Shown: positions 1 through 32,000 of the stretch, one piece after another | How positions within the stretch are numbered: position 1 is the stretch's first letter | Layout of the letters: each line of letters opens with the position of its first letter | NCBI GenBank assembly: GCA_963699255.1 | Contig: OY969425.1 | Coordinates: 150,001 to 182,000, forward strand | Direction of reading: 5' to 3' | Source: an uncultured bacterium | Lineage (GTDB): Bacteria > Margulisbacteria > WOR-1 > CAVSGV01 | Length of the DNA: 32,000 bases | Notes under the pieces: generated by a model | Told to the model about the DNA's origin: nothing | What the model saw: only the letters and a program-made list of their open reading frames with translations | Database searches by the model: none | Translations under genes and position numbers: made by a program

Positions 1-902
1 GTATATTCTTTTTCATAGTACTTGGCTTTGGGGAAAGTGACATCGTGTTTTTTTGAATTACATGAGGCATTATTTACTGTCTCATCGATGGCAGCTTCAG
101 TATTTCGTGGGTTCTTTTTTATATGGAACATGATATCAGAGGATGAAACTTTGGGCCTGGCTTTAGATCCTTTGTCATTCTTGTAGTTATTTTCAAGAGT
201 ATGAATTAGAGTTTTGGCGTTATTAAGCACGGTCTCAGTATGTTTATATTCTCTCTTAAAGTACCAGGCGTCAGAGATTGAGATGCCCAATTCTTTAGAA
301 ATTTTTGGTACTTGAGCATTAGCATTTTCTAGGGCAGTATCCGAGTCTTTATATGCTTTCTCATAGTACATGGCAATATATTTAGGAACTTGATGCTTCT
401 TCATATGAGAAGGAATGGCGTCTACGGCGATTTTTAGGCGTTTTTCGGCTTCATCATATTCTTTTAGATAGAACATGACATAGGAAGGTGGGACGATTCC
501 TTTCCATTTTTTCACCAGCTTTTGAGCAAGATCGAGCCAGACATGAGGGAATGCTTTCGTGTGAATAAAAAAGAACATATCGGTGGGCGAAAACTTAAAT
601 CTGTTCTTCATGTATGTATGGTAAGAAAAAGGCAGGAACCTTCGCATAAGCAGCGCCTGTTGTTTGTTAGAGAGGTCGCTATTTTGATATTCAAATATCA
701 TGTCATGCATAGCTGTGGCCATGCCGAGCGTTGCCTTTGCAATATCAAGAGTCGTTACAGTTACAGGATCAGCAAAAGCATATACGCAATCGGAGTACAG
801 GATCCCTCTTTTGGAAAGTTCCTCCAAGGCCGCCAAAGGTTCCAGGACTAAGCTGTGGGTTGCAATGCCTGCAAATTCGATCAATTTGCTTTCATTTACC
901 AT
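1..902 (-). CDS. hypothetical protein whose 3' end lies beyond the window edge; the C-terminal part consists of ~35-45-aa helical Tyr/Lys/Glu-rich repeats
   Basis: My own reverse-strand translation gives an open frame from ATG (complement of 900-902) to position 1 with no stop: MVNESKLIEFAGIATHSLVLEPLAALEELSKRGILYSDCVYAFADP...KAKYYEKEY. It is absent from the supplied track because it has no in-window stop. The + strand ORFs at 522-1041 are its shadows. No family recognised. Confidence 0.5.
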   Translation of the reverse strand, partial: MVNESKLIEFAGIATHSLVLEPLAALEELSKRGILYSDCVYAFADPVTVTTLDIAKATLGMATAMHDMIFEYQNSDLSNKQQALLMRRFLPFSYHTYMKNRFKFSPTDMFFFIHTKAFPHVWLDLAQKLVKKWKGIVPPSYVMFYLKEYDEAEKRLKIAVDAIPSHMKKHQVPKYIAMYYEKAYKDSDTALENANAQVPKISKELGISISDAWYFKREYKHTETVLNNAKTLIHTLENNYKNDKGSKARPKVSSSDIMFHIKKNPRNTEAAIDETVNNASCNSKKHDVTFPKAKYYEKEY

Positions 903-918
903 ATCATATTTGCGTTTT

Positions 919-1149
919 TCAAAGCGTGATGAAGGATGTTTCTTTATCCATATAAGATTCTTGGATCAGGGAATTTTTAATAGGCTCTTCAAGACAGGAA
1001 ATTTCTTGCGGCAAATTGCCGTTCTTAAAACCATATTTTGATTCTTTGCCGGCAGCTTTTTTTGCGGTATTAAGTATCGGCCTTACCCTGAGATAAAGCT
1101 TGCTCTCCCGAGCGTGCTGGAATTCCGCGTTCGTTATCATATACGTCAT
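919..1149 (-). CDS. hypothetical 76-aa ORF, possibly the frameshifted N-terminal part of the 1..902 ORF
   Basis: ORF track entry. Its stop (919-921) lies 17 nt upstream of the next ORF's ATG. The downstream frame is already open from ~965, so the two frames overlap by ~45 nt and differ by one nucleotide. Confidence 0.3.
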   Translation of the reverse strand: MTYMITNAEFQHARESKLYLRVRPILNTAKKAAGKESKYGFKNGNLPQEISCLEEPIKNSLIQESYMDKETSFITL

Positions 1150-1212
1150 TCGTTCTCCTGTGGTATTTATCGAAAGAAATCAGAGGGAATTTCGGATTTA
1201 GATGTGAATTTA

Positions 1213-2559
1213 TTAGATGCCACTTACCGATAGGCCGAAGATAAGTATGGACGGGGAGCCGATGCTGCCGCTGTGCGGGAAGAACATTATATCTGAACCT
1301 ATCTCATCTATATGATTGAGGATGTCAAATATGTTCCCGGCGAGGGTCATTCCTCTTACCGGCCTTGTTATATCGCCGTTCTCTATCAGGAAACCTGAGA
1401 ATCCGATCGAGAAATCCCCTGAGATCGGGTTTATCGTATGAGCGCCCATGATATTCGTCACCAGCAGCCCTTTGGACATGCCGCTTATTAGTTCGTCCTG
1501 CGTTTTGGATCCTGGCCTGACATATAAGTTGGTCGGCTGGATCTCCGGCTGTGACTTGAACGAACCCCTGAAAGAATTTCCCGTTGATGACATTTTGCTC
1601 TTCTTTGCCGTGTAAGAATTGTGAAGGAAAGACTTTAAAGTCCCGTCCTTTATTATGGCCGTTTCTCTTGTCGGGACGCCCTCATCGTCATATGGCACTG
1701 AGGATGTGCCGCCTTTCAGAATTCCGCAGTCAATCAGGTCCAGTTTAAATGACGCAACGCGTTTATCGATGGCATTGGTAAAGATCGATTTGCCCCTCTG
1801 CACAGATTCAGCCGAAAGGGCAGGGGCTATTGCTGAAATTAGTATCGTTCCGGCATACGGGGATAATAAGATCGGCGATCTCCCGCTTTTTTCCTGTTTG
1901 GCTCCGAGCATCAGCGCCGCTCGTTTTGCGGCTTCCTCTCCGATGTATTTTGCGTCAAGGCCTTTGAAGGCGGTCGAGAATTTAAGCCACGATCCGGTCT
2001 CCATAAGTCCATTGTCTTCCGCGATCACTTCGGCGAATGCTCCGCAGACGGCTTTTTCGTATAGGACATTTACGCCTTTTGAATTGGCTATGACAGTGGT
2101 TGAAACAGAATCCGTGTAGGATATCTTTTCGCTCTTTTTGATCCTTTTATCGACAGAATAAGCGGCTTTTTCTATGTCAACGGCGAGTTTGATCTTGTCT
2201 TCCAGTTTTGTATCTCTTATATCTCCTTCGACCAGAGTGAGTGATGTTTTTTGAGCCTTTGGTTCGGGAAAACCGAAATTTTCGTCGGGCGGGGAGTCTT
2301 CTGAATTGTCCAGTGCCTGTCCGATCAATGTTTCCATGGAATGCTCATCGAGGTCAGCGGTGTATGCGAATCCGATCTTTTTGTTCTTTATGATCCTGAG
2401 GGCCAGCCCGCCTTCATTTATATTATCCACCGATTCTATCTTCCGATTTATGACGTCTATTTTTAATTGTTTTATAGAGCTGGCGTAAACCTCCGCTTCG
2501 TCAGCTTTTGTTTTTACTTTATATAATATATTTTTTGCGAGGTCTTTTGTTATAAGCAT
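1213..2559 (-). CDS. pmbA: PmbA/TldD-family metalloprotease-like protein (PmbA-like)
   Basis: 448-aa ORF with the C-terminal PmbA/TldD-type stretch GDFSIGFSGFLIENGDITRPVRGMTLAGNIFD. I saw no HExxxH motif, so it looks PmbA-like rather than TldD-like. It overlaps pta by 10 nt. Confidence 0.75.
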   Translation of the reverse strand: MLITKDLAKNILYKVKTKADEAEVYASSIKQLKIDVINRKIESVDNINEGGLALRIIKNKKIGFAYTADLDEHSMETLIGQALDNSEDSPPDENFGFPEPKAQKTSLTLVEGDIRDTKLEDKIKLAVDIEKAAYSVDKRIKKSEKISYTDSVSTTVIANSKGVNVLYEKAVCGAFAEVIAEDNGLMETGSWLKFSTAFKGLDAKYIGEEAAKRAALMLGAKQEKSGRSPILLSPYAGTILISAIAPALSAESVQRGKSIFTNAIDKRVASFKLDLIDCGILKGGTSSVPYDDEGVPTRETAIIKDGTLKSFLHNSYTAKKSKMSSTGNSFRGSFKSQPEIQPTNLYVRPGSKTQDELISGMSKGLLVTNIMGAHTINPISGDFSIGFSGFLIENGDITRPVRGMTLAGNIFDILNHIDEIGSDIMFFPHSGSIGSPSILIFGLSVSGI

Positions 2560-3545
2560 TGGACCGCGGTTATAGCAGTGATATTGACGATGTCATCGGC
2601 GCTGCAGCCGCGGGAGAGGTCGTTTATGGGTTTTGCCCCGCCCTGAAGGATAGGGCCGAGCGCTATGGCGCCTCCGATCCTCTCCGTTATCTTGTAGCAA
2701 ATGTTGCCCGCGTCAAGGTCTGGGAATATCAATATATTGGCTTTTCCCGCAACCTTTGAATCGGGCGCTTTCATTTTTCCGATGGAGGGGATCAAAGCCG
2801 CGTCACCCTGGAGTTCCCCGTCTATAAGTAGTTCGGGCCTTTTGTTTTTAACGATATTGGTAGCGGCAACGACCTTGTCCACGTCCGGATGGCTTGCGCT
2901 TCCCTTTGTTGAGAATGAAAGCATCGCGACCTTCGGATCCCGGCCCACAAGCTTCCTGAAGGAATCCGCCGTGGTGATGGCAATGTCAGAGAGTTGATCC
3001 GATGTCGGATTGGGGTTTACTCCGCAGTCAGCATAGAAAAGAAGGCCGTCGATGCCGAATTCTTTCTTGGGCGCGATCATCGCGAAGAAGCTTGAGATCA
3101 GGCTTATTCCGGGAGCCAGGCCCACGCAATGAACAGCCGCTTTTATCGTGTGCGCGGTAGGAGAATTCGCTCCGGTCACCATTCCATCTGCATCGCCGGA
3201 TCTTACCATCATTGCCCCGAAGAACGAATAATCCTCTGACATTATCTTTCTTGCTTCTTCAAGCGTCATCCCTTTCTTTTCCCTCAGCTTCTGGTATTCG
3301 GCAATGTATTTTTCAAGCTTATCCGAACTCGCGGGATCGATGATCGTTGCATCCGATATGTTGACGCTGTTTTTATCGGCGAGATCTTTTATTTCAACTT
3401 CTCTGCCGATAAGTATGATCTTTGCAAGGTGGCTTTTTGTTATTATTTCCGTCGCCCTGAGGATCCTGACGTCAGTTGTTTCCGGGAGTACTATTGTTTT
3501 ATTAAGTTTTCTCGCCTTGTTCCAGGTATCTTGTATAAAATCCAT
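2550..3545 (-). CDS. pta: phosphate acetyltransferase (PTA_PTB family, short form)
   Basis: 331 aa. The N-terminus IVLPETTDVRILRA, the SGDADGMVTGANSPTAHT segment and the C-terminal PINDLSRG segment are typical of phosphotransacetylases. Confidence 0.85.
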   Translation of the reverse strand: MDFIQDTWNKARKLNKTIVLPETTDVRILRATEIITKSHLAKIILIGREVEIKDLADKNSVNISDATIIDPASSDKLEKYIAEYQKLREKKGMTLEEARKIMSEDYSFFGAMMVRSGDADGMVTGANSPTAHTIKAAVHCVGLAPGISLISSFFAMIAPKKEFGIDGLLFYADCGVNPNPTSDQLSDIAITTADSFRKLVGRDPKVAMLSFSTKGSASHPDVDKVVAATNIVKNKRPELLIDGELQGDAALIPSIGKMKAPDSKVAGKANILIFPDLDAGNICYKITERIGGAIALGPILQGGAKPINDLSRGCSADDIVNITAITAVQCL

Positions 3546-3560
3546 TGCTGATCCTTTCCT

Positions 3561-4244
3561 TTAAAAAGGCACCGCTTCCTCGAATTTCGGCCGGTTCAAA
3601 CTTGAAATATAGGTTTCAAGGTCCTTTTTTGTCGCGATGTTCTTGTTCTTGAGCTTGTCAAGGAACTTCAGCCATATCTGGTAAGTAAGTTCGGCGTCAC
3701 CGATGGCCCTGTGGCGGTTCGCGATGTCCAGGTTGAAATATCGCGCTATGGTCGGCAGTTTGTGGTTTTCAAGGTTGGGCAGAAGGTCCCTTGCGACCAG
3801 CAGCGTGCAGACAATGAAATTATCCAGCTCTTTGTTGAGATATTTTTTCATTTTGATTTTTAAAAATGTCGTGTCGAATGCGGCGTTATGGGCCACGATA
3901 ATGCTGTCCCCGATAAAGCTGGCGAAAAGGGAAAGTACCGGCTTGACGGGGAGTTCGCCGACCAGCATTTCCTGGGTTATGCCTGTCAGGCTTACGATAT
4001 TCTCGGGGACCTGTTTTTCGGGCTTGATAAGCTTGTTGAAGATATCCTTTACCTCTCCGCCCTCAACTTTTATCGCGCCTATTTCTATTATTTCATCAGC
4101 GGCCGGATCAAGCCCTGTTGTTTCAATGTCCACTATCACATACGAGAGATTTTCCGGGTCCCCTAGGCGGGTCCTGGCGCGGCTTAAAAATTTAAATTCC
4201 TTCTCCAGCCTGATAAATTCTTCGTCTTTAATGATGTCTGTCAT
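3561..4244 (-). CDS. DEDDh 3'-5' exonuclease (DnaQ / DNA polymerase III epsilon-like)
   Basis: 227 aa with Exo motifs VIVDIETTGL (I), VAHNAAFD (II) and HRAIGDAE (III, His type). Confidence 0.8.
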   Translation of the reverse strand: MTDIIKDEEFIRLEKEFKFLSRARTRLGDPENLSYVIVDIETTGLDPAADEIIEIGAIKVEGGEVKDIFNKLIKPEKQVPENIVSLTGITQEMLVGELPVKPVLSLFASFIGDSIIVAHNAAFDTTFLKIKMKKYLNKELDNFIVCTLLVARDLLPNLENHKLPTIARYFNLDIANRHRAIGDAELTYQIWLKFLDKLKNKNIATKKDLETYISSLNRPKFEEAVPF

Positions 4245-5305
4245 ATTTGAGTTAGTTCGTAGCTTCTTTTTCCGATCCCAAGGCTTTCAGCATAACTTAA
4301 TTGAACCGACCAGTCAATATCCGGATAAATTTCCCTGAACTTGTCCTTTGATCCGCTTCCTTTATTGACCAGATCCACGCTTGCTTGATCGATCGCGACC
4401 GGATCATACGATGCCAGCAGGCCAATATCAGCGGTCACCGGCGGATCGTTCCACCCGTAACAGTCGCAGTTCGGCGATATGTCCGTCAGGAAATTAAAGT
4501 AAGCCATCTTGTTTTTCTTGTCCTTCCATACCCCATAAAAATACTCGACGATCTTTTCCTGTACCGAAGCCGGGTTGCCGGCCCAGGAGACCGCGATGGC
4601 GCCAAAATTGCAGCTGGCGATGCACTCTCCGCATCCTATGCACTTGCTCTTGTCTATCTCGGATTTATTGTTCACCAGCTTGATCGCGGAAGTGGGGCAC
4701 CACATTATGCAGCACCCGCACGCCGTGCATTTTTCTTTGTTGACCTCCGGGTGCACATCGGAGTGCATCGTCTGTTTTCCCGCCCTTGAACCGAGCCCCA
4801 TGCCTATGTTCTTTAAGGCGCCGCCGAAACCCGTCAGCTCGTGTCCTTTGAAATGTGTAAGCACGATCAGGCTCTCGGCATGGAAGGCCGCGGCCGCTAT
4901 CTTGACGTCCTTGAAATGTTTCAGATTGACGCTTACCTGGATGGATTCTTTTCCCGTCAATCCGTCCGCGATGATGACCGGGACGCCAATATCCGTGAAA
5001 TCATACCCGTGTTTGTAGGCCGTAATCATATGATTTACCGCGTCGGACCTGGTGCCTTTATACAAAGTGTTCGCGTCGGTCAAAAAGGGGAGGGCTTTCA
5101 ATTTTTTGATCCTCTCGATCAAAGGCTTGATGTTCGAGGGTTTCAGGTAAGCGGTATTCCCGATCTCTCCGAAATGGACCTTAAGCGCGGTAAGGGAGCT
5201 CTCCTTTATGAAAGATGTTTTAAGGGCGTCAAAAAGCTTTGATATATCCTTATCTTTTGAGAAGAAAACCTTTGATTTTTCCATCTGCCGTTTCTCATCT
5301 CTCAT
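4241..5305 (-). CDS. DUF362-type protein with an inserted 2x[4Fe-4S] ferredoxin domain
   Basis: Two ferredoxin cysteine motifs (CTACGCCIMWCP and CIGCGECIASCN) sit in a DUF362-like scaffold. The start could instead be the ATG at 5284 (MEKSKVFF). Confidence 0.7.
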   Translation of the reverse strand: MRDEKRQMEKSKVFFSKDKDISKLFDALKTSFIKESSLTALKVHFGEIGNTAYLKPSNIKPLIERIKKLKALPFLTDANTLYKGTRSDAVNHMITAYKHGYDFTDIGVPVIIADGLTGKESIQVSVNLKHFKDVKIAAAAFHAESLIVLTHFKGHELTGFGGALKNIGMGLGSRAGKQTMHSDVHPEVNKEKCTACGCCIMWCPTSAIKLVNNKSEIDKSKCIGCGECIASCNFGAIAVSWAGNPASVQEKIVEYFYGVWKDKKNKMAYFNFLTDISPNCDCYGWNDPPVTADIGLLASYDPVAIDQASVDLVNKGSGSKDKFREIYPDIDWSVQLSYAESLGIGKRSYELTQI

Positions 5306-5326
5306 CTCGCGTCTCGCATCTCTTTT

Positions 5327-6112
5327 TTATTGATATACTTCGGGCCGCCGGTCAAGGAGTACAGGCATTGATTTGCGTACTTCCTCGATGCGCCCCAGGT
5401 CTATTTCGGAAACAAGTATCCCTTCTTTGTCATCAAGCTCATGAAGCACGGTGCCGTAAGGATCTATCGCTATAGAATGACCAAAGTATTCAGGGTTCTT
5501 GCCCCCTATCCTGTTGACGCCGATCAAGAACACCTGGTTCTCTATCGCTCTGGACCTTAAGATCGCGTGCCAGTGATGTTCCCTCGGGCGGGGGAATTGT
5601 GATGGGACTATGAGCACTTCGGCCCCTTCCAGCGTGAGTTTTCTCGCGATCTCAGGGAATCTTATATCATAACAGATCGTGATCCCGAGCTTTGCCAGAG
5701 GCGTCGCGATAACGGATATTCTGTCGCCTCCGGCGAAATATTTTGATTCATCTGTCATGGAAAAAGGATGTATCTTGCGGCTAAAGCCGAGCGTTTTTCT
5801 TTCAGGGGAGAAGACCATGGATGTATTGTAGAGCTTTCCTTCAAAGAGCTCAGGGATCGATCCACCAACAATGTAGGCGTTCGTCTTGTAAGAGAGGTTC
5901 GTCAGGAAGGATGTCAGTTCATTAAAGTATTCTTTCGCCATATTTTTAATGTAAGGGAATGCAAAGCCCGTTGCGAACATCTCCGGGAATATGATCATGT
6001 CAGGGTTGAATTTGAGGCTTTTTTCCGACAGAGCGATAGCGGTCTTCAGGTTGTGCTGTATATCGCCCGGCTTTACGTCCATTTGTATGCCCGTTATGAC
6101 AAATCTCTTCAT
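5327..6112 (-). CDS. carbon-nitrogen hydrolase (nitrilase superfamily amidohydrolase)
   Basis: 261 aa with Glu-Lys-Cys triad contexts FPEMF, RKIHPF and ICYDIRFPE. Confidence 0.8.
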   Translation of the reverse strand: MKRFVITGIQMDVKPGDIQHNLKTAIALSEKSLKFNPDMIIFPEMFATGFAFPYIKNMAKEYFNELTSFLTNLSYKTNAYIVGGSIPELFEGKLYNTSMVFSPERKTLGFSRKIHPFSMTDESKYFAGGDRISVIATPLAKLGITICYDIRFPEIARKLTLEGAEVLIVPSQFPRPREHHWHAILRSRAIENQVFLIGVNRIGGKNPEYFGHSIAIDPYGTVLHELDDKEGILVSEIDLGRIEEVRKSMPVLLDRRPEVYQ

Positions 6113-6741
6113 GCCTTCAGTTCCTTTGCCGTTTTGAAGAAATCAAGCGCGCCTCTGACTTCCTTCATATCCTGCCAGGTATGCCATTTAGGGCTTCCAA
6201 CCTCTTTCGATTGGTTCCTTAAGAGGTAGGAAGGATGGAAGATCGGCATCACCGAAATATCCGTTCCCGCGAGCTTGAACCATTTCCCCCGGATCTTTGA
6301 TATCGGGTCTTCGTTCTTCAATACGACCTTTGTTGAAGGAGCGCCGGCAAGAAGGATTATTTTTGGCTGGATCAGCTTGATCTGGGCTTCAAGATATGGG
6401 TAGCAGGCTGTAGTCTCTTCCACCTGCGGGGTCCTGTTCTCCGGAGGTCTGCACTTGACTATATTGGCGATATAAATGTCTTTTTCCCTGTCGATATTGA
6501 TTGAAGCCAGGATCTGGGTCAACAGCTGTCCCGCTCTCCCGACAAAAGGAAGTCCCGACAGGTCTTCCTGTTCACCGGGCCCTTCGCCAATAAGCATAAG
6601 ATCGCAGGGGACCGGTCCGTGCCCGAAGACTACTTTTGTACGTGTTTTTGCCAGGACGCACTTCGTGCATTTCTGGGCTATTGCTTCAAGTTCTTTGTAG
6701 GAGAGGGAACTTAAGTCTTCCTCTTTTTCGAATAATGTCAT
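6109..6741 (-). CDS. uracil-DNA glycosylase, family 4
   Basis: 210 aa with GEGPGEQEDLSGLPFVGRAG and HPSYLLR motifs and N-terminal cysteines (CTKC) consistent with the Fe-S family-4 UDGs. Confidence 0.85.
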   Translation of the reverse strand: MTLFEKEEDLSSLSYKELEAIAQKCTKCVLAKTRTKVVFGHGPVPCDLMLIGEGPGEQEDLSGLPFVGRAGQLLTQILASINIDREKDIYIANIVKCRPPENRTPQVEETTACYPYLEAQIKLIQPKIILLAGAPSTKVVLKNEDPISKIRGKWFKLAGTDISVMPIFHPSYLLRNQSKEVGSPKWHTWQDMKEVRGALDFFKTAKELKA

Positions 6742-6804
6742 TTATTCACCGGCAGAATGATAACAAAAATACCGGGCGATTACAAACGGCCATATTAAGC
6801 GGCG

Positions 6805-6837
6805 TGAAATTATATGCATATATTTTCGATATATATG
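6805..6837 (+). promoter_or_regulatory. degenerate sigma-28-like promoter (TGAAATTAT-N13-CGATATATATG)
   Basis: It has the same -10-like box and the same 13-nt spacing as the promoters in the 20-32 kb island. The box begins 27 nt before the ATG at 6854. Confidence 0.4.
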
Positions 6838-6853
6838 TTAGAGGGGATCAATA

Positions 6854-7657
6854 ATGTCGATAATCAGTATAAATAGCAAATCTATTAAGCGTGATTATAA
6901 CGGTTACAGCAAATATTTGGAAGATAGCAAGGACAATCAAAATATCCATGCCAATAGGTGTCGTTATGATGGTATCCATAAATACATGGAAGATTTCAGG
7001 AACAGCCAAAAGAGCAATTCTTATAAGCGTAATTACAATGGCTACAACCAGTATTTGGAAGGCAGCAAGGACAATCAAAATATCCATGCCAATAGGTGTC
7101 GTTATGATGGCATCCATAAATATATGGAAGATTTCAGGAATGGCCAAAAGTCCAAAATTATTGATCCAAATGATGTTCTTCAGCTTTATTGGGCGCAAAA
7201 GTTGGATATCGATGAAATATCAAAAAATAACCCGACACCTGTTCTTCAGGCGGATAATCGTGATCCGGCGCTTATAAAGGCAATGTCAGATCATAATACC
7301 CCTTCAGTACTTCAGTGGCAGTTATTGGCAATAGGTGTGAACTGCAATAATGCCTTGCAAACATTGGGTTTTTCAGTTATTCAAGATGCCGCAAGTGGTT
7401 TGAGCCGTTTAATTGGAGATGGAAGGATAGCGCCATACACTACCGATGAGCAGATATGGCAGGCATGGCAAAATTCGCTTGGGAAGAACGTGGCCAATAC
7501 CTTATACTCAGGAACAGAAAGCGTAGCGATATATATGACAGGAGAAATGGCCGACGCTTTACTTCCTTTAAAAGGGTCCATAGGGAAAGGGCTTGTAAAG
7601 AACAGTGCTTATGCCGGCGCTTCTTACGGCTTCAATTATATGTCGATGGAGAAATAA
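6854..7657 (+). CDS. hypothetical protein with a 2 x 46-aa N-terminal tandem repeat
   Basis: 267-aa ORF with a strong RBS (GAGGGGA, 6 nt upstream). No signal peptide and no recognised family. Residues R13-K58 are repeated as R59-D104. Confidence 0.6.
   Translation: MSIISINSKSIKRDYNGYSKYLEDSKDNQNIHANRCRYDGIHKYMEDFRNSQKSNSYKRNYNGYNQYLEGSKDNQNIHANRCRYDGIHKYMEDFRNGQKSKIIDPNDVLQLYWAQKLDIDEISKNNPTPVLQADNRDPALIKAMSDHNTPSVLQWQLLAIGVNCNNALQTLGFSVIQDAASGLSRLIGDGRIAPYTTDEQIWQAWQNSLGKNVANTLYSGTESVAIYMTGEMADALLPLKGSIGKGLVKNSAYAGASYGFNYMSMEK
6890..7165 (+). repeat. tandem direct repeat, 2 x 138 bp, in frame within the 6854 ORF
   Basis: Unit 1 spans 6890-7027 and unit 2 spans 7028-7165. An ~80-nt core is nearly identical: agcaaggacaatcaaaatatccatgccaataggtgtcgttatgatgg.atccataaata.atggaagatttcaggaa. 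Confidence 0.9.
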
Positions 7658-7793
7658 GACTCTTATCCATTATATCCTTTGGTGTTGCACCTCAATTTAG
7701 AACCCGGGGACTCTTTTTTCATTTCAATATTACCTTTTCCTGTGTTATAATTACTTGTCTAATTTCAGCAATTTTCCTATTGGAGAGCAAAAA

Positions 7794-9355
7794 ATGAAGC
7801 AGGTTAAGTTATTTGATACTACGCTCAGGGACGGCGCCCAGACGGAGGGTATTTCCTTCACTGTTGAGGACAAACTGAAGATCGCCAAACTACTGGACAG
7901 GCTGGGAATTCACTATATCGAGGGCGGCTGGCCGGCTTCAACCCGAAAGATATCGAGTTCTTCAAGAGAGCTAGGGAACTTGATCTGAAAAACGCCAAAA
8001 TTGTCGCGTTCGGAAGCACGAGAAGAGCAAAGATAAAACCCGATGATGACCCGAACCTTAAAGCGATCATAGAGTCGGGAGCTCCCGCGGTCGCTTTATT
8101 CGGCAAATCCTGGGATTTCCATGTAACGGAAGCGCTGAAGATCTCTCTGGACGAGAATGTGGAACTTGTTGAAGATTCGATCAGTTTTCTTAAAAAGCAC
8201 GGCAAAGAAGTGATATTCGATGCCGAACATTTTTTTGACGGATATAAAGCCAACCCGAAATACGCGCTCAGGGTCCTGAGGGCGGCGCAATCCGGCGGCG
8301 CGGATGTTCTCTGCCTGTGCGATACGAACGGCGGAACGCTTGCTTTTGAAGCGCAGAAGATCATCAACGACGTAAAAAAACACGTGAAGAAGCCTCTGGG
8401 AATTCACGCTCACAATGATTCCGAATGCGCGGTCTCGGTTTCCTGTATGGCGGTTTACTGCGGGGTGACGCATGTCCAGGGGACGATGAACGGATACGGC
8501 GAGAGATGCGGCAACGCCGACCTTTGTTCGATAATCCCGATATTGAAGCTCAAACTCGGGATCGACTGCATCTCCGACGATCAGCTGAAAAGCCTGACCG
8601 AGATATCACGGCACATTGCCGAGATCGCAAATCTGCAGCAGAGCGTGCATCAGCCTTTTGTCGGCAGGAGCGCGTTCGCTCATAAAGGCGGGATCCATGT
8701 AAGCGCCGTTTTGAAGCATCCCGGCACATACGAGCACATTAAGCCAAGCCTGGTCGGCAATGAGCAGAGGGTAACGATCTCGGAGCTTTCCGGCGTGAGC
8801 AATCTTGTTTACAAAGCGAAGGATTACGGCGTTGACATAAAAAAAGATTCGCCGGAAGTAAAAACACTGCTTTCCAGTCTGAAAGCGTTGGAGCTCGAAG
8901 GCTACCAGTTCGAGGAAGGAGAAGCTTCTTTTGAGCTTCTTGTGAAGAAAGCGTTGAAAGCGTTCAAGCCCAGGTTCACTCTTGAAGGTTTTGACATCGT
9001 TACGGTCAAGCACGACACTGAGGCCACAAAAGTAAAAGCAAAACTGAAAATAAGGGTGGGGGAGAACGTCTCTGAGACGGAAGCTTACGGGGACGGGCCG
9101 ATCAATGCCATTGACGGCGCTTTAAGGAAGGCGATCGAAAGCGTTTTCCCGGAAATAAAGGAAGTTAAACTTACGGATTACAAGGTGAGGGTCCTGGATT
9201 CCGAGGAAGGCACCGCCGCGAAGGTGCGCGTTATCGTTGAATCTACCGACGGCAAAAGGACGTGGGGGACGGTTGGCGTTTCAACGAATGTCATTGAAGC
9301 GAGCTGGTTCGCGCTGCTGGACAGCATAGAATATAAGCTCATGATAGGAGAATAG
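7794..9355 (+). pseudogene. cimA: citramalate synthase / 2-isopropylmalate synthase family (CimA type), interrupted by an apparent 1-nt frameshift near 7932-7937
   Basis: The N-terminal piece (ATG 7794, [48 protein letters not shown]) stops at 7988. The protein continues in the frame one nucleotide back, from 7937 ([30 protein letters not shown]...), through the tracked ORF 8159..9355, which ends with a LeuA-dimer-like regulatory domain. This could be a sequencing error rather than a true pseudogene. Confidence 0.7.
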
Positions 9356-9356
9356 C

Positions 9357-10649
9357 ATGAACCTTCCTCTTTCAGGAAAGATCGATCATATCGGGCATCT
9401 TGAGATCGGCGGATGCGACGTATCCGACCTTGCGAAAAAATTCGGCACCCCCCTGTATATTCTTGATGAAAAGGATATAAGGGAGAGATGCCACGCGTAC
9501 AAGACCCTTTTCAAATCAAGATACCCGAATTCCGACATCATTTATGCGAGCAAAGCCCTTTCAACGATAGGCCTTTTAAAGATAATTTCCGATGAAGGGT
9601 TGGGTGTGGACGTGTCTTCCGGGGGCGAACTGTTCACCGCGCTTAAGGCGGGGGTCTCTCCAAGAAAGATTTATTTTCACGGCAACAATAAATCAAGCCA
9701 TGAGATAGAAGAAGGGCTCACGGCTTCGGTAAAGAGCTTTGTTGTCGATAATTTTGAGGAGCTTAAAGTGCTGGACGAGCTTAGCGTTAAAATGGGGAAA
9801 AGAACGCATGTTCTGATAAGGGTGAATCCGGGCGTTGAAGCCCACACTCATGAAGCGATCAAAACGGGCCAGACGGATTCGAAGTTCGGCATCGGGAAAG
9901 AGAAAGTCCTTGAGGCGGTAAAACAGATATCTTCCATGAGGAACGTGAAATATGCCGGGCTTCACGCTCATATAGGCTCGCAGATATTTGACGCTGAAGG
10001 GTTTATCGCGGAGATCGATATCCTTGTAGATCTCGCGAAACGGATCTATGGAGAGTTCAAGATCAAATCTGAAGAGTTGAGCATCGGCGGGGGCATAGGC
10101 ATACGATATGTTGATACCGACAAGCCCATGGAACTTGAAGACTTCGCTGAAGCCATTACAAGGAGAGTAAAGGAAGGGATCGCGTCGTATAAACTCCCAA
10201 TGCCTAAATTGATCCTTGAGCCTGGAAGATCGATCATCGGGAGGGCGGGGGTGACGCTGTACAGTATCGGGGTAATAAAAGAGATCCCCCGGATAAGAAA
10301 ATATGCTGTTATTGACGGGGGCATGTCCGATAACATAAGGCCCATGTTATACGATGCAAAGTATGAGCTTGTTGCTGCGGACAACATGAAAGCTAAAAAG
10401 ACGGAAAAGTATACCGTTGCCGGAAGGTTTTGCGAGTCCGGGGACGTGCTCGCAAAGGACGTGGAACTCCCGACCCTTAAAAGAGGGGGGCTTTTGGCCG
10501 TCCTTTGCACGGGGGCTTACAATTATTCAATGTCGAGCAATTACAACAGGGTACCGCGCCCGGCCATGGTGATCGTTAAGGACAGGAAAGCTAAACTCGT
10601 TTTAAAAAGGGAAACAAATGAGGACCTAGTTAGGAACGATATCAAATGA
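9357..10649 (+). CDS. lysA: diaminopimelate decarboxylase
   Basis: 430 aa with a PLP-dependent Orn/DAP/Arg decarboxylase pattern: YASKA, HIGSQ, GGGIG, EPGRSI, CESGD. Confidence 0.9.
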   Translation: MNLPLSGKIDHIGHLEIGGCDVSDLAKKFGTPLYILDEKDIRERCHAYKTLFKSRYPNSDIIYASKALSTIGLLKIISDEGLGVDVSSGGELFTALKAGVSPRKIYFHGNNKSSHEIEEGLTASVKSFVVDNFEELKVLDELSVKMGKRTHVLIRVNPGVEAHTHEAIKTGQTDSKFGIGKEKVLEAVKQISSMRNVKYAGLHAHIGSQIFDAEGFIAEIDILVDLAKRIYGEFKIKSEELSIGGGIGIRYVDTDKPMELEDFAEAITRRVKEGIASYKLPMPKLILEPGRSIIGRAGVTLYSIGVIKEIPRIRKYAVIDGGMSDNIRPMLYDAKYELVAADNMKAKKTEKYTVAGRFCESGDVLAKDVELPTLKRGGLLAVLCTGAYNYSMSSNYNRVPRPAMVIVKDRKAKLVLKRETNEDLVRNDIK

Positions 10650-11443
10650 ATTTCAGGCTTCTCGATCTGATCGATATTATCGTTGTGGCAGCCGCCATTT
10701 ACTATCTTCTTGTCTGGCTTCGCGGAACTCGCGCATTCGCGCTTATGCGGGGGCTGGCCGTGGTGCTTCTTTTGTACCTGGCCGGAAAGGTATTCGGTTT
10801 GTACACTACGACCTGGCTGCTTGAAAGACTCGGCCCTCTTATACTCGTCATAATAATAATTATTTTCCAGCCGGAGCTGAGGCGCACCCTTGAGCATATC
10901 GGGAGAGGAAGGGTCTTTGTTAGGCTTGGGATGACGGGCGGGGGAAGGGGCGCCATGATGGTCGGCAATATCGTTAAAGCCATTGAACAACTTTCCGAGG
11001 CAAAGATCGGGGCGCTGATAGCGATTGAAAGAAGCACGGGACTTTCCGAATTCCTTGAAAGCGGAGTAAAACTTGATGCCGAGATATCTTCCGAGCTCCT
11101 TGTCTCGATCTTTTTTCCGAAAAATCCAATTCACGACGGAGCCGTGATCATCCAGGGCGAGCGCATAGCATCTGCCGGATGCCTGTTCCCTTTATCTGAC
11201 ACAAAGCTTCTGGACAGGCGGCTCGGGACAAGGCACAGGGCTGCGGTCGGCATGAGCGAACAAACTGACGCCCTCGTATTCGTGGTTTCGGAAAAAACGG
11301 GGATAATATCCATGGCCGAGAACGGATATCTCTCAAGGAACATCTCCACAGAGATGCTTGAAGAGAAACTTTTCGATCTGTACAAAGCGAGTCCATCCCG
11401 GAAAGAACGGGTTGGCCTGCGAAAGGCGGCAAAAAAGGCTTGA
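10646..11443 (+). CDS. cdaA: membrane-anchored diadenylate cyclase (CdaA/DacA type)
   Basis: 265 aa. Hydrophobic N-terminal helices are followed by a DisA_N domain with HDGAVIIQG and GTRHRAAVG motifs. Confidence 0.85.
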   Translation: MNFRLLDLIDIIVVAAAIYYLLVWLRGTRAFALMRGLAVVLLLYLAGKVFGLYTTTWLLERLGPLILVIIIIIFQPELRRTLEHIGRGRVFVRLGMTGGGRGAMMVGNIVKAIEQLSEAKIGALIAIERSTGLSEFLESGVKLDAEISSELLVSIFFPKNPIHDGAVIIQGERIASAGCLFPLSDTKLLDRRLGTRHRAAVGMSEQTDALVFVVSEKTGIISMAENGYLSRNISTEMLEEKLFDLYKASPSRKERVGLRKAAKKA

Positions 11444-12234
11444 ATATCACTACGCATTCTCTTAAGGAAATGAAATCCGCCAAAAAGAAGATCGCGATGC
11501 TGACCGCTCATGACTATCCTACGGCGAGACTTCTTGATGAATCGGGAATAGACATAATACTTGTCGGGGACTCATTGGGGAACTCTGTCCTGGGCTATGA
11601 GAATACCATTCCCGTCACGATGGACGAAATGCTCCATCACACAAAGGCGGTCACAAGGGGAGTTAAGAAAGCGATGGTCGTCGGGGACATGCCTTTCATG
11701 TCGTATCAGCTGAGCCCCGAACAGGCGCTTTTGAACGCATCCAGGTTCATAAAGGAAGGCGGGGCGAACGGGGTCAAGGTCGAAGGATCTGTATATTTGG
11801 ATTCGATCAAGAAGATAATCGATGCGGGGATCCCCGTTATGGGGCACCTCGGCTTTACTCCTCAGGCGGTCAATCAACTGGGCGGGTATCGCGTTCAGGG
11901 AAGGACGGCTGCCGAGGGCAGCAAAATATTAGCGGCGGCAAAAGCCCTTGAAAAGGCAGGTGTGTTTGCCATTGTGATTGAAATGGTTCCGCCTGATCTG
12001 TCAAAAAAAATATCGCAGGCGCTTGATATTCCGACCATAAGCTGCGGCGGGGGGCCGGGTTGTGACGGACAGGTCCTTGTGCTGAACGATCTTTTGGGAT
12101 TAACAGAAGAAAGTTGTACGCCAAAATTCGTCAAGAAATACGCGAATTTGAACAAGGAAATAAGATCAGCCGTTTCCGCTTATATTTCCGATGTTAAGAG
12201 CGGAAAGTTTCCCGGTAAAGAGAATACATATTAG
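11440..12234 (+). CDS. panB: 3-methyl-2-oxobutanoate hydroxymethyltransferase
   Basis: 264 aa with MLTAHDYPTA, VGDSLGN and the GFTPQ region typical of KPHMT. Confidence 0.9.
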   Translation: MNITTHSLKEMKSAKKKIAMLTAHDYPTARLLDESGIDIILVGDSLGNSVLGYENTIPVTMDEMLHHTKAVTRGVKKAMVVGDMPFMSYQLSPEQALLNASRFIKEGGANGVKVEGSVYLDSIKKIIDAGIPVMGHLGFTPQAVNQLGGYRVQGRTAAEGSKILAAAKALEKAGVFAIVIEMVPPDLSKKISQALDIPTISCGGGPGCDGQVLVLNDLLGLTEESCTPKFVKKYANLNKEIRSAVSAYISDVKSGKFPGKENTY

Positions 12235-12339
12235 AAGCCCGGATAAGTGTTTAGTGTGAGTGTGAGTAATTAGTAGTGAGTTTATTGTTTCTGATTTGCT
12301 CAAGACTCAGGACTCAAACTCACGCTCGTTACTTTGCGT

Positions 12340-12413
<74 letters not shown>

Positions 12414-12433
12414 AGTTTTCATTGCCGTAGGTC

Positions 12434-12455
12434 GCCCCGACGGAACGTCGGGGGC
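12434..12455 (+). terminator. GC-rich hairpin downstream of the tRNA (CCCCGACG-GAA-CGTCGGGG), with no U-tract
   Basis: 8-bp perfect stem read directly from the sequence. The lack of a T-run makes a terminator function uncertain. Confidence 0.3.
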
Positions 12456-12491
12456 TGGGCATATATACTTGAAATGCACGGTACAATACAT

Positions 12492-13001
12492 ATGAACATC
12501 ATACTCATAGGCTTTATGGGGGTCGGAAAAACAGAGGTCGGAAAGCTTCTGGCCAAAAAGTTGAAAATGACCTATATCGACACGGACGCGATCATTGAAA
12601 AAGAACAGAAAATGACGATCAATGACATCTTTGACAAAAAAGGGGAAGAAATCTTCCGTGAGATGGAGACAGGGTTATTGGACGAATTGAGCGCGCTCGA
12701 AGATCACGTGATATCTACCGGCGGCGGGATCATACTGAGGCCCGGCAACGTTAAAAAACTGAAAAGTATGGGGCCTTTGATACTTCTCTGGGCGGATCCC
12801 GATACGGTATATGAAAGGGTAAAAGGGGAGGGCACAAGACCGCTCCTTAATGTTGCCGATCCGAGGGGAAAGATCAAGGAGATACTGCAGTTCAGGGCGC
12901 CTATTTATAAAGGGATAGCCGACCTCAAGGTGGATACTTCGCGGTTGTCACCCGAAGAGGCAAGTAATAAAATAGTGAAGTTCATAAAGGAAGGGGAATG
13001 A
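12492..13001 (+). CDS. aroK: shikimate kinase
   Basis: The P-loop GFMGVGKT lies right at the N-terminus if the start is ATG 12492; the tracked ORF starts at 12474. The size (~170 aa) and the position next to aroB also fit. Confidence 0.85.
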   Translation: MNIILIGFMGVGKTEVGKLLAKKLKMTYIDTDAIIEKEQKMTINDIFDKKGEEIFREMETGLLDELSALEDHVISTGGGIILRPGNVKKLKSMGPLILLWADPDTVYERVKGEGTRPLLNVADPRGKIKEILQFRAPIYKGIADLKVDTSRLSPEEASNKIVKFIKEGE

Positions 13002-14119
13002 TGGACAAGATAAGGGTTAATCTGGGGGAGAACAGCTACAATATAAATGTGGGTAGCGGCGCTCTGAAGGAATTCGGGACGGCACTGAAAAAAGTGAACA
13101 GCTACGAGAAGATAGTGATCATTACAGATCCTCTTGTCAACGAGCTCTGGGGAGGGATATTAAGGAGCAGCCTTAAGTCGGAAGGTTTCAGTTTTGAGGT
13201 TATAGAGGTTCCAAGGGGTGAGCGCAACAAGAATCTTCGGGTCGCGTTCAACATATATGACAAGCTGGTGAAGTTCGAGGTCCACAGGGACTGCTGCATA
13301 ATAGCCTTTGGAGGCGGGGTCATAGGGGACCTTGCGGGATTCGTCGCCGCGACGTTCATGAGGGGCACGTACCTTGTGCATGTGCCCACAACACTGCTTG
13401 CCCAAGTCGATTCAAGTATAGGCGGAAAGACTTCCGTCAATCATCCAAAAGGGAAGAACCTGATCGGTGTTTTTTATCAACCCCTGTTCGTACACAGTGA
13501 CGTGGAGGCGCTGACAACGCTGTCCCAAAAAGAGATCAGCACGGGGCTTGCGGAAGTAATAAAATACGGCGTCATAGAGGATGAGGATTTCTTCAAGTTC
13601 CTTGAGGCCAATTCCCATCATCTTAATACCAAGGCGTTCGAGGATCCCGACACCCTGAAGGCAGCGCTCAAAGTGTGGCAGACGATCGTTACCGAATGCT
13701 GCAAGATAAAGGCGGGGATAGTCGAAAAAGATGAAAAAGAAAGAGGCATTAGGATGGTGCTTAACTACGGTCACACCATCGGCCACGCTATAGAAACAGT
13801 GACAAAGTACAATATGTATAATCACGGCGAAGCGGTTTCCATAGGCATGGTAGCCGCCGCGATGATATCCAATGAAATGGACATGCTTGATGCTTCGGCG
13901 GTGAGCAGGATAAAGGTGCTTCTTGAAAAACTTAAACTGCCGACATCCGTTGACGGCCTTTCTGTCGCCAAGATAATCAACGGTCTAAAGGTGGACAAGA
14001 AGATCAGGGAGGGGAAAATCAAGTTCGTGCTGCCCAAAGGGGTCGGGAAGGTCGAGATAAGGGATGATGTCCCTATTCCCGTTGTGAGAAGGGTCCTTAA
14101 GACATTGGGGTGCAAGTAA
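12998..14119 (+). CDS. aroB: 3-dehydroquinate synthase
   Basis: 373 aa with the [11 protein letters not shown] glycine-rich motif and metal-binding contexts [11 protein letters not shown] and HGEAVSIGM. Confidence 0.9.
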
Positions 14120-15330
14120 TGATAGAACCGGAAAAGCAGCTTGAGATAATCAAAGAGGGCTGCGCGGAGATAATACCCGAGGCAGAGCTTTTACAGAAGC
14201 TGAAAAAGAAAAAACAGCTCAGGGTAAAGTGGGGTGCCGATCCTTCGGCTCCCGATATCCACCTGGGGCATACGGTCGTCATAAGGAAGCTTAAGGCCTT
14301 CCAGGACCTGGGACATAAGGTGATATTCATAATCGGCGACTTTACTGGCATGATAGGCGACCCTTCAGGAAAGTCCGCGACAAGGCCGGCGCTCTCAAGG
14401 GAAGAAGTGGAGAAGAACGCCAGGACATACAAAGAACAGGTCTTCAAGATACTGGACCCCAAAAAGACGGAGATAGTTTACAACAGCAAATGGCTTTCAA
14501 AACTGACCCTGGAGAACATAATCAACCTCGCTGCAAAATATACGGTAGCCAGGATGCTCGAGCGGGACGATTTCATAAAAAGATACACCGAGCAGAAACC
14601 CATATCTATACACGAATTCCTGTATCCCCTCATACAGGGGTATGATTCGGTGATGGTGAAGGCGGATGTCGAGATAGGCGGTACGGACCAGAAGTTCAAC
14701 CTTCTTGTTGGAAGGGAGCTTCAGAGGGAGTTCAACGAAGAGCCTCAGGTTGTCATGACAATGCCGCTCCTCGAAGGGCTGGACGGCGTCCAGAAGATGA
14801 GCAAGTCGCTCAATAACTATATCGGGGTTACCGATACTCCAAAGGATATCTTCGGAAAGACGATGTCGATCCCGGACAGCTTGATGATGAAATATTACGC
14901 GCTGCTGACAGGGCTGCCGAAATACGAGACCGACAAGATAAGCGAGGGATTGAAGAATAATATCCTTCATCCAAAGGACGTGAAGAAGCGGCTGGCAAAA
15001 ATACTTGTTAGCGCATTTTACGGGAATGACCAGGCCGATAAGGCGGAGCGTGAATTCGAGAGTGTTTTTAAGGAAGGCGGTTTGCCTGATAACATCCCTG
15101 AGGTTTCGGTCCCCCCCAATGTATATGAGGGGGATCAGGTAAACATACCGAAACTTCTCGTATCAAGTGGAGCTACAATAAGTAATTCAGAAGGCATTAG
15201 GTTGATCAAGCAGGGGGGGGTCTTCATAAGCGGAAAACCCGTTCTTGATACGATATGGAATGGGGACATCGATGGAAAGATCCTCAAAGTTGGGAAAAGA
15301 AAATTCTATAAGATAATAAAAGGTAAATAA
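14119..15330 (+). CDS. tyrS: tyrosine--tRNA ligase
   Basis: Class I HIGH (HLGH) and KMSKS motifs plus a C-terminal S4-like domain. The start is either ATG 14119 (TAATG overlap with the aroB stop) or GTG 14110. Confidence 0.9.
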
Positions 15331-15331
15331 T

Positions 15332-15847
15332 ATGACCAACAATAGGATAGGCTTCGGTTACGACGTCCACAAGCTTGTGAAAGGAAGAAAGTTGATAATC
15401 GGCGGCGTCGAGATAAAGTTCAAAAAAGGACTTGCCGGCCATTCCGATGCCGATGTCCTTGTACATGCTATCATCGATTCTTTGATTGGGGCTATGGGAG
15501 AACATGACATAGGATTTCATTTTCCGACGAACGACCCGAAGTATAAGGGAATTTCGAGCCTCCTTATGCTGGAAAAGATATCAGACCTCGTAAGATCAAA
15601 GGGATACACTGTAATAAATATCGACTCCACGGTCGTCGCGGAAGCCCCAAAGATCAGCCCGTATACAAGAGAGATGCGGATGAACATATCATCAGTTCTC
15701 GGCATTCCCGAGAACTGCGTCAATATCAAAAGCAAAACTGAGGAAGGGCTTGGCTTCACGGGAAAAGGGCAGGGCATAGCCGCTTACGCAGTATCCCTCA
15801 TAGAAGGCAATATTCTCCAATATGCCACAAATCTCTTCAAGAGATGA
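15332..15847 (+). CDS. ispF: 2-C-methyl-D-erythritol 2,4-cyclodiphosphate synthase
   Basis: 171 aa with IGFGYDVH and GHSDADVLVHA motifs. Confidence 0.9.
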   Translation: MTNNRIGFGYDVHKLVKGRKLIIGGVEIKFKKGLAGHSDADVLVHAIIDSLIGAMGEHDIGFHFPTNDPKYKGISSLLMLEKISDLVRSKGYTVINIDSTVVAEAPKISPYTREMRMNISSVLGIPENCVNIKSKTEEGLGFTGKGQGIAAYAVSLIEGNILQYATNLFKR

Positions 15848-18237
15848 AGCAAAAAGTTAAACTCGGAGTGAACATAGATCACGTTGCCACTTTGCGCCAG
15901 GCCAGGCTTGAGGGCTATCCTGATATCATCGAAGCGGCCAGGCTTGCCATTGCGGGCGGCGCCGACTCTATTGTCGCGCACCTTCGTGAGGACAGGCGCC
16001 ACATAAATGACGAAGATATTCGTTTAATAAGAAAGCTGAAAACCCACTTTGACCTTGAAATGGCTGCCACGGACGAAATGCTGAAGATAGCTTTGAGGGT
16101 CAAACCCGATATGGCGACAATAGTGCCTGAAAAAAGGCAGGAGCTTACTACCGAAGGCGGCCTTGATGTTAAAGGGAACCTCCCGAGGCTGACGGAATAT
16201 GCAAGAAAGCTCGAGGGTGCCGGCATAAGGGTAAGCCTTTTTGTCGATCCGATCGAGGATCAAATAAGAGCGTCTTCACGCACAGGAGCATCCTTTATTG
16301 AGCTCCACACAGGAGCTTACTCCCGTTCTTACTCAAAGAAGGACCTTAACGATGTCGCCAGCTCTGTTATTCTTGCAAAAGATCTGGGTCTCAGGGTGAA
16401 TGCCGGGCACGGCCTGAATTATGATAATGCGGCTCCTGTTGCAAAGCTTGACGGCATAGAGGAGCTGAACATCGGGTTCAGCATCATTGCCAGGAGCGTT
16501 TTTACGGGGCTGAAAAAAGCAACGGCAGACATGAAAAAGCTTTTATTGTTTTTTATAGTTTTTGTATCATTATGCGCGTGTTCATATTCGGCAACAAAAG
16601 AAGCTGTTCCGACACCGAAGATTGCAAAGACGCCGACGGTCGAAACTGCCGTATCGCCCTCTACGCCGGAAGCGGTCCCCGATTGGCTTAAGAGTCTCGG
16701 CGTGTCCACTAAAGCCTCAACCCTCGAACCTGGACAGAACACGGGTATGGCAAAGACGCCGACGGTCGAAACTACCGCATCGCCCTCTACGCCGGAAGCG
16801 GTCCCCGATTGGCTTAAGGATCTTGGCGTGTCCGTTAAGGCTTCAACCCTTGAAAGTACTCCTCCTCCGGAAAAAGAGAAACCTGTCTTCAGTGATGTTC
16901 CTCCGGATCACTGGGCGGCGCATTCAGTGAACAGCCTGGTGAAGATGGGGATCACGCAGGGTTATCCCGACGGCACTTTCAGGGGAGGCAACTACATATC
17001 AAGGTATGAGGCCGCGGTCTTCCTGTCTAAAATGGCTCACGCGGGGCAGGAGAAAGCTGCCGCCGATGAAAAACTCGTTGAGGAATTAAGGGCTGAGATC
17101 TACAAGATAAGGTATACTCTGGACCTGTACAAGAGGCCGCCTGAAAAGAAGACGCCCGTTTCCGCGACTTTTTATGCAAGGACCATAGTTGGAAATATCG
17201 TCTCAGCCAATTCCGCATCTTCCGCGATCAATGCGCCGCTGGGCCCGGTGTTCGACTACAGGCTGCAGGCCTCATACAAGCAGGAATTCGATGAGGACAC
17301 GTTCGTCAGGATAGGAATGGATACCATGGACTCGGCAAGGTCGGGCGGAAGGGATCTTGTGAAGGAAATGCTCGAGGGCGAGGCGCAGGCGATGACCAAG
17401 TCGGGGTTTGGAGTCAACGTGACCAGCGGTCCGGGGCTTGTGATACACAGAGAAGGCCCGGACAATATTTTCCCTTCCGAGGATTACACGGTATATGTAA
17501 GGCCTAATAACGGGATAAAGCTTTTTTATGAGAACGGGGAGCTTGACACGGGAATAGGATATAAGGCGACCACCGTTGCTACTGACGGGGCAGCAGGCGT
17601 GAACGATGCTTACGCATATGTTGCCTACAGTTTCAATAACACTTTCGTGGGAGATCTCACCGTTAAGTATTCGGCGGATCTTTTCAATAATGATCTGAGG
17701 GCGACTTATTCGACAGCAGAGTCGACCATAAATATGTATGAAATGGATATCGTTCCCAGTAAACAGCTTGAATTCGGGTTGAAATTAGGCGCTTCCTCAA
17801 GCCAGCAAACCTCGCATAATATTTTTGCGGGAATAAGCGTCATAACAAAAGACCTGATACGCAGCGGAAGCGCCATTAAATTGTTCGCGAACAAGATAGG
17901 CAGTGATTTCTTTGGCTACCCGGTTTATCCGGCGATAACCGGGGTCAATCTGTTCAATAAACTTTACCAGCCATCCACGTATGACATCGGGATGGAAATT
18001 TCCCAGGTTGTATCCAGGGCTCTTTCGCTTAAAATGATAGGCGATGTCGTTACGGGCCCCACCGGGCTGTACGGCGAGGATGAACCAAGCTCAAATGCCA
18101 CGTTCGAGCTCGACATGGATTACGGCCTGTTCGAAGGAGGTACCCTGAATTTCGGGTACAGGACATACCAGAACCCGAGTGCGACCGAAAATGCGACATC
18201 AGATATGCTAATGCTCGGTTTCAGGTATAATATTTAG
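15844..18237 (+). CDS. pdxJ: pyridoxine 5'-phosphate synthase (aa 1-~235) continuing, with no stop codon, into an SLH-domain / coiled-coil / beta-barrel (OmpM-type) protein
   Basis: 797-aa uninterrupted ORF. The N-terminal 230 aa carry PdxJ hallmarks (LGVNIDHVATLRQAR, HLREDRRHI, EMAAT, PEKRQELTTEGGLDV, NAGHGLNY, ELNIGFSII). From aa 230 comes a signal-peptide-like MKKLLLFFIVFVSLCAC. Confidence 0.8.
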   Translation: MKQKVKLGVNIDHVATLRQARLEGYPDIIEAARLAIAGGADSIVAHLREDRRHINDEDIRLIRKLKTHFDLEMAATDEMLKIALRVKPDMATIVPEKRQELTTEGGLDVKGNLPRLTEYARKLEGAGIRVSLFVDPIEDQIRASSRTGASFIELHTGAYSRSYSKKDLNDVASSVILAKDLGLRVNAGHGLNYDNAAPVAKLDGIEELNIGFSIIARSVFTGLKKATADMKKLLLFFIVFVSLCACSYSATKEAVPTPKIAKTPTVETAVSPSTPEAVPDWLKSLGVSTKASTLEPGQNTGMAKTPTVETTASPSTPEAVPDWLKDLGVSVKASTLESTPPPEKEKPVFSDVPPDHWAAHSVNSLVKMGITQGYPDGTFRGGNYISRYEAAVFLSKMAHAGQEKAAADEKLVEELRAEIYKIRYTLDLYKRPPEKKTPVSATFYARTIVGNIVSANSASSAINAPLGPVFDYRLQASYKQEFDEDTFVRIGMDTMDSARSGGRDLVKEMLEGEAQAMTKSGFGVNVTSGPGLVIHREGPDNIFPSEDYTVYVRPNNGIKLFYENGELDTGIGYKATTVATDGAAGVNDAYAYVAYSFNNTFVGDLTVKYSADLFNNDLRATYSTAESTINMYEMDIVPSKQLEFGLKLGASSSQQTSHNIFAGISVITKDLIRSGSAIKLFANKIGSDFFGYPVYPAITGVNLFNKLYQPSTYDIGMEISQVVSRALSLKMIGDVVTGPTGLYGEDEPSSNATFELDMDYGLFEGGTLNFGYRTYQNPSATENATSDMLMLGFRYNI
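16531..18237 (+). other. OmpM-like outer-membrane protein portion: signal/lipobox-like peptide, 2 x 42-aa repeat, SLH domain (16888-17034), short coiled coil, C-terminal beta-barrel-like region
   Basis: In-frame ATG at 16531. SLH-type sequence: FSDVPPDHWAAHSVNSLVKMGITQGYPDGTFRGGNYISRYEAAVFLSKM. The C-terminal ~360 aa show alternating hydrophobic/aromatic strand-like patterns and end with LMLGFRYNI. Confidence 0.6.
16624..16855 (+). repeat. tandem direct repeat, 2 x 126 bp (42 aa: AKTPTVET.ASPSTPEAVPDWLK.LGVS.KASTLE)
   Basis: Unit 1 starts at 16624 and unit 2 at 16750. Nucleotide identity by eye is high. Confidence 0.9.
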
Positions 18238-18258
18238 CGGGCAGATCAAGGGGGGCAC

Positions 18259-18696
18259 ATGAAGATAGCTATAGGTTCTGATCATGGGGGATTTGTGTTG
18301 AAGGAAGAGATAAAGAGACATCTTTTGTCTCTCCGTCTCCCTTTCAAGGATTTCGGAACGTTCAATGAGGTATCCGTGGATTATCCGGATATCGGGAAAC
18401 GCGTTGCGAGATCCGTAGCCTCAAAAAAATTCAGGTTCGGGATACTCTTTTGCGGAACAGGCGAGGGTATGGCGATGGTAGCCAATAAAGTGAAAGGCAT
18501 CAGGGCCGCGGTCTGCCACAATGTCTATACCGCAAGGATGAGCAGGGCGCACAACGACGCGAACATTTTAAGCCTTGGCGGAAGGGTCCTGAAGAAGGCA
18601 ATGGCCGTAAAGATAGTGGATGTCTTTCTTAAAACGCCTTTTGAGGGCGGCAGGCACCTGAGGAGGGTGCGTAAAATCGAATTGAGGACGCGGTAG
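18259..18696 (+). CDS. rpiB: ribose-5-phosphate isomerase B
   Basis: 145 aa with RpiB/LacAB features IAIGSDHGG and FCGTGEGMAMVANK. Confidence 0.85.
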   Translation: MKIAIGSDHGGFVLKEEIKRHLLSLRLPFKDFGTFNEVSVDYPDIGKRVARSVASKKFRFGILFCGTGEGMAMVANKVKGIRAAVCHNVYTARMSRAHNDANILSLGGRVLKKAMAVKIVDVFLKTPFEGGRHLRRVRKIELRTR

Positions 18697-18811
18697 CGTA
18701 TGGCGAACCGTTTTGCGTTGAGCGTGACGCGTGACGATGGACACTTGACGATTCTCATGACGCAACCGCAGGACGGCATACACAATACGATAAAATAGGA
18801 GCATTTTAATA

Positions 18812-19909
18812 ATGAAAGCATTTATACTTGCTGCCGGGTATGGCAAGAGATTAGAGCCTCTTACGAAGGCGATACCCAAGCCGATGGTCCCCGTGGCTAA
18901 CAAGCCCATCATGCAGTATAACATCGAGCTTCTGAGGAAATACGGAATAAAGGACATTGCCGCGAATATCCACTATTTCCCGGAGCAGGTGGAGAATTAT
19001 CTGGGGGACGGCAGCTCCTTCGGCGTCAACCTGAAGTATTCCTACGAGGAGGAGCTTCTTGGCACCGCGGGCGGGGTGGGGCGCATGTCACGGCACTCCA
19101 GGATTGACGGGACTTTCATCGTGATAGCCTCCGACATTTTAACTGATGTCAATATAAGCAGGCTGATCGCGTACCATAAGAGGAAGAAAGCGGTCGCGAC
19201 CATAGCGCTGACGCCGGTGGAAGATGTGACGCAGTTCGGCGTTGTCATGCTTGATGAGAGCGACAGGATCACGGGATTCCATGAAAAGCCCTCAAGAGAA
19301 GAGGCAAAGAGCGATCTTGTGAATACCGGGGTTTATATCTTTGAGCCTGAGATCCTGGACATGATACCCGAAGATAAAGCATCGGACTTCGGCAGGGAGA
19401 TCTTCCCGCGGCTGGTTTCCGACAAGGCCCCTTTTTACGGGTACAGGATGATAGAGTACTGGAGCGATATCGGGGGGATAGAAAAGCTGAAATCCGCCAA
19501 CTCGGATATTCTTCAGGGAAGGGTAAGGGCGGAGGTTTCCGCGAGGCGGGTCGGCACATCCACCTGGCTTGGAAAGGGGACCCGGGTCGCCAGAAGCGCT
19601 AAATTTGACGGGACGATCATTTTGGGGGACAAGAGCGTCATCGGTGAGAATGTTGAAGTGTTCGGCAATGTTTCCGTGGGCGACAACTGCGTCATAGAGG
19701 ATGGAAGCATAATCTCAGATTCAGTTATCTGGTCTGATACCCGCGTCGGCAAAAGATCCAGGCTCAATAAATGTCTTATAGGGAGCTGGTGCCGACTGGA
19801 AGATGATGTGCGGATAGAGGAAGGATGCGTTATAAGCAACAGATGCCGGGTCAGGCAGGGCAAAAAACTTGAACATGACACGAAAGTTGAGCCCGATAGA
19901 ACTATATAG
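18812..19909 (+). CDS. sugar-1-phosphate nucleotidylyltransferase with a C-terminal left-handed beta-helix (ManC/GCD1-like)
   Basis: 365 aa with the N-terminal ILAAGYGKRLEPLT nucleotidyltransferase motif and hexapeptide-like repeats in the C-terminal ~110 aa. Substrate not assignable. Confidence 0.75.
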   Translation: MKAFILAAGYGKRLEPLTKAIPKPMVPVANKPIMQYNIELLRKYGIKDIAANIHYFPEQVENYLGDGSSFGVNLKYSYEEELLGTAGGVGRMSRHSRIDGTFIVIASDILTDVNISRLIAYHKRKKAVATIALTPVEDVTQFGVVMLDESDRITGFHEKPSREEAKSDLVNTGVYIFEPEILDMIPEDKASDFGREIFPRLVSDKAPFYGYRMIEYWSDIGGIEKLKSANSDILQGRVRAEVSARRVGTSTWLGKGTRVARSAKFDGTIILGDKSVIGENVEVFGNVSVGDNCVIEDGSIISDSVIWSDTRVGKRSRLNKCLIGSWCRLEDDVRIEEGCVISNRCRVRQGKKLEHDTKVEPDRTI

Positions 19910-19977
19910 CTTACGGCTGACTGCTCACAGCTAACGGCTAAAAGCCGTGTGCTGTAGCCGCAGGGCGTGCCGTAAGC
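19909..19977. terminator. nested hairpin element directly after the nucleotidyltransferase stop
   Basis: The outer stem GCTTACGGC (19909-19917) / GCCGTAAGC (19969-19977) encloses an inner hairpin ACGGCT-AAA-AGCCGT (~19934-19948). There is no U-tract. Confidence 0.35.
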
Positions 19978-19991
19978 TGTCAGCTAAATCT

Positions 19992-20026
19992 CATGCAAGT
20001 TTTTCGCAAGTTATCCCGATAATATG
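19992..20026 (+). promoter_or_regulatory. sigma-28-like promoter copy 1 (CATGCAAGTTTT-N13-CGATAATATG)
   Basis: The exact 12-mer is shared with the copies at 22250, 31176 and 31768, with identical 13-nt spacing. The box starts 126 nt upstream of the ATG at 20143. Confidence 0.55.
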
Positions 20027-20096
20027 TCCGTAGGAGAAGGTGTGTCAGCCCTGGAGTAATGGGGCTGCATATTTCAGGGTCAGCGATGAAGCGGCA

Positions 20097-20130
20097 TGAA
20101 ATCTTTTCTGGATTTTGACGATATATATAG
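20097..20130 (+). promoter_or_regulatory. degenerate sigma-28-like promoter (TGAAATCTT-N13-CGATATATATAG)
   Basis: The -10-like box matches the giant gene's copy exactly over 12 nt (CGATATATATAG), with the same spacing. The box starts 24 nt before ATG 20143. Confidence 0.4.
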
Positions 20131-20142
20131 AGAGGGAGAAAT

Positions 20143-20481
20143 ATGAGCATAGTTCCGATGAACCAAAGTACAAGTAAATTTGACCCGTTGTCACAAGCCG
20201 GGATTGATTATTTTAATGCCAGGAAAGCTCAGTCAAAAGCATTGCAGGACGGCATCGCCGGCGCGCTTGACATAGCGAGGATAGCTACACCGGGACCGAA
20301 TGTTAATACCAGGAACGATTACACTGGCAGCCAGGACCCGGCTACGGCTATAATCAGGTTTTTATATAAGTTGGGGGTTTTCGGAGGCGAGGATCTACCA
20401 GGCACGCAGGTTTATTCGACCGATGCGGGCAGTTCGCAAGGATATGCAACGCCAAAACCCAAAATTGATACTGAGAGATGA
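20143..20481 (+). CDS. hypothetical 112-aa protein
   Basis: ORF with RBS GGGAG. No signal peptide or TM segment, and no family recognised. Confidence 0.55.
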   Translation: MSIVPMNQSTSKFDPLSQAGIDYFNARKAQSKALQDGIAGALDIARIATPGPNVNTRNDYTGSQDPATAIIRFLYKLGVFGGEDLPGTQVYSTDAGSSQGYATPKPKIDTER

Positions 20482-20497
20482 ACTTAGTGGAGCATAA

Positions 20498-20749
20498 ATG
20501 ACGACCGACATAATAATAGACCAGATAAGGACCCATTGGTGGATCCTGCTTTTTATAATATGCATGGTTTCATATTTTGTTTATTCCTTTATTAAGGAAG
20601 CCATGGAGCTTAAGGCGGTAAAAGACAGGAAGAAGGCGCTTGAAAAGGAACTGGACGGCTTGAAGGCTCAGTACAATGAAGAGGCGAAAAAGCTTGAAGG
20701 TAAAATGGAAGAACGGAAAAAATTCTATCGAGGGGGAAAAAGGCAGTGA
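20498..20749 (+). CDS. small single-pass membrane protein with a Lys/Glu-rich coiled-coil tail
   Basis: 83 aa with RBS GTGGAG. A hydrophobic segment (HWWILLFIICMVSYFVYSFI) is followed by KEAMELKAVKDRKKALEKELDGLKAQYNEEAKKLEGKMEERKK. Its stop overlaps the next gene's GTG (GTGA). Confidence 0.55.
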   Translation: MTTDIIIDQIRTHWWILLFIICMVSYFVYSFIKEAMELKAVKDRKKALEKELDGLKAQYNEEAKKLEGKMEERKKFYRGGKRQ

Positions 20750-22146
20750 GCGGCGAACTTCAACCGGTAGTGAGCAATAATCCTAACGGGACCAATTTGG
20801 GGAATACCGCCATTCCTGATAACCAATTTGATCCGAATGATCTTGTGGATTTTGCCAATCTGAAAAAGCAAATAGACGGCAATAAGGACGGAATTAGCCT
20901 TACAACTCTGAAGACCTTTCAAAGCCTGGATAAAGTGACACAAAAGTTGAAGGAGGAATTTAAAGGGCTTGGTATTGGCGAGAGTGAAATTCATGCATGG
21001 CTTGCAAAAATGATCACGAAGCAGCTGGCTGATCCGGGATCGTATCCGCTGAATCCCTCTGATTTCAATATACTTAAATGGGTTAAGATAGGGCGGAGGG
21101 AGGTTCGCGCGCTGGTAAATTCGGTACGTAACGACCTCAGCTTTTTCCAGAAAATAACCAGTACTCTTTCCGTTCATAAGGTGACCCGCGCCGCGTTCCA
21201 TGAATTATTCGTCATGAACGAAAATGATACCGCTCCCATTGACGGCTCAAAAGACCTGTTCCATGAATTATTCCACAGGGAGACCGTTGACCTTGATCAC
21301 TTCAAGACCACACTTGAAGATGAGGTGTTCCCTTTTGCCCAATCCGTATCTCCCCGCAACGCGCTCTCAAGGACGCTGCGGCTTCTGTCCGCAAGAAGGT
21401 TCATCATGATCGATTCAAACCACATGTCGGATTGCGTTAAAACAGCGTTGTATAATCTGGCACTGTCAAGGATCGAGAAAGAATTTCCTCCCGCACAGGA
21501 CAAAGATAAGCCGGATAACGCGAAGACCAGGAAAGACCTGCTGAAAGAGATCGCCGACTATCTTAACGGAAAGAAAGACGGTGAAAACAACGATATTTTC
21601 GATGTTTTGGGGATCACGCAGAGGCCTCCGGAGAAATTACCCCCGAAGAAACTTGATCCGAACTGCAGGGCGCAGGAACTGCATGATAAATATTTTAGCG
21701 GAGTGGAAGGATCGGCCCTGGTCGAGTCTATTGGTTATGCGTATTTCACGGGTCTCGCATCGGGCAAAACCGGCGTAAAAGATGTTTTTTCTTCGGCCGG
21801 GCTGAACACCATATGGGGGAGGCTTGTTCGTGATCTTGAACTGAAGGGCGGGAGCGAAATGGAATTCAACAGGAAGATCAAGAACCATTACGAAAAACAG
21901 GGAGAAGCTATGGATCATATGGTCACATCGCTCCTTGACGACTACGGATTGATGGATAACCCCGCTGACGGCGAAACGGATCCAGTCCAGGCGTGGAGCG
22001 GCAACGAGAAAATAATTGATATCGGCCCTTCCCACGAGACCCCGTTCTATCCGTGGGTCAACTGGGTAGTAAAGCATCCTGATGAGGTCGGCAAAAAGGA
22101 TATTGCGACGCCGCCCAAACCGACGGAGCAAGGGATACCTGAATAA
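20746..22146 (+). CDS. hypothetical 466-aa protein with a single HExxH motif
   Basis: Long ORF with a GTG start coupled to the upstream stop. HELFH lies at aa 173-177 (nt 21262-21276). No signal peptide and no family recognised. Confidence 0.6.
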   Translation: MSGELQPVVSNNPNGTNLGNTAIPDNQFDPNDLVDFANLKKQIDGNKDGISLTTLKTFQSLDKVTQKLKEEFKGLGIGESEIHAWLAKMITKQLADPGSYPLNPSDFNILKWVKIGRREVRALVNSVRNDLSFFQKITSTLSVHKVTRAAFHELFVMNENDTAPIDGSKDLFHELFHRETVDLDHFKTTLEDEVFPFAQSVSPRNALSRTLRLLSARRFIMIDSNHMSDCVKTALYNLALSRIEKEFPPAQDKDKPDNAKTRKDLLKEIADYLNGKKDGENNDIFDVLGITQRPPEKLPPKKLDPNCRAQELHDKYFSGVEGSALVESIGYAYFTGLASGKTGVKDVFSSAGLNTIWGRLVRDLELKGGSEMEFNRKIKNHYEKQGEAMDHMVTSLLDDYGLMDNPADGETDPVQAWSGNEKIIDIGPSHETPFYPWVNWVVKHPDEVGKKDIATPPKPTEQGIPE

Positions 22147-22162
22147 CAGTTAGCCGCAAGTA

Positions 22163-22192
22163 AACCGGTATAACTTCTCCGGGCGTTTTTTT
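22163..22192 (+). terminator. weak stem followed by a T7 run after the 466-aa gene
   Basis: CCGG...CCGG short stem, then GCGTTTTTTT (T-run 22186-22192). The stem is poor. Confidence 0.3.
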
Positions 22193-22249
22193 GAGTATTA
22201 CTTCTTACGCATTTTAAGCCTTTTTTAGCCCTATTTTTCTTATAAAACC

Positions 22250-22286
22250 CATGCAAGTTTTCCCCTGTTCTCCCCGATATATATAG
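22250..22286 (+). promoter_or_regulatory. sigma-28-like promoter copy 2 (CATGCAAGTTTT-N13-CGATATATATAG) of the giant gene
   Basis: Exact 12-mer with 13-nt spacing. The box starts 29 nt before ATG 22304, and RBS GGGGAG lies between them. Confidence 0.6.
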
Positions 22287-22303
22287 TGTAAAGGGGAGAC
22301 AAA

Positions 22304-25300
22304 ATGCCGGAAATAAACATACAACAAGTTACCGATATTCCTCAAACCGACGCCACCAGCGATGTTGCTGGCGGCGCTGATGTTTCCGCGGCCTATATAG
22401 CTTCCGACGTACAGACCGCCCCAGATGTGAACGCGTCCATCGGCATTGACAGCGTAGCGGTCTCGTCCGGCGTTTCCACATCTCAGGTTGGCGTTGGCGG
22501 CGCTGTTGAGCAGGAAGAATCCTCAAATTACATCCAGAGCGATGTTGAGACGGCTTCACAATCCGGTCAGCTCGAATATGACATGAACTCCCTTGCGAAA
22601 ATAAATGACTCCTACAAATACATCGATCCAACCGCTTCCGGGATACAGTCGATACTGGCCAATCTATATGCGAACGGGACCATAAACAGCGGCATGTCCG
22701 AGGAAGAAGTCGTTCTTGCCATTAACACATACGTTTTCAGCAATTACTCGTACATAGCTGATACGGGTGATACCTGGAATTCCGTTTCGCAGACCATAAA
22801 GAACGGGGGAGGCGACTGCGAGGACTTCGCGAACCTGGCAGCCAGCCTGATGACAGCCGCATTATTGGACAGAGGACTTAGCCAGGAAGAAATAAACAAA
22901 AAGATCGATTGTGTTGTTGTTGCCGATCCCAACACCGGGTTGGGCCACGTTTATGTGCAGTATACCGGCGATGATGGCTCCATAAAATATCTGGACCCTG
23001 TTTCTGCAAGGGTAACGACTTCAATAGACAGCTCCAAGGTCGTTCTCTTCAGCTACAGCGATGAGAACGTGGATGTCATTGATGAAAACTTCGATTTCTC
23101 AAGGCTTGACACGGCCAGTTACACGATTCCGGCGGACACCGCCACCTATATCCAGGTCCTCCCTGGTGAGTTCCAGAATTACTGGGAGTCGCTGCTGGGC
23201 ATGGAGGACTCCGCGGCCCACGACAATGCCATCGGAATTTACCAGTCGTTACAGGACCTTATTAACGCAGTTAATGCGAAATACGGCAGCTGGGACAACG
23301 GCGTGACCACGACGGCTGATCTGGATACGATCAATGCTTTTCTTGCTAAACTGGATAGCAATTATATTCAGGACTATGATACGGTAGTTAAGCCGTTCCA
23401 GGACCAGTATGAGGCGATATTGACCAAGCTCGGCGTGGACACATCTCCATATAACCCGGACGCAACCGCATATTCTACCGCAATGCTCAATTATTTTACT
23501 ACCATGAATACATATATATTCGCTTATTGCTGGCACACAACAACTTATAAAGAATGGAGCCAGAGCGGCAAAACAATGAACGGCGTATCGGATGACCTTA
23601 TAGCTATCGAATATTTGAAGAACGGCATTTCGACCCTTGAAGATTTTAAAGCCAAGCATCATGACCAGATAATAGAGACCGCGGCTGACCCTACAAAGGG
23701 AACGGCCGAGGTGGATTGGTCAAACGATTATATATATGACAACATTTACTTTAAAAATCCCAACGGCGGAAATGTATGCACCGTGAGGCAGGGTTTAGCG
23801 GCCATTCAGGCGTATGTTTCGTATGTTGACGCGACCAAAACATGGAACTTCATGTCCCTTGCATATCCCGGAGAAGCCCGCGTGGCCAAATATTGCGGGT
23901 ATGCGGACAAATACCACACCAGCTTTAAAACGACCAATGATTATCTGGCATCCATCACCAGCTTCCTGGAACAGGCGGAGTACGGTGTGGGGGTGCTGGA
24001 CAAGGATCTGGAGGAGTTGGACAGCGCGATAGATGTAATAAATGCCGATGCGACCGTTACCGACGACCAGACCAATTATAATTCCGCTGATGCAAAGTTC
24101 AACAACTGTACCGATGCTGCGGCAAATGATGCTGTAAACCTTTATTGGAATGGCGAAGCAGATTATCTCACTTCAGGAAACCCCGACAACAGTCTGTTAC
24201 AGGTCACTGATGAGAAGACGAGAAATGCAAACCTGGAAGCTCTTTATAAACAGGCCAGCTCTTATGACCAGGGCCAGATGTATGCGGGTTCAAACCAGGC
24301 GGATGTTGAAGCGGCCCTGGAATATTATGTTGAATTCAAGACTGCAGACAAGGCTCTGACGGAGGCGAAAACAACACAGGCCACCTTAAGGGCTGACTTC
24401 AAGGCGATGTACAAGAACGCGGATGGCAGTGAAATGTCCGACGCGGACCTTGACAATGTTCTGAACGACTATCAATCCGAATATATGAGCAAAGATACCG
24501 ACCCCTCAAGCACCACTTATGGCTACTGGGAGATCAATCAGGATGCATCGCTGTTCACCGAAAAGATAAAAGAAGCGAGCATGTTGAAAGGGTACCTGAC
24601 CGGAATATCTCTTATATATGAGGCAAGGAGGGACCTGAGAAAACTGGTCGAGGAAGAACTGGAGGGGGAAGGCGACGACTACAAGGCGATGGAGATAAAC
24701 AAGCTGTTCATGAAAAAGGTGAACAAGCTGACGGAATATATCCAGCAGACGATCGTTGATGTGTTGTCGGCAATAAACTCCCTTGACCAGGCCAAGTATG
24801 ATCAGGATGTAAGCGACATAAACACAAAATATGATAAAAAGGCGGAAGAAATAAAGAAGAACGACGCGCTCAAGTGGTATCAGTTCTGCGAGGACGACAA
24901 CACGCAAGAGGATCTCCTTAAAAATGACGATGCGAGGTATGGCGAAATCAACGCTGCGGATGATAAGTTCAAGGCGGTAAAAGAAAAACAACTGAACATC
25001 GTCAAGCACCTGCTGTCGGAGACCGGAATGACGGTTTCGGGGACAACGGGAGATGAAATATGGGCTTCCATAAATAAACAGATTAACACTTCGCTGGACA
25101 ATATGGATAATTACAGCCGCGCCACGCTTAACACGAGCGATGACTCCCAATACCGCGAAGTGGACAGAAATCTGGTAAGTTCTGAGAGGGCAAGCCTGCT
25201 GGGCGTCTTCGGTATTCAAAGGATGATACTTATAGCAAGGCAGGCGGGAAGCGACATGAGGAACCTTGTTCATCAGGAGATGACGGGGATCGGCGGCAGG

Positions 25301-28300
25301 CAGTCAAGAACGGATGTTGCTGCAGATATGGTTTCGGCCGACTCCAATATGGTGATGACCTGGTTCGATGAAGCGGTGAGCGACATAGAAACAATAACGA
25401 ACCTCGGCAACCAGATCAGGTATAACGAGATACAGATAGAGAAGAACCAAAAGCTGATCGAGAAGATAGATTCGCAGAAATCGAAAAGATTATGGGGGCA
25501 TATTTTTGAGGCACTTGCCTTTGTGGCGGCGGTCGTCGCGATATGGGTCCCTATAGTCGCGGTCGTCGCGATCGCGTTTGGCGTTGTTTCGGCTGTTTTG
25601 AAGGCGTCCGCAAATAAAGCGGTGGCGGATGAGAAAGCAAAACTGGAAAAAGACTATAGCTACCAGGTGATAAAGCCGACGGATCCGGTCTTTGAAAAGA
25701 AGCTCAATGCGATGAGCGGGTTAACGGACGAACAAAAGAAAGAGATACTGCAGAATTATGATCCGAACTCGACGACATTTAAGGGTAATTTGGATAAGGT
25801 CAGCGGCTTAAGCGCGGAGCAGAAGGATGAAATATTGAACGCGGCTGATCCGAGCCGGGCAGCCTATGAGAAGACCATTAATGCCGACACTTCCTTAACT
25901 GAAAAACAAAAAGAAGCTCTAATTAACGCGTATGACCCGAATGAAGAGATCTTTAAAAAGAACCTGGCGAATCTCAACGCGTCCACCTCGGCCCCGTGGT
26001 ATGAGTTCTGGAAAAGCGACACGCCGGGATTGGGGTTAAGCGACTCCCAGATCACCATGATAACCGACGCGTATGAAGGGAATACCTTCATGCTCAGTAT
26101 TGATTCTAGTACTATATTAACCGAAGCTCAAAAGAAAGAGATAAGGAATGCATATGATAAGGACAGGGTGACTTTTGAATCGAATTTAGACAGCCTTGGT
26201 TTAAGCGATGACCAGATAAGCGCGGTAATGAAGGCATATGATGAGCAGACTGACAATTCGGCGAACGATAAGAATTATTCAGATGATAATATCATCAATA
26301 CGGCGTTGAATTCAGATAACTCGACGCAGGACATACTTTGGAACATGAACGATGCCAACTATCTGTCCTTTATGAATGACGGGCACGCAGGCTCATACGC
26401 GGGATCATCTGCGTTTAACACGGTCAAGTTCGCGAGCACCCTGGAGAACATAAAGGCCAATGACCTGATCGTCATGGTCGCCGAATCTTGCAGGGAGACG
26501 ATGGCCGAGATGAGGAACCTGGTGCATGAGGAAATGACCTCTATCGGGGGAAGGTCGCCGTCAAGCATGGTAACGGCCACGATGGAAGCGGCCAGAGGTC
26601 AGGAAGCTTTCATCGCGAATGAAATGTACATGAAGCTGTGGGACATGAACACCTCGAACAATCAAAGGTTCGAGAGGGACCAGAAGCTGAGGCTCTATCA
26701 GCAAATGGCAGATGAGGCGGATGTGACCTTTGGTCTGAGCTTTATCCCTATTGTCGGAGGGCCGGTGGGGGATTTTTATTCGAACCTGAGCGGTATGAAG
26801 GATCAGAGGAACCAGCTGGAGGAGACAAGCAATGAAAAATTTGATGCAAATCCCGACCTGGAAGAAGCGGATCTTAACGCTTTAGTCGAGGATGGTCTGA
26901 TAAATACGGGGAATGACACAAAAGGGGTTAATTATGAGAAAGTATCCAATGCTCGAACCGCGGTCGCAAAGGAATTCATAAAGGAAAGCGTTGAAGCGAC
27001 GATAAAGAAGACCCTGCATGAGCTAAGAAGCATCGCTCACATGGAAATGACGAATATCCAGAGCAGCACGGGCACGGATTTTGCCAGCCAGGCTAATATC
27101 GTGAACTTCACGTCGGCACTGGAGACCATTTCACTTGTCACCCAATACCTTACCCAGAAGGCGGAGATAATGAACAGGGTCACCGAGGCGAACCAGAGCA
27201 TCTCAAAGCTGAACAAGCAGATCACAAACTATGAGATCGGGGGAGGGATAGCCCTGGCGGTCGCGATCGTGGTATCTGTTTTCATGCCCGGCGGGTTTGA
27301 CTCTGTTCTGGCCGCTCTTGATACCCTTCAACTTGCTTCCTCCGTTGGCAGTTTTGTTCTCGGGGTATTCAGCACTATAAACGCGTGGATCGAAGCGAAA
27401 TTCGCAGCTCAGCTGGCAAAGGACGACATGGGCGATGTCGCCGAATACCTGGAGATACAGGACATGAACAATGAGAACATCGATTCCACCCAGAACAGGC
27501 TGGAGGCTCTTGAACAGAACAGCATAAATGAAATAAACGCGAGCCTGCTTCAGGACCTTGGCTCCGGATACATAGGAGTGAACAAGGCGCTTTCGTCAGA
27601 GTTTAAGACCTTAATAGAACAGCTTTACAGGGCAGAGAGAAGTCAATCGGAGATCCAGCAGACCCTTGAGGCGTTAAGGAATACCGTGCACGAGGCAATG
27701 ACCGGAATATCCGGCGTGTCCAGCAACGCGACCATGTCTATTCTTGACATGAAGGAAAAGGCAATAAAGGCGAAGATAGACGACATGTTCAGCAAGCTTG
27801 AAGAGGTGGCGACCAGGTGGAACCAGATCTCGGATGCCCAGAGAGCGGCGGAAAAAGCCAGAATGCAGGCATGGACGACCACTCTCAGCACCATTATACA
27901 GGGCATCATAATTGCGATATCGCTTTATAGCGCGTTCGGTAAGGAGCCGGCGGCGAAAGATAAAGTTGATGCGGCGCAAAATGACGTGGATAGTGCACAG
28001 ACCCCTGATGAATTAGATGCGGCGGAAGGTGAGCTTCGTGATGCCCAAGCCGACTATCAAGCCCTTCAAAGCAGGGTCGCGCTATACACCAATGTTTGCC
28101 TCCCCGCGGCGGAGATCCTGATCAAGCTGGCTATGGCCTTTATAGAAAAAGATGAAATGCAAGGCGTTCAAAAGACAAGGGAAGAGGAAGTATCGAATGC
28201 GGGGGTCACGAAGGTTACGAAGGACGCAGGCGAGACGGTGAAAGAGGGCGTTGCGGGAGCCGGCCTTAATGGGTTTGCGGCGAGGGGCCAGGCGGTAGCC

Positions 28301-30166
28301 GGACAGCGTGAGGTGGACAATCAGGCAGCCACATACGCCCTGAAGAGCGACGAGATCGAGGATGATTTTAGGACGAATCTATACAACGTTGAAATGGACA
28401 CCGTGGACTATGCTAAGGGGCTTACGAAGGAGCTGGCAAGAATGTGGAAGAACAGGAGAACAGAGGCTTACCAGAACACGCAGAGCTTCGCGAAGCAATT
28501 GGAGTCGATGAAATTGAGCAAGGCTCAGATGGACGCGCTTAACCAGGCATTTAAGAGCGACAGCGCTGAAGAATTCTTGAAGCAGCTGGCGTCAATAAAC
28601 GGGTTGAGCGATGCCCAGGTGAACGCGATAGAGCAAGCTTATGATAATTGCAAGCATGTTTCCGCCCTTGGCTCCTTTAAGGAAAGAATGGATGCATCAG
28701 CTGCGGTAGGGAAATTGGATCCGGCACAGAAGAAAGCGGTAATTGATGCGGCTAATAGCAGCACAAGCGTTAAAGACTTTGCGAAGAAATTGAACGCGAT
28801 ACAGGGATTAAGCTCTACTCAGAAGGACGCGTTAATTAACGCATTCGATCCGAAAATGAAGACCTTTGCGGACAAGATCGACGCGTCGCTGACGCTGAAT
28901 AATGATGATAAAAAGAGCGCGGTAAAGAATGCCTATGACCCGAACGTTAAGACCTGTATCAATAATGTATTAGCAATATCATCCCTGACCGATGCTGAAA
29001 AACTGACGGCGCTGCAGGCCATTGATCCGAAGATAAGTTCTTTTATAGACAATATGGGTCCGGCAGTGACCGATACCCAGAAGCTGTCCATAATGAAACA
29101 GTTCGATCCGAACGAGGTGGCTTTTAAGAAGAACGTTGATTCAATGGATGATATAACTCCGGTCCAAAAGAAGGATGTCATGAAGGCATTTCACATGGCA
29201 GTGATAGATAACAAAGACATAAAAAATCTGACCGATGCGGATAAGATAAAATCGATACAGGGCTTAAATCCGGCAATGAAGCATAAGATGGTCAAAGCTG
29301 TATATGACGCCCAGCATAAGGTCAGTCAGGCGAAAGATCTGATCAACCAAGCGAAGCAGCTGCCTTCCATCAATCAGGTGACGGGCGCCGGCACACAGGC
29401 GCAGTCCCAGGCGATCTCGACGCCGCCGGTGGCCCCGCAGGGAAAACAGTCAGCGAACACCTCCAATACACAGGCTATGCTGGATAAGCTCCTGAGCAGT
29501 TTTGATAAGAACATGCAGGAATTAAATGGTTTACAATCTCAGGTTGATAAGCTTAATGCCCAGACGACGGAAAAGCTGGACCCGAAAGAATTGTTGAAAA
29601 TACTTCAGCAGCAGTTGAAGGATGCGGGCGCGAAGATCGCCAACGAAAAGAAATTAATCGACACCATGAAGCAGGAGGTTGCAAAGACCCAGACAGCTCT
29701 TGCCACACAGGAACAGAACGTGCAAGAGGAAAGAGATAAACTTGTTAAAGCTATAAAGAAAGTGGATGATCAGATAAAAAAACTTGGTGAACTGGCCGCA
29801 AGATCCCCCGAGAATAAGAAGGTCATTGAAAATCAGTTGAACCAGTTGAATGACCAGCTTGAAGAAATGATGACATTATATAAATCGACGCAAGAAATGT
29901 ACGGTATTGCCCTGGGGACGGAAAAAGCCCTGGAGAATGAAATAAAGGATAAGGAAGGCAAGGTGGAGATACTTAAAGCGGAAGTTGTCAAGATCAAGGC
30001 GGATATAAACAATATACAGAAAGAGATCCTGGCGAAGAAAGCCGGCGGGGACAATAAGAATACGGCCAGCATCAATATCCAGACGCCGAAGATCACTTCA
30101 GAGACGCCAATGTTCAGCACAGGCGCTCCAACAGCCCCCAAAAAACAATACGCCTATACAGCATAG
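22304..30166 (+). CDS. giant (2620 aa) multi-module membrane-associated coiled-coil protein with an N-terminal transglutaminase-like cysteine-peptidase core; function unknown
   Basis: 7.86 kb frame with no stop, and a good RBS and promoter motif. Predicted features come from reading the translation. Hydrophobic segments lie at aa 1067-1099, 1645-1665, 1677-1696 and 1857-1879. Internal repeats and a C-terminal heptad-rich region (~aa 2390-2580) are also present. Confidence 0.85.
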   Translation: MPEINIQQVTDIPQTDATSDVAGGADVSAAYIASDVQTAPDVNASIGIDSVAVSSGVSTSQVGVGGAVEQEESSNYIQSDVETASQSGQLEYDMNSLAKINDSYKYIDPTASGIQSILANLYANGTINSGMSEEEVVLAINTYVFSNYSYIADTGDTWNSVSQTIKNGGGDCEDFANLAASLMTAALLDRGLSQEEINKKIDCVVVADPNTGLGHVYVQYTGDDGSIKYLDPVSARVTTSIDSSKVVLFSYSDENVDVIDENFDFSRLDTASYTIPADTATYIQVLPGEFQNYWESLLGMEDSAAHDNAIGIYQSLQDLINAVNAKYGSWDNGVTTTADLDTINAFLAKLDSNYIQDYDTVVKPFQDQYEAILTKLGVDTSPYNPDATAYSTAMLNYFTTMNTYIFAYCWHTTTYKEWSQSGKTMNGVSDDLIAIEYLKNGISTLEDFKAKHHDQIIETAADPTKGTAEVDWSNDYIYDNIYFKNPNGGNVCTVRQGLAAIQAYVSYVDATKTWNFMSLAYPGEARVAKYCGYADKYHTSFKTTNDYLASITSFLEQAEYGVGVLDKDLEELDSAIDVINADATVTDDQTNYNSADAKFNNCTDAAANDAVNLYWNGEADYLTSGNPDNSLLQVTDEKTRNANLEALYKQASSYDQGQMYAGSNQADVEAALEYYVEFKTADKALTEAKTTQATLRADFKAMYKNADGSEMSDADLDNVLNDYQSEYMSKDTDPSSTTYGYWEINQDASLFTEKIKEASMLKGYLTGISLIYEARRDLRKLVEEELEGEGDDYKAMEINKLFMKKVNKLTEYIQQTIVDVLSAINSLDQAKYDQDVSDINTKYDKKAEEIKKNDALKWYQFCEDDNTQEDLLKNDDARYGEINAADDKFKAVKEKQLNIVKHLLSETGMTVSGTTGDEIWASINKQINTSLDNMDNYSRATLNTSDDSQYREVDRNLVSSERASLLGVFGIQRMILIARQAGSDMRNLVHQEMTGIGGRQSRTDVAADMVSADSNMVMTWFDEAVSDIETITNLGNQIRYNEIQIEKNQKLIEKIDSQKSKRLWGHIFEALAFVAAVVAIWVPIVAVVAIAFGVVSAVLKASANKAVADEKAKLEKDYSYQVIKPTDPVFEKKLNAMSGLTDEQKKEILQNYDPNSTTFKGNLDKVSGLSAEQKDEILNAADPSRAAYEKTINADTSLTEKQKEALINAYDPNEEIFKKNLANLNASTSAPWYEFWKSDTPGLGLSDSQITMITDAYEGNTFMLSIDSSTILTEAQKKEIRNAYDKDRVTFESNLDSLGLSDDQISAVMKAYDEQTDNSANDKNYSDDNIINTALNSDNSTQDILWNMNDANYLSFMNDGHAGSYAGSSAFNTVKFASTLENIKANDLIVMVAESCRETMAEMRNLVHEEMTSIGGRSPSSMVTATMEAARGQEAFIANEMYMKLWDMNTSNNQRFERDQKLRLYQQMADEADVTFGLSFIPIVGGPVGDFYSNLSGMKDQRNQLEETSNEKFDANPDLEEADLNALVEDGLINTGNDTKGVNYEKVSNARTAVAKEFIKESVEATIKKTLHELRSIAHMEMTNIQSSTGTDFASQANIVNFTSALETISLVTQYLTQKAEIMNRVTEANQSISKLNKQITNYEIGGGIALAVAIVVSVFMPGGFDSVLAALDTLQLASSVGSFVLGVFSTINAWIEAKFAAQLAKDDMGDVAEYLEIQDMNNENIDSTQNRLEALEQNSINEINASLLQDLGSGYIGVNKALSSEFKTLIEQLYRAERSQSEIQQTLEALRNTVHEAMTGISGVSSNATMSILDMKEKAIKAKIDDMFSKLEEVATRWNQISDAQRAAEKARMQAWTTTLSTIIQGIIIAISLYSAFGKEPAAKDKVDAAQNDVDSAQTPDELDAAEGELRDAQADYQALQSRVALYTNVCLPAAEILIKLAMAFIEKDEMQGVQKTREEEVSNAGVTKVTKDAGETVKEGVAGAGLNGFAARGQAVAGQREVDNQAATYALKSDEIEDDFRTNLYNVEMDTVDYAKGLTKELARMWKNRRTEAYQNTQSFAKQLESMKLSKAQMDALNQAFKSDSAEEFLKQLASINGLSDAQVNAIEQAYDNCKHVSALGSFKERMDASAAVGKLDPAQKKAVIDAANSSTSVKDFAKKLNAIQGLSSTQKDALINAFDPKMKTFADKIDASLTLNNDDKKSAVKNAYDPNVKTCINNVLAISSLTDAEKLTALQAIDPKISSFIDNMGPAVTDTQKLSIMKQFDPNEVAFKKNVDSMDDITPVQKKDVMKAFHMAVIDNKDIKNLTDADKIKSIQGLNPAMKHKMVKAVYDAQHKVSQAKDLINQAKQLPSINQVTGAGTQAQSQAISTPPVAPQGKQSANTSNTQAMLDKLLSSFDKNMQELNGLQSQVDKLNAQTTEKLDPKELLKILQQQLKDAGAKIANEKKLIDTMKQEVAKTQTALATQEQNVQEERDKLVKAIKKVDDQIKKLGELAARSPENKKVIENQLNQLNDQLEEMMTLYKSTQEMYGIALGTEKALENEIKDKEGKVEILKAEVVKIKADINNIQKEILAKKAGGDNKNTASINIQTPKITSETPMFSTGAPTAPKKQYAYTA
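22630..23030 (+). other. transglutaminase-like / BTLCP-like Cys-His-Asp core within the giant ORF
   Basis: DTWNSVSQTIKNGGGDCEDFANLAASL (Cys172, nt 22817-22819), GLGHVYVQY (His215, nt 22946-22948) and KYLDPV (Asp231, nt 22994-22996). Order and spacing fit the transglutaminase-like protease fold. Confidence 0.55.
25693..26250 (+). repeat. protein-level repeat array A (~6 units of ~28-30 aa, consensus gLSxxQKxxIxNAYDPNxxxFxxNL)
   Basis: Example units: MSGLTDEQKKEILQNYDPNSTTFKGNLDKV / SGLSAEQKDEILNAADPSRAAYEKTINAD / TSLTEKQKEALINAYDPNEEIFKKNLANL / TILTEAQKKEIRNAYDKDRVTFESNLDS. Confidence 0.8.
28487..29320 (+). repeat. protein-level repeat array B (~9 units of the same repeat family as array A)
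   Basis: Example units: QGLSSTQKDALINAFDPKMKTFADKIDAS / LTLNNDDKKSAVKNAYDPNVKTCINNVLAI / SSLTDAEKLTALQAIDPKISSFIDNMGPA / VTDTQKLSIMKQFDPNEVAFKKNVDSM. Confidence 0.8.
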
Positions 30167-30321
30167 GCCTGCAACCGCGAACATCAGCATTGTCTATCTC
30201 TTTAGGACCTGCAACAGAATCACGGCAATCGTCGGTATCTAGTGTCGGCTCCACATGACAGATTGCCGATGAACCATACATATAATATGATCTCTTTTTG
30301 TGTTAAAATCCTGGATCAGCA

Positions 30322-31020
30322 ATGGGCAGAGTATTGACATATATTTATTCGGTGATCTTTTGGGCATATCTTCTGCTCTTCTTCACACTGGTGCCGCTCT
30401 TCGCCCTGCCGTTCTCCTTGATATTCGGGCTGAAGCGGTCTTTCAGGACTTTTTTCAAGATATTCGTCAAATTCGGGCTGTTCATTTTAGGCTGTTTTCC
30501 GTCCGTTGAGGGGCTTGAGAACATGCCCCGGGGCAAAAATGTCATCCTTGTATCAAATCACCCCAGCTTCATGGACCCGTTCCTTCTTAACGCGGCCCTG
30601 CCCGGGTTCTACAATTTCATAGTTTCAGCCAGATTGCTTGATAATCCTTATTCAATGGTGGCAATAAGGGGCGCAGGCCTTGTGGTGAAGCGCTACGGAC
30701 ATTCCCTGTATGGTTCAAGCGCGATGATCAGGACCGTGAAAGCCATAAATGCCGGCGACTCGTTCATTCTGTTCCCGTCCGAGCGCGCCATTCTAGGAGG
30801 CCGCATCGATAAGATAAACCCCGGCTTTTATAAGGTGATTGAGGATGCGAGTGCAGTCATCCTGCCTGTGTTCATCAAGCAGGAAATAAGGTTCACATTT
30901 ATACGGAAGCCGTTCAAGGCAAAAGTGGTCATCGGAAAGCCGCTGGATAAACATAATGTACTATATGTAAGAGACAACGCCATTAAACAGGCAGTAGAAT
31001 TTCTAGGGCAACAAGTGTAA
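30322..31020 (+). CDS. lysophospholipid/1-acylglycerol-3-phosphate acyltransferase family (LPLAT, PlsC-like)
   Basis: 232 aa. The hydrophobic N-terminus is followed by the HX4D motif NHPSFMD. FPSER stands in the place of the usual FPEGTR block. Confidence 0.65.
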   Translation: MGRVLTYIYSVIFWAYLLLFFTLVPLFALPFSLIFGLKRSFRTFFKIFVKFGLFILGCFPSVEGLENMPRGKNVILVSNHPSFMDPFLLNAALPGFYNFIVSARLLDNPYSMVAIRGAGLVVKRYGHSLYGSSAMIRTVKAINAGDSFILFPSERAILGGRIDKINPGFYKVIEDASAVILPVFIKQEIRFTFIRKPFKAKVVIGKPLDKHNVLYVRDNAIKQAVEFLGQQV

Positions 31021-31067
31021 CCCGCCTGTGTCTAAAACCCCTTCTGTCCCTCGTTAATGCTCGGGAC

Positions 31068-31125
31068 ATCTCCCCCTTAGTAAGGGGGAGATACAGAGGG
31101 GGTTATTAAGCCCTCTTATTCTTAT
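31068..31125 (+). terminator. two consecutive hairpins followed by T-rich sequence after the acyltransferase gene
   Basis: ATCTCCCCCTTA-G-TAAGGGGGAGAT (31068-31092, 12-bp arms), then AGAGGG-N10-CCCTCT (31095-31116), then tattcttatttat. Confidence 0.45.
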
Positions 31126-31175
31126 TTATCCGCCTTATGCCGTTTGCTGAAAGCCTTATTCTACAAGCTAAATCC

Positions 31176-31212
31176 CATGCAAGTTTTACCCCTCTTCTTA
31201 CGAATAATACAG
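31176..31212 (+). promoter_or_regulatory. sigma-28-like promoter copy 3 (CATGCAAGTTTT-N13-CGAATAATACAG)
   Basis: Exact 12-mer with 13-nt spacing. The box starts 27 nt before ATG 31228. Confidence 0.55.
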
Positions 31213-31227
31213 TGTAGGGGAGCTAAG

Positions 31228-31428
31228 ATGCCACAAAACGAAACTAATGGTGTACAACAGTCTCAAAATAAGCAACAGGAAAATCCTGCTGCGAAGAAAG
31301 TTATGGCAAATCAACCAAACAGAATGGCGAAGCCATCCGATGAGAGGTCGGATCAGCCGGACCTGAACATTACCGCACGGGTGGAACTTGAAGGCATGAA
31401 GCCGCCCATTGCCAACTGTATTGTCTGA
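31228..31428 (+). CDS. hypothetical 66-aa Gln/Asn/Pro-rich (probably disordered) protein
   Basis: ATG 31228 is preceded by GGGGAG, and I prefer it to the tracked TTG start at 31144 because the promoter motif lies at 31176. Sequence: MPQNETNGVQQSQNKQQENPAAKK... Confidence 0.45.
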   Translation: MPQNETNGVQQSQNKQQENPAAKKVMANQPNRMAKPSDERSDQPDLNITARVELEGMKPPIANCIV

Positions 31429-31442
31429 GGAGCACAAAAGCA

Positions 31443-31763
31443 ATGAACGCGATAACCGGCATAAATAAACAGATAAACCCCAACCAGGGTGTTGGGGTAA
31501 ATCCGACAACACAGCCCCAGAAGAGCGAGGGCAAAACGAATAATTCAGGCATAAATTTTAACAATGTATTTGAGATCGTGAGAAGGAGCCTTGACGGGGT
31601 TATGGTGGTGGCGGAGAACAACAGGACGGGCGGCGCTGATTTCAGGAAGGAAAAGCTGGAGATAGAGGAAAAGAGGAAGTTCAAGACCGACCTTGAAGAA
31701 GCCCAGGAGATACTGAACCAGATAGCAAAGGTCATGGAAAAGCACGGCAAAGCTGTAAAGTAA
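31443..31763 (+). CDS. hypothetical 106-aa protein (polar N-terminal half, charged helical C-terminal half)
   Basis: ORF with RBS GAGGAG, 14 nt after the previous stop. No family recognised. Confidence 0.5.
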   Translation: MNAITGINKQINPNQGVGVNPTTQPQKSEGKTNNSGINFNNVFEIVRRSLDGVMVVAENNRTGGADFRKEKLEIEEKRKFKTDLEEAQEILNQIAKVMEKHGKAVK

Positions 31764-31767
31764 AATC

Positions 31768-31804
31768 GCATGCAAGTTTTGTGCCGGTCGTTACGATAGA
31801 TATA
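31768..31804 (+). promoter_or_regulatory. sigma-28-like promoter copy 4 (CATGCAAGTTTT-N13-CGATAGATATAG)
   Basis: Exact 12-mer with 13-nt spacing. The box starts 51 nt before ATG 31844. Confidence 0.55.
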
Positions 31805-31843
31805 GTGGAAGACAAAATTATAAAAATAAGGAGGTGAAATAAT

Positions 31844-32000
31844 ATGAGTTACGGAGCAGAATACGCGACCAAGAAAACGGGGGAAAATATATTAGACAAT
31901 GCTCTTACAGTGGCAGGTGACGGAGTCGATGACATCGCGCACGTTTTGGCCGATGTTGAAGCGAACGGCGGTAAGATCAATAACGGCAACGGCCAGTCAG
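31844..32000 (+). CDS. hypothetical protein, 5' part only (runs off the window)
   Basis: My own translation: a strong RBS AAGGAGGTG sits 7 nt upstream of the ATG, followed by MSYGAEYATKKTGENILDNALTVAGDGVDDIAHVLADVEANGGKINNGNGQS with no stop before the window end. It is not in the supplied track. Confidence 0.5.
   Translation, partial: MSYGAEYATKKTGENILDNALTVAGDGVDDIAHVLADVEANGGKINNGNGQS

Follow-up and report, generated by a model that had tools for sequence, protein, structure and literature searches.

Class 3 flagellar promoters read by sigma-28 (FliA/RpoF) in E. coli, Salmonella and Pseudomonas have the form TAAAGTTT-N11-GCCGATAA, for which TAAA-N15-GCCGATAA is an equivalent notation of the canonical spacing. 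The chlamydial sigma-28 late promoters, such as that of hctB, belong to a non-flagellated lineage and serve a small stage-specific gene set with a canonical TAAAGwww/GCCGATAA consensus. To our knowledge, next to nothing is known of how transcription is regulated in never-cultured candidate phyla. The ‘flagellar’ consensus has been given as a -35 TAAA and a -10 GCCGATAA, and WhiG, which keeps this promoter specificity, governs sporulation in Streptomyces and, in Rubrobacter, type IV pili (PMC8325347). In the published fliC promoter of P. aeruginosa, the -10 element is placed as (-15)GCCGATAA(-8) (PMC12784957). The cyanobacterial group-3 SigF, which controls surface and secreted proteins, stringently recognizes TAGGC at -32 and GGTAA at -12 (PMC2532724). 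Flagellins and a sigma-28-linked FlgV are reported for some members of the Margulisbacteria (PMC7018530, PMC11607428).

The stretch of DNA analysed here (the window, 32 kb) carries a bipartite motif, which is apparently a sigma-28-class promoter used for a non-flagellar regulon. Like the FliA/RpoF class 3 promoters, the motif has two elements with a free spacer between them, AAGTTT in the -35, CGATAA assigned to -13 to -8 with a predicted start 8 nt on, and short leaders; unlike them, it has the -35 TGCAAGTTTT (GC for TA) with 10-12 bp conserved, a rigid spacer longer by one base and an unconserved GC, and it serves a regulon in Margulisbacteria without a recognizable flagellar or chemotaxis gene. 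The resemblance to WhiG would lie in a sigma-28-type specificity, a non-flagellar lineage-specific regulon and the clustering of promoters in one gene cluster, whereas WhiG promoters keep TAAA/GCCGATAA and have recognizable targets (pil and DGC/PDE genes), in contrast to the targets in Margulisbacteria, almost all of which are without a known family. The chlamydial system is alike in its sigma-28-type promoters, which serve a small stage-specific gene set in a non-flagellated lineage, but differs in phylum and in its canonical consensus. SigF is comparable as an alternative sigma factor of the sister phylum, but its elements are unrelated to TGCAAGTTTT/CGATAA, and neither TAGGC (-32) nor GGTAA (-12) appeared in the site profile.

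Results

A Bipartite Motif in the Window

We found four exact copies of CATGCAAGTTTT in the window, all intergenic and on the + strand, at 19992, 22250, 31176 and 31769; the preliminary description had reported the same four, with the last one misplaced at 31768. By simple arithmetic, any one 12-mer is expected about 0.004 times per 64 kb of two-strand sequence. The left 20 kb of the window, containing housekeeping genes, has no copy of CATGCAAGTTTT, and a fifth exact copy is located approximately 900 nt past the right window edge (L001:1840). In all four window copies CGA occurs exactly 13 nt 3' of CATGCAAGTTTT, and the spacer is constant in length and not conserved in sequence, as described earlier. 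The box after the spacer reads CGA(T/A)A, represented at the window sites by CGATAA, CGATAT, CGAATA and CGATAG. Conservation extends upstream, where (C)TAAAnnn precedes CATGC in all copies, and downstream, where an A/T-rich stretch is followed by TG, ending 14 nt past the C of CGA. At the four sites, the next start codon bearing a Shine-Dalgarno sequence lies 123, 26, 24 and 47 nt from the CGAWA box, in agreement with the 24-126 nt to starts bearing a ribosome-binding site given previously. The additional degenerate copy proposed earlier is genuine, although weaker than first described: its -10/start half almost reproduces the one at 22250, and its -35 half matches TGCAAGTTTT at 7/10 positions only with a spacer of 12 nt, not 13. 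This degenerate copy directly precedes the first gene of the island listed in Table 1.

Table 1. Features of the island in the window, with predicted promoters and predicted transcription starts (+1).
Feature	Coordinates	Strand	Details
Predicted promoter P1	19986..20030	+	A-tract 19986-19988; CATGCAAGTTTT 19992-20003; CGATAA 20017-20022; predicted +1 G 20030
Degenerate candidate promoter P2	20095..20132	+	Weak -35 TGAAATCTTT; perfect -10/start CGATATATATAGAG 20119-20132
First transcription unit	20143..22146	+	112-aa (20143-20481), 83-aa (20498-20749) and 466-aa (20746-22146) proteins
Predicted giant-gene promoter	22244..22288	+	A-tract 22244-22246; CATGCAAGTTTT 22250-22261; CGATAT 22275-22280; predicted +1 G 22288
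Giant 2620-aa protein	22304..30166	+	Transglutaminase-like core at N-terminus, residues 123-185
Acyltransferase (PF01553) gene	30322..31020	+	Inside island; motif absent upstream
Terminator-like hairpin and T-rich tail	31096..31117	+	After acyltransferase gene, just upstream of 31176 motif
Predicted promoter	31170..31214	+	A-tract 31170-31172; CATGCAAGTTTT 31176-31187; CGAATA 31201-31206; predicted +1 G 31214
66-aa and 106-aa proteins	31228..31428, 31443..31763	+	Served by predicted promoter 31170..31214
Predicted promoter	31763..31807	+	A-tract 31763-31765; CATGCAAGTTTT 31769-31780; CGATAG 31794-31799; predicted +1 G 31807
115-aa protein, start	31844..32000	+	Complete in L001:770-1117

The spacer of P1 holds a second copy of GCAAGTT (20006-20012), and the same duplication recurs at several sites elsewhere, in other genomes, some of these sites likewise following the NTP-transferase gene. 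None of the three proteins of the first transcription unit gave a significant Pfam match; the 83-aa protein, whose sequence suggests a hydrophobic segment leading into a charged helix, showed weak sub-threshold matches only. A family of this unit (fam12) is kept in other loci. The giant gene is the most widely conserved gene of the island, being present in 20 loci, and its homologues are preceded by the same promoter arrangement in 9 loci; beyond the transglutaminase-like core, no domain was recognized in the 2620-aa protein. Upstream of the acyltransferase gene there is a sigma-70-like match, TTGCCG-17-TATGAT, at 30263-30291. The 115-aa family has conserved terminal helices, a C-terminus that hardly varies (DDLMQKISTKVQVAAQLLSAANN..KTASRILSQG) and a middle that is hypervariable in sequence and variable in length, and is represented by just 58 cluster representatives among 1.84 billion. 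Near-invariant terminal helices with a hypervariable middle, as in this one hairpin family, correspond to the way in which filament subunits vary, as known from flagellins, Hrp pilins and needle proteins.

Conservation, Coupling and Placement of the Motif

Scanning public genomes and metagenomes with sequence patterns gave approximately 105 loci holding 155 sites, almost all of them from Candidatus Margulisiibacteriota, Saganbacteria or WOR-1. The motif, treated in the preliminary description as a feature of one genome, is conserved across a phylum, with the consensus aaaNNNcaTGCAAGTTTT-N13-CGATAa-(A/T)6-TG. The scan of the genome collection yielded 43 matches, about 29 of which came from Margulisiibacteriota, Saganbacteria, WOR-1 or unnamed MAGs sharing the downstream half, and the remaining 14 resemble chance matches (with 18 specified bases, arithmetic predicts about 17); the metagenome scan added 76 further loci. 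The motif was found at syntenic positions across the phylum, adjoining rpiB and the NTP-transferase gene. Since the scan patterns themselves contained the A-tract and the CA that precedes TGCAAG, the frequencies of both in the site profile are inflated, and the A-tract, judged by eye, is present in well under half of the listed non-seed sites.

Among the 49 copies of TGCAAGTTT not used as scan seeds, 41 had CGA at exactly +23, as compared with an expectation of about 1.6%, and in 29 of these 41 CGA was followed by TA. A relaxed search allowing spacers of 13-15 nt found strong sites at one spacing only. Overlap with ORFs of at least 120 aa, which make up 83% of the DNA, was limited to 10/155 sites (6%). 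A co-oriented ORF start led by a Shine-Dalgarno sequence was present within 100 nt of 113/155 sites (73%), as compared with 22% of random positions, and short leaders, at the median about 47 nt, separated the box from the start codon. The bipartite, promoter-like behaviour suggested earlier is thus borne out by rigidly coupled halves, a free spacer sequence, an intergenic location and co-orientation with downstream genes. The motif is real, and its half-coupling, location, conservation and associated genes are all shown here.

Predicted Promoter Geometry

When CGATAA is set at -13 to -8, as in the fliC geometry, +1 falls on motif position 36, where 73% of 119 sites have a G; at the position just before it, 71% have a T. 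This G lies exactly 8 nt past CGATAA and is the predicted start under the geometry of PMC12784957. Its frequency was 75% among sites lying more than 60 nt from their start codon; this independence of leader length indicates that the conserved G is not part of a ribosome-binding site. The motif has the -10 core CGATAA of the sigma-28 class, but the GC that extends the -10 in GCCGATAA is variable (position 21, C 0.43/T 0.39; position 22, A 0.45/C 0.44). In the upstream half, AAGTTT is invariant and preceded by GC instead of TA, with conservation reaching caTGCAAGTTTT. This -35 element matches E. coli TAAAGTTT at 6/8 positions, reads TGCAAG, not TAAAG, and lies 1 nt farther from the -10 than the canonical one. 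Every strong site has the same spacing of 12 between the octamer equivalents, or N16 when counted from TAAA, which falls within the 11 (±1) of the sigma-28 class and is one base above canonical. The conservation of the -35 over 10-12 bp is longer than the typical region-4 contact and could reflect a second bound protein. The sigma-28-like geometry originally proposed is supported by CGATAA and the G at the predicted start, whereas the GC, the sequence of the -35 (TGCAAGTTTT, not TAAAGTTT) and its position depart from the sigma-28 consensus.

Genes Downstream of the Motif

No flagellar, chemotaxis or pilus Pfam family was detected among 72 downstream family representatives (E ≤ 0.001), and the flagellin motif was absent from 782 kb of loci, so that an association with genes for flagellin, hook-associated proteins or chemotaxis, raised in the preliminary description, found no support; its view that the served genes are uncharacterized and neither flagellar nor chemotactic agrees with the same Pfam search. 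The served genes form a syntenic island of Pfam-negative proteins, comprising the giant of 2620 aa and a number of small helical-hairpin proteins that carry no signal peptides. The motif also precedes scattered genes for other uncharacterized proteins, often large or signal-peptide-bearing, including a signal-peptide protein family without a Pfam match. The neighbouring housekeeping genes, like the acyltransferase gene inside the island, are without the motif. No group-3 sigma factor was seen in the 782 kb of loci, where the sole sigma-70-family ORF is RpoD-like, and no candidate for an anti-sigma factor (RsiG or FlgM) was identified.

Discussion

From its sequence features, we consider it rather probable that the motif is a promoter recognized by an RNA polymerase whose alternative sigma factor belongs to the sigma-28 (FliA/SigD/WhiG) class or has near-identical specificity; the promoter role, the transcription start and the reading sigma factor are what we infer from these features. 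Taking the conserved G as +1, the A-tract at about -44 to -42 may provide a proximal UP-like contact, the extended -35 caTGCAAGTTTT at -38 to -27 would presumably be read by sigma region 4, and CGATAA at -13 to -8 presumably by sigma regions 2 and 3, across a 13-nt spacer of free sequence and fixed length; an A/T-rich stretch would then lead to initiation at TG. The motif would mark a phylum-specific regulon of Margulisiibacteriota, including Saganbacteria/WOR-1, made up of the island and the scattered genes. A non-flagellar use of sigma-28 has a precedent in WhiG (PMC8325347). The sigma-28 reading is weakened by the variable GC, the divergent and longer -35, the absence of a group-3 sigma factor from the 782 kb of loci and, given the flagellins and FlgV reported in some Margulisbacteria, the lack of flagellar targets. 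Late flagellar and chemotaxis genes, which did not appear in this regulon, are not defining for co-opted members such as WhiG.

The departures from the canonical promoter could instead mean that the alternative sigma factor is a lineage-specific group-3 or divergent one, not an orthologue of FliA/WhiG/SigD, with a specificity that only resembles sigma-28. The difference of TGCAAGTTTT from TAAAG(TTT), the missing GC of GCCGATAA, the additional base of spacing and the regulon without flagellar genes are consistent with this, as are the quite different group-3 specificities in the sister phylum, where Synechocystis SigF reads TAGGC/GGTAA (PMC2532724). However, CGATAA at the right distance from the start purine together with AAGTTT is nearest to sigma-28 among the consensuses compared, namely sigma-70 (by scan), the published cyanobacterial SigF elements, sigma-54, ECF and Bacillus sigma-B/F/G, and WhiG shows that the flagellar clade retains its specificity once co-opted. 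We therefore regard a divergent sigma factor as unlikely.

We think it quite unlikely that the primary sigma factor uses GATAAT/GATATA as a -10 at an activator-dependent promoter in which CATGCAAGTTTT is a transcription-factor site over the -35. Such a site would suit an upstream half whose 10-12 conserved bp plus A-tract exceed the usual -35, as well as the subset of sites, including 19992, with a second GCAAGTT 11 bp (one helical turn) downstream, resembling the direct-repeat boxes of response regulators; moreover, GATAAT at -12 to -7 matches TATAAT at 5/6 positions with the same predicted start. However, most sites are without the second repeat, and the C and G of CGA are the best conserved bases of the downstream half (41/49 unselected copies) with a -7 T in only 48%, which is the reverse of the pattern of a primary-sigma -10. 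In addition, none of the 25 matches to the primary sigma-70 promoter (TTGACA-17-TATAAT) in 19800-32000 falls at a motif site, where the best sigma-70 reading, AAGTTT/TA(A/T)(T/A)(A/T)(A/T), does not fit both hexamers at 16-18 bp. Several exact 12-mers, and a different short repeat, GCCGT[AT][AG]GCTGT, adjoining two sites, might suggest a dispersed repeat or mobile-element end without a role in transcription, or chance recurrence, but this is highly improbable: the spacing is fixed around a free spacer sequence, there is no inverted partner, the strand is always that of the downstream gene, coding sequence is avoided (94% of sites outside long ORFs), the syntenic positions (rpiB, NTP-transferase) are conserved phylum-wide and the GC content of the island equals that of its flanks. 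A dispersed repeat of the MITE or REP kind is effectively refuted by the half-coupling and placement statistics.

If the motif is a promoter of the sigma-28 type, a tentative and rather doubtful extension is that the phylum has redeployed a sigma-28-family sigma factor from flagella to an unrecognized cell-surface or secreted apparatus, with the transglutaminase-domain giant and the small helical hairpins as its candidate parts. Should this be true, the promoter would be a handle for listing all parts of a new machine from any Margulisbacteria genome. If the sigma factor belongs to the FliA/WhiG clade, this would be another, phylum-wide, co-option of the flagellar sigma, whereas if flagellated members use the motif for flagellin, it would be an ordinary sigma-28 regulon plus extra uncharacterized members. 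With one sequence, TGCAAGTTTT-N13-CGATAA, a set of co-regulated genes can be predicted throughout a phylum sister to Cyanobacteria, encoding almost entirely proteins without a known family: giants, small hypervariable helical proteins and a signal-peptide family. A list of hypothetical proteins thereby becomes a testable unit, and any Margulisbacteria MAG can be scanned with a position weight matrix to list the predicted regulon.

Distribution and anatomy of the repeated motif

The exact 12-mer CATGCAAGTTTT was found four times in the 32-kb window, always on the plus strand, against a chance expectation of about 0.004 for any given 12-mer in this amount of sequence. A fifth exact copy lies about 900 nt past the right edge, in a 3.3-kb public contig (L001) that overlaps this end of the window, and the housekeeping genes of the left 20 kb contain none. 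Each copy in the window is followed by 13 unrelated bases and CGA(T/A)A, and all four sites are intergenic and oriented toward the next gene. Outside the 12-mer, conservation was seen upstream as TAAAnnn and, after the CGATA box, as an A/T-rich run with TG at its end. These data confirm the repeated motif of the preliminary description, including its single orientation and its constant, unconserved 13-nt spacer at all four exact sites; the last copy starts at 31769 and not at 31768. At 20097, the degenerate copy is genuine in one half only. Its downstream half, CGATATATATAGAG, is nearly identical to that of the 22250 site, but the upstream half agrees with TGCAAGTTTT at no more than 7 of 10 positions, and this requires a spacer of 12 nt instead of the 13 nt proposed.

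In the loci collected by the motif scans, 155 sites (119 unique) have the form TGCAAGTTT-N14-CGAWW, with the consensus aaaNNNcaTGCAAGTTTT-N13-CGATAa-(A/T)6-TG-nAAgg, in which the frequencies of AAA and CA are inflated because both belonged to scan patterns. The core in non-seed sites is TGCAAGTTTT. As an unbiased test, we took the 49 TGCAAGTTT copies outside the seeds of the scans; 41 of them carry CGA at exactly +23 (chance, about 1.6%). A relaxed search (RRGTTT, 13-15 nt, CGAWA) gave strong sites at one spacing only. In a subset of sites, including that at 19992, a second GCAAGTT lies 11 bp downstream, inside the spacer.

When one genome per GTDB species (596 Gb) was scanned with the pattern AAANNNCATGCAAGTTTT-N13-CGA, 43 places matched, where about 17 chance matches are predicted for 18 specified bases. 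About 29 of the 43 come from unnamed MAGs or from MAGs or SAGs that bear the label Candidatus Margulisiibacteriota, Saganbacteria or WOR-1; each of these matches runs on into CGATAATATAGTG-like sequence. The remaining 14, among them matches in Flavobacterium, Colwellia and Acidobacteriaceae, appear accidental, since they have no sequence in common beyond the pattern. A metagenome scan yielded 76 further loci. This distribution assigns the window to a member of Margulisiibacteriota, which fall within the Cyanobacteriota/Melainabacteria group.

Promoter-like behaviour of the motif

ORFs of 120 aa or more make up 83% of the DNA, yet only 10 of the 155 sites overlap one. A co-oriented ORF preceded by a Shine-Dalgarno sequence starts within 100 nt of 113 of the 155 sites, as compared with 22% of random positions, and the median distance from box to start codon is 47 nt. 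In the island, the right-hand part of the window, none of the 25 sigma-70-like matches coincides with a motif site, and the acyltransferase gene, the only island gene of known housekeeping-type function, lacks the motif; a terminator-like hairpin separates it from the next site. The promoter reading put forward earlier is well supported by these sequence statistics and comparative data, namely intergenic placement, nearby co-oriented Shine-Dalgarno starts and fixed spacing.

Genes downstream of the motif

The island is syntenic across many loci; its gene order is included in the table. The hydrophobic segment of its short protein is our own reading, the Pfam matches of this protein being sub-threshold only. 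Outside the island, the motif precedes other uncharacterised proteins, several of them very large or with signal peptides. Among 72 representatives of downstream families, the Pfam domains found were TPR, transglutaminase, peptidase M15, EF-hand, Big_1 and BNR only, once each. Ten further conserved neighbours included one glycosyltransferase-TPR protein and one weak, sub-threshold match to a putative metallopeptidase family (E = 0.0018), and the rest had no Pfam match. The flagellar link that had been expected did not emerge: 0 of the 72 representatives matched a flagellar, chemotaxis or pilus Pfam family, and a regular expression for the flagellin signature had no match in the six-frame ORFs of the collected loci (782 kb).

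The motif also serves a family of 320-650-aa signal-peptide proteins (L005, L006, L029, L079, L103 and L112) with a conserved N-terminal G.GAR..(G/S)(L/M)G, for which the one member searched had no Pfam match. The position of this family downstream of motif sites suggests that cell-envelope components outside the island also belong to the regulon.

The small conserved proteins gave nothing significant in Pfam. In the 115-aa family (102-132 aa), the N- and C-terminal helices are conserved, the C-terminal 40 residues being near-invariant, and the centre is hypervariable and variable in length. By analogy, this pattern of variation would be that of filament subunits. The family is extremely narrow: 5.8 billion sequences yielded 31 close relatives, and a profile search of 1.84 billion cluster representatives found 58, all small. 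AlphaFold modelled it as a long helical hairpin (pLDDT 75), and a 102-aa family as helix, beta-hairpin and helix (pLDDT 73). With Foldseek, neither model matched a PDB entry below E=1 (prefoldin-beta and EsxA-like hairpins at the top), and profile searches against PDB sequences gave weak matches only (E=0.1-0.3; for the 102-aa family, FliN/SpoA at E=0.32). A likeness to T3SS needle proteins or flagellin C-termini is unsupported, since neither search returned a significant match.

Coordinates of features in the window and neighbouring loci, with the island in gene order
Feature	Position	Predicted start (fliC geometry)	Remarks
ORF, 267 aa	6854-7657		Between divergently oriented housekeeping genes
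tRNA gene	12340-12413		RF00005, 70.6 bits; between panB and aroK
Housekeeping genes	left 20 kb		TldD/PmbA-type protein, phosphate acetyltransferase ... shikimate kinase, dehydroquinate synthase, tyrosyl-tRNA synthetase, IspF, PdxJ, RpiB, NTP-transferase
PdxJ-SLH ORF, 797 aa	15844-18237		PdxJ domain, residues 6-233; S-layer-homology domain, residues 349-391
Island flank			PdxJ-SLH fusion, RpiB, NTP-transferase
Short repeats	19906-19980; L001 1197-1215, 1369-1412, 1803-1828		GCCGT[AT][AG]GCTGT, both orientations
12-mer, promoter P1	19992 (P1, 19986..20030)	20030	Small protein, short protein with hydrophobic segment, ~470-620-aa protein
Leader	20030-20142		P1 to first island gene
Degenerate promoter P2	20095..20132	20132	Directly before first island gene
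12-mer	22250	22288	Giant protein
Giant gene	22304..30166		2620 aa; transglutaminase-like core, residues 123-185
Acyltransferase	30322-31020		
Terminator-like hairpin	31096-31117		
12-mer	31176	31214	Two small proteins
12-mer	31769	31807	102-132-aa protein
115-aa family	31844-32000 with L001:770-1117		Also in L035, L045, L067, L076, L084
Site beyond window			~100-aa protein, then three further families
Site beyond window			~800-aa protein
23S_rRNA_IVP gene	L001:1437-1796		Between two island transcription units
RpoD-like gene	L052 5829-6581 (- strand)		250 aa as called

Other features of the window

Three copies of the short repeat lie just upstream of the 19992 site, and six flank the 23S_rRNA_IVP/four-helix-bundle gene of L001. 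Together, the repeats and this gene resemble the trace left by insertion of a small cassette; in the window, the repeats occur without the gene. Upstream of the first island gene, the leader that follows P1 holds the degenerate P2, a hairpin of 6 bp (CAGCCC..GGGCTG) and a mini-ORF of five codons (GGAGAAGGTGTG TCA GCC CTG GAG TAA), which has a Shine-Dalgarno sequence of its own. This leader may be a local duplication, since the corresponding first promoter of at least one related genome, L024, directly adjoins its gene. An Rfam search of the window matched the tRNA only, and thus no known RNA element in this leader. The PdxJ-SLH ORF comprises a complete PdxJ, the S-layer-homology segment and a long uncharacterised tail; the fusion recurs in seven related loci and is therefore probably not an assembly artefact. 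Within the 267-aa ORF, which has no Pfam match, a segment of about 40 residues is repeated in tandem (NRCRYDGIHKYMEDFRN..., twice).

Which form of the polymerase may read the motif

The published flagellar consensus has a -35 element TAAA and a -10 element GCCGATAA (PMC8325347), and the open complex at Pseudomonas aeruginosa fliC places (-36)TCTAAAG(-30) and (-15)GCCGATAA(-8) (PMC12784957). When CGATAA is set at -13 to -8, the +1 falls on motif position 36, a position with G in 73% of sites and with T just before it in 71%. Among sites that lie more than 60 nt from the start codon, the G is still present in 75%, so it is part of the promoter and not of a ribosome-binding site. The sigma-28 likeness drawn in the preliminary description was thus retained in this geometry and in the AAGTTT that the motif shares with the Escherichia coli -35 (TAAAGTTT). 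However, the -35 of the motif lies one base further upstream, is conserved across 10-12 bp and reads TGCAAG where sigma-28 promoters have TAAAG, and their extended -10 GC is not conserved. The elements of the cyanobacterial group-3 SigF promoter, TAGGC/GGTAA (PMC2532724), are unrelated to the motif. The sigma-54, ECF and Bacillus sigma-B/F/G consensuses, compared by eye, fitted worse than sigma-28. Taken together, the CGATAA/+1 geometry, the AAGTTT within a shifted and extended -35, and the unrelated SigF elements make a sigma-28-class promoter with an extended, shifted -35 the best-supported reading, which we regard as fairly probable. One main rival is a lineage-specific sigma factor with a specificity similar to that of sigma-28. 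The other, an activator site over the -35 combined with GATAAT as the -10, fits less well, because conservation is higher at the C and G of CGA than at the -7 position.

Two regular expressions for sigma region 2, applied to six-frame ORFs of all 121 sequences, detected no group-3 sigma factor within the 782 kb of collected loci. The sole sigma gene there encodes a compact RpoD-like protein of the primary type, not group 3, with the motifs DLIQEGNIGLIRAVEKFD and TIRLPVHM; on its metagenome contig it lies immediately upstream of the giant-gene promoter. Flagellins are reported for some Margulisbacteria, in a low proportion (PMC7018530), as are FlgV homologues, which are conserved together with sigma-28 (PMC11607428); this makes a FliA-type sigma factor plausible in the phylum. 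The supplements of the FlgV study (PMC11607428) contain no Margulis entry, and the literature on motility or sigma factors of Margulisbacteria offered passing mentions only.

Precedents and significance

Promoters of the sigma-28 type are already known, as is their co-option to non-flagellar programmes, of which chlamydial sigma-28 is one case. WhiG, of the sigma-28 type, has been co-opted for sporulation in Streptomyces and for type IV pili in Rubrobacter (PMC8325347). New here are the conservation of a variant consensus across an uncultivated phylum and the composition of a putative regulon, made up almost wholly of proteins without known families.

Follow-up and report, generated by a model that had tools for sequence, protein, structure and literature searches.

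A sigma-28-like promoter marks an island of orphan genes around a giant membrane protein in Margulisiibacteriota

Promoters of the sigma-28/FliA/WhiG class combine a -35 element, (TA)AAGTTT, with a -10 element, (GC)CGATAA; the consensus used here for comparison is TAAA at -35 and GCCGATAA at -10 (PMC8325347), and the Pseudomonas aeruginosa fliC promoter provided a second comparison (PMC12784957). Regulons of sigma-28-family factors have been co-opted into programmes unrelated to flagella (PMC8325347), and flagellins and FlgV have been reported for some Margulisbacteria (PMC7018530, PMC11607428). An earlier note on a 32,000-nucleotide stretch of DNA from an uncultured member of the WOR-1 lineage (hereafter the window) described an island of orphan genes with sigma-28-like promoters and a giant membrane protein at its centre. 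Our analysis indicated that this island is genuine and that its motif resembles the sigma-28/FliA/WhiG class except for a spacer that is one base longer.

Layout of the island and its promoters

An ORF check of the window recovered seven orphan ORFs and one acyltransferase gene, all on the forward strand and all matching by position those listed in the earlier note. These were a 112-aa polar orphan (20143 to 20481), an 83-aa single-pass membrane protein (20498 to 20749), a 466-aa orphan with a GTG start (20746 to 22146), the giant of 2620 aa (22304 to 30166), an LPLAT/PlsC-type acyltransferase (30322 to 31020), a 66-aa polar orphan with an ATG start (31228 to 31428), a 106-aa orphan (31443 to 31763) and the first 52 codons of a d115-family protein (31845 to 32000), which runs off the window and is 115 aa in full on the overlapping contig L001. 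For the 66-aa gene, the ATG at 31228 is favoured as the start because promoter P3 falls within a longer ORF with a TTG start. The 4-nt GTGA overlap cited for translational coupling of the 83- and 466-aa genes was present. The island extends ~15 to 18 kb beyond the window end, and the region seen in the window is the first third of the whole gene system.

The nested hairpin described upstream of the island was found to be real (19906 to 19980, forward strand; -43 kcal/mol, z -4.6), with 0 of 200 shuffles folding equally well. It abuts promoter P1 and forms the end of the upstream housekeeping unit (rpiB, NTP-transferase). A terminator-like hairpin with a T-rich tail lies 3' of the acyltransferase gene (31096 to 31127, forward strand). 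The island is split into short putative transcription units, and the two headed by P1 and P3 have a strong hairpin in front. No GC anomaly was detected in the island (0.44 to 0.51 versus 0.39 to 0.53), and PHROGs and PADLOC gave no phage, defence or mobile-element signal. Profile searches placed no orphan in a known family, and orphan status stood against Pfam, NCBIfam, PHROGs, PADLOC and PDB sequences, the one exception being the Transglut_core domain of the giant. N-terminal Sec signals were, as had been claimed, absent from the island proteins read; a formal hydropathy scan was applied to the giant, and the other N-termini were judged by eye.

The exact 12-mer CATGCAAGTTTT occurred at 19992, 22250, 31176 and 31769, and the bipartite pattern CATGCAAGTTTT-N13-CGAW (also written GCAAGTTT-N14-CGAW) gave 4 matches in the window against 0.04 expected. 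All four copies were intergenic and on the forward strand, preceding the 112-aa, giant, 66-aa and 115-aa genes by 20 to 120 nt; all lay within the island, and the 20-kb housekeeping part of the window contained none. The putative promoters P1 (19992 to 20024), P2 (22250 to 22282), P3 (31176 to 31208) and P4 (31769 to 31801) each carry GCAAGTTT (at 19995 to 20002, 22253 to 22260, 31179 to 31186 and 31772 to 31779, respectively), followed after 14 nt by CGATAAT from 20017 in P1, CGATATAT in P2, CGAATAAT in P3 and CGATAGAT in P4. P1 is predicted to drive the 112-, 83- and 466-aa genes, P2 the giant gene and P3 the 66- and 106-aa genes. The consensus of the unit-heading promoters was CATGCAAGTTTT-N13-CGATA(a/t), a putative match to the sigma-28/FliA/WhiG class, the class being assigned by consensus alone.

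Inclusion of the acyltransferase gene in the gene set did not hold up. The protein matched PF01553 (E 1e-15), has transmembrane segments at its N-terminus and carries a HX4D motif read as NHPSFMD. Its gene has no sigma-28-like motif upstream, a sigma-70-like match, TTGCCG-17-TATGAT, being present at 30263 to 30291. An intact copy was found in the nearest relative only (75% identity, L002), with fragments in L005 and absence from L003, and we judged it to be a passenger outside the promoter-marked set.

The giant protein and its companions

The giant begins with a conserved peptide (22304 to 22423), which has no Sec signal and for which alignment gave the consensus M..(I/V)(N/Q)Q(I/V).N...D.TSD.AG(G/A)A.V.P.YI.SDV. 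A LapG/BTLCP-like transglutaminase-fold cysteine-protease domain follows at aa ~95 to 270 (22586 to 23113). This domain matched Pfam PF01841 (Transglut_core) with an E value of 1e-6 and has an intact triad of C172, H215 and D231; a GGDCED motif was kept in 23 of 25 relatives. The AF2 model of the domain had a pLDDT of 80 to 92, and its top Foldseek matches were the LapG structures 4fgo, 4fgq and 4u65 (E 5e-5, target TM-score 0.55 to 0.58). Beyond the protease domain the model was all-helical and of low confidence, and no recognisable fold was detected in the other components.

Repeats and hydrophobic segments occupy much of the remainder of the giant. Five copies of the 'R..VH.EMTG..G' module motif lie at aa 778, 985, 1403, 1574 and 1791 (24635 to 27703), four of them ~65 to 75 aa ahead of a hydrophobic hairpin; relatives P0018, P0021 and P0026 carry the repeated motif as well, as do the L138, L141 and L149 giants. 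The hydropathy scan placed the strongest transmembrane hairpin at aa 1062 to 1105 (25487 to 25618), with K/R-rich flanks on both sides, and weaker ones at 27227 to 27373, 27869 to 27943 and 28088 to 28147. Repeats of ~29 aa with the pattern 'LSxxQKxxLxxAYDPN' form two blocks (25676 to 26338 and 28391 to 29308), and the C-terminal region (aa ~2395 to 2590; 29486 to 30073) reads as a heptad-like long coiled coil. Because the hairpins have K/R-rich flanks, the positive-inside rule suggests that the bulk of the giant lies at the cytoplasmic face, and charge flanks likewise assign most of the 83-aa protein to the cytoplasm. As a helical protein with hydrophobic segments, the giant has a superficial likeness to tape-measure proteins.

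The family of the giant comprised 6 clusters among 5.8e9 sequences, and 112 hits were obtained at E<=1e-3 and 22 at E<=1e-30 among 1.84e9 representatives. All named relatives with the full architecture belonged to Margulisiibacteriota, and the family is confined to this phylum in what has been found so far.

The 83-aa protein, which has a transmembrane segment at aa ~14 to 31 (signal-anchor) and a coiled-coil tail rich in K/E and K/R, is a conserved companion of the giant. Homologues adjoin or lie near the giant gene in L002, L003, L019, L088 and L091; an unrelated 84-aa TM/coiled-coil protein occupies the position in L005. Homologues of the 466-aa protein were found in L002 (42 to 46% identity) and L019 (23%); a further one, in the marine single-cell genome L091, was identified with an hhalign probability of 99.7% (E 4e-25). 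The HExxH motif noted earlier in this protein exists (FHELFH) but is not conserved: the nearest orthologue has HDxxH instead, and a deletion removes the motif from the next two. The fast-evolving 112-aa orphan was 38% identical to its L002 counterpart, and in its position L091 and L151 have small proteins of 120 and 112 aa, respectively. Both the 112- and 466-aa genes were missing in L003 and replaced in L005.

Conservation of the gene set and of the motif

The gene order of ~115 aa, 80-aa TM/coiled-coil, ~466 aa and giant, followed by small polar proteins and a six-family orphan core (d115, d102, f447, f164, f131 and f982), was detected in at least 7 lineages, with variation in content between them. 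The expectation that neighbours would accompany homologues of the giant was borne out for the 83-aa, 466-aa and small polar genes across distant members of the phylum but not for the acyltransferase gene. The position of the island between rpiB/NTP-transferase and PEPCK/hisAH was fixed across deep lineages. Part of this conservation reflects general genome collinearity, since the flanking housekeeping genes were also syntenic. Island orphans were 38 to 59% identical to those of L002, as against 79 to 94% for the housekeeping neighbours. The best-conserved small protein in the window was the 106-aa orphan (83, 64 and 50% identity in L002, L003 and L005, respectively).

Alignment of the d115 family, whose range extends to Termititenax (L074), detected a hypervariable body and a conserved C-terminal helix, ...DDLMQKISTxVQxAxQLLxxxNNxxKTASRxLxQG. 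Very basic tails rich in K, R, A and P are present in f447 and f131, and the f982 model was all-helical (pLDDT 68) with no PDB match. A TPR-glycosyltransferase lies within the core in four lineages; in L145, L149 and L148-type loci this GT2+TPR gene directly adjoins f131, and one was also present in L159. CgeB-like glycosyltransferases were found beside the core. Genes for four-helix-bundle 23S_rRNA_IVP (Avd-like) proteins are interspersed downstream.

The sigma-28-like promoters reported earlier were present, agreed with the sigma-28 consensus and were kept at orthologous sites in relatives (L002 to L007). L002, L003 and L005 carry P1 at the corresponding site; P2 was upstream of the giant in these and L019 and of giant-family ORFs in L088 and L091; P3 was kept in L002 and L003. 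Across the Margulisiibacteriota-type loci retrieved, each of the 205 distinct instances had the 14-nt spacing, and none had 12, 13, 15 or 16 nt. In a scan of 185,579 species genomes the motif was nearly restricted to Margulisiibacteriota, Saganbacteria, WOR-1 and Termititenax: 70 of 117 stretches carried these names, 25 were unnamed and 22 were from other phyla, this last number being by rough estimate near chance level. Motif-bearing genes were also scattered across numerous contigs within these genomes, and adjacency within the island may therefore be partly historical.

First-ORF calls made with a simple heuristic gave 103 promoter-proximal ORFs in 75 families, mostly orphan and almost none with a Pfam match. 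Sec-like N-termini were present in 15 of the 103, leaving 85% of downstream proteins without a signal peptide; the Sec-like set included a family of five resembling outer-membrane beta-barrels, two of which weakly matched UPF0164. Among the first 25 residues of the signal-less products, N, P, G, S and V were abundant and E, D and L scarce.

Interpretation of the island

One hypothesis of the earlier note was that the island belongs to a late, motility-phase regulon and that its products, which lack Sec signals, might pass out through a flagellar-type export gate. With a sigma-28 factor in control and a type III gate, these genes would in effect be strongly diverged or substituted flagellar late genes. 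The promoter class, the preponderance and N-terminal composition of signal-less products and the flagellins and FlgV reported for some Margulisbacteria favour this reading. So do the order and sizes of the core (~100, 450 to 760, ~165, ~130 aa, [GT2-TPR], ~540 aa), which we take to recall flaG-fliD-fliS-fliT with a flagellin glycosyltransferase and flagellin. However, none of the 103 promoter-proximal ORFs matched a flagellin, hook-associated, chemotaxis or motor family. With 21 flagellar, motor and chemotaxis proteins and FliA of E. coli as tblastn queries, the ~1 Mb surrounding the promoters yielded no flagellar, export-gate or motor protein, only weak CheY- and CheA-domain matches, and no sigma-factor gene was detected in the sequences read. 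Seven family profiles compared by hhalign with E. coli FliC, FliD, FliS, FliT, FliE, FliK, FliJ and FliH all gave probabilities of <5%, the f982 model had no flagellin-like match, the promoter combined with a 'MxINxN' flagellin-start pattern gave 0 matches in metagenomes, and charge flanks locate both the giant and the 83-aa protein in the membrane of the producing cell itself. We consider this motility-phase, flagellar-export model unsupported and quite improbable. An intracellular developmental or cytoskeletal programme, in which a sigma-28-family factor activates coiled-coil scaffolds and basic proteins that are not exported and the membrane and nucleoid are reorganised at a late or resting stage, as with WhiG in Streptomyces and sigma-28 in Chlamydia, would account for the lack of signal peptides on island proteins and of visible secretion genes, the largely helical proteins (f982 and the non-protease giant by model, the rest judged from sequence), the basic tails of f447 and f131, the cytoplasmic bulk of the giant and 83-aa protein and the known re-use of such regulons outside flagella. 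Set against it are the same promoter ahead of signal-peptide-bearing outer-membrane barrels and beta-helix or adhesin-like proteins, the d115 pattern of variable body and conserved terminus, divergence much faster than that of neighbouring genes and a TPR-glycosyltransferase within the operon, all more typical of exposed structures; we regard this programme as unlikely.

The genes might form no single system, being unrelated, fast-evolving lineage-specific genes that share a broad 'surface and stress' promoter and lie together by history. Promoter genes on many contigs in ~75 families, syntenic housekeeping flanks and variable content with a passenger acyltransferase and interspersed IVP genes would fit, but the order of giant and core persists from Saganbacteria-like genomes to lineages in which f982 is 28 to 34% identical and the flanks differ, translational coupling is present (the 83/466 overlap; f131 abutting the glycosyltransferase), and the 83- and 466-aa partners occur together in a marine single-cell genome. 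This account appears rather unlikely. A degraded prophage, mobile island or anti-phage defence island, to which a cluster of orphan genes, the Avd-like genes and the tape-measure likeness might point, was largely refuted and is given a very small probability: no PHROGs or PADLOC match fell below E 0.007, neither an integrase nor a transposase gene was present, the tRNA at 12340 does not adjoin the island, GC content did not shift, and the chromosomal position is fixed across deep lineages.

Our best guess is an envelope or surface structure under sigma-28-type control. An alternative group-3 sigma factor would turn on the entire gene set together, and the products would assemble into a supramolecular structure of the cell envelope that is anchored in the membrane and may serve as an attachment device, a surface filament, a motility apparatus or a coat. 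The giant would form a membrane platform of three or four helical hairpins with its mass mostly on the cytoplasmic side and the 83-aa protein as membrane partner, and its LapG-like cysteine protease may process either partner proteins or the conserved peptide at the giant's own N-terminus. The structure could be wholly cytoplasmic, given that 85% of downstream proteins lack a signal peptide and that secretion machinery was not observed. At least some small subunits would probably reach the cell exterior by a Sec-independent route, as suggested by the d115 pattern and by the TPR-glycosyltransferase in the core operon, which also suggests glycosylation of a subunit before assembly; polar N-termini and, in some lineages, this operon-embedded enzyme fit such possible export. 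As the block is real, has its own conserved promoter and recurs across the phylum, it looks like an undescribed cell-envelope apparatus. We give about an even chance to this account as a whole, in which a gene system so far seen in Margulisiibacteriota alone is transcribed from a promoter class of its own and builds such an apparatus.

Gene content of the island and its promoter

The ORF table and translations reproduced the gene list of the earlier note. All genes of the orphan island are on the forward strand: a 112-aa orphan (20143 to 20481), an 83-aa protein with one transmembrane (TM) helix and a K/E-rich tail (20498 to 20749), a 466-aa orphan whose GTG start shares a GTGA with the 83-aa stop (20746 to 22146), a giant membrane protein of 2,620 aa (22304 to 30166), a 232-aa acyltransferase identified by Pfam (PF01553; 30322 to 31020), a 66-aa orphan (31228 to 31428), a 106-aa orphan (31443 to 31763), and an ORF that starts at 31845 and leaves the window. 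The full length of this last gene product is 115 aa, as seen in L001, a 3.3-kb public-run contig that encodes the 66-aa and 106-aa proteins of the window at 100% identity. Next in L001 come a 23S_rRNA_IVP gene, a 102-aa gene, and a gene of more than 340 aa. The upstream side of the island (12474 to 19909) consists of ordinary housekeeping genes, namely, aroK, aroB, tyrS (the name used here for a class I W/Y-type aminoacyl-tRNA synthetase gene), ispF, pdxJ, rpiB, and a sugar-nucleotide transferase gene, and further housekeeping genes are found on the opposite strand at 1213 to 6741. A strong hairpin (−43 kcal/mol, z −4.6) was predicted at 19906 to 19980, and no change in GC content was detected across the island boundary.

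Several features outside the island were recorded. A tRNA gene between panB and aroK (12340 to 12413) was the sole RNA family found in an Rfam scan, and a 267-aa forward-strand ORF (6854 to 7657) had no Pfam match. The pdxJ gene is fused in one 797-aa ORF (15844 to 18237) to an SLH domain (aa 349 to 391) and about 400 uncharacterised residues, an odd combination of a cytoplasmic vitamin B6 enzyme with a cell wall-anchoring domain that is also a single ORF in the related loci L002, L003, and L005 (57 to 80% identity). A leuA/cimA-like gene (about 7790 to 9355) is interrupted by a frameshift near 7940, with the N-terminal part (...EGGWPAS) in one frame and the remainder, from 8159, in another; either a sequencing error or a pseudogene would account for this.

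The most solid feature of the island is its promoter. Exactly four copies of CATGCAAGTTTT are present in the window, at 19992, 22250, 31176, and 31769, all intergenic and on the forward strand. When aligned, they share AAA.C.CATGCAAGTTTT-N13-CGA, and their −10 elements read CCCGATAA, CCCGATAT, TACGAATA, and TACGATAG; the four matches to the bipartite pattern compare with 0.04 expected. A fifth copy lies upstream of the 102-aa gene in L001. Across 205 distinct instances, the consensus was aat..CATGCAAGTTTT...C...tta..aCGATAatataagTG, and the spacing was invariant, with 14 nt from GCAAGTTT to CGA in 231 matches and no match at 12, 13, 15, or 16 nt.

The "flagellar" consensus has been given as a −35 TAAA and a −10 GCCGATAA (PMC8325347), and the Pseudomonas aeruginosa fliC promoter has been given as TCTAAAG...GCCGATAA (PMC12784957). 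The −10 element GCCGATAA of sigma-28 was found here, with CGATA near invariant and preceded by c/a-C in the 205 instances. In the −35 element, AAGTTT was invariant and the TA of the sigma-28 consensus was replaced by GC, giving 6 of the 8 positions of TAAAGTTT, and the conserved block was longer than the consensus, extending to CATGCAAGTTTT. The spacing was a rigid 17 nt, compared with 16 nt (from the G of TAAAG to CGATAA) in the fliC promoters of Escherichia coli and P. aeruginosa. With the −10 matching, the −35 matching in AAGTTT, and the spacer one base longer, the motif was called sigma-28-family-like. Membership of the promoter in the sigma-28 family and co-regulation of the gene set by it are reasonably supported proposals. 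No match to a FliA-like sigma factor was detected by tblastn in about 1 Mb of fetched loci.

When 185,579 species, each represented by one genome, were scanned with the pattern CATGCAAGTTTY-N13-CGAWWDWWW, at least 117 stretches matched. Among the matches listed, 70 were in records named Candidatus Margulisiibacteriota, Saganbacteria, WOR-1, or Termititenax; 25 were in MAGs named "bacterium," many of them with island families; and 22 were in assorted other phyla, which on a rough estimate only is about the chance level. The motif is a signature of the phylum Margulisiibacteriota, to which the window is accordingly assigned, and the nearest relatives of the window in our searches were Saganbacteria-like. 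In two loci of a MAG labelled Candidatus Omnitrophota (DATJPS01; L023 and L105), the motif precedes polar proteins without signal peptides, one of which belongs to a promoter-marked family common to Margulisiibacteriota loci; this MAG may be misclassified or chimeric.

Genes downstream of the motif were surveyed by taking the best ORF starting within 300 nt of each Margulisiibacteriota-type match, a heuristic in which some calls are expected to be wrong. The 103 ORFs obtained formed 75 families. A Pfam scan gave two matches each to Transglut_core and UPF0164 and one each to Beta_helix, NosD, SH3_3, EF-hand, DUF4116, and FlgD_ig, with no further matches; none of the 103 matched a flagellin, hook-associated, FlgM, motor, or chemotaxis family. 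Sec-like N termini were present in 15; the N termini of the other 88 were polar, with N, P, G, S, and V over-represented and E, D, and L under-represented. The same promoter was also seen upstream of signal peptide-bearing proteins of ∼360 to 395 aa that resemble outer membrane beta-barrels (L021, L026, L040, L073, and L122); two of the five weakly match UPF0164, and the family carries the motif GVGARPLGMGKA.... Small 23S_rRNA_IVP genes (PF05635, Avd-like four-helix bundle) are interspersed among the promoter-marked units downstream of the window (L001, 1437 to 1796; L003, 18652 to 19083; L005, 16387 to 16887 and 25532 to 25948), and in L001 no copy of the motif lies between the IVP gene and the 115-aa gene upstream of it.

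Conservation of the gene set

Gene neighbourhoods were compared, as the earlier note had proposed, and the 83-aa, 466-aa, and small genes were found to co-occur with giant homologues in related loci. Loci L002 to L007, which encode giant homologues, have the same upstream block (aroB-tyrS-ispF-pdxJ::SLH-rpiB-NTP-transferase) followed by an island of uncharacterised genes of ∼17 to 20 kb that ends at His_Phos_1 and PEPCK. Homologues of the 83-aa protein adjoin or lie near the giant in L002, L003, L019, L088, and L091, and in L005 an unrelated 84-aa TM/coiled-coil protein occupies this place. The 466-aa protein has homologues in L002 (42 to 46%) and L019 (23%) and in L091, a marine single-cell genome (hhalign probability, 99.7%; E = 4e-25), where the order is rpiB-NTP-transferase-[120 aa]-[82 aa]-[465 aa]-giant; an analogous [112][63, TM][393][1284] set is present in L151. 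L003 lacks both the 112- and the 466-aa gene, and in L005 unrelated 93- and 697-aa genes take their place. The 106-aa protein is conserved at 50 to 83%.

Downstream of the window, the core of the set comprises six orphan families, termed d115, d102, f447, f164, f131, and f982. Proteins of f447 have a very basic tail, those of f131 are basic with a predicted coiled coil, and those of f982 are conserved over the C-terminal ∼400 residues. All 44 clusters of f982 are annotated as "hypothetical," the named ones are all from Margulisiibacteriota, and one member (P0117) is encoded on the window's own 1.77-Mb contig. The f982 proteins range in size from 530 to ∼1,000 aa, the variation arising from tandem duplication of an internal ∼85- to 100-aa unit, ...YSSAYAQ...SPEAKEKLDEAQ..L..KGFSEKDI... 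(L003, 22053 to 25001, compared with L005, 22148 to 23869).

A wider survey by protein-guided retrieval from metagenomes added 38 loci. At least seven lineages had the order giant–small proteins–[d115]–d102–f447–f164–f131–f982, mostly with PEPCK/hisAH next to it downstream, and in L133, L134, L138, L141, and L149 the giant preceding the core was a true homologue with the VH.EMTG modules described below. Relative to L002, identities were 79 to 94% for housekeeping neighbours and 38 to 59% for island orphans. In four distant lineages (L145, L148, L149, and L159), a GT2 glycosyltransferase of 363 to 368 aa with TPR repeats (PF00535; E = 1e-21 to 1e-28) lies between f131 and f982, its gene abutting or overlapping the f131 stop, and the cluster is flanked by CgeB-like (Glyco_trans_1_2 plus DUF3880), GT4, and TPR-GT9 genes. 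TPR-bearing glycosyltransferases within structural-protein operons are typical of protein glycosylation, as with the GmaR-type flagellin glycosyltransferases and the maturation of the spore crust by CgeB and CgeD. By analogy, the TPR-glycosyltransferase within the operon suggests that a subunit may be glycosylated before assembly. The presence of this enzyme, taken with a d115 family that is variable in its body and conserved in its C-terminal helix, leans towards an exposed structure. The rpiB gene and a GMPPB-like sugar-nucleotide transferase gene (18259 to 19909) lie directly upstream of the island, as they also do in L002, L003, L005, L091, and L159, distant lineages included; this pair could supply an activated sugar to the cluster glycosyltransferases present elsewhere or could reflect plain synteny.

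The giant protein and its neighbours

The island ORFs that the earlier note called orphans kept that status after profile searches. Pfam, NCBIfam, PHROGs, PADLOC, and PDB searches with every island protein and with the d115 and f982 profiles identified only a transglutaminase core, in the giant, and the acyltransferase; no PDB relative was found for d115 or f982. An AlphaFold model of f982 (44 sequences) was all helical (pLDDT, 68) and had no Foldseek match in the PDB (best E, 0.08; TM-score, <0.2). The HExxH motif to which the earlier note had drawn attention in the 466-aa protein did not hold up, the sequence being FHELFH in the window, FHDLFH in L002, and deleted in L019 and L091; with the motif not conserved and no Pfam or PDB match, identity as a zincin metalloprotease was rejected. 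The 232-aa protein is an LPLAT/PlsC-type acyltransferase, matching PF01553 at E = 1.2e-15, above the curated cut-off, as well as NCBIfam acyltransferase models and having HX4D in the form NHPSFMD. Its gene, intact in the window and L002 only, is preceded by a sigma-70-like promoter match (TTGCCG-17-TATGAT, 30263 to 30291) and by no sigma-28-like motif.

Relatives of the giant were few. Only six similar clusters were found in a collection of 5.8 billion sequences, and an exhaustive HMMER search with residues 1 to 1200 against 1.84 billion representatives detected 112 proteins at E ≤ 1e-3, of which 22 reached E ≤ 1e-30. The named relatives with the full architecture were Margulisiibacteriota, and one match to the protease domain only was labelled Thermoproteota. 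The protein begins with a conserved 40-residue peptide without a Sec signal, followed by a transglutaminase-core domain (PF01841; E = 1e-6) and a stretch for which AlphaFold gives a helical model of low confidence. The motif R..VH.EMTG..G occurs five times (aa 778, 985, 1403, 1574, and 1791), and four of these copies sit ∼65 to 75 residues ahead of a hydrophobic hairpin; there are also two blocks of a ∼29-residue LSxxQKxxLxxAYDPN repeat and a long C-terminal region that reads as coiled coil. Self-BLAST detected no internal repeats at E = 1e-3, the modules being recognisable by motif only, and a chimeric query (f982 C terminus plus giant residues 880 to 1135) used to seek module homologues retrieved f982 relatives only. 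The module motif also repeats in the related proteins P0018, P0021, and P0026 and is therefore a signature of the giant family. Both flanks of the strongest hairpin (aa 1062 to 1105) are K/R rich, as is the tail of the 83-aa protein, and by the positive-inside rule most of the giant and of the 83-aa protein should thus face the cytoplasm.

An AlphaFold2 model of giant residues 85 to 770 (8 sequences) was confident for the protease domain only (pLDDT, 80 to 92). The best PDB matches of this domain were to Legionella LapG (Foldseek E = 5e-5; target TM-score, 0.55 to 0.58), followed by a putative cysteine protease of Cytophaga and PNGase. The triad C172 (GGDCED), H215 (GHVYV), and D231 (YLDP) is present, with the Cys motif strictly conserved in 23 of 25 relatives and the His and Asp in most. 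As modelled, the domain has the transglutaminase/papain-like fold of BTLCP/LapG-type proteases, with a Cys-His-Asp triad. Similarity to the LapG/LapA system thus extends to the fold, to a triad of similar spacing, and to a transglutaminase-like cysteine protease functionally tied to a giant protein. However, LapG itself stands alone as a small periplasmic enzyme, made with a signal peptide and controlled by LapD and c-di-GMP, and it cuts a type 1-secreted RTX adhesin, whereas the domain examined here is fused to a 2,620-aa protein that has no signal peptide and no RTX/adhesin repeats and is without LapD, LapB, LapC, or LapE neighbours. No LapD, ABC, MFP, or TolC genes and no RTX repeats were detected in the window or related loci.

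The N-terminal peptide of the giant (aa 1 to 40; 22304 to 22423) ends ...SD(V/I/A)AG(G/A)A(S/A/D)V, ∼70 residues ahead of the LapG-like protease. The AG(G/A)A resembles double-glycine or LapG "AAG"-type cleavage sites, and the giant could conceivably process itself at this candidate site; d115 proteins have comparable (V/I)AG motifs around residues 22 to 28. A similar N-terminal transglutaminase-like domain heads other giants of 3.6 to 6.7 thousand residues (P0026 to P0067), with GGDCEDL(A/S) in those checked. One of these is labelled as from a Thermoproteota archaeon and may come from a mis-binned contig.

Two other kinds of protein invite comparison. Like the giants reported from Omnitrophota (bioRxiv 10.1101/2023.11.21.568195), the present protein has several thousand residues, is mostly unannotated, and comes from an uncultured lineage; it differs in phylum and family and in having VH.EMTG modules with TM hairpins, its own promoter class, and fixed partner genes. 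Paired hydrophobic hairpins are also known from chlamydial Inc proteins and type III translocators. These likewise have long helical or coiled-coil regions broken by two close hydrophobic helices and no Sec signal, but no homology to them was detected, the giant has four hairpin modules per chain, no type III system is known here, and the charge distribution of the giant would fit insertion into the inner membrane of the producing cell.

Interpretation of the promoter-marked gene set

The promoter-marked island of orphan genes described in the earlier note was confirmed. Its interpretation there was supported in part: the set of uncharacterised genes with sigma-28-like promoters around a giant stood, the flagellar-export reading found no support, and the HExxH motif was not conserved. 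It is firmly supported that this is a real conserved set of uncharacterised genes with a phylum-specific promoter, centred on a giant membrane protein that carries a LapG-like protease. The leading proposal beyond this is that the products would assemble into a membrane-anchored envelope structure, with the giant as its putative platform and with some subunits, at least, reaching an exposed position by Sec-independent export. The promoter resembles those of group 3 sigma-28 regulons (FliA in E. coli and Pseudomonas, SigD in Bacillus, WhiG in Streptomyces and Rubrobacter, sigma-28 in Chlamydia, and SigF in cyanobacteria) in its bipartite form, AAGTTT −35, CGATAA/T −10, and rigid spacing and in heading a dispersed late or surface-related gene set. 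It differs in the −35 extended to CATGCAAGTTTT, in a spacer one base longer, and in targets that include no flagellar, pilus, or sporulation gene among those seen here and are nearly all uncharacterised proteins. Sigma-28 promoter specificity is re-used for a non-flagellar set in the late genes of Chlamydia, and it is also re-used in sporulation and type IV pili (PMC8325347). On evidence that is all comparative, the gene set lies far from every described system, although the logic of its regulation is a familiar one.

The earlier note raised the hypothesis of a late, motility- or developmental-phase regulon whose products might be exported, for example, through a flagellar-type gate. The gene set shares with the flagellar late operons (flaG-fliD-fliS-fliT, flagellin, and GmaR-like TPR glycosyltransferases) the putative promoter class, products without signal peptides, similar sizes and order of the downstream core genes, a GT2-TPR gene in the operon (four lineages), and, in d115, a variable body with a conserved terminal helix. 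In contrast to those operons, no sequence, profile, or fold similarity to any flagellar protein and no basal-body or export genes were seen, and f982 is conserved in its C-terminal two thirds rather than at both termini. Pfam, tblastn, hhalign, and pattern searches gave the motility and flagellar-export proposal no support. A tblastn search of ∼1 Mb of loci with E. coli queries (FliA and 21 flagellar, motor, and chemotaxis proteins) detected only a CheY-like domain and a weak CheA-domain match; the promoter combined with an MxINxN flagellin-type start gave no match in the metagenome collection; and hhalign probabilities for the d102, f447, f164, f131, f982, d115, and w106 (an island protein family) profiles against E. 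coli FliC, FliD, FliS, FliT, FliE, FliK, FliJ, FliH, and FliA, single-sequence templates that limit sensitivity, were all <5%. Flagellar homology of the island families was ruled out at the sensitivity available to these four approaches. Some Margulisbacteria have been reported to have flagellins and FlgV (PMC7018530, PMC11607428); in the sampled genomes, the motif is not attached to recognisable flagellar genes. We regard flagellar-type export as quite unlikely.

A mobile or defence island is highly improbable: ten island proteins gave no match below E = 0.007 to PHROGs or PADLOC, and with no phage or defence signal this candidate was rejected. That the genes are unrelated neighbours sharing a broad promoter would accord with the dispersal of the motif and the replacement of individual genes in L005, and it is unlikely given that at least seven lineages retain the order. 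A developmental programme confined to the cytoplasm, consistent with the predicted orientation of the giant and the scarcity of Sec-like N termini, is also unlikely when set beside the in-operon glycosyltransferase. We consider it possible, at low confidence, that the Margulisiibacteriota, a sister lineage of the Cyanobacteria, have a hitherto unrecognised Sec-independent surface apparatus (a filament, attachment organelle, or motility device) that follows the logic of flagellar late operons but is made up entirely of proteins that have no detectable relatives elsewhere, with the LapG-like protease-bearing giant as its platform. The logic shared with flagellar late operons would comprise a sigma-28-type promoter, signal-less subunits, small chaperone-like partners, and an in-operon TPR-glycosyltransferase.

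No description of the cluster, the giant family, or the promoter motif was found in searches of the available literature on Margulisbacteria, Saganbacteria, Termititenax, giant genes, and transglutaminase. Should these genes form a single machine, they would define a new type of envelope apparatus in bacteria. The uncultured phylum in which it occurs includes free-living forms from sediments and the sea, ectosymbionts of spirochaetes in termite guts, and an intracellular symbiont of Trichoplax. The promoter would add a further clear case of flagellar-class specificity re-used for a non-flagellar programme, and together with the giant family and the six-family core it offers concrete targets to metatranscriptomic and metaproteomic work and to cryo-electron tomography on enrichment cultures. 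Whatever the function, the motif CATGCAAGTTTT-N13-CGATA should provide a phylum-specific handle that picks out from sequence ∼75 uncharacterised, putatively co-regulated families.

Follow-up and report, generated by a model that had tools for sequence, protein, structure and literature searches.

Anatomy of a giant, largely helical protein family with a transglutaminase-fold head in Margulisiibacteriota

Bacterial proteases of the LapG type are normally periplasmic. In TgpA of Pseudomonas, N-terminal transmembrane helices (DUF3488) precede a periplasmic transglutaminase domain and DUF4129, and in chemotaxis MCPs the distal U-turn of the signalling hairpin is a protein docking site. Margulisiibacteriota/Saganbacteria, the closest non-photosynthetic relatives of Cyanobacteria, are known solely through metagenomes and a few symbioses. 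According to a study of Omnitrophota giant proteins (bioRxiv 10.1101/2023.11.21.568195) and a survey of large genes (PMC11573180), Margulisbacteria are enriched in very large genes. The Margulisbacteria giants received no COG assignment in the latter (PMC11573180), and neither survey gives an identity for any Margulisbacteria large gene.

Here, we describe one such gene, found in a stretch of 32,000 nucleotides (the window) of contig OY969425.1 from an uncultured WOR-1 bacterium. The family of its product, hereafter the giant protein, is described in neither bioRxiv 10.1101/2023.11.21.568195 nor PMC11573180, and we regard both family and architecture as new. The only known domain in the giant protein is an N-terminal transglutaminase-fold Cys-His-Asp domain (the head), whose closest solved relative by sequence is LapG, a protease that releases adhesins.

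Architecture of the giant gene and its product

The features of the giant gene are as follows (window positions; all on the plus strand).

22304..30166, plus strand: giant gene, 2620 aa plus stop codon, ATG start (ORF, translation)
22304..22588, plus strand: N-terminal segment, aa 1-95, acidic and S/V/A-rich, 36 invariant columns in 5 homologues
22589..23089, plus strand: transglutaminase-fold (papain-like) domain, aa 96-262 (Pfam PF01841)
22817-22819, 22946-22948 and 22994-22996, plus strand: putative triad Cys172, His215 and Asp231
23090..24523, plus strand: variable aromatic/Asn/Asp-rich region, aa 263-740 (composition)
24524..25105, plus strand: module T1, aa 741-934, degenerate tip R779-KLVEEELE, without hydrophobic hairpin
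25106..25705, plus strand: module T2, aa 935-1134 (module HMMs, AF2 model)
25259-25300, plus strand: T2 tip motif RNLVHQEMTGIGGR, aa 986-999
25490-25615, plus strand: T2 hydrophobic hairpin, aa 1063-1104
25706..26308, plus strand: array A, units at aa 1137-1330, 6 helical repeats of ~29 aa
26309..26890, plus strand: module T3, aa 1336-1529, tip motif at aa 1404-1417 (nt 26513-26554)
26723-26767, plus strand: T3 short hydrophobic loop, aa 1474-1488
26891..27541, plus strand: module T4, aa 1530-1746, tip motif at aa 1575-1588 (nt 27026-27067)
27227-27391, plus strand: T4 hydrophobic hairpin, aa 1642-1696
27542..28198, plus strand: module T5, aa 1747-1965, tip motif at aa 1792-1805 (nt 27677-27718)
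aa 1858-1879 and 1925-1947, plus strand: T5 hydrophobic helices with a 45-aa acidic loop between them
28499..29263, plus strand: array B, units at aa 2098-2310, 7 detected helical units of ~29-31 aa, of the array A type
29264..29473, plus strand: low-complexity linker, Gln/Pro/Ser/Thr/Ala-rich (translation, composition)
29474..30073, plus strand: heptad-rich (coiled-coil-like) tail, aa 2391-2590 (heptad scan)

The giant ORF is a real gene and not a chimera. A Shine-Dalgarno sequence (GGGGAG) is located 7 nt ahead of the ATG, and an identical protein is encoded by a 1.77-Mb NCBI contig and by a Logan contig. A second assembly covers 11.8 kb including the giant gene at 99.992% identity, and orthologues of whole length (2685 and 2690 aa, 55-59% identity) are colinear with it, with synteny kept. 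The GC content is even throughout the ORF (0.46-0.51) and base composition is uniform. Translation, profile and repeat scans recovered the ORF (22304-30166) along with each of the six parts described in a first-pass annotation of the window; assembly chimerism, which that annotation had named as a possible objection, was not found, given the 99.99%-identical second assembly and the colinear orthologues.

The N-terminal segment (aa 1-95) fits the earlier description of about 90 acidic, Ser/Val/Ala-rich residues with a duplicated YI(A/Q)SDV(Q/E)TA segment and no hydrophobic signal. The motif Y-I-x-S-D-V occurs as YIASDVQTA at aa 31 and as YIQSDVETA at aa 76, and it is confined to these positions and to the giant-protein family. 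The segment retains 54-75% identity, distant relatives included, and is also present in some family members without the transglutaminase domain. No signal peptide was found in the giant protein by a hydrophobicity scan, in which the first hydrophobic stretch lies at aa 963 or later. The Y-x-x-x-D pattern of the segment presumably resembles type VII signals. The sole match of a segment profile search, a weak test that we take as uninformative rather than as a negative, was a 149-aa fragment of the same family, and the idea of an export signal common to other proteins gained no support from it.

In the head, Pfam Transglut_core (PF01841) matches aa 123-185 with 29.4 bits (cut-off, 23), and the putative triad is found in the context GGGDCED...GHV...LDP. 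Cys172 and His215 are kept in 13 of 14 family members, while position 231 is Asp or Asn across homologues (Asn in P0004). Against PDB sequences, the head profile matches LapG (4fgo, E=1.1e-4; 4u65_E, E=6e-4), with a similarity of only ~55-105 residues around the catalytic Cys. The transglutaminase-like Cys-His-Asp core proposed initially is borne out by the Pfam score and the triad; its label as a protease is suggested by the conserved triad alone, from which we infer that the head may act as a protease.

The region that follows agrees in composition with the ~500 aa of aromatic/Asn/Asp-rich sequence without a recognised family noted before, and Pfam gave no match to it. Phe, Trp and Tyr together account for 10-14 of every 100 residues in aa 201-700, and the region shares just 14-25% identity with distant homologues. 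Both of the repeat arrays that had been claimed were detected, with 6 units in array A and 7 in array B. The array A consensus is GL(S/T)xxQKxxIxNAYDPNxxxFxxNL, and this array is present only in family members P0001-3, P0005 and P0033, being absent from P0004 and P0006. Tandem Repeats Finder detected neither DNA-level tandem repeats in the giant gene nor any array unit, indicating that the repeats have diverged in DNA. The two arrays are recent, clade-specific and accessory insertions, which are missing from most relatives. The predicted Gln/Pro-rich linker is visible in the composition of aa ~2358-2390, and the predicted heptad-rich tail in a heptad scan, where 67% of aa 2380-2600 is heptad-like; heptad-like residues number 537 in the whole protein versus 188 +/- 81 in shuffles. 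Against the PDB, the tail shows weak matches to coiled-coil chains, and 21 out of 94 sequences scanned with a tail HMM have this tail.

Modules T1 to T5 are mutually homologous (phmmer E-values of 1e-5 to 1e-7 between modules) and are true paralogues, ancient helical modules in tandem. Each follows a plan of a beta-hairpin, a 40-residue helix, a tip motif just ahead of an 8-residue tip loop, and a long return helix, which in T2-T5 continues into a hydrophobic hairpin. The tip motif R-x-L-V-H-x-E-M-T-G-I-G-G is near-invariant; an alignment of 17 modules shows no variation at R, M, T and N and hardly any at H. T1 scores weakly with the general module HMM and strongly with a T1-specific HMM, and its position is kept in relatives. 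Type-specific HMMs place the module starts at aa 739 (T1), 941 (T2), 1357 (T3), 1530 (T4) and 1747 (T5), each with a high score. Among the 92 clusters of the family (50% identity), the members in which all five modules can be typed keep the order T1-T5, and in these each of T2-T5, but not T1, is followed by a hydrophobic segment that lies ~100-115 aa past the module start. The giant protein itself shows these family traits, namely, the T1-T5 order, R-x-L-V-H-x-E-M-T tips and a hydrophobic hairpin after T2-T5. Nowhere is the core better conserved than in the tip motif (mean top-residue frequency, 0.59); the hairpins reach only 0.31, yet 84% of their residues are apolar or small. It is the hydrophobic character of the hairpins, and not their sequence, that is conserved.

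The giant protein is almost wholly alpha-helical. An AF2 model of the core (pLDDT 77.2, pTM 0.67) is likewise alpha-helical and shows a repeating order of beta-hairpin, helix, loop, long helix, turn and helix; in T2, a helix at 955-994 is followed by a loop and by a helix at 1003-1078 that enters the hairpin. The core model has no significant match to PDB or viral folds. A model of a single module is poor, and a fold search with it (matches at E >= 0.5) is meaningless at its pLDDT of 59.7. The first-pass claim of five helical modules interleaved with hydrophobic segments is thus upheld, with five homologous modules and segments from aa 1063-1104 to aa 1925-1947. The hydrophobic segments stand; the long continuous coiled coil postulated between them does not, its place being taken by antiparallel hairpins with conserved tips.

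Family range and gene cluster

The family consists of 92 protein clusters of 110 to 5152 aa, and the named members belong without exception to Margulisiibacteriota, Saganbacteria or WOR-1. Going by these source names, this undescribed family is restricted to Margulisiibacteriota, including Saganbacteria/WOR-1. When genome contigs were scanned for relatives, an alignment-based query gave matches and a single-protein query gave none. Transglut_core was the sole known-family match in Pfam, NCBIfam, PHROGs, PADLOC and PDB sequence searches, tblastn of the giant protein against 50,697 phage and 72,556 plasmid records came back empty, and no extracellular domains were detected in two larger relatives (3698 and 4855 aa). 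Sequence and fold searches yielded no multi-domain match to a characterised family, in line with the initial view that no described family has such an architecture. A defence system was considered and rejected (PADLOC gave no result).

In the six loci compared, the giant gene is surrounded by a cluster of ~14 genes without Pfam matches, beside housekeeping genes. The giant protein shares 56, 34 and 22% identity with relatives whose loci encode tyrosyl-tRNA synthetases (TyrRS) with 81, 74 and 59% identity (range for the neighbouring TyrRS, 59-81%), and it diverges much faster than its neighbours. The cluster genes flanking it in the window are as follows.

20143..20481, plus strand: upstream gene, 112 aa, orthologue at the same position in locus L002, no family match
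20498..20749, plus strand: upstream gene, 83 aa, one N-terminal transmembrane helix, then a charged helix
20746..22146, plus strand: upstream gene, 466 aa, with an L002 orthologue
31228..31428, plus strand: downstream gene, ~66 aa, with an L002 orthologue and a gene of 58-70 aa there in all loci
31443..31763, plus strand: downstream gene, 106 aa, orthologous group in all six loci

Jackhmmer detected homologues of the 83-aa gene in all six loci, and the position of the 466-aa gene, which has neither a family nor a PDB match, is taken in other loci by a gene of 319-697 aa. Pfam and PDB searches with the cluster neighbours gave no matches, no N-terminal hydrophobic signal was seen in the co-clustered products when their sequences were read by eye, and the cluster contains no recognisable gene for a secretion system. 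The wider context includes genes for an SLH-domain lipoprotein (four genes upstream of the giant gene), cdaA, a sugar nucleotidyltransferase and a plsC-like gene, to which locus L060 adds those for PBP1, FtsEX and SurA. MAGs recovered from sediment and freshwater metagenomes carry the locus on the chromosome, with its synteny preserved. We take the giant protein to be the signature subunit encoded by this cluster, which is undescribed and inherited vertically.

A possible membrane scaffold and competing readings

The reading that we favor, tentatively, is that the giant protein is a scaffold held in the inner membrane by its hairpins and topped by a protease head, part of a lineage-specific envelope or cytoskeletal assembly and not a secreted beta-rich adhesin. 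The hairpins of T2-T5, four in all, would fix the protein in the cytoplasmic membrane. Given that a signal peptide is lacking and that any hairpin brings the chain back to its starting side, the large soluble parts would all lie on one side of the membrane, most likely in the cytoplasm. At 1.5 A per residue over 40 residues, the five two-helix stalks would reach ~60 A out from the membrane, and their conserved tips could form a multivalent docking surface, probably for small proteins encoded in the cluster. The N-terminal domain may be a cysteine peptidase (or transamidase) acting on a partner or on the giant protein itself, and the tail may mediate oligomerisation. Several points count against the scaffold. 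Lys and Arg are only modestly more frequent beside the hydrophobic segments (12.5%) than in the background (10.1%), with a net charge like the background, a result that is weakly informative. In addition, (i) the 15-residue T3 loop of this protein is too short to span a bilayer; (ii) since LapG-type proteases normally act in the periplasm, a cytoplasmic head is not the default expectation; and (iii) fast divergence would be compatible, too, with exposure at the surface or with secretion. With somewhat more reserve, we consider it possible that the ~14-gene cluster as a whole encodes an envelope or membrane-cytoskeletal machine of Margulisiibacteriota/Saganbacteria, in which the tip-conserved stalks would form a pseudo-oligomeric platform that docks small proteins and is serviced by the LapG-like protease.

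It is unlikely, in our estimate, that the giant protein is instead a secreted effector or toxin, which would hide its hairpins while soluble, leave the cell by a non-Sec route and insert into a target or host membrane, with the head as the effector domain. Such a protein would lack a signal peptide, as observed, and could use the conserved, non-hydrophobic N-terminal segment as an export signal, although the profile of this segment met no other protein type with a putative signal (a weak test). Two-lobed hydrophobic hairpins of 35-55 residues that come after long helices, fast evolution relative to neighbours and the existence of ecto- and endosymbionts among Margulisbacteria would suit it as well. 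Resemblances to paramyxovirus F (fusion peptide, heptad region), YaxA, AhlB, XaxA and MakA are at noise level, however, with sequence E >= 0.5, Foldseek E >= 0.5 (single module) and TM-scores <= 0.3. For the ClyA family, in particular, no match was found (YaxA, E=5.7; AhlB, Foldseek E >= 1.6; XaxA, E 1.8 in the core fold search; probability <= 0.08). The lack of a recognisable secretion-system gene in the cluster and the syntenic chromosomal locus in sediment and freshwater MAGs also argue against a toxin.

A surface giant adhesin or envelope-spanning tether is rather improbable. Here, the hairpins would sit in the inner membrane, the head and/or tail in the periplasm or at the surface, and the LapG-like domain would have the cell wall or an adhesin as its periplasmic target. 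The periplasmic or secreted location of LapG-type and other bacterial transglutaminase-like cysteine proteases, LapG being the closest solved relative, is in its favor, as are the nearby envelope genes (the SLH lipoprotein gene and, in L060, those for PBP1, FtsEX and SurA), the acidic and quickly diverging soluble parts, and the reported richness of Margulisbacteria in very large proteins. However, translocation is unlikely for a 1060-residue N-terminal region that has neither a signal peptide nor an early transmembrane helix, and no net translocation would result, since the hairpins send the chain back to the same side. Furthermore, the protein is almost all alpha-helical and has no Ig, cadherin or RTX-type repeats, and the relatives of 3698 and 4855 aa are likewise without extracellular domains.

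The co-occurrence in one chain of a papain-fold head and a five-fold motif, which ends in Gly-Gly in T2 and T3, raises the idea of a self-processing polyprotein. The head would cut ...EMTGIGG|R sites in the Gly-Gly manner of papain-like enzymes and free five membrane modules. We regard this as very unlikely. T4 and T5 of the giant protein lack Gly-Gly, AF2 puts the motif at a helix-helix turn within a folded hairpin, and the xxGG form is as frequent without a protease domain (42%) as with one (34%), on which ground Gly-Gly self-cleavage at the tips was rejected.

A prophage remnant or a protein like the tape measure of phage tails would be similar in overall look, since such proteins combine great length and helical structure with hydrophobic segments and a domain that degrades the wall, and tape-measure proteins are among the top non-significant viral Foldseek matches. 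It is nevertheless highly improbable and was ruled out by the PHROGs search (two marginal, non-tape-measure matches, E >= 0.008), by BFVD Foldseek (TM-scores <= 0.14, E >= 3.6e-3) and by the empty phage and plasmid tblastn, in addition to the housekeeping neighbours, conserved synteny and uniform base composition. A single-chain 5:2 stator (MotA/ExbB/GldL/ZorA) was rejected on its four hairpins only, which lack conserved polar transmembrane residues, and on the 83-aa transmembrane partner, which lacks a conserved Asp; in PADLOC, ZorB reached only E=0.019. Finally, an assembly artefact (a mis-join or several genes run together), for which only the odd length and composite appearance speak, can be dismissed in view of the second assembly, the full-length orthologues, the many other family members of 1700-5000 aa, the module order kept among relatives and the even GC content.

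Comparison with known systems

The giant protein shares with the giants of candidate phyla its large size, mostly unannotated sequence, many predicted membrane segments, a peptidase domain and an uncultured lineage. It differs from them in length (2620 aa versus >5,000 to 85,000 aa) and in having no SecA-DEAD, dockerin or carbohydrate-active domains. One such large gene of Margulisbacteria now has an anatomy, which comprises a five-module core with a diagnostic motif and a dated module order, a protease-like head with an intact triad, and a conserved set of partner genes. A "hypothetical giant protein" is thereby turned into testable hypotheses on topology, tip docking and proteolysis, and a family profile would allow annotators to recognise ~90 sequence clusters that are now nameless. 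Should the cluster turn out to encode an envelope or cytoskeletal apparatus peculiar to this lineage, it would have implications for envelope diversification near the root of the cyanobacterial lineage.

The first-pass view that the giant protein is unlike beta-rich adhesins agrees with its alpha-helical modelled core and with the results of Pfam, in which no Ig-like, cadherin or RTX nonapeptide domains were found; nor are there T1SS genes nearby, as would be typical of RTX/T1SS systems. TgpA is similar as a membrane protein that bears Transglut_core, but DUF3488 and DUF4129 have no match in the giant protein and the order of parts is reversed.

ClyA, AhlB, YaxA and XaxA, the type III translocators and chlamydial Inc proteins share long antiparallel helices, a hydrophobic hairpin of 35-55 residues and the lack of a Sec signal, which we take as a design analogy only. 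Unlike the alpha-pore-forming toxins, the giant protein has five units in one chain, shows no significant sequence or fold match to them, and conserves the membrane-distal tip instead of the hydrophobic head. In this respect, its modules may be likened to the MCP signalling hairpin, a membrane-tethered two-helix hairpin in which the distal U-turn is most conserved. They differ from it in the motif, in their shorter arms (~40 residues), in their tandem arrangement of five and in the absence of a Pfam MCPsignal match.

LapG (peptidase C93; 4fgo and 4u65) remains the nearest comparison for the head. The head has no match to the Pfam model of the LapG/BTLCP (C93) family at E <= 1, and LapG is a stand-alone periplasmic enzyme of ~20 kDa with a Sec signal, whereas the head is fused into a 2620-aa chain without a signal. 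Nonetheless, LapG and the head have in common a Cys-His-Asp triad, the head passes the PF01841 cut-off, and LapG chains are its best biologically meaningful PDB sequence matches. The likeness extends to the LapG/LapA pair, in which a cysteine protease is likewise paired with a giant protein.

The giant gene and its chromosomal setting

The giant gene is a single unbroken ORF at 22304..30166 (+) encoding 2,620 aa, with an ATG start, a ribosome-binding site (GGGGAG) 7 nt 5' of it, and a gap of 157 nt to the preceding gene. The six parts that the first-pass annotation had read in it were all recovered in place from the translation, Pfam, composition, and a heptad scan.

Parts of the 2,620-aa protein, in protein coordinates
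N-terminal 95-residue segment: acidic, Ser/Val/Ala-rich, with YIASDVQTA at aa 31 and YIQSDVETA at aa 76
aa 123-185: Transglut_core (Pfam, 29.4 bits against a cutoff of 23), in the transglutaminase-fold head (aa 96-262)
~480 residues: aromatic-rich stretch without a family match
aa 1063-1104, 1474-1488, 1642-1696, 1858-1879, and 1925-1947: hydrophobic segments of the helical region
aa 1137-1330: array A, 6 repeats of ~29 residues
aa 2098-2310: array B, 7 repeats of ~29 residues
Low-complexity Gln/Pro linker, then the heptad-rich tail (67% of aa 2380-2600 heptad-like)

The repeats of both arrays share the consensus GL(S/T)xxQKxxIxNAYDPNxxxFxxNL and are visible in the protein only, none of the units being reported by Tandem Repeats Finder at the DNA level. 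Heptad-like residues number 537 over the entire protein versus 188 +/- 81 in shuffles. The two Y-I-x-S-D motifs (22394-22408 and 22529-22543; aa 31-35 and 76-80) are both invariant and fit Y-x-x-x-D/E, a pattern known in type VII secretion substrates; no type VII gene was seen within the window.

The giant ORF is a real gene. An identical protein is recorded on a 1.77-Mb NCBI contig and on a separately assembled 12-kb Logan contig, which matches window positions 19303-31086 at 99.992% over 11,784 bp, and GC content across the ORF is even (0.46 to 0.51). Full-length orthologues of 2,685 and 2,690 aa (55 to 59% identity) and more distant ones of 2,065 to 2,409 aa have the window's gene order, namely, aroB-tyrS-ispF-pdxJ/SLH-rpiB-sugar nucleotidyltransferase, followed by small unknown genes and the giant gene. 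The second assembly, the even GC content, and the colinear full-length orthologues together rule out an assembly artefact, a reading that we regard as practically nil in probability.

The neighbors are ordinary chromosomal genes: upstream, leuA-like, diaminopimelate/ornithine decarboxylase, cdaA, panB, aroK, aroB, tyrS, ispF, pdxJ, rpiB, and sugar nucleotidyltransferase genes, and downstream, a plsC-like acyltransferase gene. Three observations concern this region. The leuA/homocitrate-synthase-like ORF (8159-9355, +) matches the HMGL-like catalytic domain at positions 114-256 only and seems to lack its N-terminal part through truncation, a frameshift, or a misplaced start. In a 797-aa ORF (15844-18237, +), PdxJ (aa 1-234) runs in frame without a stop into an SLH-domain protein that has its own Met, a lipoprotein-type signal (MKKLLLFFIVFVSLCAC, aa ~231-247), and, after the signal, a twofold tandem repeat of ~35 aa; the two are likewise fused in relatives' loci L002, L003, and L005 and are separate genes in L007 and L061. 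The ORF could be a true fusion, or its stop codon may have been lost and the SLH protein may start internally. Finally, a 267-aa ORF with no assigned function (6854-7657, +; overlapping 6848-7198, -) contains an internal duplication of ~45 aa (YNGY.(K/Q)YLE.SKDNQNIHANRCRYDGIHKYMEDFRN) and sits in the lowest-GC part (0.42) of the gene-dense region.

Around the giant gene lies a block whose genes matched no family in the libraries searched and whose gene sizes and order are repeated in six loci.

Block genes
Upstream: ~100 aa; ~75-85 aa (one transmembrane helix and a charged helix); 320-700 aa
Downstream: ~60, ~100, ~103, 450-665, 164-223, ~131, 527-982, and ~415-450 aa
Window, 20143-22146 (+): 112 aa; 83 aa (one transmembrane helix); 466 aa
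Window, 31228-31763 (+): ~66 aa; 106 aa

The cluster comprises ~14 genes conserved across Margulisiibacteriota loci. Orthology of several block genes, including those for the window's 83-aa transmembrane and 106-aa proteins, is backed by phmmer or jackhmmer, and no signal peptide was found in the block products on reading their sequences. PF05635 ("23S rRNA intervening sequence protein") genes occur inside the cluster in L003 (18652-19083) and L005 (16387-16887 and 25532-25948) and are absent from the window's part of it.

The five-module core

The five helical modules proposed by the first-pass annotation proved to be paralogous and fixed in order. Segments at about aa 941, 1357, 1530, and 1747 are mutually similar (phmmer E values of 1e-5 to 1e-7), and a fifth at about aa 748 matches the others weakly. 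Across 17 aligned modules, which come from six proteins, the invariant residues are Arg, Met, Thr, and Asn, with His nearly so; all of these sit in the tip motif, R-x-L-V-H-x-E-M-T-G-I-G-G, and in the helix after it. Scored against 1.84 billion representative proteins, the profile of this alignment matched 92 clusters at an E value of <= 1e-3, 31 of them at <= 1e-30. Most of the matching proteins are 800 to 5,152 aa long, a handful of short fragments aside, and 3 to 6 modules per protein is usual.

Typing with one HMM per module type showed that the order T1-T2-T3-T4-T5 is constant among members in which all five are typable, as in P0021 (starts at aa 280, 464, 662, 847, and 1046) and P0056. 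In members of this kind, a hydrophobic segment lies ~100 to 115 residues past the start of T2 to T5, and none follows T1. The constancy of the order across members indicates that the array is ancestral to the family rather than a recent local duplication.

AlphaFold2 modeled one module poorly from 17 sequences (pLDDT 59.7); for the core (aa 935-1965), an alignment with 37 full-length relatives led to a mean pLDDT of 77.2 and a pTM of 0.67. Each modeled module starts with a short beta-hairpin from a D-G-x-Y-x-G-V-N stretch, followed by a 40-residue helix ending in R-x-L-V-H-x-E-M-T, an 8-residue Gly-rich loop, a 58- to 89-residue helix continuing straight into the hydrophobic segment, and a tight turn with a return helix. 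Conservation within the core peaks at the tip motif (mean top-residue frequency, 0.59), while the hydrophobic hairpins reach only 0.31 yet are 84% apolar or small residues. This difference suggests an anchoring role for the hairpins and a functional one for the tips.

Variable parts and relatives

Arrays A and B are confined to the closest relatives (P0001-3, P0005, and P0033) and missing in P0004 and P0006, and the aromatic region shows 14 to 25% identity to distant homologues. Best conserved among close relatives are the N-terminal segment and the head (48 to 75% identity). The head was found in 25 of the 94 scanned sequences, and the N-terminal segment occurs also in some members without it. 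Cys172 and His215 are kept in 13 of 14 aligned members, and one member, P0084, has lost both; Asp231 is Asp in most and Asn in P0004. The best natural PDB matches of the head profile are chains of LapG, an adhesin-releasing cysteine protease (4fgo, E = 1.1e-4; 4u65_E, E = 6e-4); a designed repeat protein listed first is spurious.

Family members are named Candidatus Margulisiibacteriota, Candidatus Margulisbacteria, Candidatus Saganbacteria, or candidate division WOR-1 and are annotated as hypothetical throughout, bar one "transglutaminase family protein." The window is syntenic with L061, and the giant protein there groups with NCBI Margulisiibacteriota entries, which probably puts the source organism within or beside that phylum. 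When one genome per GTDB species was scanned, full-length relatives turned up in MAGs only, and head-only similarity turned up in giant ORFs (2,600 to >5,273 aa) of Marinamargulisbacteria, Termititenax, and Riflemargulisbacteria. The still larger ORFs of Termititenax and Marinamargulisbacteria MAGs (3,547 to >5,273 aa; L015, 6051-16691; L017, 9323-25141; L014 and L018, ~9300 to the locus end) begin with one or two head copies and have little else in common with the window protein. In L009 (9989-11335, MFD03726 MAG), the homologous ORF breaks off after 449 aa, with tblastn similarity running on to query residue 2192; the break may stem from a frameshift or a sequencing error, or it may mark a pseudogene.

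Possible roles and comparison with known systems

Our preferred, tentative reading is a hairpin-anchored membrane scaffold. Four hairpins would fix the chain in the cytoplasmic membrane, and the soluble parts would most likely all remain cytoplasmic, because each hairpin returns the chain to the same side and there is no signal peptide. Five stalks would rise ~60 A (at 1.5 A per residue over 40 residues) and hold out the conserved tips for partners to dock on, plausibly the small proteins encoded alongside. Cysteine peptidase activity would reside in the head, and oligomerization would run through the tail. We hold this topology weakly: Lys/Arg enrichment flanking the hydrophobic segments is modest (12.5% versus 10.1% background), LapG-type enzymes are usually periplasmic, and the protein diverges rapidly (56/34/22% identity where TyrRS has 81/74/59%), which would also suit an exposed or secreted protein. 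A secreted, membrane-inserting effector is conceivable though unlikely, and an envelope tether or adhesin slightly less likely still. That the protein is a self-cleaving polyprotein is improbable, the Gly-Gly test being negative, and a phage tape-measure relic is hardly credible.

Beside known systems, the protein belongs by profile score and triad to the transglutaminase-like superfamily and to that alone, and the first-pass claim that no described family matches is borne out; it is not a member of LapG/C93, RTX or beta-repeat adhesins, tape-measure proteins, ClyA-type toxins, or 5:2 stators. Very large proteins are enriched in Margulisbacteria according to two surveys, neither of which describes any of them (bioRxiv 10.1101/2023.11.21.568195; PMC11573180); none of them received a COG assignment (PMC11573180). 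We found no description of the family in the literature on Margulisbacteria. Family and architecture appear to be new and the function is a prediction; what sets the protein apart from known systems is the five-module core with its diagnostic tip motif, together with the conserved cluster of unknown genes.

Follow-up and report, generated by a model that had tools for sequence, protein, structure and literature searches.

We asked what kind of protein is built by a fivefold repeat that lies in one very long open reading frame of a Margulisiibacteriota-type bacterium, and whether that repeat is real. The window (the whole stretch of DNA analysed, 32,000 nucleotides) contains the repeat at 24623-27940, which maps exactly to aa 774-1879 of the giant ORF (Table 1); an identical protein lies on a 1.77-Mb NCBI contig, and a word search returned only 5 relatives. 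All five motifs quoted in the earlier note were found (LRKLVEEELEG at aa 778, MRNLVHQEMTG at 985, MRNLVHEEMTS at 1403, LRSIAHMEMTN at 1574 and LRNTVHEAMTG at 1791), and the 66-82 aa given there for the distance from motif to hydrophobic segment was correct. A Kyte-Doolittle (KD) value of 1.6 over a 19-residue span was exceeded by three hydrophobic segments, aa 1062-1105, aa 1642-1673 (extending to 1696) and aa 1860-1880; the highest value was 2.85.

Table 1. Features of the giant gene and its upstream ORFs; positions are those of the window.
Feature	Position	Strand	Basis
Three upstream ORFs travelling with the giant gene (112 aa, 83 aa, 466 aa)	20143..22146	+	tblastn
Giant ORF, 2,620 aa, holding all five modules	22304..30166	+	ORF list and translation
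Two short N-terminal motifs, VAGGADVSAAYIASDV (aa 21-36) and EESSNYIQSDV (aa 71-81)	22364..22546	+	
Transglutaminase-like core, Cys172/His215/Asp231	22670..23008	+	Pfam PF01841; triad read in sequence
Module 1, aa 718-857; degenerate tip LRKLVEEELEGEGD at 24635-24676; no hydrophobic segment	24455..24874	+	HMM, AF2
Module 2, aa 932-1059; tip MRNLVHQEMTGIGG at 25256-25297	25097..25480	+	HMM, AF2
Hydrophobic hairpin after module 2, aa 1063-1099; turn W-V-P	25490..25600	+	Hydropathy, AF2
First array of ~30-aa repeats (LTxxQKxxIxNAYDPNxxTFxxNL), inside the post-module-2 linker	25646..26293	+	Internal BLASTP, E down to 3e-11
Module 3, aa 1346-1476; tip MRNLVHEEMTSIGG at 26510-26551	26339..26731	+	HMM, AF2
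Degenerate hydrophobic stretch after module 3, VTFGLSFIPIVGGPVG, aa 1474-1489	26723..26770	+	
Module 4, aa 1516-1646; tip LRSIAHMEMTNIQS at 27023-27064	26849..27241	+	HMM, single-module AF2
Hydrophobic hairpin after module 4, aa 1645-1696; turn F-M-P-G-G	27236..27391	+	Hydropathy, AF2
Module 5, aa 1731-1862; tip LRNTVHEAMTGISG at 27674-27715	27494..27889	+	HMM, AF2
Split hairpin after module 5	27872..28144	+	Hydropathy and sequence
Second array, same ~30-aa repeats	28421..29323	+	Internal BLASTP, repeat units in sequence
Charged coiled-coil-like C-terminal region; TPMFST (aa 2601-2606) near the end	29501..30121	+	Read in sequence

The five units are true paralogues. Each HMM was trained only on orthologues of a single module, omitting both the window protein and the hydrophobic segment; these HMMs matched the other copies in the window protein (i-E 1e-6 to 3e-13 among modules 2-5), in agreement with fragment BLASTP, where copies 2 and 3 shared 51% identity over 35 aa (E 1.5e-8). 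Charged helical sequences often yield spurious internal matches, and the module HMMs also weakly matched the C-terminal coiled coil (E 0.02-0.8), as might be expected if there were no real repeat and a short chance motif lay within generic coiled-coil composition. Such chance similarity, however, does not account for cross-module E values of 1e-6 to 1e-13 from HMMs that excluded the target protein and the hydrophobic part, for the recurrence in register of non-helical features (the beta-hairpin G-x-G...V-N/D, the Gly tip and the Asn), for the same element order in all five modules of the AF2 model, or for the alignment by one model of 242 copies from 86 proteins. The HMM cross-matches, the 242-copy alignment, the conservation and the AF2 element order already refute the no-repeat reading, to which we leave scarcely any probability.

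The repeat stood, and its boundaries moved: described as a ~100-aa module that starts at the motif, it is ~135 aa long and begins ~60 aa upstream of the motif, which forms the tip of a helical hairpin. The module opens with a short helix and a beta-hairpin; helix A (~40 aa) then leads to a Gly-rich tip (consensus R-x-[LI]-V-H-x-E-M-T-G-x-G-G), after which come an antiparallel helix B and a hydrophobic hairpin. Helix B, put at ~45 aa in the earlier note, is 55-69 aa long and continuous with the first hydrophobic helix. The coiled-coil stretch stops at a ~94%-conserved Asn, followed in helix B by a charged neck of ~20 aa and the first hydrophobic helix, so that helix B runs straight into the Pro/Gly-kinked hairpin. 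AF2 models were judged by pLDDT, pTM and DSSP. Prediction of a single module (module 4, from 44 sequences; pLDDT 86.9, core >93) gave H29-68, a loop, and H77-145 leading into the hydrophobic hairpin; for aa 715-1900 (34-sequence alignment; pLDDT 72.3, pTM 0.61) the element order was repeated five times, with E14-16, E28-30, H36-73 and H84-143 (model numbering) assigned to module 1. Among the 242 aligned copies the strongest columns were Asn106 (94%), Arg57 (85%) and the tip M-T-G, and hydrophobic positions recurred at a spacing of 3-4 with several adjacent pairs; Arg, mTG and Asn were retained at each of the five module positions.

The proposed union of a long helix with a membrane anchor was borne out for copies 2-5, as a long helix coupled to a hydrophobic segment, but not as a tail anchor: the unit combines a beta-hairpin with an antiparallel helical hairpin and a putative transmembrane hairpin, and 740 residues of the giant protein come after the last of these. 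Nor is the supposed basic patch a family feature, flank charges being mixed and the C-terminal flanks net acidic. The segments that follow modules 2-5 have 30-46 uncharged residues with a central Pro/Gly and P/G-rich turns (WVP, IPIVGG, FMPGG), and behave like membrane hairpins. The segment after module 2 (KD maximum 2.85; 30 uncharged residues) was modelled by AF2 as helix, turn and helix, continuous with helix B; the stretch after module 3 has here only 16 uncharged residues, versus a family median of 38-42. After module 5 the hairpin is split into a helix at aa 1857-1879, a 47-aa acidic loop and a helix at aa 1927-1947, the last beyond the range first reported; a second hydrophobic helix 45-70 aa downstream recurs in relatives, e.g. 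in P0002, P0003, P0010 and P0014. Within the family, a hydrophobic segment follows module 2 in 89-97% of members and a peak follows module 1 in only 11%; the segments begin at most a few residues from where the module ends, and ~40 uncharged residues follow modules 2-4. By position, then, module 1 is without a membrane part, modules 2-4 carry tight hairpins (degenerate here in module 3) and module 5 a split one. Judged by hydropathy, the hairpins probably insert into a membrane.

Of 1.84 billion representative proteins searched, 85 matched at E <= 1e-3, nearly all of them 1.2-5.2 kaa long. By local count, 61 of 86 proteins have exactly five modules and none has more; between proteins, 51-76% of best matches paired modules of equal position, versus 20% by chance. 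Since modules match by position across the family and the DNA-level repeat signal is restricted to the conserved motif, the duplication predates the family and the number is fixed. Hence the idea that the protein grew by duplicating a unit is right as to paralogy but not as to open-ended growth. Sequence comparison thus indicates a five-module core shared by ~85 related giant proteins, with an ancient duplication. The linkers after modules 3 and 4 are only 47-141 aa across the family, hairpin counted in; that after module 2 is 70-548 aa. The transglutaminase-like domain (PF01841, aa 123-185, E 1e-6, 29.4 bits vs a cut-off of 23) is missing in many members and C-terminal in P0022, and is therefore accessory to the core; likeness to that superfamily concerns the N-terminal domain only, which scores above cut-off with Cys, His and Asp present, and is confined to aa 123-235, outside the five-module region. 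A loose [TSNV][TSPEA]M[FV] pattern near the C terminus was found in only 7/87 family proteins.

No significant match to the module was obtained in Pfam, NCBIfam, PHROGs, PADLOC, PDB sequence profiles or Foldseek (PDB, BFVD); with no known family matched, the stalk module is, as far as these searches indicate, previously undescribed. The earlier note had seen no sequence evidence for fusogens, Inc proteins or T3SS translocators, and we agree: in Pfam, T3SSipB scored E 2.2 and an N-terminal syntaxin model E 2.6, neither a SNARE-motif nor an Inc model was among those listed, and no support was found for these readings. ESCRT-III, PspA and Vipp1, several of them among the Foldseek matches, share a membrane-associated helical hairpin of ~60-70 Å, but at E 5-9 and TM-scores of ~0.2-0.25; they lack transmembrane hairpins, beta-hairpin and tip motif, and polymerise from separate subunits. 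Methyl-accepting chemotaxis proteins and the intracellular loops of ABC exporters offer an analogy only: they too are membrane-anchored long helical hairpins with the most conserved residues at the membrane-distal tip, which in the known systems docks a partner. ABC exporters were the top Foldseek matches of the five-module model, at non-significant values (E >= 0.17, TM-score <= 0.09); there was no MCPsignal match, ABC_membrane reached only E 0.054, and no sequence or significant fold relation was seen.

The best Foldseek PDB matches of the module were Mrs2 Mg2+ channels (8tul, E 0.9; 8q8q, E 1.2, TMq 0.39 over 202 columns). CorA/Mrs2 (2-TM-GxN) proteins, of which five units make up an assembly, likewise have an antiparallel helical hairpin: its second helix forms a very long stalk that leads into TM1, and a tight loop then connects TM1 to TM2. 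On this ground the giant protein could work as a pseudo-pentamer in a single chain, either a channel or a stator-like machine, in which the five stalk helices with their hairpins mimic a CorA/Mrs2 homopentamer or the A-subunit ring of a 5:2 motor (MotA, ExbB, ZorA), with small upstream single-TM proteins as possible inner partners. Exactly five modules, a MotA chain at E 1.7 in the PDB profile search, the upstream 83-aa ORF (one TM helix plus a charged helix) and two such ORFs in locus L056 would suit it. All of its matches, however, are at chance level (E ~1, probability <= 0.23) and come with no sequence-profile signal: CorA, MotA and ExbB had no Pfam match even at E 10. CorA/Mrs2 are homopentamers of separate chains that have an alpha/beta domain at the N terminus, a GMN motif behind TM1 and a match to a Pfam model, whereas the giant protein is one chain, has no GxN motif, has P/G-rich turns and carries membrane hairpins on only 3-4 units. 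At most four hairpins (three here) could line a pore, because module 1 has no membrane part and module 3 is degenerate. Only apolar residues make up the first hydrophobic helices. The small ORF, absent near P0058, lacks a TM Asp and has a charged tail that suggests an orientation opposite to MotB/ExbD. We consider a channel or stator quite improbable.

The gene order, aroK-aroB-tyrS-ispF-pdxJ-SLH-rpiB-NDP-sugar pyrophosphorylase-small ORFs-giant, is a housekeeping neighbourhood, kept in relatives down to ~24% identity (P0021). By tblastn, L001, L002 and L004 have both the 83-aa and the 466-aa ORF ahead of the giant gene, and L057 and L058 have the 83-aa ORF there as well; distant locus L056 has ORFs of 92/83/329/78 aa in the corresponding place. 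The three upstream ORFs had no Pfam, NCBIfam or PADLOC match. An EF-hand protein adjoins the giant gene of another member (L054).

With an even number of membrane passes, both protein ends would lie on one side. The giant protein has no signal peptide and 1,060 residues come before its first hydrophobic segment, which points to the cytoplasmic side; the charges flanking the segments are not decisive for orientation. The two N-terminal motifs occur at fixed positions (~26 and ~72) in 36/87 and 39/87 family proteins by loose regular expression, and could be an export signal. They would then guide an exported effector or adhesin by a signal-peptide-independent route, its hairpins inserting into the membrane of a host or prey cell or into the outer face of the producer, as in an Inc-like, translocator-like or alpha-helical pore-forming-toxin-like protein. 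Dockerin/EF-hand repeats in the N-terminal part of P0078 (Dockerin_1, E 1.3e-15), of a kind usually found outside the cytoplasm, and the EF-hand neighbour in L054 fit export, as does the transglutaminase-like domain, a cysteine-protease fold common in secreted effectors. The bilobed hydrophobic domains of chlamydial Inc proteins resemble the ~40-aa segments with central P/G measured here, and share coiled-coil-prone flanking helices and the lack of a Sec signal. Inc proteins, however, are small T3SS substrates of Chlamydiae only, with one bilobed domain near the N-terminus, whereas the giant protein has four hairpins in 2,620 aa, a Margulisbacteria-type organism as its source and no sequence similarity to them. 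No secretion genes, T3SS genes included, were found in the 32-kb window or in L054-L056, the conserved housekeeping neighbourhood also argues against export, and segments as hydrophobic as KD 2.85 would tend to be captured by the membrane-insertion machinery of the producer itself. Neither Pfam nor Foldseek gave a significant match to translocators, Inc proteins or ClyA-type toxins. An exported effector or adhesin is thus unlikely, less so than a channel or stator.

The reading that we favour, tentatively and at somewhat under an even chance, is that the repeat forms the conserved core of a giant membrane-anchored protein, with five ancient paralogous stalk modules in one closed bundle. Because module number and order are fixed and the linkers short, the modules may stand side by side within the one chain as a closed pseudo-five-fold bundle. 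Only four modules have membrane parts, and that of module 3 is here not long enough for a bilayer-spanning hairpin, so the symmetry would be imperfect. Helix B would enter the membrane, and the Pro/Gly turn and second hydrophobic helix would return the chain to the same side. The very hydrophobic segments (KD 2.85), the housekeeping neighbourhood and the lack of secretion genes nearby suggest that the target is the cell's own membrane, in which the bundle would anchor the giant protein. At ~9 nm from the membrane, the five conserved tips would offer a surface for docking or assembly, and the variable parts, i.e., the transglutaminase-like domain, the 30-aa repeat arrays and the C-terminal coiled coil, would hang from this platform.

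The interval 24623-27940, in which an earlier note had read five ~100-aa copies of a repeated module, corresponded exactly to aa 774-1879 of a single ORF encoding a 2,620-aa product (the giant protein), and all five quoted motifs were found within it, at aa 778, 985, 1403, 1574 and 1791. The whole giant protein compared with itself by BLASTP returned the identity match alone, and fragment-versus-fragment BLASTP was used in its place, which revealed two independent internal repeat systems: the motif-bearing module and an unrelated ~30-aa repeat. By this assay aa 978-1012 and 1396-1430 were 51% identical (E 1.5e-8), and aa 1396-1454 matched aa 1784-1841 at E 1e-4. As a stricter test, one HMM per module was prepared from the orthologous copies in five relatives, with neither the window protein nor the hydrophobic segments included, and the giant protein was searched. 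Each HMM recovered its own module at 1e-55 to 1e-65; cross-matches among modules 2-5 ranged from 1e-6 to 3e-13, and the module-1 profile detected module 2 at 2.4e-8. The repeat is thus real, and stronger than first reported. The cross-matches covered 60-120 profile positions and started ~60 residues upstream of the motif, so that the previously drawn module boundaries had to be abandoned, whereas the reading of the copies as homologous units with membrane segments was retained.

Module anatomy was assessed with two AlphaFold2 models, one for residues 715-1900 (1,186 residues; 34-sequence family alignment; mean pLDDT 72.3, pTM 0.61), and one for module 4 plus its hydrophobic part (aa 1516-1705; 44 module sequences; mean pLDDT 86.9, core blocks 93-97). 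The order of elements agreed in both, and was repeated five times in the larger model. Each module was predicted to start with a short helix, then a two-stranded beta-hairpin over a G-x-G-x-x-G-V-N/D stretch, followed by helix A, about 40 residues long and closed by the motif's M-T; a Gly/Ser loop of 8 residues then led to helix B, whose 55-69 residues ran unbroken into the first hydrophobic helix; after a turn of 3-7 residues with Pro/Gly (WVP, IPIVGG, FMPGG) the returning hydrophobic helix extended about 15-20 residues further. Given this order, the motif is the tip of an antiparallel hairpin; the motif and “Ser/Thr-rich turn” of the earlier note were both present, but their role differed from that assigned, the turn being the hairpin loop. 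Among 242 aligned copies the most informative column was an Asn in helix B (94%), and the Arg column reached 85%, with V-H-x-E-M-T-G conserved at 57-81% per position; two beta-hairpin Gly residues and the N/D before helix A were also among the most informative columns. Hydrophobic positions were spaced by 3-4 along helix A, and along helix B as far as the Asn, which was separated from the membrane segment by about 13-25 charged residues. From the lengths of the modelled elements, the tip would stand ~9 nm from the membrane surface. The Arg, M-T-G and Asn were retained at every module position, module 1 having its own variant (r.lv.eeltG), and the giant protein carries five ordered copies with the family tip R..VH.EMTG.GG and the conserved helix-B Asn.

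Hydrophobic segments were scored with a threshold Kyte-Doolittle mean of 1.6 over 19 residues, and family statistics were drawn from 61 five-module relatives. The giant protein exceeded the threshold at aa 1062-1105 (maximum 2.85), 1642-1673 and 1860-1880. Module 1 was followed by no hydrophobic segment, and only 11% of the relatives exceeded the threshold there. After modules 2-4 there were about 40 uncharged residues (medians 40, 42 and 44 by one measure; 40, 38 and 29 by a longest-run measure), nearly always with a central Pro/Gly; after module 5 there were about 20-23, and many members had a further hydrophobic helix 45-70 residues past that segment (aa 1927-1947 in the window protein). 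Each segment began at most a few residues from where the module ended. The stretch after module 3 had shrunk to 16 residues in the window protein, as in its closest relatives. Judged from sequence, these uncharged stretches with their central Pro/Gly are characteristic of membrane hairpins rather than of buried soluble helices, the outcome that the earlier note had set against its own reading. Flanking charges gave no clear orientation of the hairpins; with four predicted, both termini of the giant protein would be on the same side of the membrane.

We examined how widely the module occurs. Only five relatives came from a word-indexed search; all were metagenome or MAG sequences, and transglutaminase was their sole Pfam domain. 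The same type of search using the module alignment gave no match. When 1.84 billion cluster representatives were searched exhaustively with the module profile (hmmsearch), 85 proteins passed E <= 1e-3, 29 of them E <= 1e-30; almost all measured 1.2-5.2 kaa, and 4-5 matched stretches per protein were typical. After one local iteration, exactly five modules were counted in 61 of 86 proteins and more than five in none, those with fewer being fragments or very divergent; the open-ended growth by duplication implied earlier did not hold up. In 51-76% of comparisons, a module's best match in another protein had the same ordinal position, versus 20% expected by chance. Between modules, the only notable DNA repeat was a 49-nt stretch (78%) that covered the tip motif in modules 2 and 3, with one weaker match of 34 nt, and a recent DNA-level duplication was rejected on these grounds. 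Because of the fixed count, the positional matching, the retained residues and a DNA repeat confined to the tip, the sequences indicate that the five-fold duplication is old, and that both the number of modules and their order are constrained. Riflemargulisbacteria and Termititenax MAGs contained divergent giant ORFs that matched the module weakly. The module represents a domain family not described before, which in the material seen is confined to Margulisbacteria-type bacteria.

No model of Pfam (even at E 10), NCBIfam, PHROGs or PADLOC matched the module; when the whole protein, each module and 19 further members were run against curated libraries, only the transglutaminase core and the dockerin/EF-hand of one relative, P0078, were returned. 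PDB sequence-profile searches gave nothing below E 0.0018 and nothing meaningful. Foldseek (PDB with both models, BFVD with the module model only) gave no match at E <= 0.001. The top matches to the module were Mrs2 magnesium channels (E 0.9-2.1, best TMq 0.39), with ESCRT-III proteins, APP E2 and adaptor hairpins lower in the list, and those to the five-module model were ABC exporters (E of at least 0.17, TM-score <= 0.09). These are leads on shape only, that of a long hairpin in which the second helix continues as a TM helix. CorA/Mrs2 proteins (2-TM-GxN) have G-M-N/GxN at the end of TM1, whereas the giant-protein turns are WVP, IPIVGG and FMPGG, and the family turns are P/G-rich with no GxN seen; they line the pore with five equivalent TM1 helices, whereas here module 1 has no hydrophobic segment and module 3 only its 16 residues. 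No module plus hairpin matched the Pfam CorA profile at E <= 10, and no CorA/Mrs2 entry was listed in the PDB profile searches; CorA membership is thus contradicted by the missing GxN motif, the lack of profile similarity and the count of TM units.

The ~38-40 uncharged residues with central P/G after modules 2-3 (29 after module 4) resemble the bilobed hydrophobic domain of about 40-60 aa in Inc proteins, but chlamydial Inc proteins are small, belong to Chlamydiae and have one hydrophobic domain near the N-terminus, whereas the giant protein has 2,620 aa and its first segment at aa 1063, and the TyrRS encoded in the window has its best named relatives in Margulisiibacteriota/Saganbacteria. 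For the T3SS translocators (SipB/IpaB/YopB), Pfam T3SSipB appeared only at E 2.2 (9 bits, cut-off 31), with no match for the whole protein. SNAREs and tail-anchored fusogens have a single C-terminal anchor, whereas here internal hairpins are followed by hundreds of residues, and no Pfam SNARE motif was matched by the whole protein or the modules; for ESCRT-III/PspA/Vipp1 the Foldseek E-values were 5-9, with no PspA_IM30 or Snf7 Pfam match. The SNARE-like, translocator and ESCRT-III readings were rejected, none having a significant match, and the Inc-type, translocator and SNARE readings had no sequence or fold support, in agreement with the earlier note, which had seen no sequence-level evidence for the fusogen, Inc or translocator families. 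In the literature searched, no paper mentioned the motif or the family, and none connected Margulisbacteria with transglutaminase; a preprint on giant genes mentioned the phylum only in passing.

The remaining parts of these proteins varied. In the N-terminal transglutaminase-like domain PF01841 scored 29.4 bits against a gathering score of 23 (E 1e-6), with C172, H215 and D231 in the sequence; many members have no such domain, and in relative P0022 it is C-terminal. The ~30-aa repeat LTxxQKxxIxNAYDPNxxTFxxNL formed two arrays (internal E down to 3e-11), located in linkers that range from 70 to 548 aa. In relative P0005 it was hugely expanded, and P0004 and P0006 had none at the first site; its copy number is therefore free, unlike that of the five modules. 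Many members share N-terminal motifs at fixed distance, AAVxPxYI at ~aa 26 and ESSNYI at ~aa 72. Seven members, including the giant protein, end in a loose T/S-x-M-F pattern, and several distant members in GAGVA, GGGVSC or similar. The fixed N-terminal motifs and patterned C-termini are possibly docking or export signals. P0078 (L055:10001-20128) has Dockerin_1/EF-hand repeats in its N-terminal part (E 1.3e-15), and a 553-aa EF-hand protein (E 1.8e-8; L054:23471-25132, minus strand) adjoins another family member; together these hint at a calcium link or an extracytoplasmic location.

The other window genes were housekeeping genes (leuA-like, PLP decarboxylase, cdaA, panB, aroK, aroB, tyrS, ispF, pdxJ/SLH, rpiB, NDP-sugar pyrophosphorylase, pta, tldD-like and others), and the best named relatives of the TyrRS were from Candidatus Margulisiibacteriota and Saganbacteria (59-69% identity). 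The order ispF-pdxJ/SLH-rpiB-NDP-sugar pyrophosphorylase-small ORFs-giant was kept in genome loci L001-L004 and in metagenome loci L057-L060, and a metagenome scan with a narrower alignment gave 8 loci, confirming synteny only. Locus L056 also keeps this order, with aroK-aroB-tyrS further upstream, and its giant protein, P0021, is only about 24% identical. Three ORFs upstream of the giant gene accompany it in related genomes (92/83/329/78-aa ORFs in L056). The 83-aa ORF, which encodes one TM helix plus a charged helix, and a 330-470-aa ORF usually lie just upstream of the giant gene; the 466-aa ORF of the window contains an EF-hand-like loop, DGNKDGISLTTL. No informative family was found for these neighbours.

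Coordinates of features within the window
Feature	Position	Strand	Detail
leuA/homocitrate-synthase-like ORF	8159-9355		HMGL-like match only from profile position 114 onward
PdxJ + SLH-domain ORF	15844-18237		797 aa; PdxJ at aa 6-233
Small upstream ORFs	20143-22146		112, 83 and 466 aa
Giant protein ORF	22304-30166	+	2,620 aa
N-terminal motifs	22364-22546		AAVxPxYI, ESSNYI
Antisense ORF	24506-25273	-	255 aa, wholly within giant gene
~30-aa repeat, first array	25646-26293		~aa 1115-1330; fragment BLASTP
~30-aa repeat, second array	28421-29323		~aa 2040-2340; fragment BLASTP
C-terminal pattern	30104-30121		TPMFST
Acyltransferase ORF	30322-31020
Terminator-like hairpin	31096-31117	+	after acyltransferase ORF

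The hairpin following the acyltransferase ORF was the sole convincing terminator-like one downstream of the giant gene, so the two genes may, on sequence grounds, be co-transcribed; the promoter and terminator scan did not define an operon. The arrangement differs in L059 and L060, where the acyltransferase is upstream of the giant gene. The antisense ORF is most likely a by-product of sense-strand composition. PdxJ and the SLH-domain protein aligned as one stretch in L057 and were separate genes of 241 and 507 aa in L056; the single ORF reflects a genuine fusion or else the loss of a stop codon. From the position of its HMGL-like match, the leuA-like ORF is missing its N-terminal part, which could reflect a wrong start, a frameshift or truncation.

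We favour insertion of the giant protein in the cell's own membrane with its bulk in the cytoplasm, because it has no signal peptide, places 1,060 residues before the first hairpin, has very hydrophobic segments and lies in housekeeping synteny. Some export route may nevertheless serve it, as the P0078 dockerin/EF-hand repeats, the EF-hand neighbour in L054 and the fixed N-terminal motifs would allow; secretion-system genes, T3SS included, were not seen in the 32-kb window or in L054-L056. The modules would pack next to one another into a single closed bundle, which the hairpins would anchor; such a bundle would be the one-chain equivalent of homo-oligomeric stalk-and-TM assemblies and would present the five tips as a docking surface, with the transglutaminase-like domain, the repeat arrays and a C-terminal coiled coil as variable appendages. 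The linkers after modules 3 and 4 were short, at 47-141 aa, hairpin included. It seems to us improbable that the five modules form a single-chain pseudo-five-fold membrane machine (channel or stator-like), the covalent counterpart of CorA/Mrs2 or of the MotA/ExbB/ZorA 5:2 A-rings; such a machine would have its functional sites in the conserved tips and the Asn layer, and its partners in the small co-located single-TM proteins, and, if true, would be a new envelope machine class specific to Margulisbacteria and relatives.

Margulisbacteria are an uncultured sister lineage of Cyanobacteria, and to our knowledge essentially nothing is known of their cell biology. Across the lineage the giant gene is a fixed, syntenic part of the chromosome, its product is among the cell's largest proteins, and the core of that product has no relative in any curated library. 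The mechanism we propose is inferential. With so unusual an architecture, structural work is warranted; that five modules, fixed in number, form a stalk with invariant tips and membrane hairpins is a specific hypothesis that structure determination could test. The module alignment could become a new domain model, annotating about 85 clusters of giant “hypothetical” proteins. If the modules do form a closed pseudo-oligomer, this would be a rare homo-oligomer-like membrane assembly encoded as one chain, and would offer a handle on envelope organisation in the phylum.
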